From contig CP011212.1 of assembly GCA_001029715.1 (NCBI GenBank), positions 705,066-769,065 of the forward strand: a stretch of 64,000 nt of DNA. The letters are read 5' to 3'. Position 1 is the first letter of the stretch; each line of letters begins with the position of its first letter. The DNA comes from a candidate division TM6 bacterium GW2011_GWF2_28_16. GTDB taxonomy: Bacteria > Patescibacteriota > Microgenomatia > UBA1400 > PJMF01. The notes beneath the pieces were generated by a model. That model worked only from the letters and a program-made list of their open reading frames with translations. It was not told the DNA's origin and made no database searches. Both the position numbers and the translations under genes were made by a program. Of the stretch, positions 1 through 64,000 are shown one piece after another.

Positions 1-1910
1 AAATAATACGACGCCAAATTGGGGAAGCTCCAGTGATTCCAGAAGCAACATAACTCATAGCTGTATTGTCGTTGTTACCTACCCAAGTACCAACAATCAC
101 ATCCTGGCTCCAACCGATGGTCCAGTTATCTTTCATACTATTAGTAGTACCAGTCTTAACAGCGATTGGCTTACCAGTGTTGAGTAGAGAATTGGCACCG
201 AAGGCCAAAAGACGGGCGTTATTGTCAGATAAAATATTGTTAATAATGAATGTTTCACCCTCATCGATGATTCTTTGTCCTTCAACTGGATAATGCTCGT
301 AAAGTAAATTACCATCTTGATCTTCGACCTTAAGGATAGAAACTGGCTCAATTTTTAAACCACCATTGGCAAAGGCACTATAAGCAGTCACTAAATCTAT
401 CATTTTTACCTCAGCACCACCAAGAGTGACAGCAAAACCAAAGCGACTGAGGTTTTCTTTAGTTGGCTCAAGAGTTTGTAAACCCATGCTATAAGCTAAA
501 TTCAAGAAATTCTCTAAACCGACAATAGCTAAAGATTTAACTGCAGGAATATTTAAAGAACTGCCTAAAGACTCTCGCAAGCTCACTGGACCTCTAAATT
601 TACCGTCATAATTTTTTGGCACATAAGGCTTTTCAACTTCATTGCGATTAAAAGTCGTTTCCACATCCATTAGCATTGAGGCTGGGTTATAACCTTTTTG
701 AATCATTCCTAAATAAGTGATTGGTTTGATTGAAGACCCTGGTTGACGGAGACCGTCTACCACCACATTAAATTGACCACCAATGTCAGTGTTGAAATAA
801 TCTTTGCTACCAACCATGGAGAGAACTTCTCCAGTTTTAGGATTCATCGCTAAAGCAGCTCCATTACTGATGTTGTATTTATTAACAGATTCAACTTCTT
901 CTGTAACAGCCATTTGTGCCTTTTCTTGCATTGACCAATCCAAAGAAGTGGTGACTTTAAGACCGCCTTTTTCAAGCACTTCTGCGCCAAACATTTCTTC
1001 AAGTTGTGAGCGCACATAAAAAACAAAATGCGGTGCTTTAATTTCGCTCGCAGCTCTTTCAAATTTGAGTGAATCCATTGAAGCAAGCGCGTCCTGATAA
1101 GCAAGCTCTGTAATATAACCATTATCTTTCATGGCAGCTAGAACCGCTTGCGTACGCATTTTCCAATAAGGATTACCGTCGTCGTCCAAAACCCCAGAAT
1201 AAGGAGAATAAACGCTTGGTCGCTGTGGCAAGCCAGCTAGGAAAGCAGATTCTAATAAACCAAGCTCATTAATTGGCTTATTAAAATACATTTCTACGGC
1301 TGTTCCCACACCCCAACCATTTCCACCATATGGCGATTCGTTGAGATACATTGCCAAAATCTCATCTTTAGAAAATTTTCTTTCGATCTGCACTGAAATA
1401 ACAAATTCTTTGAATTTACGAGTAATGGTTTTTTCATTGCTTAAGAAAACATTTTTAACTAACTGTTGAGTAAGAGTAGAACCACCCACCACGCGTCCAC
1501 CTCTAAAAATTAAATTGTATGGAATGCGCACAATAGTTAGAAAATCAAAGCCACCATGTTTATAAAAATCTTTATCCTCAATGGCGACAGTAGCATGCTT
1601 AAGATCGTCTGGAATTTGATCAAAAGTAACTGGGTTGCGACGTTCTTCTTCATAAAGATCATAAAGTAGCTGACCATTGCGATCATAAATCTTGCTACTA
1701 AACCCATCTTTTCTGACCACTTCACCTGGTTTTGGTAATTCACGAGAATACCAAGCAAACATCGCTAAGAAAGCAATAATTCCAAGAATTACTAATCCAA
1801 AAAATCCAAAAGCAAGTAGGCGCAAACGCTTGGCTCTGAGTAATTTCATTTCTTCAGCGGATAACTGACGGCGACTTTTCAGACGACGAGATCTTAATTT
1901 CTTTGGCATA
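1..1910 (-). CDS. Class A penicillin-binding protein (transglycosylase + transpeptidase). The C-terminus runs off the window start.
   Basis: Minus-strand translation from the ATG at 1910 gives MPKKLRSRRLKSRRQ, then a TM segment. It carries the GT51 motif GGSTLTQQLVKN, the transpeptidase SxxK motif (SSIKP) and KTGTT. It is absent from the ORF track only because it is open at position 1. Confidence 0.85.
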
Positions 1911-2061
1911 ATTCTATAGATAAGACTATAAGCTTTTCTCTTCAATTGCAAAAAAAATAATTCGATTTTTCTTTTGTTCACAGATCCATTTTAGCAAACA
2001 ATTAGACTTATAGCGAAATAAATTAAAAGAATGCTAAAATAAGATATAAATCAATAAAATT

Positions 2062-3279
2062 ATGCCAGACACAAATCCACAAAAAATCCAAACTGTCTTG
2101 ACTCGCGGAGTCAGTGAAATTCTACCTAATAAAGACGGTCTTAGTAAAATTATGACTGAGAAGAAAATCCGCTTGTATTTGGGAATTGATCCGACCGGAG
2201 CTTTTTTACATTTGGGTCACGCCGTGGGTTTACGCAAATTGCAACAATTTGCAGAACTTGGGCATCAAGTAATTTTATTAGTGGGCAATGGCACCGTTAA
2301 AATTGGCGATCCGACTGGTCGAGATGAAAGTCGCCCAATGTTAGATGACGCTACTATTGAGGAAAATTTCCAAGAATGGAAAAAACAAGCTAGCAAAATT
2401 TTAGATTTTGATCTCATTGAAATCCGCCACAACGGCGACTGGTTAGATAAACTTAATTATGCTGACATGGTCAAATTAATGGCCAAAACCACCGTCCAAC
2501 AACTCATTGAAAGAGACATGTTCCAAAAAAGACTCAATGATGGTTTTCCAATTTTTGGTCATGAAATTATCTATCCACTTTTGCAAGGTTATGATTCTGT
2601 GGTGATGGATGTTGATTTAGAAATTGGTGGCACTGATCAAACTTTTAACATGATGATGGGTAGACACCTGCAACAACAATATAATGGCCATGAGAAATGG
2701 GTTCTGACCACTCCTTTGATCGAGGGCACCGATGGTCGTAAAATGAGCAAAAGTTTCAATAACTACGTTGCTTTAACCGATGAGCCAAGAGAAATGTACG
2801 GCAAACTGATGAGCATTAAAGATGAATTGATTATTAAATATTTTGAAGTTTTGACAGATGTAGACTCAGTGAAAATTTCTGAGATGGCAACTGCCATGCA
2901 AAATGGTAGCAATCCAATGGAATTCAAGAAAAAATTAGCTCTCATTATTACTAAAGATCTTCATGATGAAGTCGTTGCCAATGACGCAGCAAATTTTTTC
3001 GCCAAAACAGTCCAAAACGATGAAATGCCGGAAGAAAGTAATTTTGGCAGTATTACTATTAAAAATATTAAAAAAGCCAATGGCGAAAATGCCAAAAGCA
3101 TTGAAGCTAAACCAGAATTAAGTTCGACCGAATTGGGTCGCCGCATTGAACAAGGTGCCGTCAAAATTTTACCCAGCATGCAAAAAATTGAAAGTAGAGA
3201 AGAGTTTCTTAATTTACCAAAAGGCACTAAATTGAAATTAGGTAAACGCGATTGGTATAAGATAGAAACTACAGACTAA
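2062..3279 (+). CDS. tyrS: Tyrosyl-tRNA synthetase
   Basis: HIGH-type motif (GIDPTGAFLHLGH), LVGNGTVKIGDPTG and KMSKS. 405 aa with a C-terminal S4-like tail. Confidence 0.9.
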   Translation: MPDTNPQKIQTVLTRGVSEILPNKDGLSKIMTEKKIRLYLGIDPTGAFLHLGHAVGLRKLQQFAELGHQVILLVGNGTVKIGDPTGRDESRPMLDDATIEENFQEWKKQASKILDFDLIEIRHNGDWLDKLNYADMVKLMAKTTVQQLIERDMFQKRLNDGFPIFGHEIIYPLLQGYDSVVMDVDLEIGGTDQTFNMMMGRHLQQQYNGHEKWVLTTPLIEGTDGRKMSKSFNNYVALTDEPREMYGKLMSIKDELIIKYFEVLTDVDSVKISEMATAMQNGSNPMEFKKKLALIITKDLHDEVVANDAANFFAKTVQNDEMPEESNFGSITIKNIKKANGENAKSIEAKPELSSTELGRRIEQGAVKILPSMQKIESREEFLNLPKGTKLKLGKRDWYKIETTD

Positions 3280-3396
3280 AATATGACTAGAAAACAAAGA
3301 GATAGATTTGTAAAATTTTTTGCCATTTTAGCAATTGTGGCAATGCTTCTCGGTGGTATCGCTAGCTCTTTAGTTTTGTTTTTATCTTAAATAAGT

Positions 3397-5466
3397 ATGT
3401 ACCAACTCCAAGACTCAGTTCTAGTTGTCAAAGGCATTGGCAAAAATTTACAAGACAGCTTGGCTTCACAAAATATTGAACAAATTTTAGATTTATTGCT
3501 TTACCTACCGCTTCGTTACGAAGATCGCTCCTCAATTAAAACTATCCAAGAAATCAAGGGTCTCAGCCAAGAAGAAACTAAAATTGTCAAAAGTGATGAA
3601 AACCAAAAAGTTAACACTAACTTTGTGACCACTAAAGCCAAAGTTCTTAAATGGAATGAATATCGCAAGGGCAGGCTCTTGATTAGTCGTGCCACGATCA
3701 TCGATGAAACCGATCAATTAAACTGTATTTGGTTTAATAATAAATTTCTTAAAAATAAACTCATCGTTGGTCAAGAATTTTTTTTCTCTGGCAATCTCAA
3801 AGATGGCTCTTTAATGCAGGCTACTGTAGAAAAAGTTGCTGATGATGCAGAAAATATCCACACCGGTCGCTTAGTGCCAATTTATTCGCAACTAGCTGGT
3901 CTCAAACAGGGCAGCTTGAGACGTGTTTTGGCAGAAGCAATTGGTAAATTACATCAGAGTGGCGATTTGGAACAAGTTTTTCGAGACCTACATTTTCCAT
4001 CAGATATAGATCGAATTATTTTAGCCAGAGAAAGACTAGCTCTCGAGGAAATCCTGTATCTGATGCAGATTTCTGCTGAACACAAAAGAGAACATCAAAA
4101 AAAGAACGCCATTTTTTCTTTAGCAGAAACTCAAGAAACTCAAAATTTAGAACTACCTTTTGAACTAACCACCTCACAAGAAAAAGCCATTAAAGAAATT
4201 TTCGCTGATTTACACAAGTCAGCTCCCATGAATCGCCTACTCGTCGGTGACGTTGGTAGTGGTAAAACTATCGTCGCCGCCATTCCCGCCAACGCCCTAG
4301 TCAAAAATGGCCAAAATGTCTGTCTCATTGTGCCTACCAAAATTCTGGCTAAACAACACTACAACAATCTAAAAGCTATTTTTAAAGATATTAATTTTGC
4401 TTTGCTTAGTTCTGACAGTAAACTTGATCAAGCTGCAACAGAGCAGAGCACTTTTTATATTGGCACCCATTCATTGCTTAAACAATTAGAAAAAATTAAA
4501 CCAAGTCTGGTTATTTATGACGAACAACAACGTTTTGGCGTCAAACATCGCCAATTAGAAGAATATTTAGATCAACAAAAAAAACAGCCACACTTACTTA
4601 GCATGACCGCTACACCAATTCCTAGAAGTTTGATGTTGAGTATTTTCAGCCATCTGGATTTGAGCTATTTAGATCAAATGCCTAACTCCAGAAAAATGGC
4701 AACGACTTGGCTTATTCCAAAAGCCAAAGAGCTAAAAGCTCTCGAATGGCTAGTCAAAGAACTGCTTGTCGAAGGTGATCGCAAGAAGCAGGCTATTATT
4801 ATTTGCCCATTTATCAATCCATCTTCTTATGGGGCTACTGAAAATGTCGCCGCCGTCAAAGAAAGTCTAGAATTCATCAAAAAAGAACTAAAAAAAATCT
4901 ACCAAAAATTAGATATTGATGACAAAAAACAGCTCAAAATCGCAGCCTTACACTCCAAACTTGATAAAAAAAAGCAGATTAAAATTATTGAAGATGTTTA
5001 CGCAGAAAAAATTCAAATTTTAGTCAGCACACCAATGGTCGAAGTCGGCGTTGATTTACCCAATGCAGACATTATTATCATCCAATCCGCAGAACGCTTT
5101 GGGCTTTCTAGTTTGCATCAACTTCGCGGTAGAGTTGGCAGACAGGGACAAGAAAGCTACTGTCTTTTATTTAGTTCTGCTAATACTAAGCAAGATCAAA
5201 CTAGCCAAGAGCGTTTACAAAAATTTTGTAAGGAAAAAGATGGTTTGAAATTAGCACAGATTGATTTAGAAAATAGGGGAGCGGGCGATATTCTTGGCTA
5301 CAAACAGAGTGGTTTGAACAATTTACATTTCGCTTCTTGGACTAATAGCGAAATTATCAAAAAAGCCCAAGAAAAATTCAAAGAAAATCCAAACCAAGAA
5401 TCTTTTTTGAAAGCCTATCTGGAAAAGATTAACACAAGCGGAAATATTGAAACTGCTACCAACTAA
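3397..5466 (+). CDS. recG: ATP-dependent DNA helicase RecG
   Basis: Walker A GDVGSGKT, DEQQRFGV (DExH), MTATPIPR and QLRGRVGR motifs. 689 aa. Confidence 0.9.
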   Translation: MYQLQDSVLVVKGIGKNLQDSLASQNIEQILDLLLYLPLRYEDRSSIKTIQEIKGLSQEETKIVKSDENQKVNTNFVTTKAKVLKWNEYRKGRLLISRATIIDETDQLNCIWFNNKFLKNKLIVGQEFFFSGNLKDGSLMQATVEKVADDAENIHTGRLVPIYSQLAGLKQGSLRRVLAEAIGKLHQSGDLEQVFRDLHFPSDIDRIILARERLALEEILYLMQISAEHKREHQKKNAIFSLAETQETQNLELPFELTTSQEKAIKEIFADLHKSAPMNRLLVGDVGSGKTIVAAIPANALVKNGQNVCLIVPTKILAKQHYNNLKAIFKDINFALLSSDSKLDQAATEQSTFYIGTHSLLKQLEKIKPSLVIYDEQQRFGVKHRQLEEYLDQQKKQPHLLSMTATPIPRSLMLSIFSHLDLSYLDQMPNSRKMATTWLIPKAKELKALEWLVKELLVEGDRKKQAIIICPFINPSSYGATENVAAVKESLEFIKKELKKIYQKLDIDDKKQLKIAALHSKLDKKKQIKIIEDVYAEKIQILVSTPMVEVGVDLPNADIIIIQSAERFGLSSLHQLRGRVGRQGQESYCLLFSSANTKQDQTSQERLQKFCKEKDGLKLAQIDLENRGAGDILGYKQSGLNNLHFASWTNSEIIKKAQEKFKENPNQESFLKAYLEKINTSGNIETATN

Positions 5467-5507
5467 AACTTGCTTGCAACTCATAAACTCTGCTATCATT
5501 AATAAGC

Positions 5508-6311
5508 ATGCAAAAAACTCTTTTTTCCAACCGGAATTCCGGACAATCTGGTCAAATTGGCGTAATTGTTTTATTACTCTCTGCCGTAGTTCTAGTCATT
5601 GGTCTCTCTATTGCCAATCGCACTATTAAAGAAAGTCAAAGCACTATCGCTCAAGAAAATAGCGCTAGAGTTTTTAGTACCGCTGAGTCAGGTGTTCAGC
5701 AGGCTTTAAACAACATTTTTCAATTTGAAAGTGATCAAAATGCAACTCTGACAGATGAATTTTCTTTTGAAGATGCTAATCTAAACCAAATTAGTATTAG
5801 CACAGATGAGAAGTTCGAGGGTTTCATCGCAGAGAAAAACACTTTAGAAATTAAGATTATCGAAGGACAAACTGGCACCATTAATCTTGATTGGTCAAAA
5901 AGTACTTGTGATCAGGGGGCTGCTAATTTATTGATTGGACATTATTTCCTCAATGCTGGCAGTTATGATGTCAACTACTACATGATTGGTAACTGTCCAA
6001 GCTACATCGACCAGAACCTAATTGGTGCAAATTCATCTTCCCTCGATCTTTATCAATTTCAATATAATTTAGATATCACGGCAAGTAATAATCAATCAGC
6101 TTTCCTTAGAATCTTTCCATTAGCCAGAGGCACTGATATTAGTGTCGGCTCCACTACTGGCTTAATTTCCAATGCTCAGTACACCATTCTCTCTCTAGCT
6201 CAAATGCCAGATGGTTCAAGTGCTAAAGCAATTGAGGTTAAAAGATCTGTTCCAAGTGCTCCTGCTTTTATGGATTTTGCCATTGTTAGCGGAGGAAACT
6301 TAGAAAAATAA
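5508..6311 (+). CDS. Hypothetical membrane-anchored protein, first gene of the pilMNO operon
   Basis: N-terminal TM helix. It lies 41 bp after recG and 5 bp before pilM. No prepilin motif. Confidence 0.4.
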   Translation: MQKTLFSNRNSGQSGQIGVIVLLLSAVVLVIGLSIANRTIKESQSTIAQENSARVFSTAESGVQQALNNIFQFESDQNATLTDEFSFEDANLNQISISTDEKFEGFIAEKNTLEIKIIEGQTGTINLDWSKSTCDQGAANLLIGHYFLNAGSYDVNYYMIGNCPSYIDQNLIGANSSSLDLYQFQYNLDITASNNQSAFLRIFPLARGTDISVGSTTGLISNAQYTILSLAQMPDGSSAKAIEVKRSVPSAPAFMDFAIVSGGNLEK

Positions 6312-6316
6312 TTAAT

Positions 6317-7324
6317 ATGTCAATCACTGCCCTTGATATCGGGACTCATTCGATCAAAATCGTCATTGCTAAAGATAGTAAAAACCAAACTATCCAAAAA
6401 GCAATTGAAGTTCCAAACAAATTAGGCATGGTTTCACCAAAAAATGATCAAGAAATTTTACAGTTTTCAGAAATGGTAAATAATCTTTTTCATGATTACA
6501 AACTAGACCAAAATGATGTTCGCTTGAGTCTGCCGGAGTACTTAGTCAACACTAAAGTGATTGAAATTCCTTTTTTAAACGATGCAGAATTAGCTTCTGC
6601 TATTGGTTGGCAAGCAGAACAAGCCATTCCAATTCCTAAAAACGATCTAACTCTTCAATATCAGGTTCTACAAAAACCAGAAAAGAAAACAGCCAATGCT
6701 ACCATGAAGGTTTTGCTGGTTGGCTCTTATAAGTCTTTGGTTGAAAAAATTAACAATGTTTTCCTCAATATTGGCATTGAAGCAACACTGATGGAAACCC
6801 AAGTTTTTTCCGTGATTCGTTCTTTAGATATTGATGGAAATGATCCAGAAACAATTGTTTTACATATGGGTGCCAGTGGGAATGACATTGCTGTCATCAA
6901 TGGAGGCATGTTTGAGTTTGTTTTTAATTCCAAAACTGGTAGCACCCTTATTGACGCTGCCATCGCTCAAAGTTTTAATTTAGATAATAAACAAGCTCAG
7001 GAATATAAAATTAACTATGGCCTAGATCAAACTCAGATGGAAGGCAAACTTTTCCAAATTATCTCTCCAATCGTTGACAACTTAATTATTGATTTGCAAA
7101 AAACCATTCGTTTTTTCACTCAAAATCATCCTGAACAAAAAATTAAAAGAGTAGTTCTATTAGGTGGTCCAGCTCAGATGAAGGGCTTGGTTGAAAGAAT
7201 CAGTAAAGCGTTAAATTTGGAAGTCATGCAAGCCGCTCCTTTTGCCAAAGCTAAGGGGCAAATCCCAGAAACTAACCAGCTGAGCTTTAGTGTCTGTATG
7301 GGTCTAATTGCCAGAAAACTATAA
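6317..7324 (+). CDS. pilM: Type IV pilus assembly protein PilM (actin-like ATPase fold)
   Basis: N-terminal ALDIGTHSIKIV, typical of the PilM/FtsA actin fold. 335 aa fits PilM rather than FtsA. It is followed by pilN- and pilO-like genes. Confidence 0.7.
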   Translation: MSITALDIGTHSIKIVIAKDSKNQTIQKAIEVPNKLGMVSPKNDQEILQFSEMVNNLFHDYKLDQNDVRLSLPEYLVNTKVIEIPFLNDAELASAIGWQAEQAIPIPKNDLTLQYQVLQKPEKKTANATMKVLLVGSYKSLVEKINNVFLNIGIEATLMETQVFSVIRSLDIDGNDPETIVLHMGASGNDIAVINGGMFEFVFNSKTGSTLIDAAIAQSFNLDNKQAQEYKINYGLDQTQMEGKLFQIISPIVDNLIIDLQKTIRFFTQNHPEQKIKRVVLLGGPAQMKGLVERISKALNLEVMQAAPFAKAKGQIPETNQLSFSVCMGLIARKL

Positions 7325-7332
7325 AAGAGCTA

Positions 7333-7881
7333 ATGATCAATATCAATTTCTTAACCAATCGAGTTAATCAAAAAGGCAAACAAAAAGAAAAAGATGTGAA
7401 GATTTTTCGCATTAGTACTTATGTTTTAATTTCTTTGATTGTTTTGATGGTGGCTGTTTTTGCTTTTAAACTTTGGAATAATTTACAAATTAGCAACACT
7501 GATAAAAAAATCAAAGAATACAAAGCTAGTATTTTAGGTCAAGAAACAACTGAAATTGGTTACTTAATTTTTGTTAATAAAATTAAAGTTATTAGTGAAA
7601 TTTATAAAAAACGTAGTAATAAACAAGAAGCAATGAATTACTTTGCAGATGTTTTTGGTGATAAAGCAGAAATTGCCGGCATGAGCTATCAGGAAGATCA
7701 GGGCGGATTAATCTTACAAATAGACAGTAGCAATGTTTTTGATTTGCAAGACGTTAATAATACCTTAGATTCTCAAGCATTGCGCCAAGAATATGAAAAA
7801 CTAGAAAAAAGCGTTTTGACCCGCACCGATACTGGCAACTATAAACTAACTCTTAAATTGGAACTGAAAACGAATGATTGA
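7333..7881 (+). CDS. pilN: PilN-like type IV pilus inner-membrane protein
   Basis: Single N-terminal TM, size and position after pilM. Overlaps the next gene by 8 nt. Confidence 0.5.
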   Translation: MININFLTNRVNQKGKQKEKDVKIFRISTYVLISLIVLMVAVFAFKLWNNLQISNTDKKIKEYKASILGQETTEIGYLIFVNKIKVISEIYKKRSNKQEAMNYFADVFGDKAEIAGMSYQEDQGGLILQIDSSNVFDLQDVNNTLDSQALRQEYEKLEKSVLTRTDTGNYKLTLKLELKTND

Positions 7882-8713
7882 AAAAAAAGGCGAATTTAAC
7901 TACAAGCTTTTTTGGAATACTCGCAAAGAACTAGTTCTAGCAATTCTATTTTTTGTAATTAGTGCAATGATACTTTTTATTGGTATTATTAGTCAGATAG
8001 CTCCAATAAGAGCTGACCTTGACCAACTTAAGTCGCATCAAGCTGAGCTAGATAAATTTGCTGAAAAATCCGCTCAACTTCAACAATTAGCCGCCGATCC
8101 AAATTCTAATCAATTTTCAGCTATTGATGAAGTTCTGCCGTCTCACAAGCCACTCTTGGAAATCCTTAGTAACCTTAATGCTGTCGCCAATAATTCTGAA
8201 GTTATCATTAAAAATTTTAGCCTCAATCCTGGAGAAATTGCTACTGATACCACCAAAGTTAAAAAGAGTAGTTCTGATCAAAAATATGACTATCTAGACT
8301 TAGATTTTAGCGTCAGCGGAGCACTCTGGAAAATTCAAAACTTCATTAACTTAATTGAACAAGTAACCCCAATTAGCACTATCACTAATATTTCAATCAG
8401 TCGTAACATCGATGAAGATAAGAATGCTCAAGCTCAAGCAGATCTCGTTCTGCGCACTTTTTACTTTACTCAACCAATTAAAACCACAATTACCAGTCCG
8501 TTGCCAGTAATCGCTGCTTCTGAAAGAAAAATCATTAGTAGCATTAACGAGCTAAGTCCAAATAATTTAGAAAAACAGGAAAATGTCATCAGTGGAGATA
8601 GAGGTAACTTGTTTGGAATACAGAATAAAACCGTTGAAGAGCTAGAACAAGAATTGATACAAGCCACAGAATCAGCAAATACAGCAACTGAATCGGTACA
8701 AACTGAGCAATAG
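7874..8713 (+). CDS. pilO: PilO-like type IV pilus inner-membrane protein
   Basis: N-terminal TM followed by a coiled-coil region (QLKSHQAELDKFAEKSAQLQQL). Third gene of the pilMNO arrangement. Confidence 0.45.
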   Translation: MIEKKGEFNYKLFWNTRKELVLAILFFVISAMILFIGIISQIAPIRADLDQLKSHQAELDKFAEKSAQLQQLAADPNSNQFSAIDEVLPSHKPLLEILSNLNAVANNSEVIIKNFSLNPGEIATDTTKVKKSSSDQKYDYLDLDFSVSGALWKIQNFINLIEQVTPISTITNISISRNIDEDKNAQAQADLVLRTFYFTQPIKTTITSPLPVIAASERKIISSINELSPNNLEKQENVISGDRGNLFGIQNKTVEELEQELIQATESANTATESVQTEQ

Positions 8714-8717
8714 AAAA

Positions 8718-8951
8718 TTATTCTTCTTGTAAAACTACACGCACGCGCAAATGATCTTTGACGGCTCTAACTTGAGCTAATTTGCGAATGGCTTTAATGA
8801 CATTACCACCACGACCAATCACGCGACCAATATCATCAGGGTGTAATTTAAGTTTATAAACCATCAAACCCATTTCTTCAACTTCGGTGATTTCCAGATC
8901 TTCTGGATGGTCCACCATGCGTAATAAAATGAATTCGAGTAAACTTTTCAT
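8718..8951 (-). CDS. KH-domain RNA-binding protein (YlqC/UPF0109 family)
   Basis: GRVIGRGGNVIKAIR (GXXG KH motif). 77 aa, next to rpsP as in many bacteria. Confidence 0.75.
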   Translation of the reverse strand: MKSLLEFILLRMVDHPEDLEITEVEEMGLMVYKLKLHPDDIGRVIGRGGNVIKAIRKLAQVRAVKDHLRVRVVLQEE

Positions 8952-8959
8952 ATTTAATC

Positions 8960-9388
8960 TTAAGCTTCGGTAGCTTCTTCTACTTTTACTTCTTCAGTTT
9001 CAGCTGGAACTTCGACTTCAGCAACTGCTTCGGCGACTGGCTCGACTACTTCGACTGGTGCTTCTACTTTTGGAGCTTCGGCTTCTTTTTTAGCAGCTTC
9101 TGCTTTAGCCTTGGCCTTTTTGGAAGGACCGGTTTTCTTAACTGGGAAAGGATCTCCAGACTTAAAACGTTTAAAAAGTGAAGCGACAGTGTCAGTTGGC
9201 TGAGCGCCTTTTTTGACCCATTCTTCGAAGGCTTTAACATCAATTTCTAATTTCTTAGGAGCCACTGGACTATAATGACCAAGGAGAGCAGTATATTTAC
9301 CATCTCTTTTGTCACGAGCCTCATTAACCACTATACGATAGTGGGGTTGATGTTTTTTACCGAATCTAGCAAGTTTGATTTTTAACAT
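8960..9388 (-). CDS. rpsP: 30S ribosomal protein S16 with an Ala/Glu/Lys/Val-rich C-terminal extension
   Basis: MLKIKLARFGKKHQPHYRIVV matches the S16 N-terminus. About 60 aa of low-complexity tail. Confidence 0.9.
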   Translation of the reverse strand: MLKIKLARFGKKHQPHYRIVVNEARDKRDGKYTALLGHYSPVAPKKLEIDVKAFEEWVKKGAQPTDTVASLFKRFKSGDPFPVKKTGPSKKAKAKAEAAKKEAEAPKVEAPVEVVEPVAEAVAEVEVPAETEEVKVEEATEA

Positions 9389-9421
9389 AGAGATGAATTT
9401 TACCCTTAAATGCGAAATTTC

Positions 9422-10087
9422 TCAAGTGATCTTTTTAAGTGCGTCTGTGGCAGCAGCCTGCTGGGCAAGCTGTTTACTGTGCCCAATTCCTACTCCCCAA
9501 ATTTCGTCACCAACTAGAACTTCAATAGTGAATTCCTTATTATGATCAGGACCAATCGCTTTGACTACTCGATAAACTGGAGTACTGAGTGAACGAGCCT
9601 GAACTTCTTCCTGCAATAAGCTCTTTTGATCTTTATAACTTTTACTTTTTAAAATATCGCTAAATTTGGTAAAAAGATGCTCAGCTAGAAAAGCTTGCAC
9701 TGCAACGAAACCTTGGTCAAAATACATTGCTCCAATCACTGCCTCCATCAAATCAGCCAATAAACTTTCATTATCTCGGCCTCCACTTCTTTCTTCACCT
9801 TTACTTAAAAACATTTGTTTGTCTAATTCGAGCTCTTTAGCTAGGATCGCTAAAGTTTCTGTACGAACCAAAGCGCTACGATAAGCGGTTAATTTACCCT
9901 CATCTTCATCTGGTCTTTTGTCATAAAGATATAGCGTAGCTGCCAACTCCAAAACAGCATCGCCAAGAAATTCTAGGCGTTCGTTGGATTCTTCAGCAGT
10001 CGTGCCTGACTGTTTTTTTTCATTAAGAGAACTACGATGGGAGAGAGCAGTGATTAAAAGCTGGGGGTTTTTGAAATCTAAATTCAT
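9422..10087 (-). CDS. rnc: Ribonuclease III
   Basis: RNase III signature ERLEFLGDAVLEL. C-terminal dsRBD (LAQQAAATDALKK). Confidence 0.9.
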   Translation of the reverse strand: MNLDFKNPQLLITALSHRSSLNEKKQSGTTAEESNERLEFLGDAVLELAATLYLYDKRPDEDEGKLTAYRSALVRTETLAILAKELELDKQMFLSKGEERSGGRDNESLLADLMEAVIGAMYFDQGFVAVQAFLAEHLFTKFSDILKSKSYKDQKSLLQEEVQARSLSTPVYRVVKAIGPDHNKEFTIEVLVGDEIWGVGIGHSKQLAQQAAATDALKKIT

Positions 10088-10088
10088 C

Positions 10089-10367
10089 CTAACCTAACTC
10101 ATATTCATCATAAACCAATTTGGCTAGTTCAGCTATAGTGGCGTGAGCCTCCTCGGTCAATTCTTTGTAAACGGCTTTTTCACTTAATTCAATTTCAAAT
10201 TCTTTATTAATCTGGTCGACTAAACGAGCAATATCAACATCTAAATCTAAACCCAGATCTTCCTCAAGGTCAGCATCAGGAATTACTTCCTCGATGTCAT
10301 TACCAGTAAGATCAGTGATCAGTTGGCGTAATCTGTTAAAAATTTCTGGATCAATTTTGTTCATCAT
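10089..10367 (-). CDS. Acyl-carrier-protein-like protein lacking the phosphopantetheinylation serine
   Basis: Aligns to ACP (EEV...EDLG-x-D) but the DSL serine position reads LDLDVD. It lies immediately upstream of rnc, the acpP-rnc synteny seen in Firmicutes. Confidence 0.55.
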   Translation of the reverse strand: MMNKIDPEIFNRLRQLITDLTGNDIEEVIPDADLEEDLGLDLDVDIARLVDQINKEFEIELSEKAVYKELTEEAHATIAELAKLVYDEYELG

Positions 10368-10444
10368 CGTCGCGAACTAATTTTTACTCTCCAAGATTTC
10401 TTGAGCGAAATCATTCGCTCAGGCAATCTAATGCTTCGTAAAAA

Positions 10445-10951
10445 TTATTCGCTCCTTTCTTTAATTTCTTTGGTATCTTTTTTAGTACTATCATCTTTTT
10501 CGTTCTTAAATAAAATTTTTCCTAAAACTCCATTGACAAATGAAGCTGAGGTTTCAGAGCCAAATTCCTTGGCTAATTCAACGGCTTCATCAACTAAAAC
10601 TTTTTTAGGAGTTTCTTCACTGCGACTCTCAAAAATGATCAAGCGCATGATGGCTAAGTCAACTCTATTAATCTCTGAAAGAGGGCGCTCTGGAGCGTGA
10701 GAGGCAATTTCTTGGTCGATAGATGGAGCGGCCAATTTAATTGCTTCTAGTAATTCAGCGTCAGCTTCTTCAATTACTTCTGGATTAATGCATTGTTCTG
10801 CCTGTTCTTGATCTTCAAAAGTATGAGCAAACAAAAGTTGCATCAAAAAAATACGACGTTCATGTCGTTCATCGTGCTTAACTGGAGCATCATCATCTAA
10901 AAAATACATAGACATAGAAAGTAGACTAGGGGAGAAAAAGTCTTTTTTCAA
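10445..10951 (-). CDS. nusB: Transcription antitermination factor NusB
   Basis: C-terminal NusB motif ASFVNGVLGKI and an alpha-helical composition. The true start is probably an internal Met. Confidence 0.8.
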   Translation of the reverse strand: MKKDFFSPSLLSMSMYFLDDDAPVKHDERHERRIFLMQLLFAHTFEDQEQAEQCINPEVIEEADAELLEAIKLAAPSIDQEIASHAPERPLSEINRVDLAIMRLIIFESRSEETPKKVLVDEAVELAKEFGSETSASFVNGVLGKILFKNEKDDSTKKDTKEIKERSE

Positions 10952-10965
10952 TAGGCAAAAAAGAG

Positions 10966-11123
10966 ATTTAAAGACCTAAATTTTTAAGCATGTTAGCTAC
11001 AAAGCCCTGTTTATGAAAAGGGATCTTGCTAATCTTGGCATCTTTTTCGATCTTGGCTTTATTGCCAGCGCGACGCTTGCCTTGCTCTACTCGAGTAATT
11101 TTATTTTTTGGTAGTGCACCCAT
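10966..11123 (-). CDS. rpmF: Probable 50S ribosomal protein L32 (Cys-less form). It is below the ORF-track size cutoff.
   Basis: Translation MGALPKNKITRVEQGKRRAGNKAKI... matches the L32 N-terminal pattern A-x-PK-x-K-x-S/T...KRR. Confidence 0.45.
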
Positions 11124-11278
11124 ATGATTTCTTCCTTTTTATTTTATTCTTAGCAAAGAAAGGATTATAACTGCTCTGGTAGATAAGCGCAAGATTTGAC
11201 TAACTTATAGGATACAGATACAATTTGTTTGTCGAGAAACACTTATAAAAGTTTTTTAAAGATATTAGGACTAAACAT

Positions 11279-13288
11279 ATGCCTTCTTATAGTTCAGCTT
11301 TTACAAAAGAAACAGACGCCTATTCTGCGCAAGAACAGCAATCTGGAAGTACAGAATTTTCCAAGGGATTATTAAATAGCTTAAAAAGATCTGACTCTCT
11401 CAGAAAAAAAGCTTTTCCAGGATTTTTTGATCGCCAAATTCCACAGGGTCAAAAGAGAGAGCTTGCTACTGATTTTAATAAAGCAGTCAGAGAATATAAC
11501 AGGAACAGACGTAAATTAATTGATATAAGCAAATTTGGCTATGAACCTGGAGTCAAGCTCTTTAGTATCCAAGAAATTTTGGAAAATACAGCCAAAATTT
11601 TTCAAAGGATAGGAGATACTTTATCCAAATATCCAAAAGATCGCACAGAACCTGTTACAAACTCTTCGAGCTTTGATCATTCTTTTGGTGGACAAAGAGT
11701 AAATAAATGGCTAGCTACAGGCTCCATCTTAACAATGGCTACTATATTGGCAAGTTGTACGCCTGAGGCAATTGTTTCCCCTTCACAAGAAGCTCCTGGA
11801 GATCAAGAAAATGATCCCAATTCTACACAAAGCATCATAGATAGCACTAGTGAAGGACAAGAAGTTGACCCAGGCTCACCTGAAGCCACTGAAGTCACCG
11901 CTGCCGAACTTGAAACCCTGAATACAGACATTAACCAAAAAATTGATGAAGCCGTCAAAGTGGCAGAAGAAACCAATCCTGCCGCCGCGGCCCAATTTGC
12001 TGAAAGCAACGGCGCAGAAACCGCCGCTAACATTTTCGCTAACAAACTAGCTGCAGAAAGAATTCTTGATCCCAAAGCTTATGAAATTTCTCTGATTTCA
12101 ACTAGTGGTCAAGCTCGCCTCGAATTAACTGCCGAAAGCCCTTGGGGCGCAGCTGGTGATGTAAGTGTTATTGATACTGGAGAAAAAGACGGCATGTTCC
12201 TATCTCTTGAAGGTGGACTGGAGTCTCTCGGAATAGCTGCCACTCCTGAAAATGTTAAAAACTACGAAATAGTTTTTGATGAGGGAGGTTGGTATGCTGC
12301 CATTAAAGATCAATCTGGAAAAGTTATCGGCGTGGTTGGTCAAGAAAAAAAATGGACAGCTGATATAGAAAATGCCACCGCACTTGAGCCTCTCTTTGAT
12401 ACTTCTAGCGCACTAGATACTTATTTGGAAAGTGGGAGCATTGACACTAGTGAAATGAGCGCAGCAGAATTCGCGGAGTTTAGCAAAGCACTAGCTGAAA
12501 AAAGAAATGAGGATAGGGGAATTAGCGTCGTTGTCTTTGACAACGGAGATGGCAATCCTGCTTATATAGACAATAATCTGGACATGAAACCATATGATGG
12601 CAATCCAGACCAAAGTGAAGTCATTGAAATGTTCTTGCCAGTTGCTGGCAAAGATAGTGCTGGCAACCTTCAGGTTGAACAAGATGGCAAAATCATCACC
12701 ATTAGTAATTCAGCAGATGTTGATTGGAATATGATCGTTACTGATTCAAATGATCCTAGAATTGATTGGCCAACAGGAGACGCTAAAGAAACTCTGAATT
12801 GGATGATAAATGAATATCCAACTGGTCCGGTTGTACTAAAACCAATGATTTTATTAGATAAAACACCACATAGTTTCTTTATCGAAGGATTTGGTATGAA
12901 GGGAGGATTCAAAGTATTGAGCGTGGAAGAAACTGACGCTAATGGCATGCCAATACTATTTAGGGTGTCGCTAGTAGAGCCAGTTGGACCATTATTACTA
13001 GAAGAAGGGACTGACTTAAAACTACGAAGAAATAGTGCAAGCTTGGAAATGAGTAATGATGATAAATTTTTCAGTAATTTACAAACAAATAGTGTTTACT
13101 ATATTGGATTGTCTACTAACGCAGATAAAACTTTTAAAATTAATTTTCCTCGTGTTGATTCCGCAGCACTAGATAATTATCAAGGCATAATAGCTAGTGG
13201 CAAGGCTTTCCCGATACTAACCAATCAAGAAAATGATAAAGAAAACTTTACAGTTTTCTTTACAGATTTATTTTTAAAAAAGAAATAA
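11279..13288 (+). CDS. Hypothetical large membrane-anchored protein (about 145-aa cytoplasmic N-terminus, one TM, about 500-aa extracytoplasmic domain)
   Basis: Single hydrophobic segment WLATGSILTMATILA. No recognisable catalytic motifs. First gene of a plus-strand operon ending in a prepilin. Confidence 0.5.
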   Translation: MPSYSSAFTKETDAYSAQEQQSGSTEFSKGLLNSLKRSDSLRKKAFPGFFDRQIPQGQKRELATDFNKAVREYNRNRRKLIDISKFGYEPGVKLFSIQEILENTAKIFQRIGDTLSKYPKDRTEPVTNSSSFDHSFGGQRVNKWLATGSILTMATILASCTPEAIVSPSQEAPGDQENDPNSTQSIIDSTSEGQEVDPGSPEATEVTAAELETLNTDINQKIDEAVKVAEETNPAAAAQFAESNGAETAANIFANKLAAERILDPKAYEISLISTSGQARLELTAESPWGAAGDVSVIDTGEKDGMFLSLEGGLESLGIAATPENVKNYEIVFDEGGWYAAIKDQSGKVIGVVGQEKKWTADIENATALEPLFDTSSALDTYLESGSIDTSEMSAAEFAEFSKALAEKRNEDRGISVVVFDNGDGNPAYIDNNLDMKPYDGNPDQSEVIEMFLPVAGKDSAGNLQVEQDGKIITISNSADVDWNMIVTDSNDPRIDWPTGDAKETLNWMINEYPTGPVVLKPMILLDKTPHSFFIEGFGMKGGFKVLSVEETDANGMPILFRVSLVEPVGPLLLEEGTDLKLRRNSASLEMSNDDKFFSNLQTNSVYYIGLSTNADKTFKINFPRVDSAALDNYQGIIASGKAFPILTNQENDKENFTVFFTDLFLKKK

Positions 13289-13350
13289 AATTAAATTTTA
13301 AGCTTACTTGCTTGTTGCTATTGTAGTAAAAAAGATGATACGATTTATTC

Positions 13351-13959
13351 GTGAAAAAGAAAATTTTTGTCTCTGTAATTAGTTTGCTTTGTCTACTTGG
13401 ATTAATCTTCTTTTTTTACAATACCTATTCAAAAAATCGTAAACCTAGTGGTACAACAAAGAGACTAGTCTATAATCCAGAATTTTCCAGCTGGGAAGAG
13501 ATTGATTCTTCAAAAGACCCTGTTTCTGAATATGATCGTTCAGACATTCTAAAAAAAGATGACAACCAGAGTGGTCTGCATAATGAGACTGTATTAAAAG
13601 GTTACTTTGATCACTACGATGAAAATAATCAAGAGTTATCAATTAAGTTTTTAGTACCCTTCACTCAAGGTATATTTGAAATCGCCAAGCTGAAATTATT
13701 ACCAAGTCAAACCATTCACTGCGCTCCAGAAACTTATATTGATCCCAATACTGGTAAAAGTTATAGCTTAAAAAAACTAGCTATACCTACCAAAACAGGA
13801 AATACTCTGTGGATTCCAACAGAAGAACCAATTACTTTTGAAAATTTCCTGGCACAAACCAATGAAACAACCTATTTGTACACTCAATTAATTGAAGATT
13901 ATGATTCTCAAAAAATAAACTACGTACAAAAATTAATTGTCATCGGCTTATGCGAATAA
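13351..13959 (+). CDS. Hypothetical membrane-anchored protein
   Basis: N-terminal signal anchor MKKKIFVSVISLLCLLGLIFFFY. Its last 10 nt overlap the next gene. Confidence 0.5.
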   Translation: MKKKIFVSVISLLCLLGLIFFFYNTYSKNRKPSGTTKRLVYNPEFSSWEEIDSSKDPVSEYDRSDILKKDDNQSGLHNETVLKGYFDHYDENNQELSIKFLVPFTQGIFEIAKLKLLPSQTIHCAPETYIDPNTGKSYSLKKLAIPTKTGNTLWIPTEEPITFENFLAQTNETTYLYTQLIEDYDSQKINYVQKLIVIGLCE

Positions 13960-15746
13960 AACTACTCATTAATTTAATGTTTATAGCAATCTTCAGTATT
14001 GCACTTACTCCGTCTGCTATCGCACTCACAGAAGAGGAGATAGCTGAGGCAATAGCCGCTTGTGCAGCTAAAACCACCTGCACAGAATGCACTGGCGTTT
14101 GTGGCACACAGAATTGCACTTATAGCAAAGCTTACACTAGCTATATTTATGATCCACCAACTTATCAAGTTTGTGACTTACAATGTTGGGACCAAAATAT
14201 GGTTGATGCCACTCCCGATGGTGAGTATTGGACTGTTCCTGGACATGAAGATGTGACCTGTACAGAAGAATGTTGGCCTGTTTCTTACAATGATGCAATA
14301 AATCAAAGTTGTATTACAGAATCAGCCAACGATATTCTCTGCAACTGCGATAATCCAACTGACCCTACTCCTACACCCATTGATGGTGAGGGTGGTGGCT
14401 CTACAACTCCAGAAACCATCCCAGATTTATTTGGATTTATAAGTGGCAGAGTACAAGAAGATAACGGAGCTGCATTTAGTGGCAATTTTTGCACTCAGGC
14501 AACTACCAATCCATTAGCTAATAATAATTTTAGTATCACAGCTGGAACATATCCTGGAACTTTTAGTACGACCGCTGTAGGTGCTTATGAATCTATCGTT
14601 CGTGATGGCAGCACCTACACTGTTTCTCTAGATTTATCTAATCAAAATGGCTCCACCGAATATATTTGTTCTTGTCCAGCAGCTGCTGACCCAAATAATC
14701 CTTATCTCTGTCGTTACTATGGCGTAAGCCCAGATACTGCAAATGTTAATTTTTATCTACAAGTTAGCAATCTCTCCAATGACTCTTGGTTTCAAGTCTT
14801 TGGTGGCAATTTATTTAGTCGCTATGGCATAGCTAGTAGCGTACCTGCTACTTCTTGTGCTGCAGATGCTTCCTGCCAAGCTGCTTTATCAGCTTTACCT
14901 CTTGGCTCCAGTAATCAAAACTTCAGTGGTTTTGCAATTAGCAATCTTGCCAATTCTGGCAGTATTATTAGTAGCAGTAGCGAAGGTTTTGATCATTCTT
15001 ATCTTACCCTTGCAGATAGAATTAATAACGTTAATTCTTATGCAGTTAGTACCGATATTAACCAACTATCCTATGATTATTTTTATAAGTTAGTCGAGGA
15101 TGATCTTCATGAATTTAGCAATGGAGAAAACTACGAACCGTTGCTCAGTGATTTAACCGGCAACGCCTGGTGGAGTAGCACCGAAACTAACTTCATCAAG
15201 GTTAACGGCAATGTTAACATAGACGAAACCCAAGGCTTTAATCTTACGAGTGATCAAAGCCTGGTTGTCTTCGTTGAAGGCAATCTAACTCTTGATGACA
15301 GTAATACTGGTGACAGTAATCATAAAATTATCAGCGTTGCGAATGGTGGTTTTCTAGCCTTCTTCGTCAATGGCAACATTTTGGTAAGCGCTGATGTTGG
15401 CTATGAACTTAATCCTGACGTTCCAACTGTCCCAACAGCTTCAGTAGCTAATAGCAATATTGAAGGTGTCTTTATTGCTAATGGGACTTTAACTATTGGT
15501 AATAAATTTGACATTGGAGAGGTCCCTCCAGATCGTAAATTCATCGGTGCAGGCACTTTTGTCGGCTGGACTGGCGTCAATCTAGATCGTACTTTTGACG
15601 ATGGAGTTTTTGGCCCTATTTTAAACAATAATCAAGCTATAGAAAACTTTATTTATCGCCCAGACTTCTTAGCTAACTGGCCAACTAAACTTAAGGCTAG
15701 CTTGAGTAACTGGCGTGAAGTTGATCCTCAACTCATTAATCAATAA
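13950..15746 (+). CDS. Secreted Cys-rich protein, candidate pilus-associated adhesin
   Basis: Signal peptide, then about 20 Cys in the first 130 mature residues, a PTDPTPTP linker, then an Asn/Gly/Ser-rich region with beta-rich (possibly beta-helix-like) composition. Its stop overlaps the start of the downstream prepilin (TAATG). Confidence 0.55.
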   Translation: MRIKLLINLMFIAIFSIALTPSAIALTEEEIAEAIAACAAKTTCTECTGVCGTQNCTYSKAYTSYIYDPPTYQVCDLQCWDQNMVDATPDGEYWTVPGHEDVTCTEECWPVSYNDAINQSCITESANDILCNCDNPTDPTPTPIDGEGGGSTTPETIPDLFGFISGRVQEDNGAAFSGNFCTQATTNPLANNNFSITAGTYPGTFSTTAVGAYESIVRDGSTYTVSLDLSNQNGSTEYICSCPAAADPNNPYLCRYYGVSPDTANVNFYLQVSNLSNDSWFQVFGGNLFSRYGIASSVPATSCAADASCQAALSALPLGSSNQNFSGFAISNLANSGSIISSSSEGFDHSYLTLADRINNVNSYAVSTDINQLSYDYFYKLVEDDLHEFSNGENYEPLLSDLTGNAWWSSTETNFIKVNGNVNIDETQGFNLTSDQSLVVFVEGNLTLDDSNTGDSNHKIISVANGGFLAFFVNGNILVSADVGYELNPDVPTVPTASVANSNIEGVFIANGTLTIGNKFDIGEVPPDRKFIGAGTFVGWTGVNLDRTFDDGVFGPILNNNQAIENFIYRPDFLANWPTKLKASLSNWREVDPQLINQ

Positions 15747-16255
15747 TGAAGAACCAAAAAGCTTTTACTTTGCTCGAACTACTAATTACTTCTAGTATTA
15801 CTGCCTTATTGATGTTGGCTATCAGCAGCCTTTTTATTACTTTTCTTGCCACTGCTTATAAAAGTCGCATTAGTCAAAATCTCCGTGAATCGGGTGGCAA
15901 CGCCATGACACAAATTATTGACATGATCAGAAGTAGCGGAGAAATTACCTCGACTTGCGATAGCGAAACACCACTCGACCACATTACTGTCACTGGTGAA
16001 GATGGAGTAGAAAGCACCATCATTGAAGAAGATGACCGCATTGCCTCAGTCTCAGCTGAAAAAAAATTCTATCTAACTGAAAGTAGCGCTGATTCCAATT
16101 ACGTTTCTGATTTAGTTTTCAATTGTGACTTAACTCCAGAGGGGAAAAAATACATTGAAGTCAACTTCTCTCTCCACACTGGAGACAACGAAGCCAGCAA
16201 TAGCGCTAGATCGACCAGTCTGGATTTTAGCTCAGGAGTGGCGACGAGGAATTAG
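15746..16255 (+). CDS. Type IV prepilin-like protein (minor pilin or pseudopilin)
   Basis: Class III signal: QKAFTLLELLI, with Glu at +5 relative to the predicted cleavage after Ala. Confidence 0.7.
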   Translation: MKNQKAFTLLELLITSSITALLMLAISSLFITFLATAYKSRISQNLRESGGNAMTQIIDMIRSSGEITSTCDSETPLDHITVTGEDGVESTIIEEDDRIASVSAEKKFYLTESSADSNYVSDLVFNCDLTPEGKKYIEVNFSLHTGDNEASNSARSTSLDFSSGVATRN

Positions 16256-16323
16256 GTTTTTTGACAAGATATCCAAAAAAGACGCTTAGATCAACGAGTA
16301 TTCTCACACTATCACTAAAAAAA

Positions 16324-16332
16324 TGTTATAAT
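16324..16332 (+). promoter_or_regulatory. Extended -10 promoter element (TGTTATAAT) for the SH3b-protein gene
   Basis: TGn-TATAAT match about 200 nt upstream of the SD-preceded start at 16536. Confidence 0.4.
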
Positions 16333-16535
16333 GACTCTCGAGGTTTTATACCCCGTGATTTTTTGCAATCGCGAGAAATTGGTTACAAACCTTAGTTCTT
16401 TAATAAGTGAAGAGAGATTTTTGCGGTGAGAACAAATTTATTTTTTAAAAATGGATTTGCCCTCACCGCAATCAAACAAAGTGATGAGGCCAAGAAAATT
16501 TTTTGAACTATTCCAGATATCAAGGAGGTATCTCA

Positions 16536-18163
16536 TGGAAAAGCAAAAAGGATTGTTTTTTGTTGTAGTAGTTGCTGTTATTCTAATTTTTTTAGGAATA
16601 AACAGCGACAATGTTGCAGCCTATGGCTGCAGCATAACAGAGTTTTCGATGACGCCAGAAGGACAGGTTTCATTGGGAACCCACGTTTTTTTGAGTGGAA
16701 AGAGTAGTTGCGCCACCGTGAAATTTACGGTGGACGGAGTTTCCAAAGCTGAAATTGGAACTTCAAACCAAACCGAGACCCTCAAAACTGAGGAGATCGG
16801 AACTGGCACTCATGAAGTCTGTTTTCTTGCGAGAGATAACAGCACCTCTAGTTGGGATAATGTAGCTAAAAGCTGCAAATCTCTATACGTACAAGGCTCC
16901 CAAGGAGCTCCCGCAGATAGCACCGTCAACGGGCATTGCTGGGTAAGCAGTTTTACTGCTTCACCAAGCAAAGTTCAAATTGGACAAAGCATCCAATTAG
17001 CTGGCTACGGTCAATGTGACGGGAATGCTCGTGCAAGTAAATTTTACATTGACGGGAAGTCTTTTGCTGAATTTGGTGGCAACACTAATTCAGCAGCATG
17101 GAATACCAGCGGGTATTCCACGGGAAATCATAAAGTTTGCTTCTTAATAACGAGTGGTGAATGGAGTGATGCGGCTAAAAGTTGCACCACTGTAACTCTT
17201 AAGAAAGAGGAGCAGGCTTCAAATCCCCCTGCACAAGGTGGATCTTCAGATAATAGAGATTCTGGTAACGACTCAAGCTCCAGTAGCTCATCTAACTCAG
17301 ATAGCTCATCCAACAACAATCCATCGTCAAGCTCTACCTCTCAGACTTGCCTAAAACATGTCGAGCCTTTCTCCGCAGGAGACCTTGGAGAAGTGACCCC
17401 TGGTGCTTCGAATAATCTCCGTTCTTGTGCAGGATTATCCTGTAAAAAAATAGGGGAAATTCCAGCCGGAGGACAATTTGAAGTGCTCAAAGGCGCGCAA
17501 TGCGTCGATGGGTACTGGTGGTGGAAAGTAAAATACGGCAACCTAACTGGCTGGACTGCTGAAGGTAATGCTCAGAAAGCATGGCTGATTAAAGCAGGAA
17601 CCAATCAAACTGCTAATAACAATTCTGATATCCAGAAAGATATTACCGTAAACATCTATTCTGACCACTGGAGAACAACATATAAGTTCTTGGTAAATAC
17701 AAGAACTTGTTCTATCACCAATGGTGCCGAAATAATTTCGAAAGAGATTAAATATTTCGACAACCGAATAGGACAGTTAGAACCTGATAAAACAGCAGGT
17801 TCAAGATTTGTTCTTTATTTTGCAGAAAATACTGGACAATCAGAAATATTTCGCAAAAAGGTTGAGAGTGAAATAAAAGAGGTAACAAATTGCTATAGAA
17901 TCTACTACAATGTTGGCAAAACCACTATGGACAGCTCTGGATTGGGGAATGTTCTTTTTGGATACGCCATGGCAAAAATCCCAAAGTGGACGGAGGATAG
18001 AATATCAGATTTATTTCAAGGTTTAAATAAAGATTCGCTGGGATGGATATTTGATAATTATGATGATGGAAAACAGCGTGAGCTCGGAAGAATTTTATCC
18101 GAACAAAGCAATTTTTCCACATCAAATGTAGAAAAAGTAGCTTGGGATATAGATCTAAATTAA
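16536..18163 (+). CDS. Membrane-anchored surface protein with a Ser-rich linker and a bacterial SH3-like domain
   Basis: Start reassigned to the ATG at 16536, preceded by AAGGAGG. The ORF-track start at 16451 lies inside a 10-bp inverted repeat. TM segment FFVVVVAVILIFLG, poly-Ser tract, SH3b-like GGQFEVLKGAQCVDGYWWWKVKYGNLTGWTAEG. Confidence 0.55.
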
Positions 18164-18188
18164 CTTCTCTTCACAATTTATTATAAAA

Positions 18189-18217
18189 AGGACTGGGAAT
18201 ATTCTCAGTCCTTTTTT
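18189..18217 (+). terminator. Rho-independent terminator (bidirectional)
   Basis: AGGACTG-N10-CAGTCCT followed by TTTTTT and preceded by AAAAA. Confidence 0.7.
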
Positions 18218-18220
18218 ACT

Positions 18221-18490
18221 TTAGAATCCAATCGAAATCGCTAATAGAAAAAAAGGTATCAGAACAGCAAGAGAAATAATACTGCAAATAGCCAAAAGCC
18301 AATAGAAAAAAACTCTTTTTTTGATAAAAGAATAAATAAAAAGAAATAAAAAAACTAATATGAAAATTATTGAGAATAAATGTTTTTCAATGTAAAAAAT
18401 ATTTAAAACAAAAAAAATTAAACTCATGAGTAAGAAAAATGCTAAAATTTTATTGTCAATAATTTTCATAAAAAAATACTTAAACACCAA
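18221..18490 (-). CDS. Hypothetical small multi-TM membrane protein (very AT-rich)
   Basis: Phe/Ile/Leu/Lys-rich hydrophobic ORF in a segment of about 20% GC. May be spurious. Confidence 0.3.
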   Translation of the reverse strand: MVFKYFFMKIIDNKILAFFLLMSLIFFVLNIFYIEKHLFSIIFILVFLFLFIYSFIKKRVFFYWLLAICSIISLAVLIPFFLLAISIGF

Positions 18491-18887
18491 ATCTATTTCT
18501 TATAGTAGGCACTAAAAAAGTTGTAAAAGAAGTCATAACCATTACAAAAGTGTTAAAAATTAAAATCACTGAAAAAGAGGCCAAAATATTTTTTAAAACA
18601 AAATGACCACTTTTTTGATTATATTTTGCTTCCTTGAATGATAAAAGTGCTGACAATACAGTGGAAAGAAAAAAACAAGGAATAATAAAAAATATTTCCA
18701 TAAAAAGAACTTTTACTAAAAAATTATCAAAAAAAACAAAAGAAAAAACAGGATAGGATTCTAATGCATAAAGCCCAATGAAAGAAATTACCATTGCTAA
18801 AAATAAAAAGAACAAAGAAGATATTATTCCAGATATTCTTCCAATTTTATAAGCTTTATTTTCAATAATATCTTTAAGAAAATTCAT
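18480..18887 (-). CDS. Hypothetical multi-TM membrane protein (very AT-rich)
   Basis: Three or four predicted TM helices in the same AT-rich segment. Confidence 0.3.
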   Translation of the reverse strand: MNFLKDIIENKAYKIGRISGIISSLFFLFLAMVISFIGLYALESYPVFSFVFFDNFLVKVLFMEIFFIIPCFFLSTVLSALLSFKEAKYNQKSGHFVLKNILASFSVILIFNTFVMVMTSFTTFLVPTIRNRFGV

Positions 18888-18928
18888 TGATAGATCATAT
18901 TATACTATAGCTATCTCTACCTGCATAA

Positions 18929-19426
18929 TTAATAGTTCTCAAAATTCTGCTCAATAGTCAGATCTTTTGCCTTATTACCATCTTGCCACAACAAATCGAT
19001 TTCTACTTTTAGACTGTTGGCGTTATTGAAATTAACCACTGCTTCTCTTTGAAATTCATATTTTGCTGCTTCAAGAAAATCTCCATCAGCACAAGCGCCT
19101 AAATTGGCTGACGCGCTTGCCACGCTATCAGGTAAGGAATTTAAGCAATAAACAGCTCCATCATCCAAAGGAGTAGAGAAGCTAGACCAACTGTTAATAG
19201 AACGCTCTCTACGAAAAAACTCTAGGGCTTCTTGAGCTTTTTGAAGAGCTAATTGTTTTTGTTCATTGCTATCTGACAATTTTATCGACATGGAAATCAT
19301 TGAACCAACGGCGGTTAAAACTAAAGCTATCACAGAAATAGCGATCAGAATTTCTACCAAAGTAGATCCAGCTTGCCTTTGATTTTTTTTATTGATATCT
19401 GACATCGATATTACCTCCCTGATCAA
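18929..19426 (-). CDS. Type IV prepilin-like protein (minor pilin)
   Basis: RQAGSTLVEILIAISVIALVL: G-S-T-L-V-E with Glu at +5, then a hydrophobic helix. Confidence 0.65.
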   Translation of the reverse strand: MIREVISMSDINKKNQRQAGSTLVEILIAISVIALVLTAVGSMISMSIKLSDSNEQKQLALQKAQEALEFFRRERSINSWSSFSTPLDDGAVYCLNSLPDSVASASANLGACADGDFLEAAKYEFQREAVVNFNNANSLKVEIDLLWQDGNKAKDLTIEQNFENY

Positions 19427-19922
19427 AATTAAGGATCACTTCATCTTCTCCAGAGCTAAGCGTAGCGCTACCACTTGCTACCGAACTTCCTCCCAAATAA
19501 ACATTGCTTCCACGCAAAGGCAAAAAAGAAACTCTAAAATTTTGACTCAAAACAATATTATTCTGATCAATTAAATAGTTTTCATAGGTTAAAAGATCAT
19601 TGTTTTCACAGCGAACCTGAGTATTTAAAGAAATTTTATTCTCTGCATTTATAATGGAAAAAACCTCAATGGCGGCTAATTTACTGCAAAAACCAATTTC
19701 TTCATCTCCCAAAAAACCATTCTGAGCTTTAGAACGAGCATCTTTAATCATTACTTCGATTGCTGATCCAGCTTTATAGAGATTTTGCTTGTTAAGAAAA
19801 CGTAGATAGTTGACTGCCCCCATTGTCAAAACAAGAACTAGAACTGAAACCGTGATTAATAATTCGACCAAAGTAAAAGCAGTTTGATTTCTAGAAAGCG
19901 ATGATGTCATAAGCTTCTGCAT
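19389..19922 (-). CDS. Type IV prepilin-like protein (minor pilin)
   Basis: NQTAFTLVELLITVSVLVLVL class III signal peptide. Confidence 0.7.
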   Translation of the reverse strand: MQKLMTSSLSRNQTAFTLVELLITVSVLVLVLTMGAVNYLRFLNKQNLYKAGSAIEVMIKDARSKAQNGFLGDEEIGFCSKLAAIEVFSIINAENKISLNTQVRCENNDLLTYENYLIDQNNIVLSQNFRVSFLPLRGSNVYLGGSSVASGSATLSSGEDEVILNFDQGGNIDVRYQ

Positions 19923-20313
19923 CTGGCTCTAAAGTTGCGGTTAAAGTAACTTTTATACAATTATTAGAAGCATTAATCGCAGTACAACTAGCCTGGTAGG
20001 CATATGTCGCATTATTCTTAGGATCTTCGATCACTGGCTCAGATAAATATTCATCGGCATATAAGCTAGTTACCAAAGCAGGAAAATTGACACTATTACT
20101 CTCAGAATAATAAGCATTGTCTTGTTTATATAGGGTTAAGGCTTGCCTCATGGTCTCTAAATCGGCTTTTCGCTTAGCATTGCGACTGCTAACTCCAGCC
20201 TGAGTAAAACTAACTAATCCTGCCGCTGTTAGCAAGATGATAATTGTCGCTGAAACCAAAAGTTCAATCATGGTAAAAGCTTTTTGTTTTTTTAGCATTT
20301 TTGCTTCTTTCAA
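19891..20313 (-). CDS. Type IV pilin / GspG-like pseudopilin
   Basis: KQKAFTMIELLVSATIIILL plus a downstream RNAKRKADLETMRQAL helix, typical of T4a pilins and GspG. Confidence 0.75.
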   Translation of the reverse strand: MKEAKMLKKQKAFTMIELLVSATIIILLTAAGLVSFTQAGVSSRNAKRKADLETMRQALTLYKQDNAYYSESNSVNFPALVTSLYADEYLSEPVIEDPKNNATYAYQASCTAINASNNCIKVTLTATLEPDAEAYDIIAF

Positions 20314-20316
20314 TCT

Positions 20317-20736
20317 TTATTGCAGATTACTTAGACAATAATAATCACCAGTGCCATAGGTACACTCCGTCACCCCAACAGGCAAGTCACTGGAATTTCC
20401 TACGCTACTTTCTAGCAAGGCACAAACACAATAAGAATCAGCACTTGAAGTTAAGTTGATACTATAAATATATGGTGAAGTGTTTTTAGGATCCTCTGGC
20501 AAACCAGCAGGAAAAATAATCACATCGCCAGCTTCACCCTGATCTGTTGGATAAGCTCCCTCTCTGGAATAAAATTGCTCAAAACCATTTTGCATGGCTT
20601 TAATATCAGCTTTGCGCCTAGCATCACGACCTTTTTTCTGTGCAGTCGAAAAAGCAGCAGTCCCCAAAGTTACTAATATACCAATAATCGAAATCACCAC
20701 TAAGATTTCTAACAGAGTAAAAGCATTTTTTTTCAT
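20317..20736 (-). CDS. Type IV pilin / GspG-like pseudopilin
   Basis: MKKNAFTLLEILVVISIIGILV and KGRDARRKADIKAMQNGFEQF. C-terminal Cys pair. Confidence 0.75.
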   Translation of the reverse strand: MKKNAFTLLEILVVISIIGILVTLGTAAFSTAQKKGRDARRKADIKAMQNGFEQFYSREGAYPTDQGEAGDVIIFPAGLPEDPKNTSPYIYSINLTSSADSYCVCALLESSVGNSSDLPVGVTECTYGTGDYYCLSNLQ

Positions 20737-20738
20737 AA

Positions 20739-21740
20739 TTATCTATTTACCTTCACTATCATCTTAGCTAATTCATTGTCAACTGACAACACTCCTTGAA
20801 CGTCCTTCGCACTAATCTTGACCTGAAAATAGCATGTTTTAGTTTGACAAATGTAAGAGTGGTCTACACTATCTTGCAAACTAGCACTTTGCCAAGTTTC
20901 ACCATCGCCAAAATCAATATTTACTTCCACAGGCAGAGCAATTCCATCATTCTCTTCAACTTTCTGTCTGGAAAAAATAGCTTGTAGTTTCTGTAACCAA
21001 GATGTTTCTTCGTCTCGACTAATTTGTCCAGAAAAAACATCGTTCTTACCATTTCCTAAAACGTAGGAAAAACTAATTGTTTCACCAGATAAAACCTCGA
21101 TTGTTCTTGTCGTTTCATCAAGTGCTGGCTGACTATTAAATAATAGAATTGAAGGTCTAAACAAACAGGATTCGTAACAACTCTTTGGGCAGTCATTAAC
21201 TGAAGTTAGCTGTTCGCCAAGACCACTTTGAACATCTAAACTGCAACATTGATAGTTATGCGCCTCACAAGAACTCAAGGGTCCTTGATCATAATCAAAA
21301 TCTGGTTTACTTAAATAATTGGAATAAATTTTTTGTGCATCAGTGTAAATATATAAATTACGTCCAAGAACTTCTAGCTCAATAAAGGATGGCAATTTTT
21401 GATCGTTGATAATAAAACCTGAGCCAAAAGATGCTTTTGAAACTAAAGGAAGCATTTTTTTACTTGATAAAACAATTGGGGAAGTAGCGAAATCACTGCA
21501 AACTACCTCAAGATTATATTCTTTGTCTGAAGTAAATTTAATTTGAGTCCAATAATCTTGGCTATAAGAGAATTGATTAGTGCAGGCTGCTGCATAATTC
21601 TTGTTCAGAAGGGAATTGTAATCATTTTTAATAATGTTTGACTCTAAAGCCAATAGAATTTCCCTTCCAAAAAGAAAAGCTAAGAGACCTAGTCCTAAAA
21701 TCCACAGCATGGAAAAAAAGAAAAATTTAAGTATGCGCAT
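20739..21740 (-). CDS. Hypothetical Cys-rich membrane-anchored protein embedded in the pilus operon
   Basis: N-terminal TM. Multiple Cys clusters (CEAHNYQCCSLD, CPKSCYESC). Located between pilD and the minor pilins. Confidence 0.5.
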   Translation of the reverse strand: MRILKFFFFSMLWILGLGLLAFLFGREILLALESNIIKNDYNSLLNKNYAAACTNQFSYSQDYWTQIKFTSDKEYNLEVVCSDFATSPIVLSSKKMLPLVSKASFGSGFIINDQKLPSFIELEVLGRNLYIYTDAQKIYSNYLSKPDFDYDQGPLSSCEAHNYQCCSLDVQSGLGEQLTSVNDCPKSCYESCLFRPSILLFNSQPALDETTRTIEVLSGETISFSYVLGNGKNDVFSGQISRDEETSWLQKLQAIFSRQKVEENDGIALPVEVNIDFGDGETWQSASLQDSVDHSYICQTKTCYFQVKISAKDVQGVLSVDNELAKMIVKVNR

Positions 21741-21746
21741 AATTTT

Positions 21747-22586
21747 TTAGAATAAAAAGCCAAAATACCATTGCCAAATCGCTTCTCCAAAAACAAAAGT
21801 AATCAAAAAAGCCACAATCAAAAAAGGAGCAAAAGGCAGGGCTTGACCGATTTTTTTCTTTCCTGTTAACAATAACAGCATAGCAAAAATTCCACCAATA
21901 ATAAAAGCCAAAAAGATACTTAAAATCACCTTGGGCCAAGATAAAAGAAAAGCCAATGGAATCATTAATTTAATATCTCCAAAACCTAAAGCTGGCTTAT
22001 GCAAAATTTTGGAAGCTGAAAAATAAAGCGCATAGAAAAAGACGCTAGAGAAGAGTACCGCTAAAATTGGTAACAGCCAATTTTCTCCAGAAAAGAGCTG
22101 TGCTAAAACCGCTAAAATTATTAAGAGCGCAACAAAAAAATCTGGCACAATTAAATACTGCAAATCGGCCAACAACGCAAACAACAATACAAAAGTAAAT
22201 AAAAAATAGAGCATCAGCTGTTGAATTGGCAAAAGCTGTAAAGAAGGTAACTGCAAATAAGCCACCGCAAAAGTAAGACCTAAAACAAAAGCTAATAACT
22301 CACTCAAAAAATAAATTCTAGCAATTTTTTTATGGCAATGACGACATTTGCCTCTAAGTAACAAAAAAGAAAGCAGAGGAACATTGTCATACCAAGCTAT
22401 TTGTTGGTGACAACTTTCACATTTTGAACGACCTTTAACGAAAGATTCTTCTTTGGCAGTTCTAAAAATAACGACATTAAAAAAGCTTGCTAAGAAAGAT
22501 AAAAACAAAGCAAAGAAAAAAATTAGAACCAGTTCAAAAAAGAACATAATTATGGTAAGCAGGAATATTCTTCGCCAGCTACACAA
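21747..22586 (-). CDS. pilD: Prepilin peptidase (A24 family) PilD
   Basis: N-terminal zinc-ribbon CESCHQ...CRHCHKKI. Multi-TM body with catalytic Asp in GFGDIKLM. The true start is probably an internal Met downstream of the overlap with the pilin gene. Confidence 0.85.
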   Translation of the reverse strand: MCSWRRIFLLTIIMFFFELVLIFFFALFLSFLASFFNVVIFRTAKEESFVKGRSKCESCHQQIAWYDNVPLLSFLLLRGKCRHCHKKIARIYFLSELLAFVLGLTFAVAYLQLPSLQLLPIQQLMLYFLFTFVLLFALLADLQYLIVPDFFVALLIILAVLAQLFSGENWLLPILAVLFSSVFFYALYFSASKILHKPALGFGDIKLMIPLAFLLSWPKVILSIFLAFIIGGIFAMLLLLTGKKKIGQALPFAPFLIVAFLITFVFGEAIWQWYFGFLF

Positions 22587-23194
22587 ACACTAGCCGCAGC
22601 TGATTGCAAATCATCTGGTAAACCAGATCCAGCTTCATCTATGCAACGAGTCGCAGCTTCTTCTTGCATAGCACCAGACTGAGGTTTGAAACAAACATAA
22701 AGACTTTCACCTGGATCACCAGAGTAGAAAACGTAAAGATGATTATAGTCAGTCTTAATTACCTTATCTACAAAACTACGCTTGACTTCATTAGTCCCAA
22801 CACAAGTACCAGCGGTATTACCATTGGCAATCTTATCTAGGACATAGCATGGAGTATCAACAGAATCATCAGCCCAAGCATCGATTGAACCGCCATCTAC
22901 AGTAATTGATGTATCTAAAGAAACACCTCTAAAAGTTAAAGCCGCGTCATTATTTGGATTGCTTACCCATGGATAATAACCTTTGTAAGCATAAAAACGA
23001 TCAATGGCACTTAGAAGTTGCTCTGCGTCAGAGCGGGAGCCAGTGTCACGACCACGATTAATTTGTTCAATAGGATTAATAGCTGCTAAAACTGCAACTG
23101 CTAAAATACCCAAAATTGCAATGACAATCAGCAACTCAATCATGGTAAAAGCCAGCTGGCTTTTAAGTTTAGAGAGAAATTTATTTTGTTTCAT
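22550..23194 (-). CDS. Type IV pilin, candidate major pilin
   Basis: MKQNKFLSKLKSQLAFTMIELLIVIAILGILAVAVLAA. About 210 aa with C-terminal Cys pairs (disulfide D-region). It is the first pilin after pilC. Confidence 0.75.
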   Translation of the reverse strand: MKQNKFLSKLKSQLAFTMIELLIVIAILGILAVAVLAAINPIEQINRGRDTGSRSDAEQLLSAIDRFYAYKGYYPWVSNPNNDAALTFRGVSLDTSITVDGGSIDAWADDSVDTPCYVLDKIANGNTAGTCVGTNEVKRSFVDKVIKTDYNHLYVFYSGDPGESLYVCFKPQSGAMQEEAATRCIDEAGSGLPDDLQSAAASVCVAGEEYSCLP

Positions 23195-23281
23195 AATGTT
23201 TATCCCAAATAATTCCAAATATATAAGCAGATTAGAAGCTCAACTTCCAGTCTATCTCAAAAAAGCCAAGCTTTTCAAGTA

Positions 23282-24484
23282 CTAAAATTGACTAGTTAGA
23301 CTGTAAATTGGCATAATAATTGCAATCACAATAAAACCTACTCCTAAACCAAGAAGAATCATGATTATTGGTTCGATGGCAGTGGTTAAATTTTTAATAG
23401 CATATTCACTTTCTTTTTCGAAGTACTCAGATATTTTACCCAGAATTTCATCAAGTTTTCCAGTTTCCTCACCAACGGAAATCATCTGATGAAGAATTGC
23501 TGGAAAATTATCATAACGAGCAACAGCGTCAGAGAGGGTAACACCTTTTTCTACCTGTTTATTAATCTCTTTAAGTTCTCCTCGATAGACTGCACTATCT
23601 ATAGCTGAAGCCACAATATCCAAAGCCTCCATTAGAGAAACACCTGCTCCAAGTAAAAGAGACAAGGTACGCGTGAAATCTGTCAAAACAACTTTTTGCT
23701 TAAGAACTCCAAGAATTGGAATCCTTAAGTAAAGAGCATCAATTGCTTTTTCTCCATGGGGAGTTTTTTTGTAAGAACGCAACGAAAAAATAGCACCAAC
23801 AATTAAAATTAGTAAAACCCACCAAGAACTAACAAAAAAATCGGAAACACTCATTAAAATTTTAGTAGCCACTGGCAACTCTGCATCAAAATCTTGGTAC
23901 ATCAAAGTTAACTTTGGAATAACAGCCACCATCATCACAACAACTACTGCCGCCATAGCAAAAAGAATAATGATCGGATAAACCATGGCTCCTTTTGTTT
24001 TAGCTTTGAAATCTTTTTCCTTTTCCATAGTTATCGCTAGGCGATTTAAAACATCATCTAAAACACCACCAACTTCACCTGCTCTTACTAATTGCACATA
24101 AATTCTAGAAAAATTCTCTTTATATTTAGCTAAGGCTGTAGAAAAACTCAAGCCACCTTCAACATCTTTGAGTAAATTACCGGTTAGCTTACTCATTTCA
24201 CTCTTGCCTTGTTCTTCTAAAATTGAGAGAGAAGTGGCTAGAGGTAAGCCAGCGTTAATCATTGTTGCCAATTGCCTAGTGAAGTTAACTAATTCTTCAA
24301 ATTTAATTTTACTTTTGGTTAAATTAGCTAAAAATCCACTGCGTTGCCCCAAAGGACTGACATCAATCACAAATAAATCTCTACCAAGCAAAGTAGAAAC
24401 TGCTTGAACTTGAGAAATAGCCTCCACCTTACCCTTGATGTTTTCGCCTTGCTTATTTTTGACTATATATTTGTAGATCGGCAT
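23282..24484 (-). CDS. pilC: Type IV pilus platform protein PilC (GspF family)
   Basis: MPIYKYIVKNKQGENIKGKVEA N-terminus. Two GspF repeats and three TM segments. 400 aa. Confidence 0.9.
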   Translation of the reverse strand: MPIYKYIVKNKQGENIKGKVEAISQVQAVSTLLGRDLFVIDVSPLGQRSGFLANLTKSKIKFEELVNFTRQLATMINAGLPLATSLSILEEQGKSEMSKLTGNLLKDVEGGLSFSTALAKYKENFSRIYVQLVRAGEVGGVLDDVLNRLAITMEKEKDFKAKTKGAMVYPIIILFAMAAVVVVMMVAVIPKLTLMYQDFDAELPVATKILMSVSDFFVSSWWVLLILIVGAIFSLRSYKKTPHGEKAIDALYLRIPILGVLKQKVVLTDFTRTLSLLLGAGVSLMEALDIVASAIDSAVYRGELKEINKQVEKGVTLSDAVARYDNFPAILHQMISVGEETGKLDEILGKISEYFEKESEYAIKNLTTAIEPIIMILLGLGVGFIVIAIIMPIYSLTSQF

Positions 24485-24502
24485 AACAATAAATAAAGAT
24501 AA

Positions 24503-25561
24503 TTATTTAGCATCCAAGAGTCTAATCATTTCATTGGGTCTAAATGATCTAGAAAGGGCAGTTTCTTTACTAATAATCTTTTGAGAAAGCAAGTCCATTA
24601 AATGATTTTCCATCAACATCATCCCTGAGGCAGAAGAGTTTTGGATGATGCTATCAATCTGAAAAACTTTCTTTTCGCGAATTAAATTAGCAATAGCTGA
24701 ATTATTCAACATAATCTCTACAGCTGCAATGCGTCCACCATGGATTTTAGGGATTAGGCGCTGTGACACCACTGCTTTAAGAACAGTGGAAAGCTGCTGA
24801 CCTACCTGAGCTTGCTGATAAGAAGGGAACACATCAACAATACGATCAATTGTTTGTGAAGCAGTATTGGTATGCAAAGTAGCAAAAACTAAGTGACCAG
24901 TTTCAGCTAAAGTTAAAGTTAGAGCGATTGTTTCAAGGTCACGCATTTCTCCAACTAAAACTACATCTGGATCACTACGTAAAGCCGAGCGAAGCGCGGC
25001 TTGCCAAGCCCTAGTATCCTTACCAACTTCTCGCTGGGAAATAATACTTTTGGCAGATTTGTAAACAAATTCGACAGGATCCTCAATGGTTAAAATGTGA
25101 CGGCTTTCAGTTTGATTAATTTCATCAATAATGGCAGCCAGAGAAGTGGATTTACCCTCACCAGTCGGACCAGTAAATAGAATTAAACCTTGATTATAAC
25201 TAGAAAAACTATGGAAAATTTTAGGCAAACTCAACTCATCAACACTAAGAATTGTTTCTGGAATCAAGCGAAAAGCTGCTGCATAACTTTCCATTTGCTG
25301 ATAAACATTAACTCTAAAACGACCCTTATCGGAAAATTGATAAGCTAGATCAATCTCTTTTTCTTTTTCTAATGAAGATCGCTGTTCTGGAGTTAAAATC
25401 GCAAAAACTAAAGATTCAATTTGCTCTTTATCTAGCACCTGTGGACCAGCAGGAAAATTTAAAACTCCATTAACTCTAACAGACAGGGGAGAGCCAGCAA
25501 TTAGATGAATATCTGAACCTTTATTATCGATGGTAAATTGTAGTAAATCTTGAATTTGCAT
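24503..25561 (-). CDS. pilT: Twitching-motility retraction ATPase PilT
   Basis: Walker A GPTGEGKST. REVGKDTRAWQAALRSALRSDPDVVLVGEMRD and HLVFATLHT motifs. 352 aa. Confidence 0.9.
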   Translation of the reverse strand: MQIQDLLQFTIDNKGSDIHLIAGSPLSVRVNGVLNFPAGPQVLDKEQIESLVFAILTPEQRSSLEKEKEIDLAYQFSDKGRFRVNVYQQMESYAAAFRLIPETILSVDELSLPKIFHSFSSYNQGLILFTGPTGEGKSTSLAAIIDEINQTESRHILTIEDPVEFVYKSAKSIISQREVGKDTRAWQAALRSALRSDPDVVLVGEMRDLETIALTLTLAETGHLVFATLHTNTASQTIDRIVDVFPSYQQAQVGQQLSTVLKAVVSQRLIPKIHGGRIAAVEIMLNNSAIANLIREKKVFQIDSIIQNSSASGMMLMENHLMDLLSQKIISKETALSRSFRPNEMIRLLDAK

Positions 25562-25566
25562 GATTT

Positions 25567-27381
25567 TTATTTAACATCTGCTACACGAAGAACTTCTTCT
25601 ATGGTAGTAACTCCTCCCAAAGCTTTAAGATAACCATCTTGCTTCATTAAAATCATTCCTTGTTTAAGGGCAACTTCCTCCAATGCTGATTCTGGACTGC
25701 GCTTCATGATTAACTGAGAAATTTCCGGGGTAATACTCATTACTTCAAAAATAGCCACACGACCCTTGTAATCTGGCTCATTAACTGGTCTTTCATCCAT
25801 TGGTCGGTACAAAACGATGTTTTCTGGATCTTTATTATTTTCTTTGCAAAAAGCTAAAAACAAAGGCCCAAGAACCTGCTTGATATTTTCAACAATTTCG
25901 GGCTCAGGCTTATATTCTTCCCTGTATTTTGGATTAATACGACGCACAACTCTTTGTCCTAAAGTTAGAAGCATTGAGGAAGATAAGAGAAATGGTTCAG
26001 CTTCCATATCTAATAAACGAGGTAAGGCGCCTGCAGCACTATTAGTATGCAAAGTAGCAAAGACTAAGTGACCGGTTAAAGAAGCCTGCAAAGCTAGATC
26101 AGCAGTTTCATTGTCACGAATTTCTCCCACCATGATAATGTCTGGATCTTGGCGCAAGAAAGAACGCAAACCAGAAGCAAAAGTTAACCCCGCTTTTGGA
26201 TTGACTTGTACCTGACTAATCCCTGGAATTTGATACTCAACTGGATCTTCCAAAGTCATGATATTAACCCCAACATTATTAATCATGTGTAAAACTGAGT
26301 AGAGAGTAGTGGTTTTACCAGAGCCAGTTGGACCAGTGATTAAAATAATACCCTGAGGAATTTTAATGCAGCTCATCAGCCGACGCAGAGCTAAACCACT
26401 TAAACCTAAATCCTGCAAAGATGGCACAGTAGCATTCTTCTCCAAAAGTCTCATCACCACTTTCTCACCATTGACAGTCGGAAGAGTAGAAATACGTAAA
26501 TCAACTTCTTTGCCAGAAGAAACATAATTAAAACGCCCATCTTGTGGCAAACGTTTTTCATCGATTTTTAAATTAGACATGATTTTGATTCTAGAAATCA
26601 CAGCCTCATGAACATTTTTTGGCAAAATAAGTTTTTCTACCAAAATACCATCAATACGATAACGAACTCTAATATTGCTACCCTGAGGTTCGATGTGCAC
26701 ATCGGAAGCTCGAGAACTAATAGCAAAATCTAAGATATTTTCAACAATTCGATTAATTGGGGCGTCGCGTAAAATTTGCCCAGAATTATTAACTACTACA
26801 CCACCAGCTGCTCTTTGCTGATACTGATTCGTAGTACGCAAGGCTTCGTCAACTTCAGTTGATAAATTTTGTGAGTAACGCTCAACGATTAGCCTTTGCA
26901 AAACCTCTGTGTCAGCATAATATGCCTCAACATCACGATTGGTTTTTTGTCTCAAGAATTCAATTGTTGGCAAGTCCAAAGGATCAAGCATGGCAATTTT
27001 AATTGAATTTTTTTCTTTATCTAAAGCAAAAGGAAGAACCTTGTATCTTTTCGCAATCGACTCATCTAGCAAACCCAAGGCCTCTGGATCAATGCCCACA
27101 GTTCCAAGATCTATGTAACCAAGATGATTAAAAACCGCTTTGGCTTCGTTAATAACGGCTTCGCTAACCGTTTTCTTTTCCCCAATGAGAACTTCATAGG
27201 ATTTGCCAGAGCTTAAACCATCTTTTCTTAATTCTTCTATTTGCTCTAAAGTCAGTTGTTTTTTTTCAAACAAAACATCCAAAAAAGAATTGGTGGGAAT
27301 AAATTGAGCAGAAGGAGCGGAGCCAACTGGCGTCGCTACTACCTGATCAGTCGATTGAGTATCGTTTTGGGCAGTTAACAT
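25567..27381 (-). CDS. pilB: Type IV pilus assembly ATPase PilB (GspE family)
   Basis: Walker A GPTGSGKTTTL, LRQDPDIIMVGEIRD, HLVFATLHTN. 604 aa with an N-terminal GspII-like domain. Confidence 0.9.
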   Translation of the reverse strand: MLTAQNDTQSTDQVVATPVGSAPSAQFIPTNSFLDVLFEKKQLTLEQIEELRKDGLSSGKSYEVLIGEKKTVSEAVINEAKAVFNHLGYIDLGTVGIDPEALGLLDESIAKRYKVLPFALDKEKNSIKIAMLDPLDLPTIEFLRQKTNRDVEAYYADTEVLQRLIVERYSQNLSTEVDEALRTTNQYQQRAAGGVVVNNSGQILRDAPINRIVENILDFAISSRASDVHIEPQGSNIRVRYRIDGILVEKLILPKNVHEAVISRIKIMSNLKIDEKRLPQDGRFNYVSSGKEVDLRISTLPTVNGEKVVMRLLEKNATVPSLQDLGLSGLALRRLMSCIKIPQGIILITGPTGSGKTTTLYSVLHMINNVGVNIMTLEDPVEYQIPGISQVQVNPKAGLTFASGLRSFLRQDPDIIMVGEIRDNETADLALQASLTGHLVFATLHTNSAAGALPRLLDMEAEPFLLSSSMLLTLGQRVVRRINPKYREEYKPEPEIVENIKQVLGPLFLAFCKENNKDPENIVLYRPMDERPVNEPDYKGRVAIFEVMSITPEISQLIMKRSPESALEEVALKQGMILMKQDGYLKALGGVTTIEEVLRVADVK

Positions 27382-27401
27382 ATGAAAACTCTGCCTTTAT
27401 A

Positions 27402-28130
27402 ATGGCACAAATCAGCTTAGAGTTAAATAATCAAATGAAAAAATTTTACACTAGCGAAATACTCGTTCTACCAAAAGAAATAGATTTCTTTGATCAAGAG
27501 GAAAAACTTTTGGTTGCTAAAAAAATAGTTGATCACTATTTACTAAACAAAAAAAACTTTGCTAGCAATAAAAATTTAGTTTATTTCAATCAAGATTACG
27601 CTAATTTTCCAATTGAGGAAATTAGAAGAATGCAAACTGAGGCAGAGTATAGCGCCAGCTTCAGTGGTCAAGAAAAAAGAGCTTTTATTTTATTTAATTT
27701 CGATAGTGCTGCTAGCGCCGCACAAAATGCTGCCCTCAAGATAATTGAGGAAAGTCCTGCAGAAACTCTCATTTTGCTATTGATCAGTAAAAAAGAAAAA
27801 ATTCTTGAAACTATCACTTCACGCTGTTTAATTATTCAAATTGATAAGGGCGAACTAAAGGAAATAAAGATAACAACAAAAAAATTGGAAAATAATTTTT
27901 CTTGGCCAAAAAATTATAGCCAAGCCATTGAGTTAGCAGAACAAAACAAAGATCGTATCGAGGCTATGAACCTAATAGAATCTTTACTCAAAAAAGAAAC
28001 TCTAGAAACCAAAGCAAAAAATCAAGCAAAACAGATTCTTTTGAGAGCTTATCAAGACCTCAATCGTAACCAAAATGTACAACTAACACTCGAAAATTGC
28101 TTTTTTTCTCTGGTATCTCTGGAGGGCTAA
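27402..28130 (+). CDS. holB: DNA polymerase III delta-prime subunit-like protein, P-loop absent
   Basis: AAQNAALKIIEESPAETLILLLISKKEKILETITSRCLIIQI matches the clamp-loader sensor / SRC motif region. No Walker A. Confidence 0.5.
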   Translation: MAQISLELNNQMKKFYTSEILVLPKEIDFFDQEEKLLVAKKIVDHYLLNKKNFASNKNLVYFNQDYANFPIEEIRRMQTEAEYSASFSGQEKRAFILFNFDSAASAAQNAALKIIEESPAETLILLLISKKEKILETITSRCLIIQIDKGELKEIKITTKKLENNFSWPKNYSQAIELAEQNKDRIEAMNLIESLLKKETLETKAKNQAKQILLRAYQDLNRNQNVQLTLENCFFSLVSLEG

Positions 28131-28225
28131 GCTCCTAAACACTGTAAAAACGGCTTTTCTCACACTTAATCACTAAAAACAAGCCCTTTTTTTCATGTTA
28201 GAATTATGGTACAACGGATCTTCTT

Positions 28226-30283
28226 ATGGCAAATAGCAACGACTTGAAAAACTATCAAGCTTCACAAATCAAGGTTCTAGAAGGACTTGAGCCTGTGCGC
28301 AAAAGACCAGGCATGTACATTGGTTCCACTGACACTAAAGGCCTGCATCATCTAGTCAAAGAAATTCTCGATAACTCAGTTGATGAGGCTATTGCTGGTT
28401 TTGGTAAAACTATTCAACTTTTTCGCAGTGAGACCAATGAATATCATCGCCAACTTTTTTTAAGTCATAAAAATAACAAAAAAAGCACTGCTGATGAAAA
28501 AGAAATCGGCAATCAAGTCGTTACTGTTACTGATAATGGTCGCGGTATTCCAACCGATATGCATGAATCTGGAGTTTCCGCAATGGAAATTGTCATGACC
28601 AAGCTTCACGCTGGTGGTAAGTTTGAAGAAACCGCCTACAAAGCCTCTGGTGGCTTACACGGCATTGGTTCTTCAGCTGTCAACGCGCTTTCTAGTCTTA
28701 TGCAGGTTGCCGTCAAAAGAAATGGCAAATATTTTTATCAGAGCCATTCTCGAGGTATTCCAGCTGAATCAGTCAAAGAAATCACTGAAAAAGAACTTCT
28801 TAGTAAATTTGACGATGTAGCAGCTGATTTCATCAAATATGAATCTGGATCCATGGTTCAATTCATTGTTGACCCAACCATTTTTTCTACTGTTGATTTT
28901 AGCCATAAACAAATGATTCAAATCGTTAAAGATCGCGCCTATTTGATGGCAGGTATCTATTTTCAATTTTTTGACCGTATTGAAAAATTAGAGCAACATT
29001 ACTATTTTGAAGGCGGTATTCGTTCTTTAGTCGAGCATTTAAATATGACTCGCAAATCACTTCATAAAGTTTTTTATGTTAGTGATGATTGGCAAGATCC
29101 AGATACTGGCAAAAATATTGGTATCGAATTAGCCCTGCAATACAATGACACCTACAACGAACACATTGAGAGCTACGTCAATGTTATCAACACTCCAGAT
29201 GGAGGTACACATGTCCAAGGTTTCCGCCTTGCCTTAGGTAGAGTCATGAGAGATTATGCCGAAAAAAATAATCTCATTAAAGAAAAAGAAGCTTTTGTGG
29301 CCGATGATTTACGAGAAGGTTTAACCGCCGTCGTTTTTGTCAAAATGCCAGCTAACGATCTGCAGTTTGAATCACAGACCAAAGCCAAACTCAATAACGC
29401 CGAAGCACAAACCGCTGTTTATCAAGTTTTTAAAGATGCTCTTTCCACCTATCTTGAGGAAAATCCAAAAGTCGCTCGTGCAATTATAGAAAAAGTCCTA
29501 ATCTCTGCTCGCGCTCGCCTGGCGGCTCGCGCCGCCAAAGACGCCGTGATTCGTAAAGGCTTGCTTGAAGGCGTCTCTTTGCCTGGCAAATTAGCTGACT
29601 GCCAATCCAGACAGGCTAGCGAAAGCGAAATCTACATTGTTGAGGGTGATAGTGCAGGTGGTTCTGCCAAACAGGGTAGAGATCGTAAATTCCAGGCTAT
29701 TTTCCCACTCCGTGGCAAAATCCTTAACACTGAGCGTGCTCGCTTAGATAAGATTGTCGCCTCTGAAGAGCTTAAGAACCTAGTCATCGCCCTTGGCTGT
29801 GGCATTGGTGAAAGCTTCAACATTGAAAAACTACGCTATCATCGTATTATTTTAATGAATGATGCTGATGTTGATGGAGAGCATATCACCACTCTCGGTT
29901 TAACCTTTTTCTTCCGCCATTTGAAGCAAATTGTCGAGGCCGGTTATTTATATGTCGCTATGCCTCCACTTTACAAGATCACTCAAGGCAAAGACGAACA
30001 ATATGTCTACAGTGACGAGGATAAGGACAAATTGCTTGCTCCAGTTTACGCCAAAGATCCAAATGCTAAGATTGGCGTACAAAGATACAAAGGTCTTGGT
30101 GAAATGAACCCAGAGCAACTTTGGACCACTACTATGGATCCAAAAACTCGTATGCTTAAGAAAATCGCCATTGAAGATGCCGACAAATCTGACAATGCTT
30201 TCGAGGTTTTGATGGGCGATGAAGTTGCTCCACGTAAGAAATTTATTCAGAGTCATGCCTACATGGCTCAATTAGATGTCTAA
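28226..30283 (+). CDS. gyrB: DNA gyrase subunit B
   Basis: LVKEILDNSVDEA (GHKL), EGDSAGGSAKQGRDR, PLRGKILN, TOPRIM region. 685 aa. Confidence 0.95.
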   Translation: MANSNDLKNYQASQIKVLEGLEPVRKRPGMYIGSTDTKGLHHLVKEILDNSVDEAIAGFGKTIQLFRSETNEYHRQLFLSHKNNKKSTADEKEIGNQVVTVTDNGRGIPTDMHESGVSAMEIVMTKLHAGGKFEETAYKASGGLHGIGSSAVNALSSLMQVAVKRNGKYFYQSHSRGIPAESVKEITEKELLSKFDDVAADFIKYESGSMVQFIVDPTIFSTVDFSHKQMIQIVKDRAYLMAGIYFQFFDRIEKLEQHYYFEGGIRSLVEHLNMTRKSLHKVFYVSDDWQDPDTGKNIGIELALQYNDTYNEHIESYVNVINTPDGGTHVQGFRLALGRVMRDYAEKNNLIKEKEAFVADDLREGLTAVVFVKMPANDLQFESQTKAKLNNAEAQTAVYQVFKDALSTYLEENPKVARAIIEKVLISARARLAARAAKDAVIRKGLLEGVSLPGKLADCQSRQASESEIYIVEGDSAGGSAKQGRDRKFQAIFPLRGKILNTERARLDKIVASEELKNLVIALGCGIGESFNIEKLRYHRIILMNDADVDGEHITTLGLTFFFRHLKQIVEAGYLYVAMPPLYKITQGKDEQYVYSDEDKDKLLAPVYAKDPNAKIGVQRYKGLGEMNPEQLWTTTMDPKTRMLKKIAIEDADKSDNAFEVLMGDEVAPRKKFIQSHAYMAQLDV

Positions 30284-30298
30284 AAAGAAAGGGCTAAA

Positions 30299-31243
30299 AT
30301 GAAAACATTCGTAATTGGTCATCTCAAACCAGACACTGACTCTGTAGTCGCTGCTATGGCTCTTGCCAGCATGTACCAAAAAGTTGCCTGTTTTAATCGC
30401 CAAAACGCTGAGGCTGTCATTGCCGGTCCAATTAACCCTGAAACTGAATTTTTACTTAACAAATTTGGAATGAGCGCTCCACGAATTATCAGCGCAACCG
30501 ATTTAGCTAATGACGACCAGGTAGTTTTGGTCGATCACAATGAAGCAGATCAGCGTTTAGAGGGATTAAGCCAAAATCAAATTGTCGAAATCATCGACCA
30601 TCATAAAGTTAACCTTAATTTTGAACAACCAATCTTTTTGACTTTCAAAACCTGGGGCTCCTCCAACACTATCATTTATTTCATGATGAAGAAAAATGAT
30701 TTTGTGCCCGATCAAAAAATCGCTAGCTTAATGCTGGCTGCTATTTTGTCCGACACAGTTGGTTTTAAATCACCTACCTGCACCGCCAAAGACAAAGAGC
30801 TCGCTTTAGAATTAGCAAAGGTTGCAGGCATTGAAGATTTAGATGCTTTCAGCTTAGAGATTTTTAAAGCCAAATCAGATGTCAGCAAATTAAGCTGTGA
30901 AGAAATTGTTAAAAATGATTACAAGGTTTTTGATTTCGCTGGTCAAAAAGTGATGATCGACCAGCTCGAAACAGTTGAGCAAGAGAAAGTCCTTAGCGAG
31001 AAAAAGGCTTGTCTCCTAGAAGCAATGACAAAGGTCAAAACTGAACTCGCAGTTGACTCCATTTTTGTAGTCATTACCGACATCCTTAAAGTTAATAGCA
31101 AATTATTAATTCTTAACCAAGCAGCTGAAGACATTGCCCTTAAAGCCTTCGGTGGAGAAGTCAGTGAACAAGTTTTAGATATCGGTGCGCGCTTGTCTCG
31201 TAAAAAAGAAATCGCCCCGTTAATTGAAAGGGCAGTGAGCTAG
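30299..31243 (+). CDS. ppaC: Manganese-dependent inorganic pyrophosphatase (family II, DHH-DHHA2)
   Basis: VLVDHNE, IIDHHK, LMLAAILSDTVGFKSPTCT, VVITDIL, SRKKEIAPL; these motifs match characterised PpaC. Confidence 0.85.
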   Translation: MKTFVIGHLKPDTDSVVAAMALASMYQKVACFNRQNAEAVIAGPINPETEFLLNKFGMSAPRIISATDLANDDQVVLVDHNEADQRLEGLSQNQIVEIIDHHKVNLNFEQPIFLTFKTWGSSNTIIYFMMKKNDFVPDQKIASLMLAAILSDTVGFKSPTCTAKDKELALELAKVAGIEDLDAFSLEIFKAKSDVSKLSCEEIVKNDYKVFDFAGQKVMIDQLETVEQEKVLSEKKACLLEAMTKVKTELAVDSIFVVITDILKVNSKLLILNQAAEDIALKAFGGEVSEQVLDIGARLSRKKEIAPLIERAVS

Positions 31244-31378
31244 ATTTGCTCAAAGGCTCTTTGGCAGAGTAGGAGATTGTCTGCTAAAAGAGTTAAATAG
31301 AATTTTTGACTGGTTCATCAATCTATTTATCCATAACATAATCAATATATAAAATAATAGATCAATAAGTTAAATAAT

Positions 31379-34180
31379 ATGTCAGAAGATAACAAAAAAC
31401 AAACACCAAGCGTCAGCGTCGAAGAATTAGAGAAGGATGAAGAGATGATTGAAGAAGTTGAAGAGGCAGAAGAAGAAACAGAAAATGAAGTGGAGGATGA
31501 AGTTACAGAAACGACCGAAGCTACAAGTGAAATTTTGATCGAAACCCAAGAAGAAATTTCATCCAAAATGGGCACCATTGAAGAGAGCGCTTACGGAAAA
31601 CTCAAGCACACTTCCATCGTTAATGAGATGGAAAAATCTTACCTTGATTACGCAATGAGTGTCATTGTTTCTCGCGCTCTTCCTGACGTTCGTGATGGCC
31701 TTAAACCAGTCCACCGCCGTATTCTTTATTCCATGTTTAAATCCGGCATTCACTGGAACACTCCTTATAGAAAATCTGCTCGTATTGTTGGTGACGTTCT
31801 TGGTCGCTACCATCCACATGGTGACAGTGCAGTTTATATGGCCTTGGTCCGTTTAGCCCAAGAATTTAGTATGCGTTATCCATTGATCGATGGTCAGGGT
31901 AACTTTGGTTCAATTGACGGAGATAGCCCAGCTGCTATGCGTTACACTGAAGCTCGTAGTGCCAAAATCACCCAAGAACTTTTGGCTGATATTAACAAAG
32001 GTACAGTCGATTTCATTGACAACTTTGACGGTTCTACCAAAGAACCAACTGTTCTTCCAACCCGTATTCCTAACTTTTTGCTAATGGGTTCTGAGGGTAT
32101 TGCTGTGGGTATGGCTACTAAAATCCCACCTCATAATTTAGTTGAAACCTGCAACGCTATTACTGCCATGATCACCAAAGGCAAAGCTAGCACCGACCTT
32201 AAAATTGAAATTGGTGAAGAAAAACTCAGTTCAGATTCAGAATGTATTAGCGCTATTTTGCTAGCTGATCCAAATAGCCTAGCTGGCAAATTTGAAAGCG
32301 ATATTACTCACGAAGAATTGATGGAACACATTAAAGGACCAGATTTTCCAACTGCCGGTATTATCTACGATCAAAAATCTATTTCTGAGGCTTATCGAAC
32401 AGGCAGAGGTCGCATTGTTATTCGTGGTAAAGCCGCTATCGAAGAAGGTAAAAAAGATCAATTCATCATCGCTATCACAGAATTGCCATATCAGGTTAAT
32501 AAAGCTCGCTTGTTAATGAAAATTGCTGATTTAGTCCGCGATAAAAAAATCCTCGGTATTCGTAATTTACGAGATGACTCCGATCGTCAAGGCATGCAGA
32601 TTACCATCGAACTGAAAAAAGATGCTAGACCAAATGTAGTTCTCAACAAACTCTTTAAATATTCAGAGCTACAAAGCAGTTTTTCACTCAATATGGTTGC
32701 CCTCAATAGTGAAGGTACACCTTTATTGATGAACTTACGCCAAGTACTCCGTGAATACGTTATCCACCGCCAACTAGTAGTAGTTCGCCGTAGCCAAAAT
32801 GAACTCAAGGAGGCTCGCGACCGCGCTCACATTCTTGAAGGCTTAATCATTGCTTTGAATAATCTAGATGATGTCATTGATACCATCAGAAAATCCAAAG
32901 ACACTCCAACTGCACATGATTCCTTGATGAAGAAGTTTGGCTTGAGTGATATCCAGTCAACTGCCATTCTTGAAATGCAGCTCAAACGCCTTGCAGCTCT
33001 AGAGCGACAAAAAATTGAAGAAGAATATGCAGCCATCCAAGAAGCCATTGGCACCTTGATTCATTTACTCAATGATCCTGCCAAAGTATTGAAAAAAATC
33101 GCAGAAGAAACCAAAGAAATGGTCGATCTTTACGGAGATGAACGTCGCACTAAGATCATTAAAGGCAAAATTGGTGAATTCAATGAAGAAGATTTGATTG
33201 CTGAAGAATCAACTGTCATCACTTTGACTGAAAGTGGCTATATCAAACGTCTCAGTCCAGATGCTTTCCGCTCTCAATCTCGAGGTGGAAAAGGTAGCAA
33301 AGGCTTAAATATGAAAGCTGAAGATGTACTCAAATGCATCGTTACCTGCAACACTCATGACAATCTTTTTCTCTTTACCAATCAGGGTCGCGTTTTTGAG
33401 ATGAAATCCTACGAAATTCCAGACGCCAGCCGTCAAGCCAAGGGTACTGCCATTGTTAATATCCTTAATCTTAAGTCTGAGGAAAAAGTTTTATCTATCC
33501 TAGTCGTAGATCAAGAAGCTGACAAAGATAAGTTCATTACCTTGGCTACCAAAAATGGCTTAGTCAAGAAAACCGCTCTCAAACTTTTCAACAATATTCG
33601 TCAAAGTGGCATCGTGGCCATTATCCTCAATGAAGGCGACGAATTAGTCTGGGGCAAGATCACCACTGGCATGGATCACATTATGCTAATTACTCATGAT
33701 GGGAAATCAATTCGCTTCAGTGAAGAAGAAGTCAAATCTTCTCAAAGAGACACTAAGGGTGTTAAGGGAATTACTTTAAAAACTGGTGACTCCGTCATTG
33801 GCGTTGAGGTTTTTGAAGATAACAAAGAAGTTCTCAAAGAGAATAGCTTATTACTCATCACTGAAAATGGCATGGGCAAACGCACTCTTCTAGAGAGTTA
33901 TCCACTCCAAAAACGTTCCGGTCTTGGCGTCAAAGTCTCAGAAATCACCAAGCGTACCGGTAAAGTGGCCGCCGCCAAAATGGTTTCCGACCTCAATAAA
34001 GAAGTGGTCATTAGCACTAAACTGGGTAAAGCTATCAAAATGCCAATCAGCAAAAGTTCTATTCCTACTTTGACCAGACCCACTCAAGGAGTTATCCTAA
34101 TGAAAATGAGTGATAATGACCAAGTAGTGGCAGTGGCTTTAACCATTGAGGATGGTGACGAAGAGAACGAAATAAATTAG
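31379..34180 (+). CDS. gyrA: DNA gyrase subunit A with a polyacidic N-terminal extension
   Basis: Active-site [13 protein letters not shown]-like region, and a C-terminal beta-pinwheel with GyrA-box-like [10 protein letters not shown]. About 70 aa of Glu-rich N-terminus. Confidence 0.95.
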
Positions 34181-34476
34181 CTTGGTAAATTTATATTAAG
34201 CCATCTAATAATCTCGCTCTCTAATCTCTCCTCAGAGAAATTCGAAGAAAGATTATTAATCAAACGATCTATATTGCTTCTTTTTGTTACTAGATCGTTT
34301 TTTTTCAACCAATCTTGAAAATCATATTTAGAAACTAGAGGAGACTTTCGAACTCGAGAGTCTTTTGCAAAATAAATTTCCCAACACTTCTGGATAATTT
34401 GTTCTTTATCGATTCTTTTTTCGTCGTCTTCGCATGCAATAGCCTGATCAACGACTCTAAGTTTTTCTGCTTCCAC
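34177..34476 (-). CDS. Hypothetical protein
   Basis: 99-aa ORF convergent with gyrA. No recognisable motif. Confidence 0.35.
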
Positions 34477-34497
34477 GGTTATTCCTTCTTAATTTAG

Positions 34498-34571
34498 TGG
34501 ACCGAAGGGGACTCGAACCCCTGACCTCTTCTATGCCATAGAAGCGCTCTAGCCAACTGAGCTATCGGCCC
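34498..34571 (-). tRNA. tRNA-Ala (anticodon GGC)
   Basis: Reverse complement GGGCCGATAGCTCAGTTGGCTAGAGCGCTTCTATGGCATAGAAGAGGTCAGGGGTTCGAGTCCCCTTCGGTCCA. G3:U70 Ala identity pair. Anticodon loop AUGGCAU. CCA is not encoded. Confidence 0.85.
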
Positions 34572-34633
34572 ATATTTTAACAAAAGGAATTTTAGCATTG
34601 TCGAAGAGAAAAGCCAAGTCATAATTGACCAAA

Positions 34634-35569
34634 TTACATTTTAGAATGAGTTTTATCGTAAACCTTCTTAAGCTGCGGTTGAGTAATGTGGGTATAGATC
34701 TGAGTGGTGGCAATGTTTTTATGTCCCAACATCTCTTGCACATCACGCAAACCAGCACCGTTAATCAATAAATCAGTCGCAAAACTATGTCTAATTCCAT
34801 GAGGACTCAGTTTTACAGTCAATCTAGCTCTGCGAGCATAATGATCCACAATGCGCTGCACACTACGACTAGTTAAACGCATTTCTTCACCATCCATCAA
34901 TAGATCGGGCTTCTTGCCAGAATAACGAATAAAAATTGGTCGCCAGTTATCTTTCCTCGAGTTCATATAGCGCTCTAGCCACATAGCCGCCCTTTCGCTC
35001 AAAAAAACCACTCTTGGTCTACGACCTTTACCAATCACCCCAAATTCGCGTCGCTTCAGATCAATTTGATCGCGATTGAGCCCAACTAATTCACTAACAC
35101 GTAAGCCAGTAGAGAAGAGTACCTCAAGAATAGCCTTGTCTCTCGCCCCCTCTTTGCTGGCCAAGTCAGGCTGAGCCAAGAGACGTTCAATCTCCTCAAT
35201 ATTCACAAATTGCATATGAGTTGATTCGCCCTTAGGTAAATCAATTTTTTCTGGATGCAAAACCTCCTGATCATTTTTAGTTAGCCATTTGAACCAAGAG
35301 CGCAAAGCAATTACATGATAGCTTTGTGTCTTTTTTGATAGGGTTCTTGACATATCGTCACAGTAACGCGCTAGGTAAATCCGATATTTACGCAAAATAT
35401 CACGATCCAATTCTTTAAGGTCACCATGACCATCTTCCTTGAACCAAACGTTAAAACGCCTCAAATAATGGCTATAATTGCGGATAGTCAAGCGACTAAG
35501 GTTCTTTTCCACCTCCAAGGACTCTAAAAAATCAATCAAGGCGATATCTGGATTAGTTTTATTACTCAT
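34634..35569 (-). CDS. xerD: Tyrosine recombinase XerC/XerD family
   Basis: Xer-type core-binding N-terminus (LIDFLESLEVEKNLSRLTIRNYSHYLRRF). Catalytic C-terminus HGIRHSFATDLL and LGHKNIATTQIYTH. 311 aa. Confidence 0.8.
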   Translation of the reverse strand: MSNKTNPDIALIDFLESLEVEKNLSRLTIRNYSHYLRRFNVWFKEDGHGDLKELDRDILRKYRIYLARYCDDMSRTLSKKTQSYHVIALRSWFKWLTKNDQEVLHPEKIDLPKGESTHMQFVNIEEIERLLAQPDLASKEGARDKAILEVLFSTGLRVSELVGLNRDQIDLKRREFGVIGKGRRPRVVFLSERAAMWLERYMNSRKDNWRPIFIRYSGKKPDLLMDGEEMRLTSRSVQRIVDHYARRARLTVKLSPHGIRHSFATDLLINGAGLRDVQEMLGHKNIATTQIYTHITQPQLKKVYDKTHSKM

Positions 35570-37167
35570 TGCATTTACTTCCTTCTTTACTCTACAATAA
35601 ATTTAAGATTGATGCACTAAGGCTTGCATTTTTAATCAGCTCACAAGAGTTGATGTGTTTTTTTCTTCAAATTTTCAAAATTGTTATCAGACACTGGCAG
35701 ACCATCTAATATTCTGCTAGAAACGCTTTTTAATCATTTATTACTATAGATCAGTCTTTTTTTGTATATAGACCAAAACACTTAGCTCGCTGAGAAATAT
35801 AAGATTCATACCAAAAAGGACTTAAGCCTCGATCTAAAAAATATGTAATTCCAAGAAAGCAAAAGGGGAGACTGCCCCACCCATCGGTCTAATTTATTAT
35901 TTAAGTCCATTGTGCTGAAGCTCATTTCGCAAACTTAGCATCCATTTGAAAAATAAATTGTGAAATAAAAAAATGAATTATGAAAATATTTTTCATTATC
36001 TAAAGTGCTTAAGCTCATTTCACAACAGAAATTTAAAATATTATCACAATGGTCATAATCTCCGCGATTGCATTACCCATCAGACTCTCATTTATTTTAA
36101 AAAGTACTAAAAATGCTGGAAAGCGTTCTTAACCAGGTTTCAAGCTGATTAGTTGCTCATCTATGAAGAAAAAAGCCGATTTTGGGCTTCTAAGAGCCTT
36201 ACTAGAGGTAAATACCTTGATATATCAATATAATTACCAATTGATCACGATTGGAGTTAACTAAACAACCAGATAGAACCAGGCTAAATCAGCCAAAACT
36301 AGGAACAATTTAGGAAAATTAAGAATGGGCAAGCACTAGAGAGAATAAAGGCAAAAAAGAATTGTTAAATGCCTAAACACCAGAGTAAATGAAGGCAAAA
36401 GATAAATCGATTTAAAAACACCTCTCGGCTTAATTGATAGTTTATGTCGCAAAAGTTATATTGTGCGACATAAACTATCAGAAGAAAATAAACCCCCTAT
36501 CGTTGGAGTAGCAGTGGTTTAAGAACTTTCTTTTATATGGTATTCAATCTCTTTTACGCTCACACATCCATTCCCTTTAAACTTCCCTTAAGAAAAAAGC
36601 TAATTAACCCTCCGCAACCCCTCCCTGGGGATATGCCTATTCGGGTTTTTTATTGATTTATCAGGTCTTTTTACATATATATCTATCCAGAATAGAAGCA
36701 CCAGGCCAAATCAGCTGAGAAAATTGAACACTTTAATAGCTCGGAGCTATTGCTGTACCAGATGTAATACAGGCTAAATTTATTTTTGCATACTTTTGCA
36801 ACAAGAAAACTAATTTAACAGTATCAAACTATATCATTTCAGGCTATAAAGTCCTATAACTATTGAGTTTTCCACAATTTTCACGACCATATCAAACTAT
36901 ATCACTCTGCCCTGTCTCCCCATGTATCCAAAAAAATTGCTAGCTCTTCCCTGTTTATTTTTTATAATATTTTTTCTTTTTTTGGAGCTTTTTTCTTATT
37001 TAAGACTTATCATGCCAGATTAAAAAGAGTTTTTGAAAGACTTTTAATTCCTTTTTACTAGCTATGGCAGAAAACCCGAAAAACCAGCTCTACCCTGTCT
37101 GGTTTATAGGCAAAAAGGATTGGTACATAAATCTTTTTTAGATATTAGTCAAGTTGGGGGATTTCGA
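35570..37167. repeat. 1.6-kb ORF-free, repeat-rich non-coding region (perfect 16-bp palindrome at 36436-36479; several families of short direct repeats)
   Basis: No ORF of 60 aa or more on any strand. Palindrome GATAGTTTATGTCGCA-N12-TGCGACATAAACTATC. Direct repeats at 36269/36688, 35911/36004, 36824/36889, and a CTCYNCCCTGTYT motif at three sites (36905, 36943, 37088). Confidence 0.6.
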
Positions 37168-37935
37168 TTACTTGCCTGGAAACATCAGGATAAAGAGCAC
37201 TATCATCAGAATAGCCACTAGATTATATTCATTAACGGTATTTTTGAATAAACGACCCTTAAAGAAACTTTGCAAAACACTCAAACCAACATATAAGAAA
37301 GACATAATAAAAAGCGCTTGATTCCAAATTTGCATTGGCAAAAATGAAAATAGGATGGCTAATTCAGTAAGAATAAGAGTGAAAATAAGTGAATAAAGAG
37401 CAATTTCTTTGTCAATTTTTTGCTTCAATTCAATTGACCAAAGTGAAGCCAATACCAGAGGAAAATGAGAGATAAACATCAAGATAGCATTGAGATAAAA
37501 AGGCAAACGCAGTGAAAAAATAACATTACTAAACAATAAAGAAGTAATCATGATAAAAAACAGAGCCACAGCGTGCGCTGCATATAAAAGCTGGATAGTA
37601 CGACCCTTAGCCACGGAGAAAATATTTGAAGTCAAAAACAAAGCGTACATGCCAATGCCAAAGATAGCTACAATCACTAAGCGGGACCAAAACATCTCAG
37701 GTAAAAGAAAATAGAACAAAGACACAGAGCTAGCATAAAGAGCCGGAAATGGCACTATTGTTAACCATTCATGTGAATGAAGATCATCAGAGAGTGCCCA
37801 AGCAGAACTAAAATAAGAGATGAGTAAAAAAATTGCTGTCGCTAAATAACGCCATTCGAGTGGAATGTATTGAGTCGCCAAAAGACTCAGACTAAGTAAA
37901 ACAGAAACAATAACAAATTTTTCTCTTCGGCGCAT
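37168..37935 (-). CDS. Hypothetical polytopic membrane protein
   Basis: About 8 predicted TM helices. No motif recognised. Confidence 0.5.
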   Translation of the reverse strand: MRRREKFVIVSVLLSLSLLATQYIPLEWRYLATAIFLLISYFSSAWALSDDLHSHEWLTIVPFPALYASSVSLFYFLLPEMFWSRLVIVAIFGIGMYALFLTSNIFSVAKGRTIQLLYAAHAVALFFIMITSLLFSNVIFSLRLPFYLNAILMFISHFPLVLASLWSIELKQKIDKEIALYSLIFTLILTELAILFSFLPMQIWNQALFIMSFLYVGLSVLQSFFKGRLFKNTVNEYNLVAILMIVLFILMFPGK

Positions 37936-37939
37936 ATTA

Positions 37940-38494
37940 TTATTCTTCTAAAATATCACATGCTAAAAAAACATCTTCCACATCTTCATTATCTCTTAAG
38001 TTATCTGCCAATTCCATTAGTTTGACCAAATCCTCCTCGCTAACTGGAATTTTCATAGTTGGGATGAACTCCCCTTCTTGATTGCGTTCAAACATATATC
38101 TGGCGCTACCTGGAGAACCTAAAGAGCCACCGGCTTTACTCAAAGCAAAACGAATCTCAGAAGAGCTACGGTTGAGATTGTCAGTCAAAGCAACGATCAT
38201 CATCCCTACTCCACCTGGACCAAAACCCTCATAAACAATTTCCTGAATTTGGCTGGCATTCCCCTTGCCTAGAGCAACATCGATCGCCTTTTGAACTTTG
38301 GCGTTAGGCATATTTGCCATTCTGGCTTTATCGAGTATTAGACGTAAAGAAGGATTACTTTTTGGGTCGCCAGAATTAGCTTGTTTGGTAGCAGCTCTGA
38401 TCAAGCGAGACAGCTGACTGAAGATCTTGCTTTTGGCCTTATCTTGAGCCCCCTTACGATTTTTAATGTTATTCCATTTACTGTGACCTGACAT
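37940..38494 (-). CDS. yebC: YebC/PmpR (TACO1) family probable transcriptional regulator, short form
   Basis: MSGHSKWNNIKNRKGAQDKAKSKIFSQLSRLI is the highly conserved YebC N-terminus. 184 aa. Confidence 0.8.
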   Translation of the reverse strand: MSGHSKWNNIKNRKGAQDKAKSKIFSQLSRLIRAATKQANSGDPKSNPSLRLILDKARMANMPNAKVQKAIDVALGKGNASQIQEIVYEGFGPGGVGMMIVALTDNLNRSSSEIRFALSKAGGSLGSPGSARYMFERNQEGEFIPTMKIPVSEEDLVKLMELADNLRDNEDVEDVFLACDILEE

Positions 38495-38601
38495 ATGTCC
38501 CTATTATAGACCATTTTTAGCTGGGGCTAAGGATTAAGTATTACTTGACATTTAGGAGTAGGACTTGTAACATCTCTAAGATTTTAAAGGAAGGTTAAAA
38601 A

Positions 38602-39339
38602 ATGCAGAATCAAATGCTCCTGAGACAAGAAGCTATCAATGCAGCGAAAAATTCAGACTGGCAAAAAGCCATTTTAATCAACCAGGAAATTATTCAAAAT
38701 TACGGCAATGATCTGGAAGCAATGAATCGTTTAGGTCTCGCCTTTCTCAAAAACAAAAAAGAAAATGAAGCTAAAAAAGTTTTTAAGCAAGTCTTAGAAC
38801 TAGATAGTTCAAATATTATCGCCAATAAACATTTAAATAAAATCAAGAATAAAGAAATCAGTGCCGATATTATTTTTGACCGAGATAATGATTTTATTGA
38901 AGAACCAGGGAAAAGTAAAATCGTTACTCTCCATCGTCTGGCTGGCAAGGATCAATTACAAAAGCTTAAAGTTGGTCAAGGCTGTTCCCTCCAATTAAAA
39001 AACAGATATATCAGTGTAGTTGATGAAAATAATAAACATATTGGTGCTTTACCAGAAGATATTTCCTTTCGTTTGAGTAAACTCATTACCAATGGTAACG
39101 AGTATCGCTGTGTGATCTATAAAATCAACGAAAAACAATGTTTAGTACAGATTAAAGAAACCTTGCGCTCCAAAAAAAATGAACAATTTGTTTCCTTCCC
39201 TAGCAAAATGCAGAGCAATTTGGTTATTCCAGACGACTTCGTTTTGGAAGAAGATATTCCTTTTGAAGTCACTAATGACGAAGAAGCTGAAGAAGATTTA
39301 GAGTTGGCCATGGAAAAGATCAACAAAAAAGACGTATAA
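38602..39339 (+). CDS. Hypothetical TPR-like repeat protein with an acidic C-terminal tail
   Basis: Helical repeat N-terminus with TPR-like spacing (WQKAILINQEIIQNYGNDLEAMNRLGLAFLKNKKENEAKKVFKQVLELD). Confidence 0.4.
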   Translation: MQNQMLLRQEAINAAKNSDWQKAILINQEIIQNYGNDLEAMNRLGLAFLKNKKENEAKKVFKQVLELDSSNIIANKHLNKIKNKEISADIIFDRDNDFIEEPGKSKIVTLHRLAGKDQLQKLKVGQGCSLQLKNRYISVVDENNKHIGALPEDISFRLSKLITNGNEYRCVIYKINEKQCLVQIKETLRSKKNEQFVSFPSKMQSNLVIPDDFVLEEDIPFEVTNDEEAEEDLELAMEKINKKDV

Positions 39340-40143
39340 ATCAGCTAAATCCCTCCCGATATAAATCACCATTGCTGATCGATTTTCAAGAGTTTCATTT
39401 TTGTCAGCCATGATTAAACTTTGGGGTAAAATTTTATCCAATTTTTTAAGAAGCTGAGTACAGCTCTCCTCCTCTGGATTGTAAATTATTTTTGTTTGTT
39501 CTAGATTCTCCGCATTATTGTCTTTTTTAATAATTGAAAAAGAACTTTTTTCAAGTATTTTTGACAAAGAACTAGCAAGTCCCGCCTCACCAGTAGTATT
39601 AATTAGAGCGACTGGACAATCAAAAACTGGTTTAACCATATAATTAATTTCTTGCTCATAATCTTGCTCTCGCCATAAAAGTTCCTGATCCCTAAGAAAA
39701 AAATAATAAATTTTTTGATCTTTGAAAAAATCTAACAAGCTCTGTTTGTCTAAATTAGCAGATGGATATTCATAACTTTGGTCAAAAGCCGTGTCTAAAA
39801 GAAAAGAATAAATTAGTTTTTCTTCTGTATCACCAGATAAACTTGCTTCTTTCTCTAAAGCACTCAAGTCAAAATTTCTTTGCCTTAAATCAGTAACAAG
39901 CAATTGTTTATTGTCGGCATTAAAAAATAAAATTGCCAAAGGCTGATGATCCTTAACAAGAAGAACTCTTTGATTTTCTTTTAATCTAAAAAGTTTGCTC
40001 AACTCAATTTTGATTGCTAAAAATGATAAGAGAAGTACTAGAACTACCAAGCCAAGTGAAATTAATAGTTTTTGATTAAGCTTAATCTTTTTTTTCTGAT
40101 TAGACTTTTTGCTTTTCTTGTTTGGGCAGTAATCGTGCAACAT
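39298..40143 (-). CDS. Hypothetical membrane-anchored protein
   Basis: N-terminal basic stretch followed by the TM LLISLGLVVLVLLLSFLAI. Confidence 0.45.
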   Translation of the reverse strand: MLHDYCPNKKSKKSNQKKKIKLNQKLLISLGLVVLVLLLSFLAIKIELSKLFRLKENQRVLLVKDHQPLAILFFNADNKQLLVTDLRQRNFDLSALEKEASLSGDTEEKLIYSFLLDTAFDQSYEYPSANLDKQSLLDFFKDQKIYYFFLRDQELLWREQDYEQEINYMVKPVFDCPVALINTTGEAGLASSLSKILEKSSFSIIKKDNNAENLEQTKIIYNPEEESCTQLLKKLDKILPQSLIMADKNETLENRSAMVIYIGRDLADLYVFFVDLFHGQL

Positions 40144-40160
40144 CCAACATCCATGCTACA

Positions 40161-40196
40161 AAAAAGCCCGCTCTCTAGCAAGCGGGCTTATTTATA
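40161..40196 (-). terminator. Rho-independent (bidirectional) terminator downstream of tsf
   Basis: AAAAAGCCCGCT-CTCTAGCA-AGCGGGCTTATTT. Confidence 0.75.
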
Positions 40197-40212
40197 AATT
40201 TCTTAAAAATTC

Positions 40213-40671
40213 TTAAGACTCGATAGCATAACGCTCAAATCTACTCAGAGTCATCTTTTCACCAATTTTACCACTGAGAGTTTTGATAACTAATTCGATT
40301 GTTTTTTCTGAATCCTTAATGGAATCCTGTTGCAATAAATCCTCAACGCTTTCTGCACCCATAGCAGCAACTTGCATAGCAATGTCACGCACCATTTGGC
40401 GGAATTCTTCATTAGCGGCTACAAAATCAGTTTCGCAAAGCATTTCCACCATAGCGGCAACCATGCCAGTGTTGTGAGTATAAGTGGCTATATAACCAAC
40501 CTTAGTCTCACGATCCTGAATCTTGTCTGCTTTAGCTAAACCTTTGGCCTCAACAGCAGCAACGGCTTTATCTAAATCGCCATCAGCTTCTTGCAAAGCT
40601 TTTTGACAATCTAAAATTCTAGCACCAGTAAGTTCTCTGAGTTTTTTGATTTGATCCATGGAAATAGGCAT
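40213..40671 (-). CDS. tsf: Elongation factor Ts (short, about 150-aa form)
   Basis: N-terminal UBA-like QIKKLRELTGARILDCQKALQEADGDLDKAV, TDFVAANEEF motif, AGGAGG RBS. Follows rpsB. Confidence 0.85.
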   Translation of the reverse strand: MPISMDQIKKLRELTGARILDCQKALQEADGDLDKAVAAVEAKGLAKADKIQDRETKVGYIATYTHNTGMVAAMVEMLCETDFVAANEEFRQMVRDIAMQVAAMGAESVEDLLQQDSIKDSEKTIELVIKTLSGKIGEKMTLSRFERYAIES

Positions 40672-40788
40672 ATCGTCATAATTTAATCTTCCTCCTCGTG
40701 ATCTCTTGAGTGAAGACGTTCACTCAGGTGATCAAATGCATCGTCAGATTAAATTACTCCTTTCTTTATAATTTATTATTTGTGTTAC

Positions 40789-41757
40789 TTATTTGCGATC
40801 TGCGCGACCGGCTTTGTAGGCAGCGGTGATTTGATCAACAAAAAATTTAATACTTTTAACGGCGTCATCATTGCCTGGCAAAACAAATTGCACTGGTCTT
40901 GGATCGCTATCTGAGTCGATTAAAGCAATTACTGGAACATTAACATTATTTGCTTCAGCGACGACGATTCTTTCTTTCTTTGGATCGACTACAAAAATAC
41001 AATCTGGCTTGCTCTTCAAACCTTTAAGTCCACCAAAGAAACGCTCTAGCTTAATTTGTTCTTTTTCAAGTTGGACGCGTTCATACTTGGTATAACCCTT
41101 ATATCTATCAGTTGCCAAACCTTCACGGATTTCTTCCATACGTTTGATAGATTTACTGACTTGAGGCCAGTTGGTTAACATACCACCCATCCAACGAGCA
41201 TTGATGTAAAAGCAAGAAGCGTCCAAAGCAGCCTCTTTGATAACTTCACGTGCTTGTTTCTTAGTACCGACTAAGACTAGGGTTTTGCCCTCTTTGGCGA
41301 GGTTGTAGACATAGGAATAAGCTTCTTCTAAAAGACCGGCGACCTTTGGCAAATCAAAAAGATGGATACCATCTTTTTCACTATAAATATATTCATCCAT
41401 TTTTGGATGCCATTTACTGGCTTTGTGACCAAAGTGACAACCCAGCTCAAGCATTTCTTGAAGATCAAATTCTGGATTTTTAGTAGCAACTGGTCTTACT
41501 TCGGTTTTAGTTTCTTCAGTTTTGGCTTCTTCTGCTTTTACTTCGACTTTGACTTCTTCAACTTTTGGAGTTTCGATTTTAGGAGTAGCAACTGGAGCTG
41601 CTTCAACTTTGACAGCGGCTTTCTTAGGAGCAACTTTCTCAGCGGCAACCTTAGCTGGAGCTTTTTTGACTACTTTCTTAGCGGCTGGTTTAACGGCAAC
41701 CTTAGCGGTAGTTTTTTTAACTGAAACTTTTTTGGCGGTCTTTTTGACTTCTGCCAT
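40789..41757 (-). CDS. rpsB: 30S ribosomal protein S2 with an about 100-aa Lys/Ala/Val-rich N-terminal extension
   Basis: [24 protein letters not shown] S2 signature. N-terminus is [16 protein letters not shown]-type low complexity. Confidence 0.9.
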   Translation of the reverse strand: [322 protein letters not shown]

Positions 41758-41863
41758 AATTTTTGTCCTTTTTTTATTTCCGCTTTTTAAAGCGAAAAAC
41801 GGTGCTTAGAGCTAAATAAGGATTGGCTCTAAGGCACACAAGTTTGTAATTGGTTGGATTATA

Positions 41864-42916
41864 TCATGGGCTGAGGTCTTTTCCAACAATAAACTGGTTA
41901 AAATCACCTAGGATTTTTTGAGGAAAAGACCTTAGTAAATCCAAAGCATTCGCCATCAAGGAAACCACCGTCATCGGTCCAACGCCATTCGGCACCGGCG
42001 TAATGAAGTCTGCTTTATTTAAACAACTCGGTAAATCGATATCACCCTGTGGTTCACCGACATCAATAATAATACTGTGATCGGCAATCAAATCGCCTTT
42101 GATTAAGTTTTTCTGACCAGTGGCACTGATAATGACGCGAAAATCTGATAGGGATTTTTTTTGTTCAATCAGTTCTGCTAATCCCTGCTTACCAACTAAT
42201 TTAACTTCGCATTTATTTTTAGATACCTGCGACTCGCTAACAGCAACTTGGCAAACCTCGCCAAAAGTTTGTGGAACTGTGGCACCCTTTTGCATTAGAT
42301 TTTGCATGTGCCAATATAAAGGTCTTCCTAATAAATCTGATTGACCAATAATCAAAACTTTTTCTGTTAAGTATGAAAAATCTGAATCTACATTAGCTCG
42401 ATAATCTTTGAGAATTGATAAAACTGCACGGGCTGTGGCTGGCAAAACCATTTGATCTTGCATCCAAGTGCCATTTTTAATTGCTTCTAAAGTAGCTGGC
42501 GCCAAACCATCCACATCTTTATTCACACCGTGAGATTTTTTGGTGGCAATTTTTGAAACTAGGCTTCCCCACCACTCGTTAAAATCGCCGTTTGGCACGC
42601 TTTCTAGCCATTTTTTTGTCCACGGTTTTTGAATAATAATGCCAGTCACGCTGGGGTCAGCATTGAGTTCTTCAATATATTTTTGAATCTCTTCAACTGG
42701 ACTAGCAAAAGAAAATTCTTTAGCTTGATAAGCAATTCCCAAGCTCTCAGCGGTTTGTTTTTTAAGTGAAGTATAAAGAATTGAAGCCTGATCTTCATGG
42801 AAAAAAATTGCCACCACCTTGGGATAGATTCCCTTAGCATGATAGGCCATTACTTTTTGCTTGAGCTTGAGCTCCTTTTGCTTGGCTAGTTTTTCGCCGT
42901 CAAAAATTATGGTCAT
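41864..42916 (-). CDS. folD: Bifunctional methylenetetrahydrofolate dehydrogenase/cyclohydrolase FolD (with an internal insertion)
   Basis: IIFDGEKLAKQ N-terminus, DVDGL, ITPVPNGVGPMTV. 350 aa versus about 285 typical. Confidence 0.85.
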   Translation of the reverse strand: MTIIFDGEKLAKQKELKLKQKVMAYHAKGIYPKVVAIFFHEDQASILYTSLKKQTAESLGIAYQAKEFSFASPVEEIQKYIEELNADPSVTGIIIQKPWTKKWLESVPNGDFNEWWGSLVSKIATKKSHGVNKDVDGLAPATLEAIKNGTWMQDQMVLPATARAVLSILKDYRANVDSDFSYLTEKVLIIGQSDLLGRPLYWHMQNLMQKGATVPQTFGEVCQVAVSESQVSKNKCEVKLVGKQGLAELIEQKKSLSDFRVIISATGQKNLIKGDLIADHSIIIDVGEPQGDIDLPSCLNKADFITPVPNGVGPMTVVSLMANALDLLRSFPQKILGDFNQFIVGKDLSP

Positions 42917-42925
42917 AATGTTGTT

Positions 42926-44251
42926 TTACCAAGCAAACAAAGGAAAAGTCTTTGCCATTTCCTTAACTTCCTTACGAATTGCCAAAAGAGTTTCGTCTTT
43001 AATCATACGAGCTTTGAAATCTTTCAGAAAGACGCGGCGCGTGGTTTTTAGAGCTGGCAATTGTTCGCCTTTTATATGGTCAACTACCCTGGCAATCCAT
43101 TGAGCAATTTTTGTCATCTCTTGCTCTTTCATACCTCTGGTAGTAACTAGTGGCGTACCGATACGAATGCCCGACGGATAGAAAGGTGAACAAGGTTCAC
43201 CTGGAATAGTATTGCGGTTAGCATAGATCCCCGCCACATCCATAGCAAAAGCCACCTGCGTGCCAAAACCATCGCCAAAAGAAGTCAAATCGATCAAAAT
43301 TAAGTGGTTTTCTGTACCATCACCGACCAATTTGAGACCTTCTTGTTGCAAAGCAGTAGCCATGGCATCGGCATTCTTGCGGATTTGTTTTCCATATTCA
43401 ATAAATCCTGGTCTTGCGGCTTCGCCTGCAGCTATCGCTATGGCCGCAGTGTTTTCATTATGTGGACCACCTTGCAAAGCCGGAAAGACGGCTTTGTCAA
43501 TCTTATCAGCCAAATCTGGATCTTTTTCCAAACCCTTGTTTGTAACCATAATCATCGCTCCACGCGGGCCTCTAAAAGTTTTATGCGTGGTCGACATAAC
43601 AATGTGCGCATGAGGTACGGGACTCTGATGCTCTCCTGCGATAACCAAGCCAGTAATATGAGAAATATCAGCCAATAAATAAGCACCCACTTCGTCGGCA
43701 ATCTCTGCAAATTTCGCAAAATCCAAAACAAAAGGATAAGCCGTGGTACCAGCGATAATTAGTTTTGGTTTATGTTCAAGTGCTAAGCGACGTAATTCTT
43801 TGAAATCAATGCGTGCATTTTCATCGAGACCGTATTGAATTGAATTGAAATAACGACCAGAGAAAGTCACTTTTGGATGTCCATGAGTTAAATGCCCACC
43901 GCTAGAAAGAGCCAAACCCATAATGGTGTCCCCTTCTTCAAGTAAAGCAAACTCTACAGCACTATTTGCTGGTGAGCCAGAATAAGGTTGGACGTTGACG
44001 TGAGGCACTTTGAAAAGTTCTTTCAAGCGCTTTTGAGCTTCAATCTCTATTTCATCAATTACCTGATTACCTTCGTAATAGCGGCGTTTAGGATAACCTT
44101 CGGCATATTTGCTAGATAAACAAGAACTGAGGACGCTGCGAACAGCCTCTGAGCTATGATTTTCTGAAGGAATTAAGCCAATCATTTCTGTTTGGCGCTC
44201 TTCTTCTTTTTTTACTAAATCGAAAATTGGATCTTGGTTCTGTTTTTGCAT
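42926..44251 (-). CDS. glyA: Serine hydroxymethyltransferase
   Basis: SKYAEGYPKRRYYEG, SGGHLTHG, and the PLP-lysine region STTHKTFRGPRGA. Confidence 0.95.
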   Translation of the reverse strand: MQKQNQDPIFDLVKKEEERQTEMIGLIPSENHSSEAVRSVLSSCLSSKYAEGYPKRRYYEGNQVIDEIEIEAQKRLKELFKVPHVNVQPYSGSPANSAVEFALLEEGDTIMGLALSSGGHLTHGHPKVTFSGRYFNSIQYGLDENARIDFKELRRLALEHKPKLIIAGTTAYPFVLDFAKFAEIADEVGAYLLADISHITGLVIAGEHQSPVPHAHIVMSTTHKTFRGPRGAMIMVTNKGLEKDPDLADKIDKAVFPALQGGPHNENTAAIAIAAGEAARPGFIEYGKQIRKNADAMATALQQEGLKLVGDGTENHLILIDLTSFGDGFGTQVAFAMDVAGIYANRNTIPGEPCSPFYPSGIRIGTPLVTTRGMKEQEMTKIAQWIARVVDHIKGEQLPALKTTRRVFLKDFKARMIKDETLLAIRKEVKEMAKTFPLFAW

Positions 44252-44279
44252 TTGAATTCCTTTATTTGATTGTAACTTG

Positions 44280-44978
44280 TTAAGATTTTTTTAGCCAATT
44301 AACTGCTAAATACGTTATTGGAGTCTCGACCATTGAAAACAAACATTTTAGTCCCCAATATGGTAAAACCAGTGACCAAACAAAATTTGCATTAGCTCCA
44401 TCGAAAAAAGCTAAAAACATAAAAATACTGGTATCAAAAAATAAACTAATAATGTTTGAGGCGTTGCTGCGTAACCACAAACCACTGCCTTGTAAACGGG
44501 CACGAATTTTGGCAAAAATATAAATATCTAGGCGCTCAGCTAAGAAAAAAGCCACTAGACTAGCTAGAGTCATGCGCAATGATTTAGCAAAAATTGTCTG
44601 GTAGGCTGGTTCAAAAGCTGCCGAACGAGTGCTGGGAGGCAAACTAATCGCTAGAATATTAAATAAAGCTAATAAAAACAAAATAATAAAAGTACTGCGC
44701 ATGAAGCTTAAAGAACGAGCTTTGCCCTCTACTTCAGTTACTACGTCGTTAATAATGAAAGTAATTGGCAAAGTAAAAATTGCCACTGAAGCATTAAGAA
44801 AAAATAAAGGGAAGGTTTTAGCTCCCATTAATTCTGCTGCCACAATCGAGGTAATATAAATTGCTAATAATAAATCAAGTTTGCGTTCGCGCGAGCTGAC
44901 TAGGCTTTTAACTACACTACTTGTTTGGATTGTTTTTTTCATCTGATTTTTCTTTCTAATTTTAATAAATAAATACAT
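44280..44978 (-). CDS. Polytopic membrane protein, possibly a YhhQ/DUF165-family queuosine-precursor transporter
   Basis: Six predicted TM segments. Size and loose resemblance only; a weak call. Confidence 0.35.
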   Translation of the reverse strand: MYLFIKIRKKNQMKKTIQTSSVVKSLVSSRERKLDLLLAIYITSIVAAELMGAKTFPLFFLNASVAIFTLPITFIINDVVTEVEGKARSLSFMRSTFIILFLLALFNILAISLPPSTRSAAFEPAYQTIFAKSLRMTLASLVAFFLAERLDIYIFAKIRARLQGSGLWLRSNASNIISLFFDTSIFMFLAFFDGANANFVWSLVLPYWGLKCLFSMVETPITYLAVNWLKKS

Positions 44979-45091
44979 TTTGTCACCAAAAAGGTGCCAA
45001 AAATCATACCAAAAGAAAAACCATTAGAGAGTGGCGTAGGAGAGCTGGAAGTGAAATACAGCTTTAAACATAAAGTGATTTTACCACAATA

Positions 45092-46000
45092 TTATCCAAC
45101 ATAAACTGGCGCATTAGTTGTAATTGATTTTTGGATTGCTTTGATTTCTTCTGGTTTGGCTGACTGTCTGAATTGCTCAAAATTATGTCCTTTTGCCAAT
45201 AACTCACCTGGTAAGCGTGAAATTGTTTTTATTTTGCCACTTTCACAAAGCATTTCAAAAAGTTCTAAATGAGTATTAGACTTGAGTATTAAACCATTAG
45301 CTAAAGCTTTGGCTAAATATTTTTCTAATAGATCGGCTTCAATCGGGCTAGCCATCACTTCAATCCAATCAGAAAAATGATGTAAGCGACTATTTATAGT
45401 TACAGTGGCAATTTGCCAAACAGCTTTAATATGACCAGTCTTTGGATGAACATAGGTTTGATAAAGCTCTTTTCTCAAATCCTCATACATTTCTTCTGGA
45501 AGAAAATCTGTCTCACGATCTAGCTTATGCTGTTGAGAAAGCTCTCCTGTCTGACCATTAGCAACAAAAGCATTAATATCGGCACCAAGAAAAATAATGC
45601 CTTTAAATAAACTATCGATTACATGCTCTGCTAAATCATTTTTAAATGCTAAATTTAACTGATTAAAAAGAAAAATTAACTCTGGAAATTTATCTTCCAT
45701 ATATTCATAACGTGCAACTTCTGCCTTGTATTTACTGACTTCAACTGCATTGATAGAACTTGGCTCATCTTTTGTCGAAGGTAATTGCAAAACGTTACCA
45801 TTGGCAAAATCTATGTTTGGCGCAACTAAAGATTGAACAATACGCATCGCTGCCTCAGCTTTTGGATATTTGCCCGTGTTAATGATGAGTTTGTTGATGT
45901 CTTCGAAAGCACTACGCAACGCCCTTCTCCGCTCTGTTCTAGCCGATTGTTCAGCTTGAATATTTTGAGCTTGTGGAGAATAAACAATGTTCTCGTACAT
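45092..46000 (-). CDS. Hypothetical protein
   Basis: 302-aa soluble ORF co-directional with the PRTase gene. No motif recognised. Confidence 0.5.
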   Translation of the reverse strand: MYENIVYSPQAQNIQAEQSARTERRRALRSAFEDINKLIINTGKYPKAEAAMRIVQSLVAPNIDFANGNVLQLPSTKDEPSSINAVEVSKYKAEVARYEYMEDKFPELIFLFNQLNLAFKNDLAEHVIDSLFKGIIFLGADINAFVANGQTGELSQQHKLDRETDFLPEEMYEDLRKELYQTYVHPKTGHIKAVWQIATVTINSRLHHFSDWIEVMASPIEADLLEKYLAKALANGLILKSNTHLELFEMLCESGKIKTISRLPGELLAKGHNFEQFRQSAKPEEIKAIQKSITTNAPVYVG

Positions 46001-46013
46001 TAAATTTTATGAT

Positions 46014-46607
46014 TTATAAATCTAAAACTTCTTGACTTAGACCTATTTCCTTATGCCTCTTTGAGATTTCCGTTTCAATGGCGCCTTGTTTCTCCCAGCT
46101 CTTACCAAGTAAATCTCTCATTTCTCTCTTCTCAAACGGAAAAATAATCCAAGCATCAGAATCTGCTCCATGAAAATCAGGCATAAATGTTGACCATGGT
46201 TTAATGAATAAAGTAGCAGTTTTAACCTCCGAAGCACCTTCTTTTAACAAATAATCTTGAGTAAAGCTTAGTGATTCTCCAGTATCAGCCACATCATCAA
46301 AAATTAGAATCTTTTTACCTTTGATAGCGGTTGGAATTTGCTGGTAAATCTCTGGCTTATCGAGGCGCTTATTAATGCCACTGTAAAATTTTACTCCCAA
46401 GCTAGCCAATTCTTTAATTCCTGTGTAATCAAAAAAAGAACGACTCATTGGCCAAGCCCCTTTAGCCAAAGCAATGATTAAGTCAAATTTGATATCTGAC
46501 TCTTTAATTTGTTTAGCCACCTGCAGAGTTAGTTCGTCAAGTTGATCCCAGCTAGGGGTAACGTACTTAGCCTTGTCGCCGGTAAATCTGATTTCTTTAA
46601 AAGTCAT
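46014..46607 (-). CDS. Phosphoribosyltransferase-domain protein (purine PRTase-like)
   Basis: PRPP-binding motif KILIFDDVADTGESL. Start moved to the ATG at 46607, which has an AAGGA RBS; the track start at 46628 is a GTG. Confidence 0.7.
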   Translation of the reverse strand: MTFKEIRFTGDKAKYVTPSWDQLDELTLQVAKQIKESDIKFDLIIALAKGAWPMSRSFFDYTGIKELASLGVKFYSGINKRLDKPEIYQQIPTAIKGKKILIFDDVADTGESLSFTQDYLLKEGASEVKTATLFIKPWSTFMPDFHGADSDAWIIFPFEKREMRDLLGKSWEKQGAIETEISKRHKEIGLSQEVLDL

Positions 46608-46775
46608 AATAGTTTCCTTTTTATGCACTTAAAATAAAAAAAGACGCTTAGTTTTTCTTATTCGCTTGGTGTCCCCCTAATCAGTGATTAGGTTTGTTGC
46701 TTGGGAATACGAAAAACGAAACGTCTTTTCGCACTCTTACTACTTTTTAATAGATGAATTTTAACATGCCATTTT

Positions 46776-47624
46776 TTATACAACAAGTTCTAAAACTTCT
46801 TTTAGATCTTTTGTTAAAGGCGCTTGTATCTTTACTTTTTTCTTTGATCTTGGATGATTAAACTCTAACGAGAGAGCATGTAAAAATTGTCGAGAACACC
46901 AAAAACTATCCATTCTGCTATGTTTGCGACCAGCATAAAGCTGATCGCCAACTAAAGGATGTTGCATAGCTGACATGTGAACTCTAATTTGATGAGTACG
47001 ACCAGTTTTTGGTTCTATTTCTACTAAAGAAAAACCAGCTTGATAAAGTTCGCGTACTTTTTTGATTTTAATTTTGCTTTGGGCAACTAGTGAAAGAATT
47101 AAATCTTCTTTCAAAGTAGTAAATTCTTTTTCCACTCGATAATTACTAACTGCCTCTTTACCAGCGTTGTCCACCGCAAATTTTAGACGATTGCGACCAC
47201 TACGACTCATCGGAGCCTTAATCTGACCAGATTTTTCTGTCAAATGGCCATGAACTAAAGCGAGATAAGTTTTTTGTGTTTGACGCTTTTTAAACTGAGC
47301 TAAAAGATTGACTAGTGAACCAGGATTTTTAGCCAAAATTAAAACACCACTGGTGTCTCTATCCAAGCGATGAACAATCCCCAATCTTTCTTTCCAAACC
47401 TCTAAAGGCTCACCAAACTCATTACTAAAATCTGCTGGAATTAATTGCTGATAATCTGGATTAGCTTGCCAATATTCATCCTTAAAATAATCTTCGCCAA
47501 ATTTTTCTACAAACCAATCTTGAACAGTTGCTTCTTTTACCGTGACTGCCCTATTAACTACTAGGCCACTCGGCTTGTTAATCAGCAATAAATCTTGGTC
47601 TTCGTACAAAATATCTAGATTCAT
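46776..47624 (-). CDS. RluA-family pseudouridine synthase (RluD/RluC-like, no S4 domain)
   Basis: Catalytic motif GIVHRLDRDTSGVLILAKN. 282 aa. Confidence 0.85.
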   Translation of the reverse strand: MNLDILYEDQDLLLINKPSGLVVNRAVTVKEATVQDWFVEKFGEDYFKDEYWQANPDYQQLIPADFSNEFGEPLEVWKERLGIVHRLDRDTSGVLILAKNPGSLVNLLAQFKKRQTQKTYLALVHGHLTEKSGQIKAPMSRSGRNRLKFAVDNAGKEAVSNYRVEKEFTTLKEDLILSLVAQSKIKIKKVRELYQAGFSLVEIEPKTGRTHQIRVHMSAMQHPLVGDQLYAGRKHSRMDSFWCSRQFLHALSLEFNHPRSKKKVKIQAPLTKDLKEVLELVV

Positions 47625-48412
47625 GATTTTTTAAAGAAACTAAAGGTTCGACCAGATCTTCTGTAGAGAAGCATTAGACCAAAAACTAACATCGCTAAAT
47701 AAATAAAATAGTCCAAACTAATATTAGCAATAAATAGTCCAGGCAAACGAACTGTTTCAGTTAACAAATGAAAAGTGGCAGTAAAGATCAAAAAAGTACT
47801 AAAAAGAAAGCCTGATTGAGCAGTCTTTTTGCCACTGCGATACCACTCTAAAGTACGATAAATATATTCGATTTTGCTTAAATAAATATAAGCTAATAAA
47901 TAGTATAAAAATGAATAAAGTTGAGCTGGATGAGTTTTTTCAAAAGTACCAATCGTAATAACTCCCCATGGTAAATTAGTAAAAGTTCCGCCATAACTAC
48001 CATCCAAGAAAAAGCCAACATAAATAAAAACCATTCCTAAACTAATTGCTGTCACATAAAAATCCAAAATTTCAAAAGCATCCCATTTGCGTTTATTAGC
48101 ATAGCGATAAAGAAATAGCACCGCCGCAACTAAAGCAACGAATGGCATATTGCCAGACTTCTCTACTACATTAAAAATATTAATAATATTTTGGCTAAAA
48201 CTAGCCCAATGAGAAATTACAAAAACTATTCTGCCAACGATAAAACCAAACAACCCAGACAATAAGAAGGCATCAAAGATTTCAAAAGTATTGTAATGTT
48301 CTTCTCTGCCCTTGCGCCAAAAAATAAAAGCAGAAAAAAAGACTGCAAAAAAAGCCAAAAGTGTTAGTGATTTGAGTTTTAAAAATGGCAGTTCAAAAAG
48401 AATAGGTAACAT
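47621..48412 (-). CDS. lgt: Prolipoprotein diacylglyceryl transferase
   Basis: GRIVFVISHW (Lgt G-R motif) and HPAQLYSFLYYLL (HPSQLYE signature). Multi-TM. Confidence 0.8.
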   Translation of the reverse strand: MLPILFELPFLKLKSLTLLAFFAVFFSAFIFWRKGREEHYNTFEIFDAFLLSGLFGFIVGRIVFVISHWASFSQNIINIFNVVEKSGNMPFVALVAAVLFLYRYANKRKWDAFEILDFYVTAISLGMVFIYVGFFLDGSYGGTFTNLPWGVITIGTFEKTHPAQLYSFLYYLLAYIYLSKIEYIYRTLEWYRSGKKTAQSGFLFSTFLIFTATFHLLTETVRLPGLFIANISLDYFIYLAMLVFGLMLLYRRSGRTFSFFKKS

Positions 48413-48504
48413 AATGTGGTGTACCCTGCGGGTACTAACCCAGGTTTGCTACGCAAACTTGGCGGTGCCCTCTTCGAGGACTAGTCGGGCGCGTTTCGCT
48501 CGAC

Positions 48505-48590
48505 GGTGCCGGGAGAGGGAATCGAACCCTCATGAAGTTGCCTTCATAGGTTTTTGAGACCTACGCGTCTACCAATTCCGCCATCTCGGC
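48505..48590 (-). tRNA. tRNA-Leu (anticodon CAA), type II with a long variable arm
   Basis: Reverse complement GCCGAGATGGCGGAATTGGTAGACGCGTAGGTCTCAAAAACCTATGAAGGCAACTTCATGAGGGTTCGATTCCCTCTCCCGGCACC. The D-arm is identical to bacterial tRNA-Leu. Anticodon loop CUCAAAA. Confidence 0.85.
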
Positions 48591-48641
48591 TAAAAGACAT
48601 TCACAAAAGACTTATATATTCTACCTTAAATTCTCTACAGA

Positions 48642-49418
48642 TCAATCAAACAAGTCAATAATTTCCTTATACGAGCCATCTATTGGTAAAACTAAATCAA
48701 AAACTTTTTTGAAATGTTCTAAATTATTACTGCCAAAAGCCACTTTATAAGTGAAATCAAAGTCAATTCCCTTAGCCATCTTGACGTCATCCAGACCATC
48801 CCCAATCAAAAGACAATGACGACGCTCTGGAGAAGCATCTAATAAATTATCTTTTATGAGCAAAGCACCGGTTTTATTAGAGGTATGAATGATTGGTTGA
48901 ACCATTTCTAAAAGAAAATTTTTCTCATCAAAGACCACCTCATTGCTAAAAATCTTAACATTGCTTGTAAAAAGATCTTCTTTCTCCAAAAGGTATTTGA
49001 TTACCAAATTTCCAAAACCAGAGGCAGAAAAAATGATTAATGGTATTTCCTTTTCTTGCAAAAGTTTCAAAAAATCTAACAACTGATCTCTCCACTGTAA
49101 AAGCGGTGAATGACAAATTTCCAGAAGCATATCTCTAGTAACACCAGATTCTTTTATTACCTCAAAACTTTTCTCCCACCACTCTTGCATTAACAACATT
49201 TTTTCTTTTTCATCTATATAAGGATCGAACTCTATTGGATAATAATGATCAAACAAGTCCCTGCATTCTTTTAAACTGGACTCATCCATATATTTTTCGT
49301 CTCTTAAAAGATCCATTAAAGCAGAGCCTCTTCCACCTTTTATTCCTTTTTTGGTAAAAGTGCCGTCAAAGTCAGCAATGACAATTGTATTTTTTGGATC
49401 CAATTGAATTTTTTCCAT
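48642..49418 (-). CDS. HAD-superfamily hydrolase (nucleotidase/phosphatase-like)
   Basis: Motif I ADFDGTFT, motif IV LLIGDGLDDVKMAKG. Confidence 0.7.
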   Translation of the reverse strand: MEKIQLDPKNTIVIADFDGTFTKKGIKGGRGSALMDLLRDEKYMDESSLKECRDLFDHYYPIEFDPYIDEKEKMLLMQEWWEKSFEVIKESGVTRDMLLEICHSPLLQWRDQLLDFLKLLQEKEIPLIIFSASGFGNLVIKYLLEKEDLFTSNVKIFSNEVVFDEKNFLLEMVQPIIHTSNKTGALLIKDNLLDASPERRHCLLIGDGLDDVKMAKGIDFDFTYKVAFGSNNLEHFKKVFDLVLPIDGSYKEIIDLFD

Positions 49419-49500
49419 AAATTTAATCGTTACTCACACAAAAAGATATGGTATCACATCGCCACTTGCCTCTCCAACAAAAATCCGTCATATTTAAACT

Positions 49501-49734
49501 ATGGACGCAATTAGAGATCTAGTAATCAAAGCTTTCGCTGTGGACAGCATTTGGTCAATAATTATCAGAGGTATTATTTGGATTGTCATCGCCATGATTA
49601 TTATTGTTAGCGTTGATAACCCAAATTACGATGTTTCAAGCAAAAAGCTCAAGGCAAATCTTGGTTTCTTCACCATGTTCTTGCTTTTATCTGGAGGATT
49701 AATTTATCTACTCTTCGGCATTGGCGCACAGTAA
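49501..49734 (+). CDS. Hypothetical small membrane protein
   Basis: 77 aa with two hydrophobic helices. Confidence 0.3.
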   Translation: MDAIRDLVIKAFAVDSIWSIIIRGIIWIVIAMIIIVSVDNPNYDVSSKKLKANLGFFTMFLLLSGGLIYLLFGIGAQ

Positions 49735-49740
49735 AATACC

Positions 49741-51048
49741 TTACTGCTTCCTATTCTCCATTCCAAAAAACTTAACACGATCACCTCTAAAGTAGAGTTC
49801 GATATCTCCCAAACCACCATTACGATGTTTGGCAATTTTCAAAGTCACTGATTCGCGTAAATCATCATCTTTGCGATATAAGAACATCACTACATCAGCA
49901 TCCTGCTCAATAGAACCAGACTCACGTAAATCAGAAAGCTGTGGAGCTTTCTCACCTCTTTGCTCAACAGCACGAGACAACTGAGCCAAAGCTAAAACTG
50001 GAATTTTTAATTCACGAGCAATATTTTTGAGACCCTGAGAAATTTCGCCTACTTCTTGAACACGATTTTCGCGATTTTGACCATGAGCCAACTGCAAATA
50101 ATCGACAATTAAAAGATCAATGTCTTGCTCCATCATCAGACGACGTGCTTTAGTGCGCATTTCATAAATACTAAGACCAGGAGTATCATCGATAAAAAGT
50201 TTGCTTTCAGCCAAAACTCCCATCGCATCAGAGATTTTGAGAAAATCTTCTTGAGATAAACGACCTGTTTTAAGTTTCCAGGCATCAATATCAGCCTGAC
50301 CAACTAACAAGCGATCGACTAGCTCTTCTCTACTCATTTCCAGAGAGAAAAAGCCAACTTTTTTCTTGGCGATGATGGTGGCATATTGAGCGATGTTGAC
50401 GGCAAAGGCAGTTTTACCTGTACCAGGGCGAGCTGCCAAGATAACTAAGTTAGACTTCTGTAAACCAGCGGTCATGCGATCAAGATCTGCAAAACCAGTA
50501 GGTAAACCGCGCAATTCACCCCCGCTTTTTTGTAATTCATCAAGGCGATCAAAGCTTTCTACCAAAGTTTGTTTGATCGGCAAAAAATCTCTACGAGCAT
50601 GAGTCTGAGAAATAGCCATCACTTGTTGTTCTGCACTATCCAAAATTTCATTAACTTCTTTGCTCTCATCAAAAGCTAAATTACCAACTTCATTAGAAAG
50701 AGCAATTAATTCTCTTTTGACATATTTTTCCTTAACCATGGAAGCGTAGTTTTCGACATTAGCAGCCGTCGATAATAGATTGGACAACTGACTAATTCCA
50801 GAAACACCACCAGCAGTACGAATATTTTTATCTTTGGTGAGTTGATCTTTTAAGGTAACGACGTCGATAGCCATGCGCTTGTCATAAAGCTCAAGCATAG
50901 CTGAAAAAATGACCTGATTGGCTCTACTATAGAAAGAATTTGGGTTAAGAATTTCAGAAACTTTAATGATGGCATCTTTATCAATTAGAATAGCCGCCAA
51001 AACTGAATTTTCTGCGTCAAGATCATGTGGAGGAACTTTTGAATCCAT
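49741..51048 (-). CDS. dnaB: Replicative DNA helicase DnaB
   Basis: Walker A ARPGTGKTAFAVNIA. IDLLIVDYLQL. N-terminal DnaB domain. Confidence 0.9.
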   Translation of the reverse strand: MDSKVPPHDLDAENSVLAAILIDKDAIIKVSEILNPNSFYSRANQVIFSAMLELYDKRMAIDVVTLKDQLTKDKNIRTAGGVSGISQLSNLLSTAANVENYASMVKEKYVKRELIALSNEVGNLAFDESKEVNEILDSAEQQVMAISQTHARRDFLPIKQTLVESFDRLDELQKSGGELRGLPTGFADLDRMTAGLQKSNLVILAARPGTGKTAFAVNIAQYATIIAKKKVGFFSLEMSREELVDRLLVGQADIDAWKLKTGRLSQEDFLKISDAMGVLAESKLFIDDTPGLSIYEMRTKARRLMMEQDIDLLIVDYLQLAHGQNRENRVQEVGEISQGLKNIARELKIPVLALAQLSRAVEQRGEKAPQLSDLRESGSIEQDADVVMFLYRKDDDLRESVTLKIAKHRNGGLGDIELYFRGDRVKFFGMENRKQ

Positions 51049-51080
51049 ATCTGCTCTCTTTCGCTCAATTTACAATGATT

Positions 51081-51737
51081 TTAACTACGACGCAAGACCA
51101 CTAGCTCCATTTCTTCTGGCAAGCGATCTTTCTCGACTATTAATTTGTCTTCTGGTTCTACAGAAGCACCAAAACTTTGTAAAAATTGATCCAAAGGTTG
51201 TAATTTAGTATCGCTAGGGTAAGAACTATCACTGTAATGCATTGGGATTAAAATACTTGGACTGATGGCATTAACTACCTTGATAGCCTCGCCATTCATC
51301 AAAGAAAATGGACCACCAACTGGCAAAAATAATATATCTACCATACCAATATCATCCAATTGCTTCTCATCCAGCTGATGAGCAAGATCGCCTAAATGAC
51401 AAACGGAAAGACCATCAATTAAGATTTTGAAAACAATATTATTGCCTCTTTCGGCACCCTCTACTTGATCGTGATAAGTTTTAGTTCCAAAAACTGAAAT
51501 ACCACCTACTTCATATTCTCCTGGAAAATCGATAACAAAAGGATTTTCTTTCTTAGCAGTTCCCTTTACTTTATAGGCAGCATTATGATCTGCGTGATTA
51601 TGAGAAATAGTGACTATTTCTGCACTTAAGCGAGGTAAAGAAATCCCAACAGCTTTATCATCAAAAGGATCAGTGACAACACTCCCCAATTCCCCCTTAA
51701 GTTTAAAACAAGATTGACCATGATAAGTGATTTGCAT
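51081..51737 (-). CDS. Metallo-beta-lactamase-fold metal-dependent hydrolase (UPF0173-like)
   Basis: HNHADHNA (HxHxDH) motif. 218 aa. Confidence 0.75.
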   Translation of the reverse strand: MQITYHGQSCFKLKGELGSVVTDPFDDKAVGISLPRLSAEIVTISHNHADHNAAYKVKGTAKKENPFVIDFPGEYEVGGISVFGTKTYHDQVEGAERGNNIVFKILIDGLSVCHLGDLAHQLDEKQLDDIGMVDILFLPVGGPFSLMNGEAIKVVNAISPSILIPMHYSDSSYPSDTKLQPLDQFLQSFGASVEPEDKLIVEKDRLPEEMELVVLRRS

Positions 51738-51890
51738 AATTGACCATTAGTCTAGCACATCAATTTTTGCTGTCAAAAGATTGACCTAATTCAACCAAAG
51801 CTCAGCTTAAAAACTTTACTTTTGTGTATAATTGACTTAAGATACTCTCTCTTAGAGTTTTAAACCTGCCTAATTAAATTCTAGGTATTT

Positions 51891-52316
51891 ATGCGAAAAG
51901 AAATTCTTTTAGCGATTTTTGTAGGCATCACCCTCGGCTTGATGATCACTTTTGGAATCTATCAAAATTCTGAGAATGCCAAAACTGGACAAAATAACGA
52001 TACCGATCAACTAATCAATAATCCAGTTGGTAGTGAATCAGCAGCAATTCAAGATCCTCAACTAATGATTAATAGTCCAGAAGAAGACTTCTTCACTAAT
52101 GAAGAAGATTTAATTGTTTCAGGCAGCGCTTCTCCTAATAGTTTTGTTGTTGTTCTCGTTAATGATAGCGAAAGTATTAGTAATACTGATGAATCAGGCA
52201 ACTTTTCTATAAAAGTTAAACTTAATGAAGGTGGAAATTTGATTGAAATTAACAGTATTGATGAGGATGGTAAAAAAATCAGCAAACAAAGAACTGTCAT
52301 TTATGAAGTTAAATAA
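51891..52316 (+). CDS. Hypothetical membrane-anchored protein with a C-terminal beta-sandwich-like domain
   Basis: N-terminal TM LLAIFVGITLGLMITFGIY. Its stop overlaps the next gene. Confidence 0.45.
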   Translation: MRKEILLAIFVGITLGLMITFGIYQNSENAKTGQNNDTDQLINNPVGSESAAIQDPQLMINSPEEDFFTNEEDLIVSGSASPNSFVVVLVNDSESISNTDESGNFSIKVKLNEGGNLIEINSIDEDGKKISKQRTVIYEVK

Positions 52317-53022
52317 TAATAAACTCACTCGCAAAAAAATCCTGCTTTTGCTATTAGCATTTGGCATTTTTTTATTGCCGGCTAGATTAGTTTTTGCACA
52401 AAACAGCGCCACAGACAGCTCAAATAGTGCTACTCAAAAAGAGCAAGAAAACGAAAATAGTACTATCAATAATATTAAAAAAGTTATTCAAGAAAAGAAG
52501 ACTGAGCTCGGCACTGTTGGAGCTAATTTGCGTAGTGAAAGAGCTTATTTAGCCAAAGTTCTACGTGTTAGTGAAGAAACCCTGACGGTCAGTAATTACT
52601 CTGGAAGTAAAATTATTCCTCTAGAAGAGGACATTGTCATTCAGAAAAAAGACAAAGATGTTAAAGTTGAAGAACTTGCCGTCGATAATTGGGTTGGCGT
52701 TTATGGAGAAATGAATAATGATAATTTAAAAATTAAGAAAATCGTTGTCTATGATCATGACTTTAGCCCAAAAAACAAGATCATTACTCTTGGATCAATT
52801 GCTAGTATTGGTAAAAACGATCTAGCACTTGCCCCCCGCTCTGGAGAAGAAAAACTCAATTTCAGTTTTGATAAATACACTAGTTTTCAAGATAACCAGG
52901 GAGAAGAAATTGATTTTAGCGATTTTTACGAAGACTTACAGTGCATTATCGTTGCCTTCGAAGATAAAAACGGCAATTACGTAATCAGCACAATTAAAGC
53001 TTTAAGTGCTTTTGAAAAGTAA
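52303..53022 (+). CDS. Hypothetical secreted protein
   Basis: Start reassigned to the in-frame ATG at 52303. Signal peptide MKLNNNKLTRKKILLLLLAFGIFLLPARLVFAQ. Confidence 0.45.
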   Translation: MKLNNNKLTRKKILLLLLAFGIFLLPARLVFAQNSATDSSNSATQKEQENENSTINNIKKVIQEKKTELGTVGANLRSERAYLAKVLRVSEETLTVSNYSGSKIIPLEEDIVIQKKDKDVKVEELAVDNWVGVYGEMNNDNLKIKKIVVYDHDFSPKNKIITLGSIASIGKNDLALAPRSGEEKLNFSFDKYTSFQDNQGEEIDFSDFYEDLQCIIVAFEDKNGNYVISTIKALSAFEK

Positions 53023-53302
53023 ATTCCCTCCAATGACTATTATTTAACTTTTCATTGAGCGAATAAATTTCCTGTATATCTGGTCTTCCCAATCTATTCC
53101 AAAGCTCTTCTGCTCCAATTTTTATTAAAGCAGTGGCAAGTTCTTCTTCTGAAAAAGTTATTTGCCCTTCTTTGAGTTTATCGCTAAGAACTGAACGCAA
53201 ATCATTAAGCGTGAAGCTTCTAACTCCAGCTAACTCTAAAACTTCCTCTAATGAATAATTACTTGAATTTCTCTCCAAACTTTTTTCGAACATGTTTGAC
53301 AT
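52994..53302 (-). CDS. Hypothetical protein (ORF trimmed so it does not overlap the tRNA)
   Basis: The track ORF extends through tRNA-Ala. The internal Met (MSNMFEKSLER) gives a 102-aa product. Confidence 0.3.
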   Translation of the reverse strand: MSNMFEKSLERNSSNYSLEEVLELAGVRSFTLNDLRSVLSDKLKEGQITFSEEELATALIKIGAEELWNRLGRPDIQEIYSLNEKLNNSHWREFTFQKHLKL

Positions 53303-53336
53303 ACTAACATGTTGAAATATAAATTTGCAAATTCTG

Positions 53337-53410
53337 TGGACCGAAGGGAAATCGAATCCCTGACCTCTGCAATGCGAATGCAGCGCTCTAGCCAACTGAG
53401 CTATCGGCCC
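53337..53410 (-). tRNA. tRNA-Ala (anticodon CGC)
   Basis: Reverse complement GGGCCGATAGCTCAGTTGGCTAGAGCGCTGCATTCGCATTGCAGAGGTCAGGGATTCGATTTCCCTTCGGTCCA. G3:U70 pair. Anticodon loop UUCGCAU. Confidence 0.85.
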
Positions 53411-53448
53411 GTTTCAGATAAATAGTATATCACCACAGACCTTTAAAT

Positions 53449-53594
53449 TTGACCAAAGCCTTTAGTTGTCCTATAATAGTCCAGAATGCAAAAACAAAAT
53501 GCAAAAGCTCCAGCTTTTCATCATCACTCCTCTATCTAATTGGGGTATCTTTTTGCGTTTCATTAAATAGGTCCCCAATAAGGGGATTTTTTAT
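53449..53594 (+). promoter_or_regulatory. Candidate hisS attenuator: consensus sigma70 promoter, His-codon leader peptide, and alternative antiterminator/terminator hairpins
   Basis: TTGACC-17 nt-TATAAT at 53449-53477. A 17-codon ORF at 53486-53539 contains CAT-CAT-CAC. ATTGGGG (53539-53545) can pair with CCCCAAT (53573-53579). CCCC/GGGG terminator stem is followed by TTTTTTATTTT (53572-53594). hisS starts at 53632. Confidence 0.5.
53486..53539 (+). CDS. Putative hisS leader peptide MQKQNAKAPAFHHHSSI
   Basis: Three consecutive His codons immediately upstream of alternative hairpins. It starts 8-9 nt after the -10 element, so it would be near-leaderless. Confidence 0.4.
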   Translation: MQKQNAKAPAFHHHSSI

Positions 53595-53631
53595 TTTAGA
53601 ATACAATTAGACCAAACAAAGAAAGAAAAAT

Positions 53632-54894
53632 ATGAACAAAAATGTACAAACACTCAAAGGCTTTCGCGACTTCCTCCCAGACGAGGCTCGCAAAAGACAA
53701 TACGTTAACGACAAGATTAGAGAAACTTTTGAAGTTTATGGCTTTGCGCCACTTCAGAGTCCTACCTTGGAGTACGCTAGTTTATTGCTTGGCAAATATG
53801 GTGACGAAGCTGATAAATTGGTTTATACCTTTGAAGATCGTGGTGGTCGTGAAGTTGGTTTGCGCTATGACCAAACTGTACCAACAGCCCGTATTCTGAG
53901 CCAATATCAGAACGAATTGCCTAAATATTTCCGTCGTTACCAGATTCAGAATGTTTTCCGTGCCGATAAACCACAAAAGGGCCGTTATCGTGAATTCACT
54001 CAATGCGATTGTGATATTTTTGGTGGCAACAGCGTTTTGGCTGATGCGGAATTATTAGCTACGGTTAACGCTGTTTTTATGAATCTAGGTCTTAAATCAA
54101 TCAAGATTGAATTTAATGATCGTACTTTACTAATAGAAAACATTAGTCCTTTTGTTACTGAAAAAGTTGATGTTTTTTCCATCATTCAAAGCATTGATAA
54201 ATTGGATAAAGAAAGTAGCGAAACCATCATTGAAGAATTAGTTGATAAAGGTCTTTCTAGAAGCAATGCTGAAGCTGTTTTATCCAAGATAAATAAGATT
54301 GAAATATCAGGAAATCTATCTAGAATTGAGCAAAAAGCTTTGGAGTTAGGCGTCAGTAAAGAAACCCTCGTTTTTAACCCAAAACTAGCTCGCGGTTTAG
54401 ACTACTACACTGGCTTAATTTTTGAAATCAAAATTCCAGAATATGGCAATTCATCTGTTGGCGGAGGTGGTCGTTATGACAATCTGATTGAAGAGCTTTC
54501 CGGCTACAAAATGCCAGCCGTAGGCGTTGGTCTTGGCTTTGATCGCATTGTCGAAGTTTGCGATCAATTGGGTTTAATTAAAGAAAACCAAACTGGAACT
54601 CAAGTGATGATTGGTTTTTTTGAAGAAGAAAATTGTCAAAATAAGGCTATGCAAATCGCTAAAGAACTTCGTGCTCTAAAAATTAGAACCGAAGTCTTCC
54701 CTGCTTATGACAAGCTTTCTAAACAGTTTAAAGTCGCTGAACAAAAGAAAATTCCTTTCGTAATCGTGGTTGGTGAAGATGAAATCAAAGAAAATAAATT
54801 TACTATCAAAAACATGGCTTCTGGCGAGCAGGAATTACTAGCTCTTGAAGAGATTAAAGGAAAATTCAAGGTTTTTTCCCCTTCACTTCTATAA
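53632..54894 (+). CDS. hisS: Histidyl-tRNA synthetase
   Basis: N-terminal LKGFRDFLPDEARKRQYV, class II motifs (FRADKPQKGRYREFTQCDCDIFG, GGGRYDNL), C-terminal anticodon-binding domain. Confidence 0.95.
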   Translation: MNKNVQTLKGFRDFLPDEARKRQYVNDKIRETFEVYGFAPLQSPTLEYASLLLGKYGDEADKLVYTFEDRGGREVGLRYDQTVPTARILSQYQNELPKYFRRYQIQNVFRADKPQKGRYREFTQCDCDIFGGNSVLADAELLATVNAVFMNLGLKSIKIEFNDRTLLIENISPFVTEKVDVFSIIQSIDKLDKESSETIIEELVDKGLSRSNAEAVLSKINKIEISGNLSRIEQKALELGVSKETLVFNPKLARGLDYYTGLIFEIKIPEYGNSSVGGGGRYDNLIEELSGYKMPAVGVGLGFDRIVEVCDQLGLIKENQTGTQVMIGFFEEENCQNKAMQIAKELRALKIRTEVFPAYDKLSKQFKVAEQKKIPFVIVVGEDEIKENKFTIKNMASGEQELLALEEIKGKFKVFSPSLL

Positions 54895-55023
54895 ATTTGT
54901 GCTATGCACAGCATCTTTCGTAGCAGCTGTCCGAAATTCGCTAAAGCATCTTTCGTACCAGCTGTTTTTTTGCAATGTGAACCTTGCAAAAAAACAGGGT
55001 CCGAAATATAATAACCCTTCTAT

Positions 55024-55371
55024 ATGAAACAAGGTATACATCCTAGCAACTGGCAACACGACTGCGTCGTTACTTGTAGTTGTGGTAATTCCTTCCTCAC
55101 TGGAGGCATTAAAAAAGCCGTACAAATCGATATTTGTAGTGCTTGTCATCCTTTCTTTACTGGTGAAATGAGATTTGTTGATCGTCAAGGTCGCGTAGAT
55201 AAATTCCAGAAAAAGATGCAACTTGCTCAAGCCGCTGCCACTGCAGCTGCCGCTAAAACCAAAAAAGCTACTAAGACTAAAGTCGAAAATAAATCTTACA
55301 AACAGATCTTAGTTGAACAGCAAAGCGAATTAAAGGCTAAAAAACAAGCCGAAACTGTCGCCGAAAATTAG
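55024..55371 (+). CDS. rpmE: 50S ribosomal protein L31 (Cys-containing type) with an Ala/Lys-rich C-terminal extension
   Basis: MKQGIHPSNW...CSCGNSF...ICSACHPFFTG matches L31. 115 aa versus about 70. Confidence 0.9.
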   Translation: MKQGIHPSNWQHDCVVTCSCGNSFLTGGIKKAVQIDICSACHPFFTGEMRFVDRQGRVDKFQKKMQLAQAAATAAAAKTKKATKTKVENKSYKQILVEQQSELKAKKQAETVAEN

Positions 55372-55393
55372 TTTCCCTTTTTTATTTATTGAT

Positions 55394-55417
55394 ACAGCCA
55401 CTGCGCTGTGTTTTTTT
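55394..55417 (+). terminator. Rho-independent terminator after rpmE
   Basis: ACAGC-CACTGC-GCTGT followed by GTTTTTTT. A TATAAT for prfA follows. Confidence 0.6.
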
Positions 55418-55441
55418 GTATAATAGAAAGGAAAAATAAAT

Positions 55442-56464
55442 ATGGATCAAAACTACAACCCCTACCAAGTCCAAATAGAAAATATAGATAAAGCCATTGC
55501 CGAAAATCAAGCTCTGCTTGAAGATGATGAGCTAAAAGATTTAGCTATCGAAGAAATCGCTCGTCTTCTTGAAGAAAAAAAAGCTATGGAACTGGCAGCT
55601 ACAAATTTTGCCAGCAATCAAAATAAAAGTGAGAGCAATGATAGCGAAGAAATTACTGAAAATGCCAACGCCATTATCGAAATTCGTGGCGGTGCTGGGG
55701 GTGACGAGGCAAAAATCTGGGCCAACGATTTAATGCGCATGTACACTCGTTATGCCGAAAGTAAAAATTTAAAAGTAGAGCTAATTGATGAATTAGTTTT
55801 TAAAGTCAAAGGCCGTGCAGAACTACCTATCGTCGAAATTGATGAAGACGGTAAAGTTAATAAAACTGGTGAAACAGAAATTCTCTCTGCTTATAAGCTT
55901 TTTCGTTATGATTCTGGCGTACATCGCGTTCAAAGAGTACCTAGTACCGAATCGGCTGGACGTATTCACACCTCCACTGCTTCTGTGGCGGTTTTACCAG
56001 AAGTCACAGCCACAGCTGTCGAAATTAGAGAAGAAGACCTAGAATGGTCGTTTATGCGTGCTGGCGGTGCTGGCGGACAATCCGTCAATAAAACTAGCTC
56101 AGCCGTTCGCTTGGTTCATAAACCCAGCGGTTTAGTGGTCAATTCTCGCACAGAAAGAAAACAAGCCCAAAATCGCCAAATTGCTTTGGAACTTTTGCGC
56201 TCACAGCTTTGGCAAATTGAAGAAGATAAAAAAGACGCTCAAATTGGTGAAGCCAGAAGTAATATCGGTCGCAACATGCGTGCTGAAAAAATTAAAACTT
56301 ATAATTACCCCCAAAGTCGTGTTACAGACCACCGTATTCATCAGTCTTGGCATAATTTAGAAGGTATTTTAGAGGGTAATTTAGATGAATTAATCGCTTC
56401 AACTAAATCTTTAATCGAAATTGATGAAAAAAGCGATAACGAAAAAGAAATAGAGCAAAATTAA
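55442..56464 (+). CDS. prfA: Peptide chain release factor 1
   Basis: GGQ motif (RAGGAGGQSVNKT) and the RF1-type P-x-T tripeptide (PST). 340 aa. Confidence 0.9.
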   Translation: MDQNYNPYQVQIENIDKAIAENQALLEDDELKDLAIEEIARLLEEKKAMELAATNFASNQNKSESNDSEEITENANAIIEIRGGAGGDEAKIWANDLMRMYTRYAESKNLKVELIDELVFKVKGRAELPIVEIDEDGKVNKTGETEILSAYKLFRYDSGVHRVQRVPSTESAGRIHTSTASVAVLPEVTATAVEIREEDLEWSFMRAGGAGGQSVNKTSSAVRLVHKPSGLVVNSRTERKQAQNRQIALELLRSQLWQIEEDKKDAQIGEARSNIGRNMRAEKIKTYNYPQSRVTDHRIHQSWHNLEGILEGNLDELIASTKSLIEIDEKSDNEKEIEQN

Positions 56465-57762
56465 AATTGCTCAACTGCTTTTTGCAAAACCTCATCTTCA
56501 GTAGTATCGTAATTTTGAGCAACTTCGACATCTACTGTCAAACCGTCTTTGTGTATCCAATTGCCATCTGGTGTTAACCAACGACCCACAGTAATGTGCA
56601 AACCGCCACCATTACTCAATTCGCGACGATCTTGGACAGTTCCTTTACCGAAAGTCTTTTCACCAATCAATTTAATCTGAGCATCGTCCCTGAGAGCACC
56701 GGCAACAATCTCTGAAGCAGAAGCACTGCCTTTATTAACCAGCACCACTGTTGGAATGCCCACTAAACGGGCTTTGCCAGTGCTGTTGTAGTTCTTAGTA
56801 TTGTATTTAGATTCTTGACTGACCACTACTCCACTTTTAACAAAGTCACTAGCCACATCAATTGAGACATCAAAGAAACCGCCAGGATTATTACGCAGAT
56901 CCAAAACTAAACCAGCAATCTGATTTTTCTTGCTTAGAATTTGAGCCACGGCATCATTCCACTCATCTAAAGTTCTTTCGCCAAATTTAGAAAGCCTCAA
57001 ATTGGCAATTTGTTTGCCATTTACTTCGGTAAATTCTAGAGTGACACTCTTCACAATGATTTCATCACGAAGAACACTGATTTCTTGGCTACTATTATCA
57101 CTCTTACGATAAACGGTTAAAATTACAGGAGTATTCTTTGGACCACGAATATTTTTGACGGCGTCATCCAAAGTCCATTCCGTAGTATCTTCGTCCAATC
57201 CTTTAGATTCATCTTTAACATGGATAATGACATCGCCTGCTAAAAGACCAGCCTTTTCTCCAGGACTACCAACTAAAGGTGAAATAATACCCACCATACC
57301 ATCGATATATGTTAGTTCTATACCGACGCCATAGAAGCTTCCAGCCAAATCTTCCTCGGCTTGACTATTATCTTCTGGAGCTAGATACATAGTGTAAGGA
57401 TCACCCAGACCAGTAACCATACCTGAAATTGCACCATTAATCATTTTATTTTCGTCAATTTCGCCAGTATTTAAATAATCTCTCTCTACAAGCTGCCAAA
57501 CTTCCCAAAAAGTACTCATCGAGACTGAAGTGTCTCCAGAGCTATTCATTAAATTACTGAGATTTGTTGATTGAGTTTTTTTGGCTAGATTATCGAATAA
57601 AGTGATTTTTACGCCAAACAAAGATCCTTCGCTGGAGTAACGAAAACCCATGATTAAGCCTAAAGTTATAAGCAAAAGGGCAAAAGTTGTAGTGCGGATT
57701 AAGGCAAAAATCCAAGTTGGGTTTTTTCTCATACAGAAAAACCATTGTAATCTAGCTGACAA
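56461..57762 (-). CDS. ctpA: Carboxyl-terminal processing protease (S41 family) with a PDZ domain
   Basis: GLVLDLRNNPGGF, catalytic region KGSASASEIVAGAL, N-terminal TM. The true start is probably the internal Met (MRKNPTWIF). Confidence 0.85.
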   Translation of the reverse strand: MSARLQWFFCMRKNPTWIFALIRTTTFALLLITLGLIMGFRYSSEGSLFGVKITLFDNLAKKTQSTNLSNLMNSSGDTSVSMSTFWEVWQLVERDYLNTGEIDENKMINGAISGMVTGLGDPYTMYLAPEDNSQAEEDLAGSFYGVGIELTYIDGMVGIISPLVGSPGEKAGLLAGDVIIHVKDESKGLDEDTTEWTLDDAVKNIRGPKNTPVILTVYRKSDNSSQEISVLRDEIIVKSVTLEFTEVNGKQIANLRLSKFGERTLDEWNDAVAQILSKKNQIAGLVLDLRNNPGGFFDVSIDVASDFVKSGVVVSQESKYNTKNYNSTGKARLVGIPTVVLVNKGSASASEIVAGALRDDAQIKLIGEKTFGKGTVQDRRELSNGGGLHITVGRWLTPDGNWIHKDGLTVDVEVAQNYDTTEDEVLQKAVEQF

Positions 57763-57798
57763 GAAAAATCACAAGTAAAAAATTTTGAAACTAAAAAA

Positions 57799-57978
57799 TT
57801 AGACGGTTTGAGTAAATGGCAAAAGGGCTAAATGTCTAGCTCTTTTGACTTCACAAGCCAATTTCTTTTGAAATTTGGCAGAAAGACCAGTTTTTGCTCT
57901 TGGCAAAATTGCGCCCTGAGCGGTAACGAATCTTTTGAGTTCTTCAGCTTTTTTGTAGCTAAAATTGTGAGTCTTCAT
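57799..57978 (-). CDS. rpsR: 30S ribosomal protein S18 (59 aa, below the ORF-track cutoff)
   Basis: Minus-strand translation [59 protein letters not shown] matches the S18 consensus. Terminal gene of the rpsF-ssb-rpsR operon. Confidence 0.85.
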
Positions 57979-58010
57979 TGTTTTTCCTTAACTATTACTA
58001 TTTTTAATTT

Positions 58011-58496
58011 CTAAAAAGGGATGTCATCAGAGACATCTTCTACTTCGTCAGCTTCACTTGGAACTGCTGGCTCTTCTTTTTTTGCTGATTTTGATTCTTC
58101 TTTATCATCTTCTGAATCTTGCTCATCTTCGCCTTCACCACCAGCAAATTTACCACCTCTGCTACTGAGCAACATCATGTTATCAATGACGATTTCAGTA
58201 ACTTTTCTAATTTCTCCGCTCTCTGTCTTCCAATCTCTGGTCTGAATACGACCTTCGACGTAAATCTTATCACCCTTGTGCAATAATTGGCCACAAATTT
58301 CAGCTAATTTAGACCAAGCAACAACATTGTGGAAATCCACTCTTTCCTGCTTGTCACCACCATCGGCTGGAGTCCAAGAACGATTGGTAGCTATACCAAA
58401 AGAAGCTACGGCTGTGCTATTTGGGGTATAGCGCAAATTTGGATCTCTAGTCAGGTTACCAATTAACATGACCTTATTTAAAGAACGTACTGACAT
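58011..58496 (-). CDS. ssb: Single-stranded DNA-binding protein
   Basis: MSVRSLNKVMLIGNLTRDPNLRYTPN OB-fold N-terminus. Acidic C-terminal tail ending DDIPF. Start set to the internal Met. Confidence 0.9.
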   Translation of the reverse strand: MSVRSLNKVMLIGNLTRDPNLRYTPNSTAVASFGIATNRSWTPADGGDKQERVDFHNVVAWSKLAEICGQLLHKGDKIYVEGRIQTRDWKTESGEIRKVTEIVIDNMMLLSSRGGKFAGGEGEDEQDSEDDKEESKSAKKEEPAVPSEADEVEDVSDDIPF

Positions 58497-58617
58497 TTTG
58501 GCCTTTCTCTCAACAGAGTTGATTTGTATTGATCTTTTTTCATTATGCAGTAACAAAGTTACAAGAAGTGTGACTAATCAGTTTTTAGTAAATAAAAGAA
58601 ATAAGAGACAACATAAA

Positions 58618-58962
58618 TTAATCTTCAATAGATTTTTCTAGCTCATCAGCAATCACTAATAAGTGACGAATAATTTCGTGATTTAAAGTTAGACTATGAT
58701 CAAATGCTTGCACATTTTGGACTGGAAAGTTTAAAACCATGTGGACGTAAACAGCTTCTTGATAAGTTTTACCTCCTTGAGAAATACCATAAGCTAAATT
58801 TTTACGGCCCCAATCGTCTTCTTTAACGATAGTGCCTTTGTTTTTAGCAGCTAAGTCAGTAATTTCTTTTTTGAGTCTGGAAACGTCGGCGTCTAATAGA
58901 TCGCCAGGAATTAAATAAGTTAATTCGTAATCTTTGGTAATAATTTCTTTAGCTAATTTCAT
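58618..58962 (-). CDS. rpsF: 30S ribosomal protein S6
   Basis: EDWGRKNLAY (S6 signature EDWGRRQLAY). Operon rpsF-ssb-rpsR. Confidence 0.85.
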   Translation of the reverse strand: MKLAKEIITKDYELTYLIPGDLLDADVSRLKKEITDLAAKNKGTIVKEDDWGRKNLAYGISQGGKTYQEAVYVHMVLNFPVQNVQAFDHSLTLNHEIIRHLLVIADELEKSIED

Positions 58963-59053
58963 ATTTTTTCTAAGATTCGCAAGATGTGGCCCCGCCTCAT
59001 CTTATGGATAATTAATAAGCGAATTTTAATTTCTGTGGGTATTATATCACGGA

Positions 59054-59398
59054 CTATTTAGAACTCAAAACAAGTAAAGCTTCTTGCATTTTCCGTGACA
59101 ATTCAGCACGTTCAGGATATTTTTTGGCGTTTAAAAACATGAAGTGTTGGGAAAGAAGAGTGGCCATTTCTTTGCGATCCTCGATATTAATACTTCCTAT
59201 ATTGCTGGTAATGTAGTCAAGAATCTTATTCATCACTGGTCCATTTTTATATATACCGCTGTGATGTAATAGATTTTTGGCTTCGTCTGGACTTGTAGTT
59301 CCAGTACTGACTTTTTTCAAGTGGGCATCGAGAATTGTTTTTTGAACTTCTCCGTTATCCATATATTTTTCTTTTGTCTCTAAGAGACTACTTACCAA
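59054..59398 (-). CDS. Hypothetical protein
   Basis: 114-aa ORF overlapping the ychF stop by 11 nt. Confidence 0.4.
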   Translation of the reverse strand: MVSSLLETKEKYMDNGEVQKTILDAHLKKVSTGTTSPDEAKNLLHHSGIYKNGPVMNKILDYITSNIGSINIEDRKEMATLLSQHFMFLNAKKYPERAELSRKMQEALLVLSSK

Positions 59399-60485
59399 TC
59401 ATGAACTCAACTACGTCGCCATCTTGCATGACGTAATCGCGACCTTCTTGTCTAATCTTGCCAATTTCTTTGCAAGCTGACCAACCACCTAATTCCACAA
59501 ATTCTTTGAAATTAATTATTTTGGCACTGATAAATTTCTTACTAAAATCAGTATGAATAACGCCTGCCGCTTCTTGAGCGGTAGAACCTTTTCTAATCGT
59601 CCAAGCTTTACTCTCAATTTCACCAGTGGTTAAAAAGCTTTGCAAACCCAAGGTCTGATAAGCCACTGCCGCTAAACGAGACAAACCACTTTCTTTAATC
59701 CCCAACTCTTGCATATAGAGCTCTTGGTCTTCTGCGGCTAAAACTGCTAACTCGCTTTCGATTTTGGCAGAAATAATGACAATTTGTTCTTTTTTGACTT
59801 GCAACTTTTTGGCGAAAAGTTCGGTTAGTTCCTGAGTTTTAACAAGTTCTTTTTCATCGACGTTAATCGCAAAAATTTCCGGTTTGGCGGTTAAAAGACA
59901 TAATTCTTTGGCCACTAATTTTTCGACTTCGCTTTGACAGACGAGGCTTTGACCTTGTTCAATTTTGGCTAGAAAATCTTGAATGGTCTCCCATTTATCC
60001 TTCTCGTCTTTACTAACTGCACCTTTTGGTTGGTGCTGTTTTTGCAAGGTTTCCAGATCAGCTAATTGTAATTCTGTACGAATAATAGTTAGATCTTGTT
60101 CTGGATCAACTGAGCCCTCGCGCAAAACATTTGGGTCACTGAAATGGCGTAAAACATGACAAATGGCGTCTGTCTCGCGAATATTTGCCAAAAATTTATT
60201 ACCAAGACCTTCACCCTTACTTGCCCCTGCTACCAAACCAGCAATATCTACAAACTCCACCAAAGCATATTTAAGTGGAGGCAAATTTGGCAGTTTTTCG
60301 CTAGTCTTTGTAACTTCAGCTAACTTTGGCAAACGGCTATCTGGCACTTCGACCACGCCAACATTTGGCTCAATGGTGGCAAACGGATAATTAGCCGCCA
60401 AAGCGACCTGCTTTTTAAGCAGCGCATTAAAAAGTGTAGATTTGCCAACGTTAGGAAGACCGACGATACCAATTTGTAAATTCAT
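59388..60485 (-). CDS. ychF: Ribosome-binding ATPase YchF (Obg-family GTPase)
   Basis: G1 GIVGLPNVGKSTLFNALL. C-terminal TGS domain (GDVVEFMIGK end). Confidence 0.9.
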   Translation of the reverse strand: MNLQIGIVGLPNVGKSTLFNALLKKQVALAANYPFATIEPNVGVVEVPDSRLPKLAEVTKTSEKLPNLPPLKYALVEFVDIAGLVAGASKGEGLGNKFLANIRETDAICHVLRHFSDPNVLREGSVDPEQDLTIIRTELQLADLETLQKQHQPKGAVSKDEKDKWETIQDFLAKIEQGQSLVCQSEVEKLVAKELCLLTAKPEIFAINVDEKELVKTQELTELFAKKLQVKKEQIVIISAKIESELAVLAAEDQELYMQELGIKESGLSRLAAVAYQTLGLQSFLTTGEIESKAWTIRKGSTAQEAAGVIHTDFSKKFISAKIINFKEFVELGGWSACKEIGKIRQEGRDYVMQDGDVVEFMIGK

Positions 60486-60513
60486 ATCGCTATTATATCG
60501 AGAAAATAAAGAA

Positions 60514-61359
60514 TTACGCCACCAAAATCACCCCCACCATGCAAATTAGAGCAGCTACAACTTTGCGCCACAGATGATCTCGTTCTCTAATAAAAATGGC
60601 CGCTAAAATAACCGTCAAAATAATATTAGTTTTGGAGATCACGCTAACCTGTGAGAGCATGGCGCCTTTAGCTAAAGCCATATAGAAAGTAATCACTCCC
60701 ACTGAATAAATCAGGCCATAAATAACTAAATTCCTGTCAATTATTTTAATTGCTTTTGGCAACTCTTTGACTTTTTTTGGATACATTAAACAAAGCATTA
60801 AGCCTGGAAAAAGTGACATGAGCCCTGCGTAAGAAACGGCGTCATAAGTTTTAATAATTAGCATATCGCTAATAGTTCCAAAAGCAAAAAGACTGGTGGC
60901 AATTAAAGCCAAAATCGCTCCTTTGCTAAAAACAAATTTTTGTTTTCTGTACTGCACCAACATAATAGATAAAATTACTAGCAAAGCCCCAAAATATTGC
61001 TGTATGACCAAGCGCTCCTGCAAAAAAATATAGGCACAAAGTACGGCAACAATAGCCCCCAATCCGCCTAAGATTGTCATCTCCGAAGCCTCGATTAATT
61101 TAATCGATTTAAAAAACATGATCGAACCCAAAGCATAAAGAGTGGTACTAAACAAAAAATATGGCCACAGTTCAGCCCAATTTGGCCAAGAAAAACCTTG
61201 AGTAACGGCAAATGGAATGGTCACACATCCTAACAAAAACTGAAAAATGATCGTCGACAAAACCGGATCACTCTCCTCTTTTTTCATCGCCAACCTCTGA
61301 AATAAATAAGCTACTGAAATGGCTACAATATTGATAGAAATAAGGAAAAACCAAGACAT
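60514..61359 (-). CDS. EamA/DMT-superfamily transporter
   Basis: About 10 TM segments with duplicated 5-TM architecture. 281 aa. Confidence 0.55.
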   Translation of the reverse strand: MSWFFLISINIVAISVAYLFQRLAMKKEESDPVLSTIIFQFLLGCVTIPFAVTQGFSWPNWAELWPYFLFSTTLYALGSIMFFKSIKLIEASEMTILGGLGAIVAVLCAYIFLQERLVIQQYFGALLVILSIMLVQYRKQKFVFSKGAILALIATSLFAFGTISDMLIIKTYDAVSYAGLMSLFPGLMLCLMYPKKVKELPKAIKIIDRNLVIYGLIYSVGVITFYMALAKGAMLSQVSVISKTNIILTVILAAIFIRERDHLWRKVVAALICMVGVILVA

Positions 61360-61362
61360 GAA

Positions 61363-61929
61363 TTAAATCTTTCCGACTAAATCCACACCTGGTTTAAGAG
61401 TTTTATCTCCTGGTTTCCAACTGGCTGGACAAACTACCGCGCCGTGATTGTCATAGACAAATTTGGCAGCTTGGAATTTACGGAAAATTTCTTCAGTGTT
61501 ACGGCCAATGCTGTTATCGTGCATATCGATGGCGACAATTTTCTGATCTGGATTAATGATAAAAGTAGCGCGAAGTGACATGCCTTCATCTTCGATATAT
61601 GTGCCAAACAATTTGCAATATTTGCCACTTGGATCAGCTAACATTGGATACTTAACTTTAGCGATAGCCTTGGAATTATCATGCCAAGCTTTATGTACAA
61701 AAGCTGTATCAGTGCTAACACTGACAATCTCTGCACCAAGTTTTTTAAATTCAGCATATTTCTCTGCCGCTTCTTCTAATTCAGTTGGACAAACAAAAGT
61801 AAAATCAGCTGGATAGAAAAGCATGATTAGCCACTTACCTTTGTAGTCTGAAAGTTTGATTTTCTTGAGTTGCTCTTGGTCAAAAGCATCCATGGTAATT
61901 TCTGGGAGGGTTTCATTTATTTTTAGCAT
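61363..61929 (-). CDS. Peroxiredoxin (AhpC/TSA, typical 2-Cys type)
   Basis: Peroxidatic Cys motif FTFVCPTEL. C-terminal resolving-Cys context VCPASW. Confidence 0.85.
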   Translation of the reverse strand: MLKINETLPEITMDAFDQEQLKKIKLSDYKGKWLIMLFYPADFTFVCPTELEEAAEKYAEFKKLGAEIVSVSTDTAFVHKAWHDNSKAIAKVKYPMLADPSGKYCKLFGTYIEDEGMSLRATFIINPDQKIVAIDMHDNSIGRNTEEIFRKFQAAKFVYDNHGAVVCPASWKPGDKTLKPGVDLVGKI

Positions 61930-62101
61930 AAGTGACTTAATTTTAGCACTAAAAATCTGATTTTTAGCTAAGAAATTTTCTTGCTAAATTAGTCCTATAA
62001 TATTGACTTTTAGATCTATTTTGATATAATCCTGTTGGAAGTATCATTGCTTTGCGACCATATGCGGTTGCAAAAATCCAAGCGATGATACTGGAGGAAA
62101 G

Positions 62102-62338
62102 ATGACAAAATCAACAATTACTTTAATTGTTGTAGCACTAATATTATTTTCGGTAGCAGGCTTTACTCTTGGCTACAATGTGGCCATGAATAAGGCAGAA
62201 CGTATCACCAGCGCTTGTTTCGCCGGAGACGACGGGGCTTGCAACTGGTGGCAAGCAAAATTCCAAGAGTCTGCTGCAAAGCAGGCTTTGAGAGAAATCG
62301 AAAAGTCTCTCACTCCACAACCAACGGAGGTCCAATAG
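62102..62338 (+). CDS. Hypothetical small membrane-anchored protein
   Basis: 78 aa. N-terminal TM ITLIVVALILFSVAGFTLGY. Followed directly by a strong terminator. Confidence 0.35.
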   Translation: MTKSTITLIVVALILFSVAGFTLGYNVAMNKAERITSACFAGDDGACNWWQAKFQESAAKQALREIEKSLTPQPTEVQ

Positions 62339-62350
62339 GGTCTCCAACCA

Positions 62351-62385
62351 AAAAACCCCGCCTTTAAAAAAGCGGGGTTTTTCCT
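62351..62385 (+). terminator. Rho-independent (bidirectional) terminator
   Basis: AAAAACCCCGC-CTTTAAAAAA-GCGGGGTTTTTCC. Confidence 0.8.
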
Positions 62386-62400
62386 TTTTACTTAGAAAAA

Positions 62401-62613
62401 TTATTCCTCGGAAGGAATAATTAACCAACATAAAAGATAGATCACTAATCCTGGCACTCCACCTGGAATCAAGGCTAAAGCCAAGATTACTCTGACTAAA
62501 GTGACGTCAATCCCAAAATAATTGGAAAAAGCGGCAGCCACACCAGCGATTTTTCTACCTTCGATTGGTCTAATTAATTTTTTGGTACTAGTTTTAGTTT
62601 TTTTACTAGGCAT
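62401..62613 (-). CDS. PspC-domain protein
   Basis: RKIAGVAAAFSNYFGIDVTLVRVILALALIPGGVPGLVIYLLCWLIIPSE matches the PspC-domain consensus. Confidence 0.65.
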   Translation of the reverse strand: MPSKKTKTSTKKLIRPIEGRKIAGVAAAFSNYFGIDVTLVRVILALALIPGGVPGLVIYLLCWLIIPSEE

Positions 62614-62662
62614 ATTGTTTCCTTCTCTTACTAGCTCTTATTGTAGCATGAATCTAAAATGA

Positions 62663-63256
62663 CTAGAGATTTTTTAATTCTTCCCCATCAGTTTGAAAAT
62701 ACCACAAGGCAAAATCGCTGTTACGGAAATTTTTTTCTTTGACAAGTTGTACAAGTTGATTTAAATCAAAAAGCTCAACGCTGATTTTTTCGCCCGCATC
62801 AGGTTTTAGTTCTGCCACTTTTTGGCAATTTTTAGCTACTAAATAAAAATTGGCCCAATCAATTCTGCTATTCATTTGTCCACTGAATAAAAAATACCAG
62901 TCGTCGCTAGAAAAACCAGTTTCCTCAAGTAGCTCACGCTTACACGCTGTCAAAACACCTTCGCCCTCATCAATAATCCCTCCAGGCAAACTCAAAAATT
63001 CTTGAAAACCAGGCTGAGTTTGTTTGGTCATAATCACTTTTTTGTCTGCAGTCAAAGCCAAAACAGTTACTGTATCTGCTCTGGAAACACTTTCAAAAGT
63101 TACTTCACTGCCATCATAAAGTTTCTGCGGCCATTGCCAAATTTTGAAAAAATTTCCCTGAGCCATGATCTTTGCCCCCTCGCCTCTTTTGAGCTTAGCT
63201 AGAGGGCGCACAATTATTTCTTGCTCATTTTCTTGATTCACTTTTTTTAAAATCAT
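62663..63256 (-). CDS. NUDIX hydrolase
   Basis: Nudix box GGIIDEGEGVLTACKRELLEETGF. Confidence 0.8.
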   Translation of the reverse strand: MILKKVNQENEQEIIVRPLAKLKRGEGAKIMAQGNFFKIWQWPQKLYDGSEVTFESVSRADTVTVLALTADKKVIMTKQTQPGFQEFLSLPGGIIDEGEGVLTACKRELLEETGFSSDDWYFLFSGQMNSRIDWANFYLVAKNCQKVAELKPDAGEKISVELFDLNQLVQLVKEKNFRNSDFALWYFQTDGEELKNL

Positions 63257-63307
63257 ACTTTAGATTATAGCGTCGATCTCTCAGAGAAGCCAAGGTATAA
63301 TACAAGC

Positions 63308-64000
63308 GTGCAAGAAATTCAGATCAAAAATAAAAAATACCAATTGCCGATGTTTTTGCCAGATGCCACCCTTGGTGTGGCTCGTAGCTTAGATAGTTTA
63401 GATCTAGCTAATGTTGGTTTAAATGGCGTGATGGTCAATACCTATCACCTGATTCAAAAACCAGGCGAAGAGATTATTAAGAAACTTGGTGGCATCAAAA
63501 AAATGATGAATTGGTCAGGCTTTGTTTCTTCTGATTCTGGTGGTTTTCAACTCTTTTCTTTGATTCAAAAAAATCCTAACTTGGGTAAAATTACTGATGA
63601 AGGCATAGTTATTTATAACGGTCCTAAAAAACAAAGAAAAATTATTTTCACTCCAGAAGATTCAATTCGCATGCAATTCGTCATTGGCAGCGATGTAATG
63701 ATTTGTCTCGATGATTTCACCCCACCAGAGGCTAATGAAAAACGTATTGAAGAAAGTGTTCTTAGAACTATTGCTTGGGCAAAAAGAGCCAAAACTGAAT
63801 TCGAAAAACAACTCAAAAAACATGGTTTTACAGAAACAAATCGGCCTCTTCTGCTCGCGCCAATTCAAGGTCACGACAATGAAAAGTGGCGTGCTTACTG
63901 CGCCAGTGAACTAAAAAAAATCGGTTTTGATATTTATGGTTTGGGTGGTTGGCCTTTCACAAAAGATGATCAATTTGATTACTCATTTTGCCAAAAAAAT
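63308..64000 (+). CDS. tgt: Queuine tRNA-ribosyltransferase (partial; runs off the 3' edge; GTG start inferred)
   Basis: LPMFLPDATLGV, NTYHL, DSGGFQLFSL, DVMICLD motifs. Confidence 0.8.
   Translation, partial: MQEIQIKNKKYQLPMFLPDATLGVARSLDSLDLANVGLNGVMVNTYHLIQKPGEEIIKKLGGIKKMMNWSGFVSSDSGGFQLFSLIQKNPNLGKITDEGIVIYNGPKKQRKIIFTPEDSIRMQFVIGSDVMICLDDFTPPEANEKRIEESVLRTIAWAKRAKTEFEKQLKKHGFTETNRPLLLAPIQGHDNEKWRAYCASELKKIGFDIYGLGGWPFTKDDQFDYSFCQKN

Follow-up and report, generated by a model that had tools for sequence, protein, structure and literature searches.

In an ultrasmall candidate-phyla-radiation (CPR) bacterium of the Pacebacteria, four genes at positions 11279-16255 of the 64,000-nucleotide stretch of DNA that we analyzed (the window) belong to the type IV pilus gene cluster as an accessory arm, and the same holds in related Microgenomates. 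We lean towards the view that the secreted 598-residue product of the third gene acts as a tip or priming protein in the manner of PilY1 and MshQ, without being their homolog, and that the product of the fourth gene is its dedicated minor pilin. By analogy, the layout, in which the gene of a secreted multi-domain protein is translationally coupled, beside pilus genes, to that of a conserved minor pilin of its own, is that expected of a pilus-tip protein, and the module may help to explain how host-dependent CPR bacteria recognize their partners. The four proteins are named by their length in amino acids (A669, B202, C598, and D169). All of their open reading frames lie on the plus strand (A669, 11279..13288; B202, 13351..13959, with a GTG start; C598, 13950..15746; D169, 15746..16255), with a 62-nt gap between A669 and B202, a 10-nt overlap of the B202 stop with the C598 start, and a TAATG junction between C598 and D169 that indicates translational coupling. 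Both the co-directional, partly overlapping arrangement and the TAATG coupling reported in a preliminary description of this DNA are therefore borne out. A promoter-like site on the plus strand (TTGACT-17-TACAAT, 11196..11224, 10/12 matches) falls within the 155-bp gap between the A669 gene and a divergent small ORF, probably rpmF (10971-11123, minus strand), and is no more than a candidate, because such sites are no more numerous in the region than in shuffles.

D169 is a bona fide prepilin, as had been proposed from its class III signal. It scores above the cut-offs of both Pfam N_methyl (30.9 bits versus 21.2) and TIGR02532 (21.3 versus 16.3), and its leader, MKNQKA followed by FTLLE, places Glu at +5. 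The alpha1 helix is near-invariant, two Cys are conserved, and the C-terminus carries an invariant ...LDF..G..TRN motif. The database matches span the N-terminal helix only and give no assignment to the PilK/PilX/GspK family. GspK-type tip pseudopilins are not known to carry Glu5, and its retention in D169 counts against a tip reading. A prepilin peptidase gene is present at 21747-22586.

The preliminary description treated this prepilin as an orphan and the module as separate from the main pilus operon. That operon, recognized by its pilus gene matches (18929..27381, minus strand), converges on the module and contains, in order, pil165 (PilV/GspI-like), pil177, pil140, pil139, p333 (an unassigned 333-aa protein), PilD, pil222, PilC, PilT, and PilB, with pil165 as its last gene; its prepilins are pil139, pil140, pil165, pil177, and pil222. 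An order in which nusB, on the opposite strand, is followed by A-B-C-D and then by the converging pil165...pilB is found in loci L001-L008, L012, L016, and L018-L022, and the 3' end of D169 lies -4 to +25 nt from that of pil165 in the nine loci in which both gene ends could be read. The prepilin is thus no orphan, since in relatives the 3' end of that operon lies directly beside it, and the separation holds for the source genome and its sister L019 but fails in the other related loci. What splits module from operon is a lineage-specific insertion of 2.7 kb (16256..18928), lying outside the conserved module and comprising E570 (16451-18163, plus strand, with Big_7 and SH3_3 domains), tm89 (18221-18490, minus strand), and tm135 (18480-18887, minus strand); loci L001-L008, L016, and L018 lack it, and L019 alone shares it. 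When the module is flipped, the series pil177 (GspH-like), pil165 (GspI/PilV-like), D169, C598 would mirror fimU-pilV-pilW/X-pilY1. On the other side, pilM, a pilN-like gene, and pilO (6317..8713, plus strand; PilM_2 1.4e-37, PilO 3.6e-6) lie upstream of an S16-rnc-acp-nusB block that itself precedes the module.

A metagenome scan of C598 homologs yielded 85 evaluable loci, in 51 of which, spanning about 25-98% identity to C598, the homolog is directly followed by a D169 ortholog inside a pilus cluster. The linked prepilin starts -44 to +61 nt from the stop codon of the C598 homolog, and, when an HMM profile was built solely from globular residues 46-169 of D169, 46 of these 51 pilins matched it. 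Linked loci with enough flanking sequence also contain 4-7 prepilin ORFs together with pilC, pilD, and pilT. An arrangement that recurs in 51 independent loci is far beyond chance, and the prepilin coupled to a large secreted protein, as first described, proves to be a conserved, usually translationally coupled pair, kept across loci that, in a tree built from the conserved core, fall into essentially a single deep clade. In 33 evaluable loci from other subfamilies, forming separate deep clades, no pilin lies within 7 kb of the A-B-C trio; the pilus link is thus clade-specific and not what defines the family, whose basic function therefore does not depend on a pilin.

These pilin-free loci lend some weight to a reading in which A669, B202, and C598 form a cell-surface module independent of the pilus, C598 being wall-, S-layer-, or surface-associated and held by B202 and/or A669, with the last minor pilin gene merely adjacent and co-expressed in one clade and both serving host attachment without a tip complex. 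Some of the loci adjoin Wzy_C-like, LemA, or glycosyltransferase genes, one relative matches an S-layer glycoprotein model, even L015, a homolog with 54% identity, lies in a rearranged island devoid of pilins, and linked and unlinked loci alike have a B-like gene that overlaps or adjoins the start of the C598 homolog. We nevertheless consider this reading rather unlikely, given that the clade of C598 itself retains the C598-D169 adjacency with hardly an exception among evaluable loci, at identities as low as about 30%, that the stop and start codons of the pair mostly overlap or nearly abut, and that the downstream pilin is a dedicated ortholog and not just any pilin. Moreover, the pilin is accompanied by a C-terminal extension of C598: 4-9 residues following a W-x-E anchor, with the motif [VI]-x-P-[QRK]-[LFS]-[ILF]..., are present in 41/43 pilin-linked and 3/20 unlinked homologs (p = 1.7e-10 in a Fisher test that ignores phylogeny). 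The exceptions are L055 and L081, which are linked and lack the extension, and L077, L080, and L087, which are unlinked and possess it. Because the linked set is essentially one clade, this correlation may reflect very few evolutionary events.

C598 belongs to an uncharacterized family of 1,432 representatives having a conserved C-terminal beta-rich core and variable N-terminal parts, and its predicted structure is of moderate confidence overall (pLDDT 72.7). A Sec-type signal peptide (residues 1-26, ending in AIA before LT; 13950..14027, plus strand) agrees with the earlier statement that the protein is secreted; its poor conservation (30% identity in the family), set against the almost invariant pilin helix of D169, argues that this N-terminus is not pilin-like. 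The variable Cys-rich beta domain (residues 27-134) and the Pro/Thr linker (residues 135-158) that follow (14028..14423, plus strand) include the least conserved part of the protein, the N-terminal domain, at 29% identity. About 20 Cys had been counted in the first 130 mature residues, and although the Cys-rich character of the domain stands, the count does not: residues 27-134 contain 12 Cys, and the whole protein 18. Longer relatives carry fn3, Big_2, F5/8 type C, CBM_4_9, or SdrD_B domains in place of the variable domain, so that adhesin-type or glycan-binding modules sit N-terminal to the same core. Conservation then rises to 52% in a beta-sandwich (residues 159-292; pLDDT about 85-90) with four invariant Cys and weak fold matches to Ig-like and EMC7-like sandwiches, which, together with a low-confidence middle region (residues 293-372) containing two conserved Cys, was delimited from predicted structure and conservation (14424..15065, plus strand). 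The C-terminal beta-rich domain (15066..15704, plus strand; pLDDT about 90) reaches 67% identity, and the beta-helix-like region anticipated earlier is predicted here, the top PDB fold match being the beta-helix of the ice-binding protein 7ehk at a non-significant E of 0.04. This domain is related to Pfam DUF7305 (PF23981), a family without known function of which a literature search turned up no mention; it is matched in the C-terminal core by 8/65 diverse relatives (best E-value 2e-8) and not by C598 itself at E up to 1. The chain ends in the tail SNWREVDPQLINQ (residues 586-598; 15705..15743, plus strand), a candidate docking peptide for a minor pilin, which is 83% conserved over the last 13 residues and yet has pLDDT <50 at residues 587-598.

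Many polysaccharide lyases and hydrolases have beta-helix folds. This, together with the nearly invariant charged core residues D528, R547, R570, D572, and E590 and the carbohydrate-binding modules of some relatives, would fit an enzyme positioned by the pilus to degrade or modify a host cell-wall polymer. We regard such a role as quite improbable, as searches of Pfam, NCBIfam, and the PDB, by sequence or by fold, place C598 in no family or fold of enzymes, neither a lyase nor a hydrolase is among the Foldseek hits at E <0.1, which are led by the non-catalytic ice-binding protein, and the invariant positions are mostly Gly, Cys, Pro, or aromatic, as is typical of a scaffold. C598 is thus non-enzymatic by every test available. 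The same searches found neither sequence nor fold homology to PilY1/PilC, nor any Pfam PilY1/PilC hit, which extends to the fold the lack of sequence relationship noted at the outset. A further proposal, that C598 and D169 form a tip DNA receptor for natural competence, scavenging nucleotides for a reduced genome as a counterpart of Thermus ComZ-PilA2 or Neisseria ComP, draws on the fact that ComZ is a large beta-solenoid-containing protein encoded among pilins. CPR bacteria are also thought to take up DNA by means of type IV pili and ComEC (PMC6744442). This proposal seems to us very improbable indeed: C598 (pI 4.05, Lys+Arg 3.3%) and D169 (pI 4.5) are both extremely acidic, whereas the surfaces on which known DNA-binding pilins depend are electropositive, the N-terminus of C598 is not pilin-like, and no ComZ match by fold or sequence is found among its PDB hits.

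A669 and B202 are co-conserved partners of C598. A669 has a basic, helical, cytoplasmic N-terminal domain (residues 1-~120), a long stalk that is acidic and disordered, and, at the C-terminus, a conserved globular domain (residues ~375-669). The single transmembrane segment claimed for it corresponds to one hydrophobic stretch preceding the stalk (residues ~143-160), which ends in a lipobox-like L-A-S-C; its Cys, C160, never varies in alignment A5 and hardly ever in A4, and the protein is possibly lipid-anchored. As C160 is the sole Cys, A669 is not Cys-rich, and the plural "large Cys-rich surface proteins" of the preliminary description does not apply. The gene is the fastest-evolving of the module (23-35% identity where C598 has 49-62%), and neither by sequence nor by fold does A669 match anything in Pfam, NCBIfam, or the PDB; these searches revealed neither an enzyme family or fold nor homology to PilY1. 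B202 is, as described, membrane-anchored: a small bitopic protein with an N-terminal anchor and an ectodomain of about 170 aa that has conserved Cys and a C-terminal LCE/LCD, it finds no family or PDB match in Pfam, NCBIfam, and PDB searches. A B-like neighbor is present in most loci with enough upstream sequence, prepilin-linked or not, at -47 to +6 nt from the start of the C598 homolog (typically -4, -10, or -11), and B202, rather than D169, is the more constant neighbor of C598 homologs across linked and unlinked loci.

If C598 is indeed a tip or priming protein, it would be exported by the Sec pathway and captured by D169, translated right after it from the same mRNA, through the short conserved C-terminal peptide. 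The resulting complex would join the minor pilins pil165 and pil177, prime pilus assembly, and come to lie at the pilus tip, exposing the variable, disulfide-rich N-terminal domain of C598 as the candidate ligand-binding part in adhesion. B202 may keep C598 at the membrane until hand-over, a role proposed because, in a monoderm cell, a secreted protein would otherwise escape. Such a working would be that of PilC/PilY1 and MshQ, even though C598 is not homologous to them and has a beta-helix-like core and no beta-propeller.

Among known systems, Saccharibacteria (TM7x), of the same superphylum as the C598 host, encode the large pilus-locus proteins PilX1 and PilX2, which have accessory domains, lack a predicted PilD signal, and are proposed tip adhesins for host binding (PMC11623550). 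These are described as lollipop-shaped and pilin-like, with a beta-jelly-roll or beta-propeller domain, whereas in C598 the Sec signal is poorly conserved, a pilin helix is lacking, and the core fold differs; a D169-type partner and the A-B-C trio are absent from those descriptions. Thermus ComZ and Caulobacter CpaL/TadG are likewise large tip-complex components, and CpaL uses a C-terminal strand (PMC12918778), but both have a pilin-like domain of their own, which C598 lacks, and ComZ binds DNA, whereas C598 is strongly acidic. The parallel behind our preferred reading is with PilY1/PilC, which acts as tip adhesin and priming protein of the type IVa pilus in Pseudomonas, Neisseria, and Myxococcus. 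It, too, is a large protein that carries a Sec signal, is not a pilin, and is encoded next to minor pilin genes, with a variable N-terminal and a conserved C-terminal part and a short conserved extreme C-terminal peptide (PMC12918778, PMC7541494). In PilC, PilY1, and MshQ the last ~10 residues strand-complement a PilK-family minor pilin and so license assembly (PMC12918778), a mechanism that the tail extension of C598 matches by analogy and that would entail contact with its pilin. PilY1/PilC differs in having a seven-bladed beta-propeller where C598 has a beta-helix-like, DUF7305-related core; moreover, the C598 gene precedes that of its pilin, D169, with translational coupling between the two, C598 comes with two extra membrane proteins, A669 and B202, and its host is a monoderm CPR bacterium. 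MshQ of the Vibrio MSHA pilus is a large protein, not a PilY1 homolog, that is encoded beside pilIJK-like genes, and although no relation between it and C598 was detected, and family, gene order, and organism type all differ, MshQ provides a precedent for non-homologous proteins in the PilY1 role.

Reading the open reading frames confirmed the exact positions of the four plus-strand genes of the module, which encode proteins that we name by length: A669 (11279-13288), B202 (13351-13959, with a GTG start), C598 (13950-15746), and D169 (15746-16255). A gap of 62 nt separates the first two genes, the B202 and C598 genes overlap by 10 nt, and the C598 stop and D169 start share the sequence TAATG, a junction that bears out the translational coupling of C598 to the prepilin proposed in the preliminary description. 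A search of positions 10500-19500 against Rfam gave no match, and promoter and terminator scans of the region gave results at chance level. Divergent from the A669 gene lies a 51-residue open reading frame (MGALPKNKITRVEQGKRRAGNK...; 10971-11123, minus strand), the product of which we take to resemble ribosomal protein L32 (rpmF). A669 is 100% identical to the hypothetical protein UT13_C0001G0722 of Candidatus Pacebacteria bacterium GW2011_GWF2_38_9.

D169 begins with MKNQKA/FTLLELLITSSITALLMLAISS, a class III signal in which the slash marks the cleavage site, and this MKNQKA/FTLLE leader is matched by Pfam N_methyl at 30.9 bits (cut-off 21.2) and by TIGR02532 at 21.3 bits (cut-off 16.3), in agreement with the earlier assignment of the last gene as a prepilin. 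Matches of D169 to NCBIfam and PDB profiles are restricted to the N-terminal helix, and Glu-5, which bears on homology to GspK/PilX/PilK, is present; profile searches of all four module families against PDB sequences likewise returned nothing beyond the pilin N-terminal helix. The same genome encodes a prepilin peptidase and assembly machinery, with the cognate PilD at 21747-22586 (A24_N_bact, 95.7 bits; Peptidase_A24, 49.5 bits) and with PilM and PilO detected, while PilB, PilT, and PilC are conserved among relatives. D169 is, by its sequence, a genuine prepilin that is predicted to be cleaved, N-methylated, and incorporated into a pilus. The residue at position -1 is alanine, a feature shared with four of the window's five other prepilins; alanine thus replaces the canonical glycine in five of six (KA/F, NA/F, TA/F, and LA/F; 15746-15770, 19891-20313, 20317-20736, 19389-19922, and 22550-23218), glycine being found only in the main-operon prepilin pil165. 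More distant linked clades, in which a C598 homolog is directly followed by a prepilin, have G/F at the cleavage site.

C598 carries a signal peptide with an AIA/L site; it is a predicted Sec-exported, non-pilin protein, and its gene adjoins a minor pilin gene. We count 12 cysteines in residues 27-134 and 18 overall, fewer than the approximately 20 that had been placed in the first 130 mature residues, and A669 contains a single cysteine, so that the plural label of large Cys-rich surface proteins fits one protein only. In an AlphaFold2 model of C598 built from 52 sequences (pLDDT 72.7), the signal peptide is followed by a Cys-rich beta domain at residues 40-131 that a Pro/Thr linker joins to a beta-sandwich (160-290); a beta-rich domain (375-585) lies nearer the C-terminus, and the tail after it is unstructured. 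The sandwich and the C-terminal domain are modelled with confidence, the region between them poorly. Foldseek searches with this model against PDB and BFVD returned nothing at E below 1e-3; the best matches, above that threshold, were to an ice-binding-protein beta-helix (E 0.04) and to Ig-like sandwiches. A669, B202, and C598 have no sequence-profile match in Pfam, NCBIfam, or PDB. The view that C598 is unrelated to PilY1/PilC is upheld by these searches: PilY1 is absent from the Foldseek matches, and in place of the C-terminal beta-propeller and the Pfam PilY1 or Neisseria_PilC match that define that family the model has a beta-sandwich and a beta-helix-like domain. Nor did any profile or fold match assign A669 or C598 to a catalytic family, the outcome that was to have overturned the original proposal. 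That C598 might be a pilus-associated enzyme degrading glycans is improbable in our estimation, given that no enzyme signal was found for it, and we regard as more improbable still the suggestion that C598 and D169 form a ComZ-like DNA receptor, against which extreme acidity speaks.

An exhaustive profile search reveals a large family of C598 relatives, comprising 1,432 cluster representatives (clustered at 50% identity) with an E-value limit of 1e-3, or 330 when the limit is tightened to 1e-30. The conserved part spans profile positions ~150-590 and ends at, or a few residues before, the C-terminus in most of the 150 matches listed; these 150 proteins range from 250 to 1,600 residues and have variable N-terminal regions. 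Among 65 diverse members, N-terminal extensions contain fn3, Big_2, F5/8 type C, CBM_4_9, and SdrD_B modules, and eight of the 65 match Pfam DUF7305 (PF23981) inside the C-terminal beta-rich core (best E 2.1e-8), at a position that in the related protein P0196 corresponds to approximately residues 400-460 of C598. C598 itself does not match DUF7305 at E up to 1, and a literature search found no mention of this domain. Within the close family C598 becomes more conserved towards its end: the figure is 29% for the Cys-rich domain, 67% for the C-terminal domain, and 83% for the final 13 residues. We considered, and rejected, the possibility that the N-terminus of C598 is a degenerate pilin helix, as has been proposed for PilX1/2 of TM7x, in that this segment is poorly conserved whereas the D169 helix is nearly invariant.

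The arrangement of C598 beside a prepilin is retained well beyond the window. A metagenome scan with a 15-sequence alignment added 80 loci, giving 94 in all, of which 85 could be evaluated, and in 51 of these the start of a prepilin open reading frame lies between -44 and +61 nt relative to the stop codon of the C598 homolog; at one further locus (L003) the prepilin follows a Fic insertion. Since 46 of the 51 downstream pilins match a hidden Markov model built only from the globular part of D169 (residues 46-169), they are orthologs of D169 rather than any pilin. Linked loci with enough flanking sequence also contain 4-7 prepilin open reading frames together with pilC, pilD, and pilT. At some linked loci (L025, L026, L027, L029/L030, L033, L044, and L045) two tandem C598-family paralogs, of ~600-680 and ~440-490 residues, precede a single D169-type pilin; both carry a C-terminal extension, and the second has lost the anchor Trp. 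In a neighbour-joining tree of the conserved core, the linked loci group in a single deep clade to which the window belongs. Three loci inside that clade are exceptions: L023 is at a contig end, L015 is in a rearranged island, and L028 is probably partial. The unlinked loci fall in separate clades. No prepilin was found within 7 kb at 33 evaluable loci, bar a motif-only match in an unrelated 329-residue membrane protein (L087). In both classes a B202-like small membrane protein usually precedes the C598 homolog, overlapping or nearly abutting its start (typically -4, -10, or -11 nt), and the gene upstream of the B202-like gene often encodes a large protein, in many cases one bearing a lipobox. 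The A-B-C trio is consequently the core of the family, and the pilin a clade-specific but very stable addition. The existence of trios without a pilin, and the fact that B202 is the more constant partner of C598 homologs, favor an alternative in which the proteins make up a pilus-independent surface module that merely neighbors a pilin gene; we consider this a possible but rather doubtful explanation for the module in the window. Pilin-free trios adjoin envelope and glycan genes encoding LemA, a Wzy_C-like O-antigen ligase, PMT_2 glycosyltransferases, and NeuB (L061, L067, L072, L075, L010, and L066), and the trio of L066 lies beside nusB-acp-rnc-S16 and pilO-pilN-pilM, yet has no D169-type pilin.

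Coupling to the pilin may also be reflected in the C598 tail, which is 83% conserved and predicted to be unstructured. In PilC/PilY1 the last ~10 residues strand-complement the sheet of a PilK-family minor pilin, as do those of MshQ by modelling (Ellison et al. 2026, PMC12918778), and by this complementation assembly is licensed and the adhesin kept at the tip (PMC12918778). An extension of 4-9 residues, [VI]-x-P-[QRK]-[LFS]-[ILF]..., lies beyond the W-x-E anchor in 41 of 43 proteins of linked loci, whereas most proteins of the unlinked clades end two residues past the anchor (WQETN, WQQTQ), and an extension is present in 3 of 20. The association of extension with pilin linkage is strong (Fisher p = 1.7e-10), with the qualification that the proteins are not phylogenetically independent and that exceptions occur in both directions. 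The C-terminus of C598 appears to be tied to D169, and this correlation is the strongest indirect evidence that it is.

The module is part of the pilus cluster, not a separate locus. Its physical separation from the main pilus operon, as originally described, proves to be an accident of the lineage sampled by the window: eight related genomes (Pacebacteria, Microgenomatus, and others) share the gene order S16-rnc-acp-nusB (minus strand), A-B-C-D (plus strand), and pil165-pil177-pil140-pil139-p333-pilD-pil222-pilC-pilT-pilB (minus strand), where pil139, pil140, pil165, pil177, and pil222 denote prepilins of the main operon, and the stops of the D169 and pil165 genes are -4 to +25 nt apart in the nine loci for which both ends were read. 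With the convergent operons ending so close together at this junction (L001-L008, L016, and L018), there is no room for terminators between them, and the convergent transcripts must overlap. The separator in the window is a segment of 2,673 nt (16256-18928) that encodes E570, in which Big_7 and SH3_3 domains were recognized, as well as the small membrane proteins tm89 and tm135; it was found elsewhere only in the sister genome L019, the proteins of which are 95-100% identical to those of the window, A669 excepted, and all other relatives are without it. E570 has an N-terminal anchor followed by Big_7, a Ser-rich linker, and SH3_3, and the 18-20 kb interval that includes tm89 and tm135 is AT-rich (~31% GC). 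No flanking repeats able to explain the 2.7-kb insertion were found. A 25-nt inverted repeat (84% complementary, 16421-16471) spans the E570 start codon at 16451, and the space separating the convergent genes E570 and tm89 contains a 16-nt hairpin (94% complementary, 18185-18216) with a T-run after it, probably a terminator that works in both directions. In other genomes as well, the module and the point at which it meets the pilus operon form an insertion hotspot: an AAA_14/DUF4143 gene lies between the D169 and pil165 homologs of L012 (5700-6896), a Fic/DOC gene (4622-5731) parts the C598 homolog of L003 from that of D169, and an insertion sequence with a DDE_3 transposase truncates the C598 homolog of L010 (10268-11397). 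Within the operon, the p333 gene (20739-21740, minus strand) is flanked in every relative by pilD on one side and the pilin genes on the other, and encodes a conserved 333-residue protein (51-65% identity in relatives) with an N-terminal anchor and 10 cysteines and without family assignment; it is another uncharacterized but fixed component of the pilus operon.

Identity to the window proteins falls from D169 (66-75%) through C598 (49-62%) and B202 (31-50%) to A669 (23-35%). In A669 a basic, helical N-terminal domain leads into a single hydrophobic segment that closes with a conserved, lipobox-like LASC; a disordered, acidic stalk and a conserved globular end follow. A word-indexed search found only 12 relatives, even with a 12-sequence profile, and the resulting model is shallow (pLDDT 59) and usable only at residues 375-669, a region that gave no fold match. 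The L-A-S-C sequence at residues 157-160, within the part encoded at 11279-11760 (residues 1-160), follows the sole hydrophobic segment, and its Cys is conserved in the family; lying ~140 residues from the start, behind a conserved helical cytoplasmic domain, it is unusually placed for a lipoprotein signal. In L003 and L066 the protein that occupies the corresponding position has a normal N-terminal lipoprotein-like signal. Compared with its homolog in the sister genome L019 (4234-6339), A669 is 87% identical over 75% of its length, though neighboring proteins are 95-100% identical; the two differ by a replaced N-terminal domain and by ~1.2 kb of extra DNA upstream. B202 was considered as a degenerate PilK-like pilin, an assignment discounted on reading its sequence, in which Pro and Gly directly after the anchor leave no long alpha1 helix.

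On balance, we lean towards an explanation in which C598 is a protein of the priming complex and pilus tip. C598 would be exported by the Sec pathway and captured through its C-terminal peptide by D169, translated immediately after it; it would then join the priming complex and end at the pilus tip with its variable N-terminal domain facing outward. Tight coupling of B202, C598, and D169 would suit a monoderm cell that might otherwise lose a secreted protein. The role of C598 might be that of an adhesin, that of a licence for assembly alone, or both. A more far-reaching and distinctly tentative proposal is that the C598 family and its dedicated D169-type pilin form a CPR-specific, independently evolved tip-licensing complex, in which a minor pilin receives, in the manner of PilY1, the C-terminal peptide of a beta-helix protein and a hypervariable disulfide-rich or modular N-terminal domain sets the host cell recognized by the episymbiont. 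A669 and B202 might then be the hand-over and anchoring device needed when there is no outer membrane, and the pilin-free trios the ancestral surface module that gave rise by recruitment to the pilus-linked form.

Few surface machines are conserved in CPR bacteria; type IV pili belong to these and are thought to mediate host attachment, and we know of no information on the occupants of the pilus tip outside cultured Saccharibacteria. The present analysis identifies a large unannotated family, one deep clade of which shows tight coupling to a minor pilin of its own within the pilus cluster. The architecture of the family unites a conserved C-terminal core, ending in a peptide that correlates with the pilin, and variable adhesin-type N-terminal modules. 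Family, pilin coupling, and architecture together make C598 a concrete and testable candidate for what determines host recognition in Microgenomates and Pacebacteria, and the findings point to a functional context for Pfam DUF7305, or for part of it at least. The association of C598 with its pilin is robust and broad and gives a testable prediction, while the functional steps in these uncultured organisms are ones that we infer. The putative tip candidates of Saccharibacteria, PilX1 and PilX2, are pilin-like (PMC11623550), and C598 differs from them in this respect. When inverted, the order pil177 (GspH-like), pil165 (PilV/GspI-like), D169, and C598 would resemble that of fimU-pilV-pilW/X-pilY1. 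On the reading that we favor, C598 would work as PilY1, PilC, and MshQ do, even though it shows no homology to that family, having neither a propeller nor a Pfam match. It seems somewhat more probable than otherwise that C598 fills the PilY1 role in CPR pili as a non-homologous protein with a dedicated pilin and two extra membrane partners, in which case it would be the second non-homologous example, after MshQ, of PilY1-type strand donation.

Follow-up and report, generated by a model that had tools for sequence, protein, structure and literature searches.

We propose that a 28-bp palindrome in a non-coding gap upstream of a xer gene, inside a DNA-level control region, serves the XerA/C/D-like recombinase encoded by that gene as a dif-like recombination site. 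This reading is tentative, and a probability of about 40% was assigned to it. The gap (35570-37167) was analysed within the window, i.e. the whole 64,000-nt stretch of DNA under study, which belongs to a groundwater genome of Candidatus Pacebacteria (Microgenomates, CPR), and was compared with the equivalent loci of related genomes.

A conserved non-coding locus upstream of xer

No ORF of 60 aa or more overlapped positions 35570-37167 on either strand under the standard code, hence the ORF-free 1.6-kb stretch of the original prediction was borne out. Reading TGA or TAG as sense yielded nothing new above 90 aa in the gap, and reading TAA as sense gave one 276-codon frame, a reading that was implausible; no plausible gene was regained by these alternative genetic codes. 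A 33-aa hydrophobic ORF (36922-37023) was rejected as a conserved small ORF, its start codon being lost in the close relative L021. An assembly artefact was ruled out because the gap sequence was 100% identical across ~17 independent assemblies.

The elements bordering the gap were as follows:

34634..35569, minus strand: xer, whose 311-aa product is a tyrosine recombinase of the Xer family, at equal distance from XerC and XerD and near XerA
37112..37139, unstranded: AT-rich hairpin with flanking A- and T-runs, seen in the sequence; the hairpin is kept in close relatives
37168..37935, minus strand: gene of a DUF5656 membrane protein, which borders the gap upstream and is conserved there

The xer gene lies on the minus strand with its start codon at 35569, which puts the gap on the promoter (upstream) side of xer and downstream of the DUF5656 gene; an earlier placement of the gap downstream of xer was on the wrong side. 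A tRNA gene was indeed present nearby, but the suggested link to tRNA-Ala proved incidental. The hairpin at 37112..37139 is likely the terminator of the DUF5656 gene.

The alignment to related genomes called for by the original prediction placed the block at the same syntenic position across the Microgenomates. The order TPR-YebC-DUF5656-gap-xer-gyrA was kept in ~63 species, with an ORF-poor gap of 0.9-2 kb and Xer identity down to 56%. An equivalent ORF-poor gap of 1-2 kb between the DUF5656 gene and xer was recorded in ~68 species and at least 120 metagenome contigs, and the carriers of the locus were uncultured Microgenomates (CPR) sequences, about 190 among those listed. The part at 36268-36968 was aligned by nhmmer to more than 30 species, invariably on the same strand, and ~700 nt could be aligned between species whose flanking proteins were only 66-77% identical. 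The GC content of the gaps ranged from 25 to 45% across species, and gyrB, gyrA and holB were found among the neighbours. The gap is a real non-coding locus held at one syntenic position.

The core palindrome

The palindrome and the elements next to it were the following:

36414..36428, minus strand: purine-rich motif and T-run CCGAGAGGTGTTTTT, ~20 nt after the palindrome
36444..36471, unstranded: core 28-bp palindrome ATGTCGCAAAA-GTTATA-TTGTGCGACAT, the proposed dif-like Xer core site
36492..36509, minus strand: hairpin and T-run just upstream of the palindrome, where some relatives have species-specific GA-rich/CT-rich hairpins

On the xer-sense strand the palindrome reads ATGTCGCACAA-TATAAC-TTTTGCGACAT, in an 11-6-11 arrangement with 10 of 11 arm positions symmetric; dif/Xer core sites consist of two imperfect inverted arms of ~11 bp around a centre of 6-8 bp (11 bp for XerS), and the palindrome has this geometry. 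The arms in the window lineage were lengthened to perfect 16-nt repeats (36436-36479). The previously reported inverted repeat GATAGTTTATGTCGCA / TGCGACATAAACTATC was thus confirmed as perfect (36436-36451 and 36464-36479), and it extended to 20 nt at 95%.

What was observed directly for the core site is how it is built, how well it is conserved, its linkage to xer and its uniqueness within the window and the contigs listed. The motif was expected 0 times by chance and occurred once in the 64-kb window. Of 70 sequences that had been recovered via xer, independently of the palindrome, 68 contained the 24-mer GTCGCACAATAWWACTTTTRCGAC with no more than 3 mismatches. The exact pattern was found in at least 120 metagenome contigs, each carrying exactly one copy, including four contigs of 0.79-1.19 Mb (exact-match scan, among the matches listed). 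In a set of contigs found by the DNA pattern alone, among the matches listed, xer lay 0.2-5.5 kb downstream of the palindrome and in the same orientation in all 77 contigs with a detectable xer. The protein-recovered set showed the usual orientation of the site relative to xer in 63 of 68 species and a flipped one in 5. The flip appears to be confined to the palindrome itself, since the DnaA box retained its usual orientation in those 5 species.

Per-position conservation was at least 0.91 in the arms and 0.51-0.86 at centre positions 11-13; conserved arms around a variable centre fit a recombinase site. The left arm with the adjacent CAAT was better conserved than the right arm. The pair 4:19 (n=70) was C-G in 36 sequences, C-A in 28, T-G in 5 and T-A in 1, i.e. 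1 compensatory versus 33 one-sided changes, and such independent variation of the half-sites fits protein-bound duplex DNA.

The palindrome matched E. coli dif at 17 of 28 positions in the 11-6-11 register, a score that, for a site fixed in advance, ranks it among the top 13 of 128,000 window positions, and B. subtilis dif at 16 of 28 (hand count). Twelve other positions in the AT-rich window matched or beat that 17/28 score, and the palindrome was the best dif match in only 4 of 67 relatives' loci. Taken alone, the similarity to dif is weak.

Motifs of the GGAGRAGGG type occurred at the equivalent place after the palindrome in other species. KOPS/SRS-like FtsK motifs beside the site were rejected: only 19 of 113 contigs had the strict pattern G[AG]GNAG[AG]G past the palindrome, and those G-rich motifs that lay nearest pointed away from the site. 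Hairpin enrichment upstream of the palindrome was modest (mean z ~ -1.1, both strands), and a universal terminator at that place was dismissed, a T-run being found in only 12 of 70 sequences. No viral contig carried the palindrome, so a phage or IMEX attP bearing the site was discarded. A fimS-like inverton was also rejected, as ~17 assemblies and 3 of the sister strain shared one orientation. The long-range inverted repeats in the gap were AT-rich and 74-88% matched.

Motifs and repeats around the palindrome

Further elements of the gap are given below:

35578..35619, minus strand: xer-proximal conserved block, promoter-like with an RBS (TAGTGCATCAAT...TTGTAGAGT...AAGGAAG), kept in 6 close relatives
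35680..35763, minus strand: conserved block F (AAAAAGACTGAT...TAGCAGAA...TCTGC...GTCTGATAA), from the alignment of 6 close relatives
35912..36025, unstranded: strain-specific duplication spaced by 93 bp, GTGCTKAAGCTCATTTCRCAA twice (35912 and 36005), in a poorly conserved part of the gap
36169..36231, minus strand: conserved block E (TTGATATATCAA, GGTATTTACC), with a terminator-like hairpin and T-run at its end
36270..36294, plus strand: direct-repeat copy containing CCAGGCTAA, with the locus-specific motif TTAGCCTGG/CCAGGCTAA
36638..36651, minus strand: conserved block C, AAAAAACCCGAATA; on the plus strand the 3' half of a terminator-like hairpin, then a T-run
36688..36716, plus strand: second direct-repeat copy (CACCAGGCCAAATCAGCT)
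36778..36803, minus strand: block B, TGTTGCAAAAGTATGCAAAAATAAAT, a third, degenerate half-site copy (GTYGCAAAAGT) with inverted repeat I4, from the close-relative alignment
36822..36904, minus strand: upstream motif cluster with two TGATATAGTTTGATA repeats (36822-36836 and 36890-36904)
36851-36860, minus strand: TTATAGGAC of the upstream cluster; read on the plus strand, a -10-like element GTCCTATAAC
36868-36876, minus strand: DnaA-box-like TGTGGAAAA of the upstream cluster, with one mismatch to the canonical box
36878-36885, minus strand: CGTGAAAA of the upstream cluster
36905-36917, 36944-36956 and 37088-37100, minus strand: three copies of ACAGGGNAGAG, the reverse complement of CTCYNCCCTGTYT

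The repeat families described in the original prediction were all present where they had been placed: TATCAAACTATATCA twice (36822-36836, 36890-36904), CTCYNCCCTGTYT three times (36905, 36944, 37088), a direct-repeat pair of 25-29 nt (36270-36294, 36688-36716) and GTGCTKAAGCTCATTTCRCAA twice (35912, 36005). The last of these, the GTGCT...CAA pair, turned out to be a strain-specific duplication, one copy being missing in the 94%-identical strain L012; the part of the gap that holds it was not conserved in other species and could not be aligned in L021-L025. By chance, 0 palindromes and 0.34 copies of TGATATAGTTTGATA would be expected in the window; the latter was absent elsewhere in the 64 kb. 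A genome-wide or REP-like repeat was rejected, as TTAGCCTGG, the TGATATAGT repeat and the palindrome were restricted to the gap within the window.

In more distant species, a copy of the palindrome's left arm was found at the place equivalent to the xer-proximal block. The copy, TGTCGYAMAAT, lay 12-320 nt upstream of the xer start in ~45 species and abutted a TTGAC(A/T)-17-TAnnnT promoter in at least 13 of them. The pattern TGTCGYAHAAT was rejected as a general promoter motif, with 8 matches in the window versus 6.4 expected and no enrichment. Where a contig extended far enough past the palindrome, a second left-arm copy was recorded downstream in 74% of cases (among the matches listed).

Each TGATATAGTTTGATA repeat is a pair of TGnTATAGT-like units in 10-bp phase, and the first ACAGGGNAGAG copy directly abuts the TGATATAGT repeat. 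TGATATAGTT was found in 54 of 70 species, TGTGGATAAC in 28 and TGTGGAAAAC in 24; the last two followed the repeat at a constant position, 25-60 nt away. The canonical DnaA box TGTGGATAA was exact in 28 of 70 species, with extra boxes being sporadic. Contigs selected by the palindrome (among the matches listed) carried the repeat in 88% of cases and a DnaA box with at most 1 mismatch in 91% (exact in 71%). The spacing between repeat and palindrome varied from 166 to 570 nt among species.

The 10-mer AAAACCCGAA of block C was present in 45 species at about -190 from the palindrome, and the plus-strand hairpin was found there. The TTAGCCTGG/CCAGGCTAA motif occurred in both orientations in most Pacebacteria gaps, and at least 10 species had hairpins of the GCCGTTT...TTTAGARGCC type, similar to that of block E, at 300-400 nt past the palindrome. 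No known family accounts for the repeat motifs.

The recombinase

The xer product scored 249.5 bits against the NCBIfam model of XerC, 249.1 against XerD and 210.8 against XerA, all under the cut-offs, and 119 bits against XerS. Integron integrase (IntI) models gave 101.9 bits (cut-off 265) and 54.7 bits (cut-off 435); an integron (intI with attI) was rejected, as the recombinase was far below both. The alignment with E. coli XerD (1a0p) spanned the catalytic region and placed LKKVY where XerD has LRQLH, i.e. KK in place of the RQ motif by which XerD contacts FtsK-gamma. XKX is a mark of XerA (PMC2958812). Judged by these sequence comparisons, the recombinase would fall outside both XerC and XerD; it resembles XerA, the type in which one recombinase acts alone. 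Its equidistance from XerC and XerD is compatible with one Xer paralogue per genome and does not prove it.

Alternative explanations

It was considered somewhat unlikely that the palindrome is an operator of a dimeric transcription factor and the gap an outsized promoter or regulatory region. Such a factor would occupy the full palindrome and, at the xer promoter, the lone left-arm copy next to the -35, while DnaA and other proteins on the upstream motifs would govern xer and perhaps short local transcripts. The left-arm 12-mer that abuts a well-formed promoter in at least 13 species holds the classic position of an activator or repressor site, the left arm with CAAT is conserved above the right arm, and the non-terminus position poses no difficulty. 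Promoter-like elements, TGnTATAGT and GTCCTATAA, are also present in the gap, GTCCTATAA being found at two further places in the window, one of them (53468) upstream of a gene, and the DnaA box lies just downstream of the -10-like element GTCCTATAAC, as in DnaA-repressed promoters. However, 24 bp were near-invariant in more than 180 sequences with Xer identity down to ~45-55%, a degree of conservation far stricter than is usual for operators but common in the core sites of recombinases. With 17-18 bp between their centres, the half-sites are unsuited to a helix-turn-helix dimer on one DNA face, no promoter follows the main palindrome, and no candidate regulator gene is linked to the site except YebC, a protein that is truncated in the window and for which no such site is known. 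A second alternative, one or more novel ncRNAs on the xer-sense (window minus) strand, was judged unlikely. One candidate would run from the TGATATAGT element (~36900) to the T-run past the palindrome (~36414) with the palindrome as its terminal hairpin, and another from the palindrome to the block E terminator (~36169). The TGATATAGT element fits an extended -10, hairpins with T-runs occur on the minus strand at 36509-36492 and 36191-36171, and terminator-like hairpins lie 300-400 nt past the palindrome in 18 of 70 species. The ~700 nt alignable despite diverged flanking proteins, the GA-rich/CT-rich hairpins ahead of the palindrome in some species, the CT-rich and GA-rich flanks that could enclose it and the pair -1:24 (T-A 31, T-G 28, C-G 5), compatible with RNA pairing, also point to an RNA. 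Against it, an outer stem enclosing the palindrome was rejected on a duplex z-score of only -0.5 on both strands, the modest hairpin enrichment was equal on both strands, and the pair 4:19 would be a C-A mismatch on the xer-sense strand in 28 of 70 sequences, with a single compensatory change. The copy number, order and orientation of the motifs differ by lineage, a change that a folded RNA tolerates poorly: block C lies at -190 or +170, CCAGGCTAA is on both strands and the repeat-palindrome distance is far from constant. The GOLLD/ROOL-like RNA suggested in the original prediction received no support from the Rfam covariance searches it had called for, which at the gathering score returned only tRNAs in the window and 8 related loci; when E values up to 10 were admitted, rli51 scored highest in the gap (22.6 bits versus 48 needed), on the palindrome stem only. 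RNAalifold gave 0 consensus pairs on 12 divergent sequences, in a poor alignment, ARAGORN found no tmRNA in the window, and RNase P, tmRNA, SRP and 6S RNA were rejected by eye, as the conserved blocks were without their universal motifs.

A chromosomal origin, or the terminus, of an ordinary bidirectionally replicating chromosome was regarded as very improbable and was rejected on the skew and the absence of dnaA. The exact DnaA boxes, the 10-bp phase of the TGATATAGT repeats, the GC content of the gaps and the neighbouring gyrB, gyrA and holB would suit an origin, and to this extent the iteron-type origin raised earlier had a basis. However, cumulative GC skew fell monotonically over the 64 kb. 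Orientation-independent GC3 skew in the window was -0.20 to the left and -0.185 to the right of the gap, and in 30 of 31 species its sign did not differ between the two flanks; therefore, the gap is not the terminus. A bacterial oriC has a cluster of DnaA boxes with an AT-rich unwinding element; here the DNA is AT-rich and a single box was conserved. The DnaA signature RDH[ST]T[VI] was found neither in the window nor, for 80 loci, at distances up to 8 kb, and a sign change of the skew, as expected at oriC, was not seen. The terminus or recombination-site region proposed earlier held for the Xer-core build, the uniqueness and the gene linkage but failed for the terminus. It is slightly more improbable still that the locus is both origin and terminus of a chromosome replicating in one direction. 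The DnaA box, the phased TGATATAGT repeats and AT-rich DNA would then fire a single fork in the xer-sense direction, which would circle the ~1-Mb chromosome and end at its start, so that a dif-like site and its recombinase gene would naturally lie beside the origin. This arrangement would explain the DnaA box, the dif-like site, the gyrB/gyrA/holB neighbourhood and the lack of a sign change, and the skew tests are compatible with it because the skew would never change sign anywhere. Least probable of all was a decayed integrated element or prophage, for which the recombinase would have been the integrase and the repeats would mark att sites, or a set of frameshifted genes, both of which had been raised in the original prediction. 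A tyrosine recombinase gene near a tRNA gene, direct repeats ~420 bp apart flanking the palindrome and additional genes inserted in the gap of some species are in line with an element. However, recombinase, gap and both flanks are syntenic lineage-wide in the conserved block described above, the GC content is not anomalous and no viral contig has the site. The conserved parts are short nucleotide motifs rather than degraded reading frames, and no alternative genetic code regained an ORF.

The proposed dif-like site and related systems

The preferred reading is that the gap would be a conserved cluster of DNA-level cis-elements functionally belonging to the adjacent xer, with xer and the palindrome forming an XerS/difSL-like xer/site module; the gene and the site were linked across the lineage (77/77 and 63/68), as such a module demands. 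We infer binding and cleavage of the site, autoregulation and a role of DnaA at the locus. Two recombinase protomers would bind the arms, and strand exchange at the borders of the centre would resolve chromosome dimers. Activation may proceed without the FtsK-XerD contact, and we propose that the terminus position would then not be needed. The left-arm copy beside the -35 of the xer promoter may let the recombinase control its own synthesis. The upstream block, with the TGATATAGT repeats, the DnaA box, CGTGAAAA, TTATAGGAC and CCAGGCTAA, would serve as accessory or regulatory DNA for DnaA and further proteins.

Several observations count against a dif site. The palindrome does not lie at a terminus or GC-skew switch, which weighs against dif because the bacterial dif sites known to us are at the terminus. 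The distance to xer is variable, whereas the xerS/difSL pair is tight; 5 of 68 sites are flipped; and a second left-arm copy at a promoter is more typical of a transcription factor. Moreover, a core site needs ~30 bp, and the dif-like model leaves at least 1 kb of non-coding DNA, the DnaA box and other motifs unaccounted for.

Archaeal XerA is active independently of FtsK, and in Sulfolobus dif lies outside the fork-fusion zones. The XKX-type C-terminal motif (here KK) in place of the XerD RQ, the 11-6-11 arrangement with few arm mismatches and the conserved flanking sequences are shared with the archaeal XerA/dif system. Archaeal dif sites were predicted in a similar fashion and share 14-18 of 28 positions with bacterial dif (PMC2958812), compared with 17/28 to E. 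coli dif here. In contrast, the host here is bacterial, the archaeal system requires no gene linkage, the dif of Thermococcales is in the termination region (PMC2958812), and no DnaA box or iteron-like repeats have been reported beside archaeal dif.

The XerS/difSL systems of streptococci and lactococci comprise a single Xer recombinase linked to its site (PMC5357621, PMC1914069), xerS adjoining difSL (PMC5357621). The present locus likewise places one Xer-family recombinase beside a unique, highly conserved, imperfectly palindromic site with A4/T4 tracts in the inner arms (TTTCCGAAAA...TTTTCTTGAAA in difSL, GTCGCAAAA...TTGTGCGAC here). However, the Microgenomates protein is much nearer to XerC/XerD/XerA (211-250 bits) than to XerS, the arms enclose 6 bp rather than 11, the site is 0.2-5.5 kb from the gene and not immediately adjacent, and the locus is off the GC-skew switch amid at least 1 kb of further conserved motifs. 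The 28-bp length, the 11-6-11 arrangement and the 17/28 and 16/28 identities are in common with XerCD/dif of E. coli and B. subtilis, and the one copy per contig (among the matches listed) recalls the one copy per chromosome; unlike in those systems, the locus has a single Xer-type gene that cannot be assigned to C or D and is without the RQ motif, and the site is away from the terminus.

In the plasmid sites cer and psi, host proteins bind accessory DNA that extends for a few hundred bp on one side of a Xer core (PMC5357621). One-sided accessory DNA also accompanies the proposed Xer core here, and iteron-like direct repeats with a DnaA box beside a resolution system are reminiscent of plasmid maintenance regions. 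In contrast to plasmid sites, the locus is chromosomal, syntenic over a class-level lineage and has no Rep gene, and a spacing of upstream motifs and core that varies from 166 to 570 nt would be unsuited to a fixed synaptic architecture like that of cer. A long conserved ORF-free region (conserved total 0.5-0.8 kb) in streamlined genomes is a feature shared with GOLLD, ROOL, HEARO, OLE and raiA, whereas the missing covariance-model match and consensus structure and the unfixed order and orientation of the motifs set the gap apart from large ncRNAs.

Significance

The literature searched held nothing relevant on a CPR dif site or a Microgenomates ncRNA, and we know of no earlier description of such a CPR dimer-resolution system. 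If the palindrome is a Xer site, a large CPR lineage would thereby have its system for resolving chromosome dimers defined, and bacteria would offer a case in which one XerA-like recombinase is linked to a site that does not lie at the skew switch. It would also bear on the coupling of recombination to segregation in ultra-small cells with a reduced division machinery. For Microgenomates genomes in metagenomes, the 24-nt motif offers a ready landmark that occurs once. Irrespective of the mechanism, chromosomes of only ~1 Mb retain, at a single syntenic position, 1-2 kb of non-coding sequence that carries a DnaA box and several near-invariant motifs, and this retained gap is an unexplained, testable element of CPR chromosome biology.

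The intergenic gap and its conservation

The gap was bounded by the start codon of xer and the stop codon of a DUF5656 membrane-protein gene, and it adjoined the xer promoter rather than, as originally predicted, the downstream end of the gene. The main features were as follows.

34177-34476: 99-aa ORF
34497-34571: tRNA-Ala
34634-35569, minus strand: xer, Xer recombinase gene
35570-37167: gap
36436-36451 and 36464-36479: arms of the perfect inverted repeat, extending to 20 nt at 95%
36444-36471: 28-bp core of the palindrome
36822-36836 and 36890-36904: copies of TGATATAGTTTGATA
37168-37935, minus strand: DUF5656 membrane-protein gene

No ORF of 60 aa or more was found in the gap by the ORF scan, in agreement with the original prediction, and reading TGA or TAG as sense added nothing above 90 codons. 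The inverted repeat and all four predicted repeat families were recovered. One of these, the GTGCT...CAA pair, was identified by alignment of close relatives as a duplication specific to the strain, in a stretch of the gap that is not conserved. Within the 64-kb window, the palindrome motif, TGATATAGTTTGATA and the locus-specific motif TTAGCCTGG were confined to the gap. Misassembly was excluded, since the 1598 bases were identical in ~17 independent assemblies and 94% identical in the sister strain; the region as described was real. A strongly hydrophobic 33-aa small ORF, MYPKKLLALPCLFFIIFFLFLELFSYLRLIMPD, was noted at 36922-37023 (plus strand); it is probably not a gene, because its start codon was not kept in the close relative L021.

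Exact protein matches assigned the window to a groundwater Candidatus Pacebacteria genome (Microgenomates, Patescibacteria/CPR; GCA_003543755.1 and JGI/ENA assemblies of Rifle samples). The neighbours were housekeeping genes (holB, gyrB, DHH phosphoesterase, gyrA, the 99-aa ORF, tRNA-Ala, xer, the gap, DUF5656, yebC, TPR protein, tsf, rpsB, folD and glyA). A protein-guided scan with one genome per species yielded 80 loci with Xer identities from 92% to 56%. The order TPR-YebC-DUF5656-gap-xer-(gyrA) was retained in ~63 of these, where DUF5656 and xer were separated by 0.9-2 kb with few or no ORFs, and larger gaps held inserted genes. In nhmmer searches, for which the queries were the gap of the window and a profile built from six close relatives, ~36268-36968 could be aligned in more than 30 species. 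Every hit fell in the gap and had the same strand, and the signal was strongest around the palindrome. The comparison with related genomes that had been proposed as a check thus found the block conserved in the same syntenic place. Synteny and cross-species alignment together ruled out frameshifted genes, as well as the decayed mobile element offered by the original prediction, which was left as the least probable of all the explanations. The locus is lineage-wide, syntenic and non-coding.

Several local peculiarities were recorded. Between one and six ORFs of up to 690 aa were inserted in the gaps of eight species (L025, at locus positions 6056-7994, L043, L047, L060, L070, L075, L077 and L081), on one side of the conserved motifs (DUF5656 to repeat block) or on the other (palindrome to xer). 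Two of the ORFs in L077 each terminated ~15 nt or less from a copy of the palindrome left arm. The gyrA-xer interval (34200-34600) showed 63-80% identity with indels between two strains otherwise ~97% identical, and both the 99-aa ORF and tRNA-Ala fell in it. This ORF had no family matches and was detected in only one more distant species, L022, at 49% identity. Identity to the sister strain dropped to 75-89% over folD (41864-42916) and glyA (42926-44251), against 95-100% on either side (window 41800-44000), which looks like a recombination or gene-replacement tract. Some housekeeping proteins were of unusual size: Tsf was only 152 aa long (40213-40671), RpsB (322 aa, 40789-41757) carried a ~100-aa Lys/Ala/Pro-rich N-terminal extension, and the truncated YebC (184 aa, 37940-38494) matched only positions 1-137 of a 245-position model.

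Motif organization of the gap

The arrangement of the gap was derived from k-mer and motif mapping across 70 sequences.

Motif plan of the gap in the sense of xer (window minus strand)
1. DUF5656 terminator hairpin
2. ACAGGGNAGAG, three copies in the window
3. TGATATAGTTTGATA, two copies in the window; its 10-mer TGATATAGTT in 54 species
4. TTGTGGA(T/A)AACT, 25-60 nt past TGATATAGTTTGATA; matches the canonical DnaA box TGTGGATAA in 28 species and differs from it by one mismatch in 24, among them that of the window
5. CGTGAAAA, TTATAGGAC and CCAGGCTAA/TTAGCCTGG modules, variable in number and orientation
6. AAAAACCCGAAT, 45 species
7. Palindrome
8. Purine-rich motif and T-run
9. Variable stretch
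10. Block E (36169-36231) and terminator-like hairpin
11. xer promoter region

Close relatives aligned as near-identical islands with indel-rich DNA between them. The distance from repeat to palindrome fell to 166-220 nt in distant lineages, and some blocks changed sides, AAAAACCCGAAT being found at +170 rather than -190 from the palindrome. The motif GTCCTATAA(Y) occurred at three window sites, 36851-36860, 53467-53477 and 61992-62000 (plus strand). Because at 53467 it makes up TGTCCTATAAT, 155 nt upstream of a gene, this motif may represent the standard -10 region in the organism. The one-mismatch DnaA box of the gap began 8 nt past the copy at 36851-36860.

The palindrome

Of the 70 sequences recovered through xer, 68 contained the search motif of the palindrome, the 24-mer GTCGCACAATAWWACTTTTRCGAC, with no more than 3 mismatches.

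Conservation along the palindrome 24-mer
Positions 0-10: GTCGCACAATA, at least 0.91
Positions 11-13: variable centre, 0.51-0.86
Positions 14-18: CTTTT, at least 0.97
Position 19: G alternating with A, 0.59
Positions 20-23: CGAC, at least 0.96

Read as ATGTCGCACAA-TATAAC-TTTTGCGACAT, it forms an 11-6-11 site with 10 of 11 arm positions symmetric. Pair 4:19 occurred as C-G (36), C-A (28), T-G (5) and T-A (1), showing that the arms vary independently; pairs 0:23 and 1:22 were broken without compensation, and the perfect 16-nt arms of the window were lost even in 90%-identical relatives. Because the arms change independently and their full length is not kept, duplex DNA bound by protein accounts for the pattern better than a hairpin does. 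The states of pair -1:24 (T-A 31, T-G 28, C-G 5) would also suit RNA.

A metagenome collection scanned with the 24-mer alone gave at least 120 contigs, four of them of 0.79-1.19 Mb, each with a single palindrome; no viral contig carried it. In all 77 listed contigs with a detected xer, this gene lay downstream of the palindrome in the same orientation at 0.2-5.5 kb, and DUF5656 was found in at least 89 palindrome-selected contigs. Among those listed, the upstream repeat was present in 88% of the contigs with room for it, the DnaA box in 91% at no more than 1 mismatch (71% exact), and a second left-arm copy downstream of the palindrome in 74%. In the genome set, 5 of the 68 species carried the palindrome in flipped orientation with respect to xer.

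In ~45 species the left-arm copy, ATGTCGCACAAT or close variants, preceded the xer start by 12-320 nt, and in at least 13 it directly abutted a TTGAC(A/T)-17-TAnnnT promoter. In other species TTGACA lay 15-18 nt upstream of the YAMAAT of the copy, which could therefore itself be a -10 element there. A role as a general promoter motif of the genome was rejected, as the window scan showed no enrichment (8 hits against 6.4 expected). The simplest reading would be a single protein recognising the palindrome and the xer promoter alike. An inverted right-arm-like TTTTACGAC or TGTGCGACA followed the xer-proximal copy after 27-57 nt in L085 (locus 7682, gap coordinate 3188), L067, L081 and L098, and a DnaA box followed it directly in L065 and L094; such arrangements may be wider, degenerate second sites.

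The recombinase and comparison with dif

The Xer protein scored 249.5 bits on the XerC and 249.1 bits on the XerD equivalog model, both below cut-off, and 210.8 on the archaeal XerA model, just under its cut-off of 220; scores on XerS, integron integrase and invertase models were far lower. The XerD-specific RQ motif is the part contacted by FtsK-gamma. An alignment with E. coli XerD (1a0p) ran from residue 8 to 304, covered the conserved catalytic region and placed LKKVY where E. coli XerD has LRQLH. As the Figure 1 legend of PMC2958812 gives RQX as the mark of XerD and XKX as that of XerA, the enzyme is of the Xer type, lacks the motif specific to XerD and resembles the single-recombinase kind. 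Residues 11-305 also aligned (E = 5.5e-29) to the 401-residue chain 14 of PDB 9i5v, labelled 'Ribosome-associated translation inhibitor RaiA'; either that chain is mislabelled or a Xer-like protein was in that ribosome preparation.

The palindrome has the 11-6-11 geometry of dif (PMC5357621, PMC2958812). In this register the plus strand of the 28-bp core matched E. coli dif at 17 of 28 positions and, by hand count, B. subtilis dif at 16 of 28. In the window, 13 of ~128,000 positions reached at least 17 matches to E. coli dif, and among 67 related loci the palindrome ranked first in only 4. The similarity is therefore meaningful only for a site chosen beforehand on other grounds (~1e-4 per placement, a few placements allowed), and no better than that. 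A comparable search led to the acceptance of archaeal dif sites that matched at 14-18 of 28 positions (PMC2958812), and xerS adjoins difSL as a single module (PMC5357621).

Replication context and alternative explanations

Cumulative GC skew, proposed as a whole-genome check and here run over the 64 kb, fell steadily, and the suggested terminus was not seen at the locus. Third codon positions were used to tell strand effects apart from those of gene orientation; the orientation-independent GC3 skew was -0.20 left of the gap and -0.185 right of it, and its sign was equal on both flanks in 30 of 31 related loci. No DnaA signature was found in the window or within 8 kb in the 80 loci. Equal skew on both sides and the missing DnaA signature put the locus in the interior of a replichore, where xer runs in the direction of the fork; this speaks most strongly against oriC and a classical dif site. 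An origin or terminus was thus considered highly improbable. A coincident origin and terminus on a unidirectionally replicating chromosome was rated slightly less probable still. Strand-independent GC3 skew stayed at ~-0.19 throughout 1-64000, so replication appears to proceed from right to left across the entire window; 38 of its 58 genes lay on the minus strand, and most genes, including xer, would be co-directional with the fork.

The known structured RNA proposed earlier did not materialize: apart from tRNAs, Rfam returned nothing for either the window or eight relatives, and at E up to 10 the sole match on the palindrome was a chance match of its stem. RNAalifold predicted no pairs for twelve divergent sequences, whose alignment was poor outside the anchors. 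Hairpins upstream of the palindrome were modestly enriched, equally on both strands, with a T-run following in 12 of 70 sequences, and pairing between the CT-rich and GA-rich flanks did not exceed the level expected from composition (z = -0.5). The gap is likely to be transcribed to some extent, since terminator-like hairpins accumulate 300-400 nt past the palindrome (18 of 70; two were marked in the window). Since the motifs are flexible in number, order and orientation, they are better read as DNA sites than as parts of a single folded RNA. Taken together, the RNA tests weakened the case for one or more novel ncRNAs, which we regarded as unlikely. An operator and promoter region of a putative regulator was held to be a little less doubtful. 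We tentatively proposed, with a probability of about 0.40, that the palindrome would be a dif-like core site linked to xer and embedded in a control region that acts at the DNA level and contains a DnaA box.

Follow-up and report, generated by a model that had tools for sequence, protein, structure and literature searches.

Transcription attenuation through a translated leader peptide is the textbook mode of control of the his, trp, phe, thr, leu, and ilv operons. Gene regulation in CPR/Patescibacteria, most of which have yet to be cultured, is to our knowledge almost unexplored; these bacteria probably depend on imported amino acids. Among aminoacyl-tRNA synthetase genes, classical attenuators have been described for pheST and predicted for trpS and leuS of Streptomyces (PMC1262725). 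Attenuators with His leaders have been predicted for the his operons of some Firmicutes (PMC9413887), and in bacilli Naville and Gautheret (2010) predicted a peptide of this kind ahead of hisZ and of a hisS paralog, hisS* (PMC2965389). A regulatory short ORF can also lie at the very 5′ end of its transcript, as in the leaderless polycysteine ORFs of mycobacteria (bioRxiv 10.1101/834739), whose cys leaders lack obvious terminators (PMC1262725).

Here we describe the region upstream of hisS, the gene for histidyl-tRNA synthetase (HisRS), in a 64,000-nucleotide stretch of DNA from an ultra-small CPR bacterium (hereafter the window). On the strength of sequence and comparative evidence, we consider it very probable that this gene is controlled by a ribosome-mediated, leader-peptide transcription attenuator that senses the supply of charged tRNA-His. 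The predicted element resembles hisL of Escherichia coli and Salmonella (RF00514) in its short ORF with tandem His codons, its alternative terminator and antiterminator hairpins, and its proposed control by ribosome stalling; moreover, leaders of the same type head his biosynthesis genes in two distant relatives (L055 and L060). It differs from hisL in having three His codons instead of seven, in lacking a Shine-Dalgarno sequence and being probably leaderless, in having hisS as its only target in the window, and in its CPR (Patescibacteria) host, and it gave no match to RF00514. As with pheST (pheM) of gamma-proteobacteria and trpS and leuS of Streptomyces, a synthetase gene is placed under codons for its own amino acid, with poor charging raising synthesis. 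The amino acid and the phylum are different, however, there is no sequence relationship, and the HisRS in our case is free of its cognate residue.

The leader of hisS* and hisZ in bacilli is likewise a comparative-genomics prediction of a His-codon ORF and a premature terminator before a gene of the hisS family, but it controls paralogs linked to histidine biosynthesis while the housekeeping hisS uses a T-box, whereas the target in the window is a bona fide HisRS gene. The lineages are unrelated, and the leader described here probably arose independently. The mycobacterial polycysteine ORFs share a position at the transcript 5′ end, a run of the sensed codons, and a downstream operon; they sense Cys, whereas the present leader senses, by our reading, His and has a clear intrinsic terminator, its leaderless status being deduced solely from promoter spacing. 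In Bacillus and Lactobacillales, the same gene is regulated by a T-box leader that responds to the same signal, tRNA-His charging, through a choice between terminator and antiterminator, but the T-box binds the tRNA directly and without translation, and the leader in the window shows no T-box features.

At the gathering threshold, Rfam 15 identified only three tRNAs in the whole window. Between 53300 and 53750, neither a T-box (RF00230) nor a His_leader (RF00514) was detected at E values up to 10, the best match being L20_leader, whose 23.9 bits fall short of its gathering score (58.7), and in 40 related loci neither these two nor any other relevant family matched at the gathering threshold. 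The first-pass annotation of this DNA knew of no such attenuator for hisS. Our full-text literature searches likewise found no description in CPR, but the idea is not entirely without precedent, given the His leader that was predicted in bacilli for hisZ and the hisS paralog (PMC2965389). With the attenuator class known, and neither a CPR description nor an Rfam family found, we regard the predicted hisS leader as a well-supported new member of the classical leader-peptide attenuators. It brings together a leader ORF that is probably leaderless, a synthetase as target, and a regulon free of histidine, in a phylum whose cis-regulation is almost uncharted.

Architecture of the hisS Leader

The sequence immediately upstream of hisS carries, in order, a promoter, a 17-codon ORF, and an intrinsic terminator (Table 1). 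The promoter matches the consensus at 11 of 12 positions with a 17-nt spacer and is the top sigma-70-like site within 52000-56000. The terminator has arms AGGUCCCC and GGGGAUUU (53569-53589), followed by UUUUUUAUUUU up to 53597, and a predicted energy of -10.6 kcal/mol. The first-pass annotation had noted a textbook TTGACC-17-TATAAT promoter, an ORF with three consecutive His codons, two pairing segments, ATTGGGG (53539-53545) and CCCCAAT (53573-53579), and a terminator with a U-tract, and we found all of these in place. Its distance of 38 nt between the hairpin and hisS was roughly right, the gap being 42 nt from the stem and 34 nt from the U-tract.

Table 1. Sequence and RNA features of the hisS leader and its surroundings in the window
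Feature	Position	Strand	Basis or remark
tRNA-Ala(CGC), upstream neighbour	53336-53410	minus	
-35 hexamer, TTGACC	53449-53454	+	Sequence; TTGAC also upstream of the leader in most relatives
-10 hexamer, TATAAT	53472-53477	+	Ends 8 nt before the leader ATG
Segment A, 5′ end including AUG; 5′ arm of long-range stem A:A′	53484-53494	+	Minimum-energy fold, covariation
Leader ORF, 17 codons + TAA, peptide MQKQNAKAPAFHHHSSI	53486-53539	+	Kept ahead of hisS in 45 of the 80 species compared
Leader start codon, ATG	53486-53488	+	Read from sequence
Small hairpin AAAAGC-UCCA-GCUUUU inside the ORF	53503-53518	+	Fold; weakest helix
Regulatory His codons CAT CAT CAC (codons 12-14)	53519-53527	+	His run or cluster in every leader
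Segment 1, ACUCC from the His14 and Ser15 codons	53526-53530	+	Pairs with the G-run, 53542-53546
Leader stop codon, TAA	53537-53539	+	Read from sequence
Segment 2 (B), AUUGGGG (core 53539-53545) + extension; predicted antiterminator 5′ arm	53539-53555	+	
Segment A′ (UUUUUGCGUUU)	53550-53560	+	Pairs with A in the predicted "off" state; overlaps the extended antiterminator
Predicted antiterminator 3′ arm, including CCCCAAU (53573-53579)	53564-53579	+	Overlaps the terminator 5′ arm
Intrinsic terminator, stem 53569-53576/53582-53589, loop AAUAA, U-tract to 53597	53569-53597	+	
hisS, 420-aa HisRS, putatively regulated gene	53632-54894	+	0 His residues

Judging from promoter spacing, transcription is predicted to start at about 53484-53486, some 7 nt past TATAAT. 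The AUG of the leader ORF (53486) would then lie at, or within 2 nt of, the transcript 5′ end and be translated without a Shine-Dalgarno sequence. Comparable spacing was seen in relatives, where a -10-like hexamer lies 4-10 nt (mode 8) ahead of the leader ATG in 30 of 33 leaders, with 17 perfect TATAAT hexamers; in these 30 leaders there is no room for a Shine-Dalgarno sequence between the -10 box and the ATG. The start codon is ATG in 33 of 34 leaders. Such short spacing makes it probable that the leader ORF is leaderless or nearly so.

We also considered the hairpin as a terminator of a convergent or upstream gene and rejected this, because the sole upstream neighbour, tRNA-Ala, is encoded on the minus strand and transcribed away from the leader. 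For the same reason, the only plus-strand transcript to reach the hairpin should be the one that starts at the TTGACC/TATAAT promoter.

Distribution of the Leader among Related hisS Loci

The HisRS encoded in the window and the one from Candidatus Pacebacteria bacterium GW2011_GWF2_38_9 (CPR/Patescibacteria) are 100% identical. For comparison, we used 80 hisS loci from different species-level genomes, nearly all of them Patescibacteria metagenome-assembled genomes, with HisRS 83-51% identical. The leader element was present in 45 of these 80 loci, at HisRS identities of 83-52%, and the other 35 had no detectable leader. It typically consists of a 15-25-codon ORF containing HHH, HHHH, or HHxH, followed by a terminator, and the His-run ORF occurs in most of the closer relatives and in many distant ones. 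Examples of the peptides are MQKQNEKVLSFHHHSSI, MQKDNVKASAFHHHLSI, MLNIAVISAHHHTLLC, MKSFILRSAVHHHAHHM, and MTQSYRKILAIHHHSLHTVGVFSRK, and their N-termini are unrelated between lineages, as seen in MQKQNAKAPAFHHHSSI, MLQNTILLATHHHSHI, MSNNSTQPVAAHHHHA, and MTTQIVITTHHHHTLD.

Two covariance models were used. The first, built from nine close relatives with the structure of the unconstrained fold, detected distant leaders at the expected positions; the second (R2) was built from 19 sequences and aligned 36 leaders. Covariance-model searches added leaders at L025 (MFEIFKLTSKTHQHFHLMAV) and L050/L066 and one at L035, and eight further leaders were located 0.8-2.6 kb upstream of hisS, heading operons. 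Several candidates were set aside. The 31-codon HH ORFs at L035 and L047 have no terminator and were judged spurious, the genuine leader at L035 being a different one found by the covariance model. An HHHH ORF at L046 has a promoter but no terminator, the 526-aa ORF downstream of it contains 3.6% His, and it was not counted.

Among the 34 leaders counted, the number of His codons ranges from two to six and is mostly three or four, in tandem or clustered, with free interchange of CAT (77) and CAC (41). In a relative with a 98% identical HisRS, the sole substitution inside the ORF is a synonymous change of the second His codon from CAT to CAC, with several changes and indels in the flanks of the ORF. 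The variable sites of the close group were spread evenly over the codon positions (7, 8, and 6 of 17), giving no third-position excess as a sign of coding.

We then compared ATG-started HHH ORFs of 10-30 codons between the 500 nt before hisS and the rest of the sequence. The 500-nt regions of 81 loci (approximately 40 kb of strand) contained 25 such ORFs, as against 21 in the remaining 1.14 Mb or so of strand, of which at least eight are themselves distal leaders upstream of hisS. This corresponds to a more than 30-fold enrichment over background. Among runs of three identical residues, only those of His were enriched (25 loci, with Leu next at 6).

These data bear on two other explanations, namely that the ORF, followed by a terminator of its own, is a gene for a functional His-rich micropeptide and hisS is transcribed independently, or that the likeness to an attenuator has come about by chance. 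Chance is excluded by the enrichment statistics. His-rich peptides can bind metals, and a weak terminator could simply end a small gene, but the peptide is not conserved between lineages outside the His cluster while the spacing and the RNA pairings are; the ORF is also strongly and specifically associated with hisS and his genes, and the 34 nt between the U-tract and hisS contain no promoter-like site from which hisS could be transcribed on its own. We therefore give these explanations next to no weight.

As a separate observation, several relatives have an extra 100-300 nt between the terminator and hisS. No tRNA-His or other tRNA gene lies between the leader and hisS in these long-spacer loci, and the syntenic tRNA-Ala(CGC) is the only tRNA upstream of the leader in the loci examined for tRNAs.

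Covariation of the Predicted "off" Fold

The unconstrained fold of 53484-53631 has an energy of -28.9 kcal/mol (z-score -2.36). It comprises the long-range stem A:A′, the inner hairpin, a hairpin between the His14/Ser15 codons and the G-run, and the terminator. The third of these, a putative anti-antiterminator (53526-53530:53542-53546), involves the regulatory codons and is enclosed by A:A′.

This fold was evaluated in 36 leaders, in an alignment that had itself been fitted to the structure by the covariance model, and 84.8% of cells were paired as compared with 43-56% when the 3′ partners were slid by one to three columns. In the same fitted alignment, changes on both sides were found at 26 of 30 pairs (8-17 when slid), and the covariation score was 0.462 (at most 0.114 when slid). 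None of 500 shuffles reached the observed values, and the alignment of 19 sequences gave a similar result. By helix, the terminator stem was 96% paired, with compensatory changes at 6 of 8 pairs, and A:A′ was 87% paired, with compensatory changes at 9 of 10. The hairpin between segment 1 and the G-run was 80% paired in the 36 leaders (4 of 5 pairs compensatory), within an overall range of 80-90% and 2-4 of 5 pairs, and the inner hairpin was 71% paired (6 of 6). For A:A′, a comparison of duplexes within and across loci gave no permutation out of 5000 as good as the observed pairing. A terminator was found in 33 of the 36 leaders first examined.

A structured leader with a strongly covarying fold, together with the T-box control of hisS in Firmicutes (PMC2965389), could also point to an RNA sensor that works without translation, whether T-box-like through the CAU/CAC codons or another riboswitch, with the ORF incidental. 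In every lineage, however, the reading frame of the His codons opens with an ATG that lies 4-10 nt past a -10 box and closes with an in-frame stop near the G-run. The His codons, moreover, come as two to six in tandem or clustered rather than as a single specifier, and the leader is only about 110 nt long. Taken together with the Rfam searches, in which L20_leader was the best match and fell below threshold, these features make such a sensor very unlikely, and we favour sensing through translation of the ORF.

Predicted Antiterminator Pairing and Spacing Geometry

The first-pass annotation had proposed that AUUGGGG pairs with CCCCAAU as an antiterminator. Folding did not bear this out for the 7-bp helix taken alone, which reaches only -8.6 kcal/mol as compared with -10.6 kcal/mol for the terminator, but did so for an extended form. 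In the latter (53539-53579), AUUGGGG:CCCCAAU is continued by AUCU:AGGU and UUUG:UAAA, and the energy becomes -14.1 to -15.6 kcal/mol. When the His codons and all sequence 5′ of them were masked, the best fold was the extended antiterminator; when the stop-codon position was masked, the terminator alone formed. In nested thermodynamic folds with a ribosome on the His codons and A unoccupied, the combination of A:A′ and the terminator (about -18 kcal/mol) outcompeted the antiterminator (about -15 kcal/mol).

We assessed conservation of this pairing in two ways. In fixed columns of the broad alignment, the extended antiterminator of the window was 61.9% paired, as against 61.2% after a one-column slide; the register of pairing varies between lineages, which is why this count gave little separation. 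We therefore used an alignment-free test that paired the terminator 5′ arm with the 30 nt downstream of the His run and compared the resulting duplex energies within and across loci. For 19 lineage representatives, with shared ancestry uncorrected, own pairs had a mean of -15.7 kcal/mol and cross pairs -12.5 kcal/mol, and 1 of 20,000 permutations was as good; for all 33 loci, none of 5000 was. The best antiterminator duplex lay below the terminator hairpin in all 33 loci, in terms of duplex energies that include no loop penalties and are thus not strictly comparable. The pairs are wholly different between lineages, and include AUUGGGG/CCCCAAU, AUGGGGG/CCCCCAU, GAAGGGG/CCCCUUC, GGGAGUUGAU/AUCAAACUCCC, AGUGUGGG/CCCGCACU, and GGGAUGGU/ACCAUCCC. 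By the alignment-free test, these sequences show that each independent lineage keeps a predicted antiterminator pairing.

The geometry of the leaders also fits a ribosome-based switch. The His run is preceded by 8-12 codons (median 11), and the spacer of 11 codons roughly equals one ribosome footprint. The antiterminator 5′ arm B begins at a median distance of 11 nt from the His run (interquartile range 10-12), and the stop codon sits on B or at most 27 nt past it. This spacing matches what would be expected if a stalled ribosome uncovered segment 2 and a translating or terminating ribosome covered it. The His codons and the pairings have been kept in dozens of species despite differing sequences, and the attenuator reading given in the first-pass annotation is supported by the kept His-run ORF, the terminator, and the lineage-specific antiterminator pairing.

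Proposed Mechanism of Attenuation

From these features we propose the following course of events, in which transcript start, leader translation, stalling, and the switching itself are deduced from the sequence. When His-tRNA is plentiful, the ribosome would reach the stop codon and cover the G-run (53542-53545); under the same supply, or with no ribosome on the leader, the G-run may instead pair with the His14/Ser15 codons. In this "off" state, the 5′ end would zip onto A′, the C-run (53573-53576) would remain available to pair with 53582-53589 as the terminator, so that transcription would stop at the U-tract before hisS. When His-tRNA is scarce, the ribosome would stall on codons 12-14 and cover segment 1, exposing the G-run past its leading edge. 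AUUGGGG and its extension could then pair with CCCCAAU and its flanks, blocking the terminator and allowing read-through into hisS.

The stem A:A′ would enclose the ORF and bury the 5′ AUG. Because it overlaps the extended antiterminator, it should act as an anti-antiterminator, and it could in addition limit re-initiation. Since A:A′ plus the terminator beats the antiterminator when A is free, read-through would need kinetic control, steric exclusion, or a second ribosome. Under kinetic control, the local pairing of segments 2 and 3 would nucleate before the long-range stem closes around the ribosome; alternatively, A:A′ could be sterically excluded, or a second ribosome could occupy the AUG.

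This energetic preference, the strong covariation of an A:A′ stem that sequesters the AUG, and the 100-300 nt of extra sequence between terminator and hisS in several relatives are also what could be cited for a variant in which the leader peptide still serves as the His-tRNA sensor but more than intrinsic termination is involved in the output, be it Rho-dependent termination, mRNA stability, or a leaderless AUG closed by A:A′. We regard this variant as unlikely, given that nearly all leaders have a G+C-rich hairpin and a U-tract, with 96% of stem cells paired, and that a segment able to pair with the terminator 5′ arm lies at a fixed distance from the His codons. Intrinsic termination, relieved by the antiterminator, thus remains our preferred output.

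Operon Context and Histidine Content of the Putatively Regulated Proteins

In distant relatives, a leader of this type is found at the head of operons whose last gene is hisS. One operon (L060) encodes a HisG-like protein and histidinol dehydrogenase (hisD) ahead of hisS, and another (L055) encodes HisG and a class I/II aminotransferase, the latter fitting HisC. At L057 and L073, a protein of 230-262 aa is encoded as a separate gene before hisS. The L057 protein is DapF-like, and its best match among solved structures is a histidine racemase (9cr1, E = 1.9e-9); the L073 protein had no significant Pfam match. At L051 and L058, HisRS is 643-645 aa long and carries a fused N-terminal domain similar in length to the L057 and L073 proteins, for which no Pfam match was found.

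The first-pass annotation had called an attenuator especially unexpected in a reduced genome. The operons offer a plausible explanation, in that the leader of the window may be a retained his-operon leader, since leaders in relatives head operons of his biosynthesis genes and hisS. The tyrS gene of the window (2062-3279) has neither a leader ORF nor a terminator, and we accordingly rejected the idea that the synthetase genes of this genome share one mechanism. When the whole window was scanned for the combination of a -10 box, an ATG, a short ORF, and a terminator, no other ORF with a residue run emerged.

HisRS contains no His in 41 of the 45 leader-bearing loci. The mean number of His residues per HisRS is 0.09 in loci with a leader and 0.74 in those without one (Mann-Whitney p = 7e-4). 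By comparison, proteins of at least 200 aa encoded in the window contain 1.36% His on average, and 2 of 41 are His-free; solved HisRS homologues do contain His. An induced hisS mRNA without His codons could still be translated into HisRS during a shortage of His-tRNA, and the His-free regulon agrees with such a shortage as the signal. HisRS and most of the proteins predicted to be co-regulated with it would provide a clean example of a cognate amino acid removed from a starvation-induced regulon.

These observations can be joined into a broader reading, which we hold tentatively and rate slightly short of an even chance. The leaders would form an unrecognised, widespread family of leaderless His leaders in CPR of the Microgenomates/Pacebacteria type, with the AUG-closing stem as both an anti-antiterminator and a limiter of re-initiation. 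The regulon (HisRS, HisG, a HisC-like and a histidine-racemase-like protein) would have been purged of His for expression during His-tRNA shortage, and the leader in the window would be a relic of a his operon after loss of the biosynthetic genes. If true, this would be the first sequence-level evidence that coupled transcription-translation and leaderless initiation serve as regulatory devices in CPR.

The attenuator itself, conserved and covarying, offers a concrete and testable cis-regulatory element for CPR. It would imply that transcription and translation are coupled closely enough in these bacteria for ribosome-mediated attenuation, and that a synthetase is tuned to tRNA charging in an organism that probably imports its amino acids. 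Model R2 could serve to find and annotate further copies of the element in metagenomes, and could underpin a proposal for an Rfam family. Among the proteins encoded with hisS in the leader-headed operons, the HisG-like, aminotransferase, and racemase-like proteins contain no His, and HisD contains four.

Histidine content of putatively leader-controlled proteins

The window's HisRS, encoded by hisS (53632-54894), contains no histidine residue at all. Histidine makes up 1.36% of the window's proteins on average, and only 2 of the 41 ORFs of at least 200 aa are free of it. When HisRS was compared across the hisS loci L001-L080 of related species, the enzyme was His-free in most species, with 41 of the 45 loci that carry a His-run leader showing this, and the mean number of His residues per HisRS was 0.09 in these leader-bearing loci versus 0.74 in the loci that lack the leader. 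The HisG, aminotransferase, and racemase-like proteins encoded under the same leader in relatives likewise contained no His.

Genes placed between the leader and hisS

A His leader of the same type was found at the head of operons in which histidine-biosynthesis genes precede hisS (L060 and L055), which suggests that the hisS-only layout of the window is a reduced version of an ancestral his operon. A DapF-like protein in another locus, L057, had no Pfam match, and its top solved-structure match was the histidine racemase 9cr1 (E = 1.9e-9). Among L057, L073, L051, and L058, this structure search covered the L057 protein; the L073 gene shares its position, and the fused N-terminal domain of HisRS in L051 and L058 is similar to it in length.

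Features of the window and related hisS loci (coordinates relative to the window or to the locus named)
Feature	Locus	Position	Strand	Remarks
His leader, HisG-like + HisD, hisS	L060	447-4236		
His leader, HisG + HisC-like aminotransferase, hisS	L055	1004-4260		
DapF-like protein	L057	2295-2987		230 aa; between His leader and hisS
262-aa gene	L073	2195-2983		leader-hisS interval, as in L057
HisRS with N-terminal fused domain	L051; L058	2058-3989; 1816-3753		643-645 aa
tRNA-Ala(CGC)	window	53336-53410	minus	immediately upstream of leader promoter, directed away from it
About 170-nt insert	L002; L005; L081	about 2810-2990; about 45-225; about 800-990		
Palindromic repeat	window	54909-55006		in the interval from the hisS stop (54894) to the rpmE ATG (55024)
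Three consecutive large ORFs	window	11279-13288; 13950-15746; 16451-18163	plus	669, 598, 570 aa
Short ORF MTLSRFERYAIES	window	40213-40254	minus	-10-like box 10 nt upstream

Surroundings of the leader and hisS

The neighbourhood of tRNA-Ala(CGC) is kept in many related loci, where the tRNA usually lies on the strand opposite to hisS. When positions 53440-53480 of the window were compared with their counterparts in nine loci (L001-L006, L016, L036, and L059), conservation of the promoter region reached past both hexamers, as in AAATTTGACCAAAAAGCC..ATACCCTATAATA. A further protein-binding site could account for this, as could recent common ancestry on its own.

In three species, the predicted leader terminator and hisS are separated by roughly 170 nt of inserted sequence bounded by terminal inverted repeats of 13-14 nt (CTTTAACTTTAATC ... 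GATTAAAGTTAAG). The insert could have arisen as a MITE-like element, or it could form a second structured domain of the RNA.

Downstream of hisS, at a single site in its 64 kb, the window carries a palindromic repeat with the architecture TTTCGGACC-[variable AT-rich hairpin]-GGTACGAAAGATGC, which matched no Rfam family. The TTTCGGACC/GGTACGAAAGATGC unit occurs in one to three tandem copies, some of which are missing the inner hairpin. The repeat was found at the same site in L001 and L059, whereas in L007, L010, L023, and L030 it has the opposite orientation and occupies the interval from the leader terminator to hisS. Its presence in both orientations points to a DNA element of the REP or MITE type, or else to a bidirectional hairpin.

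Other features of the window

The three consecutive large ORFs had no NCBIfam matches at E values up to 1e-10. The short ORF contains no residue run, and a strong terminator (AAGCCCGCU...AGCGGGCUU and a T-run) lies just after it; the covariance model built from related His leaders gave a weak match at this site (E about 0.7), probably owing to this terminator alone.
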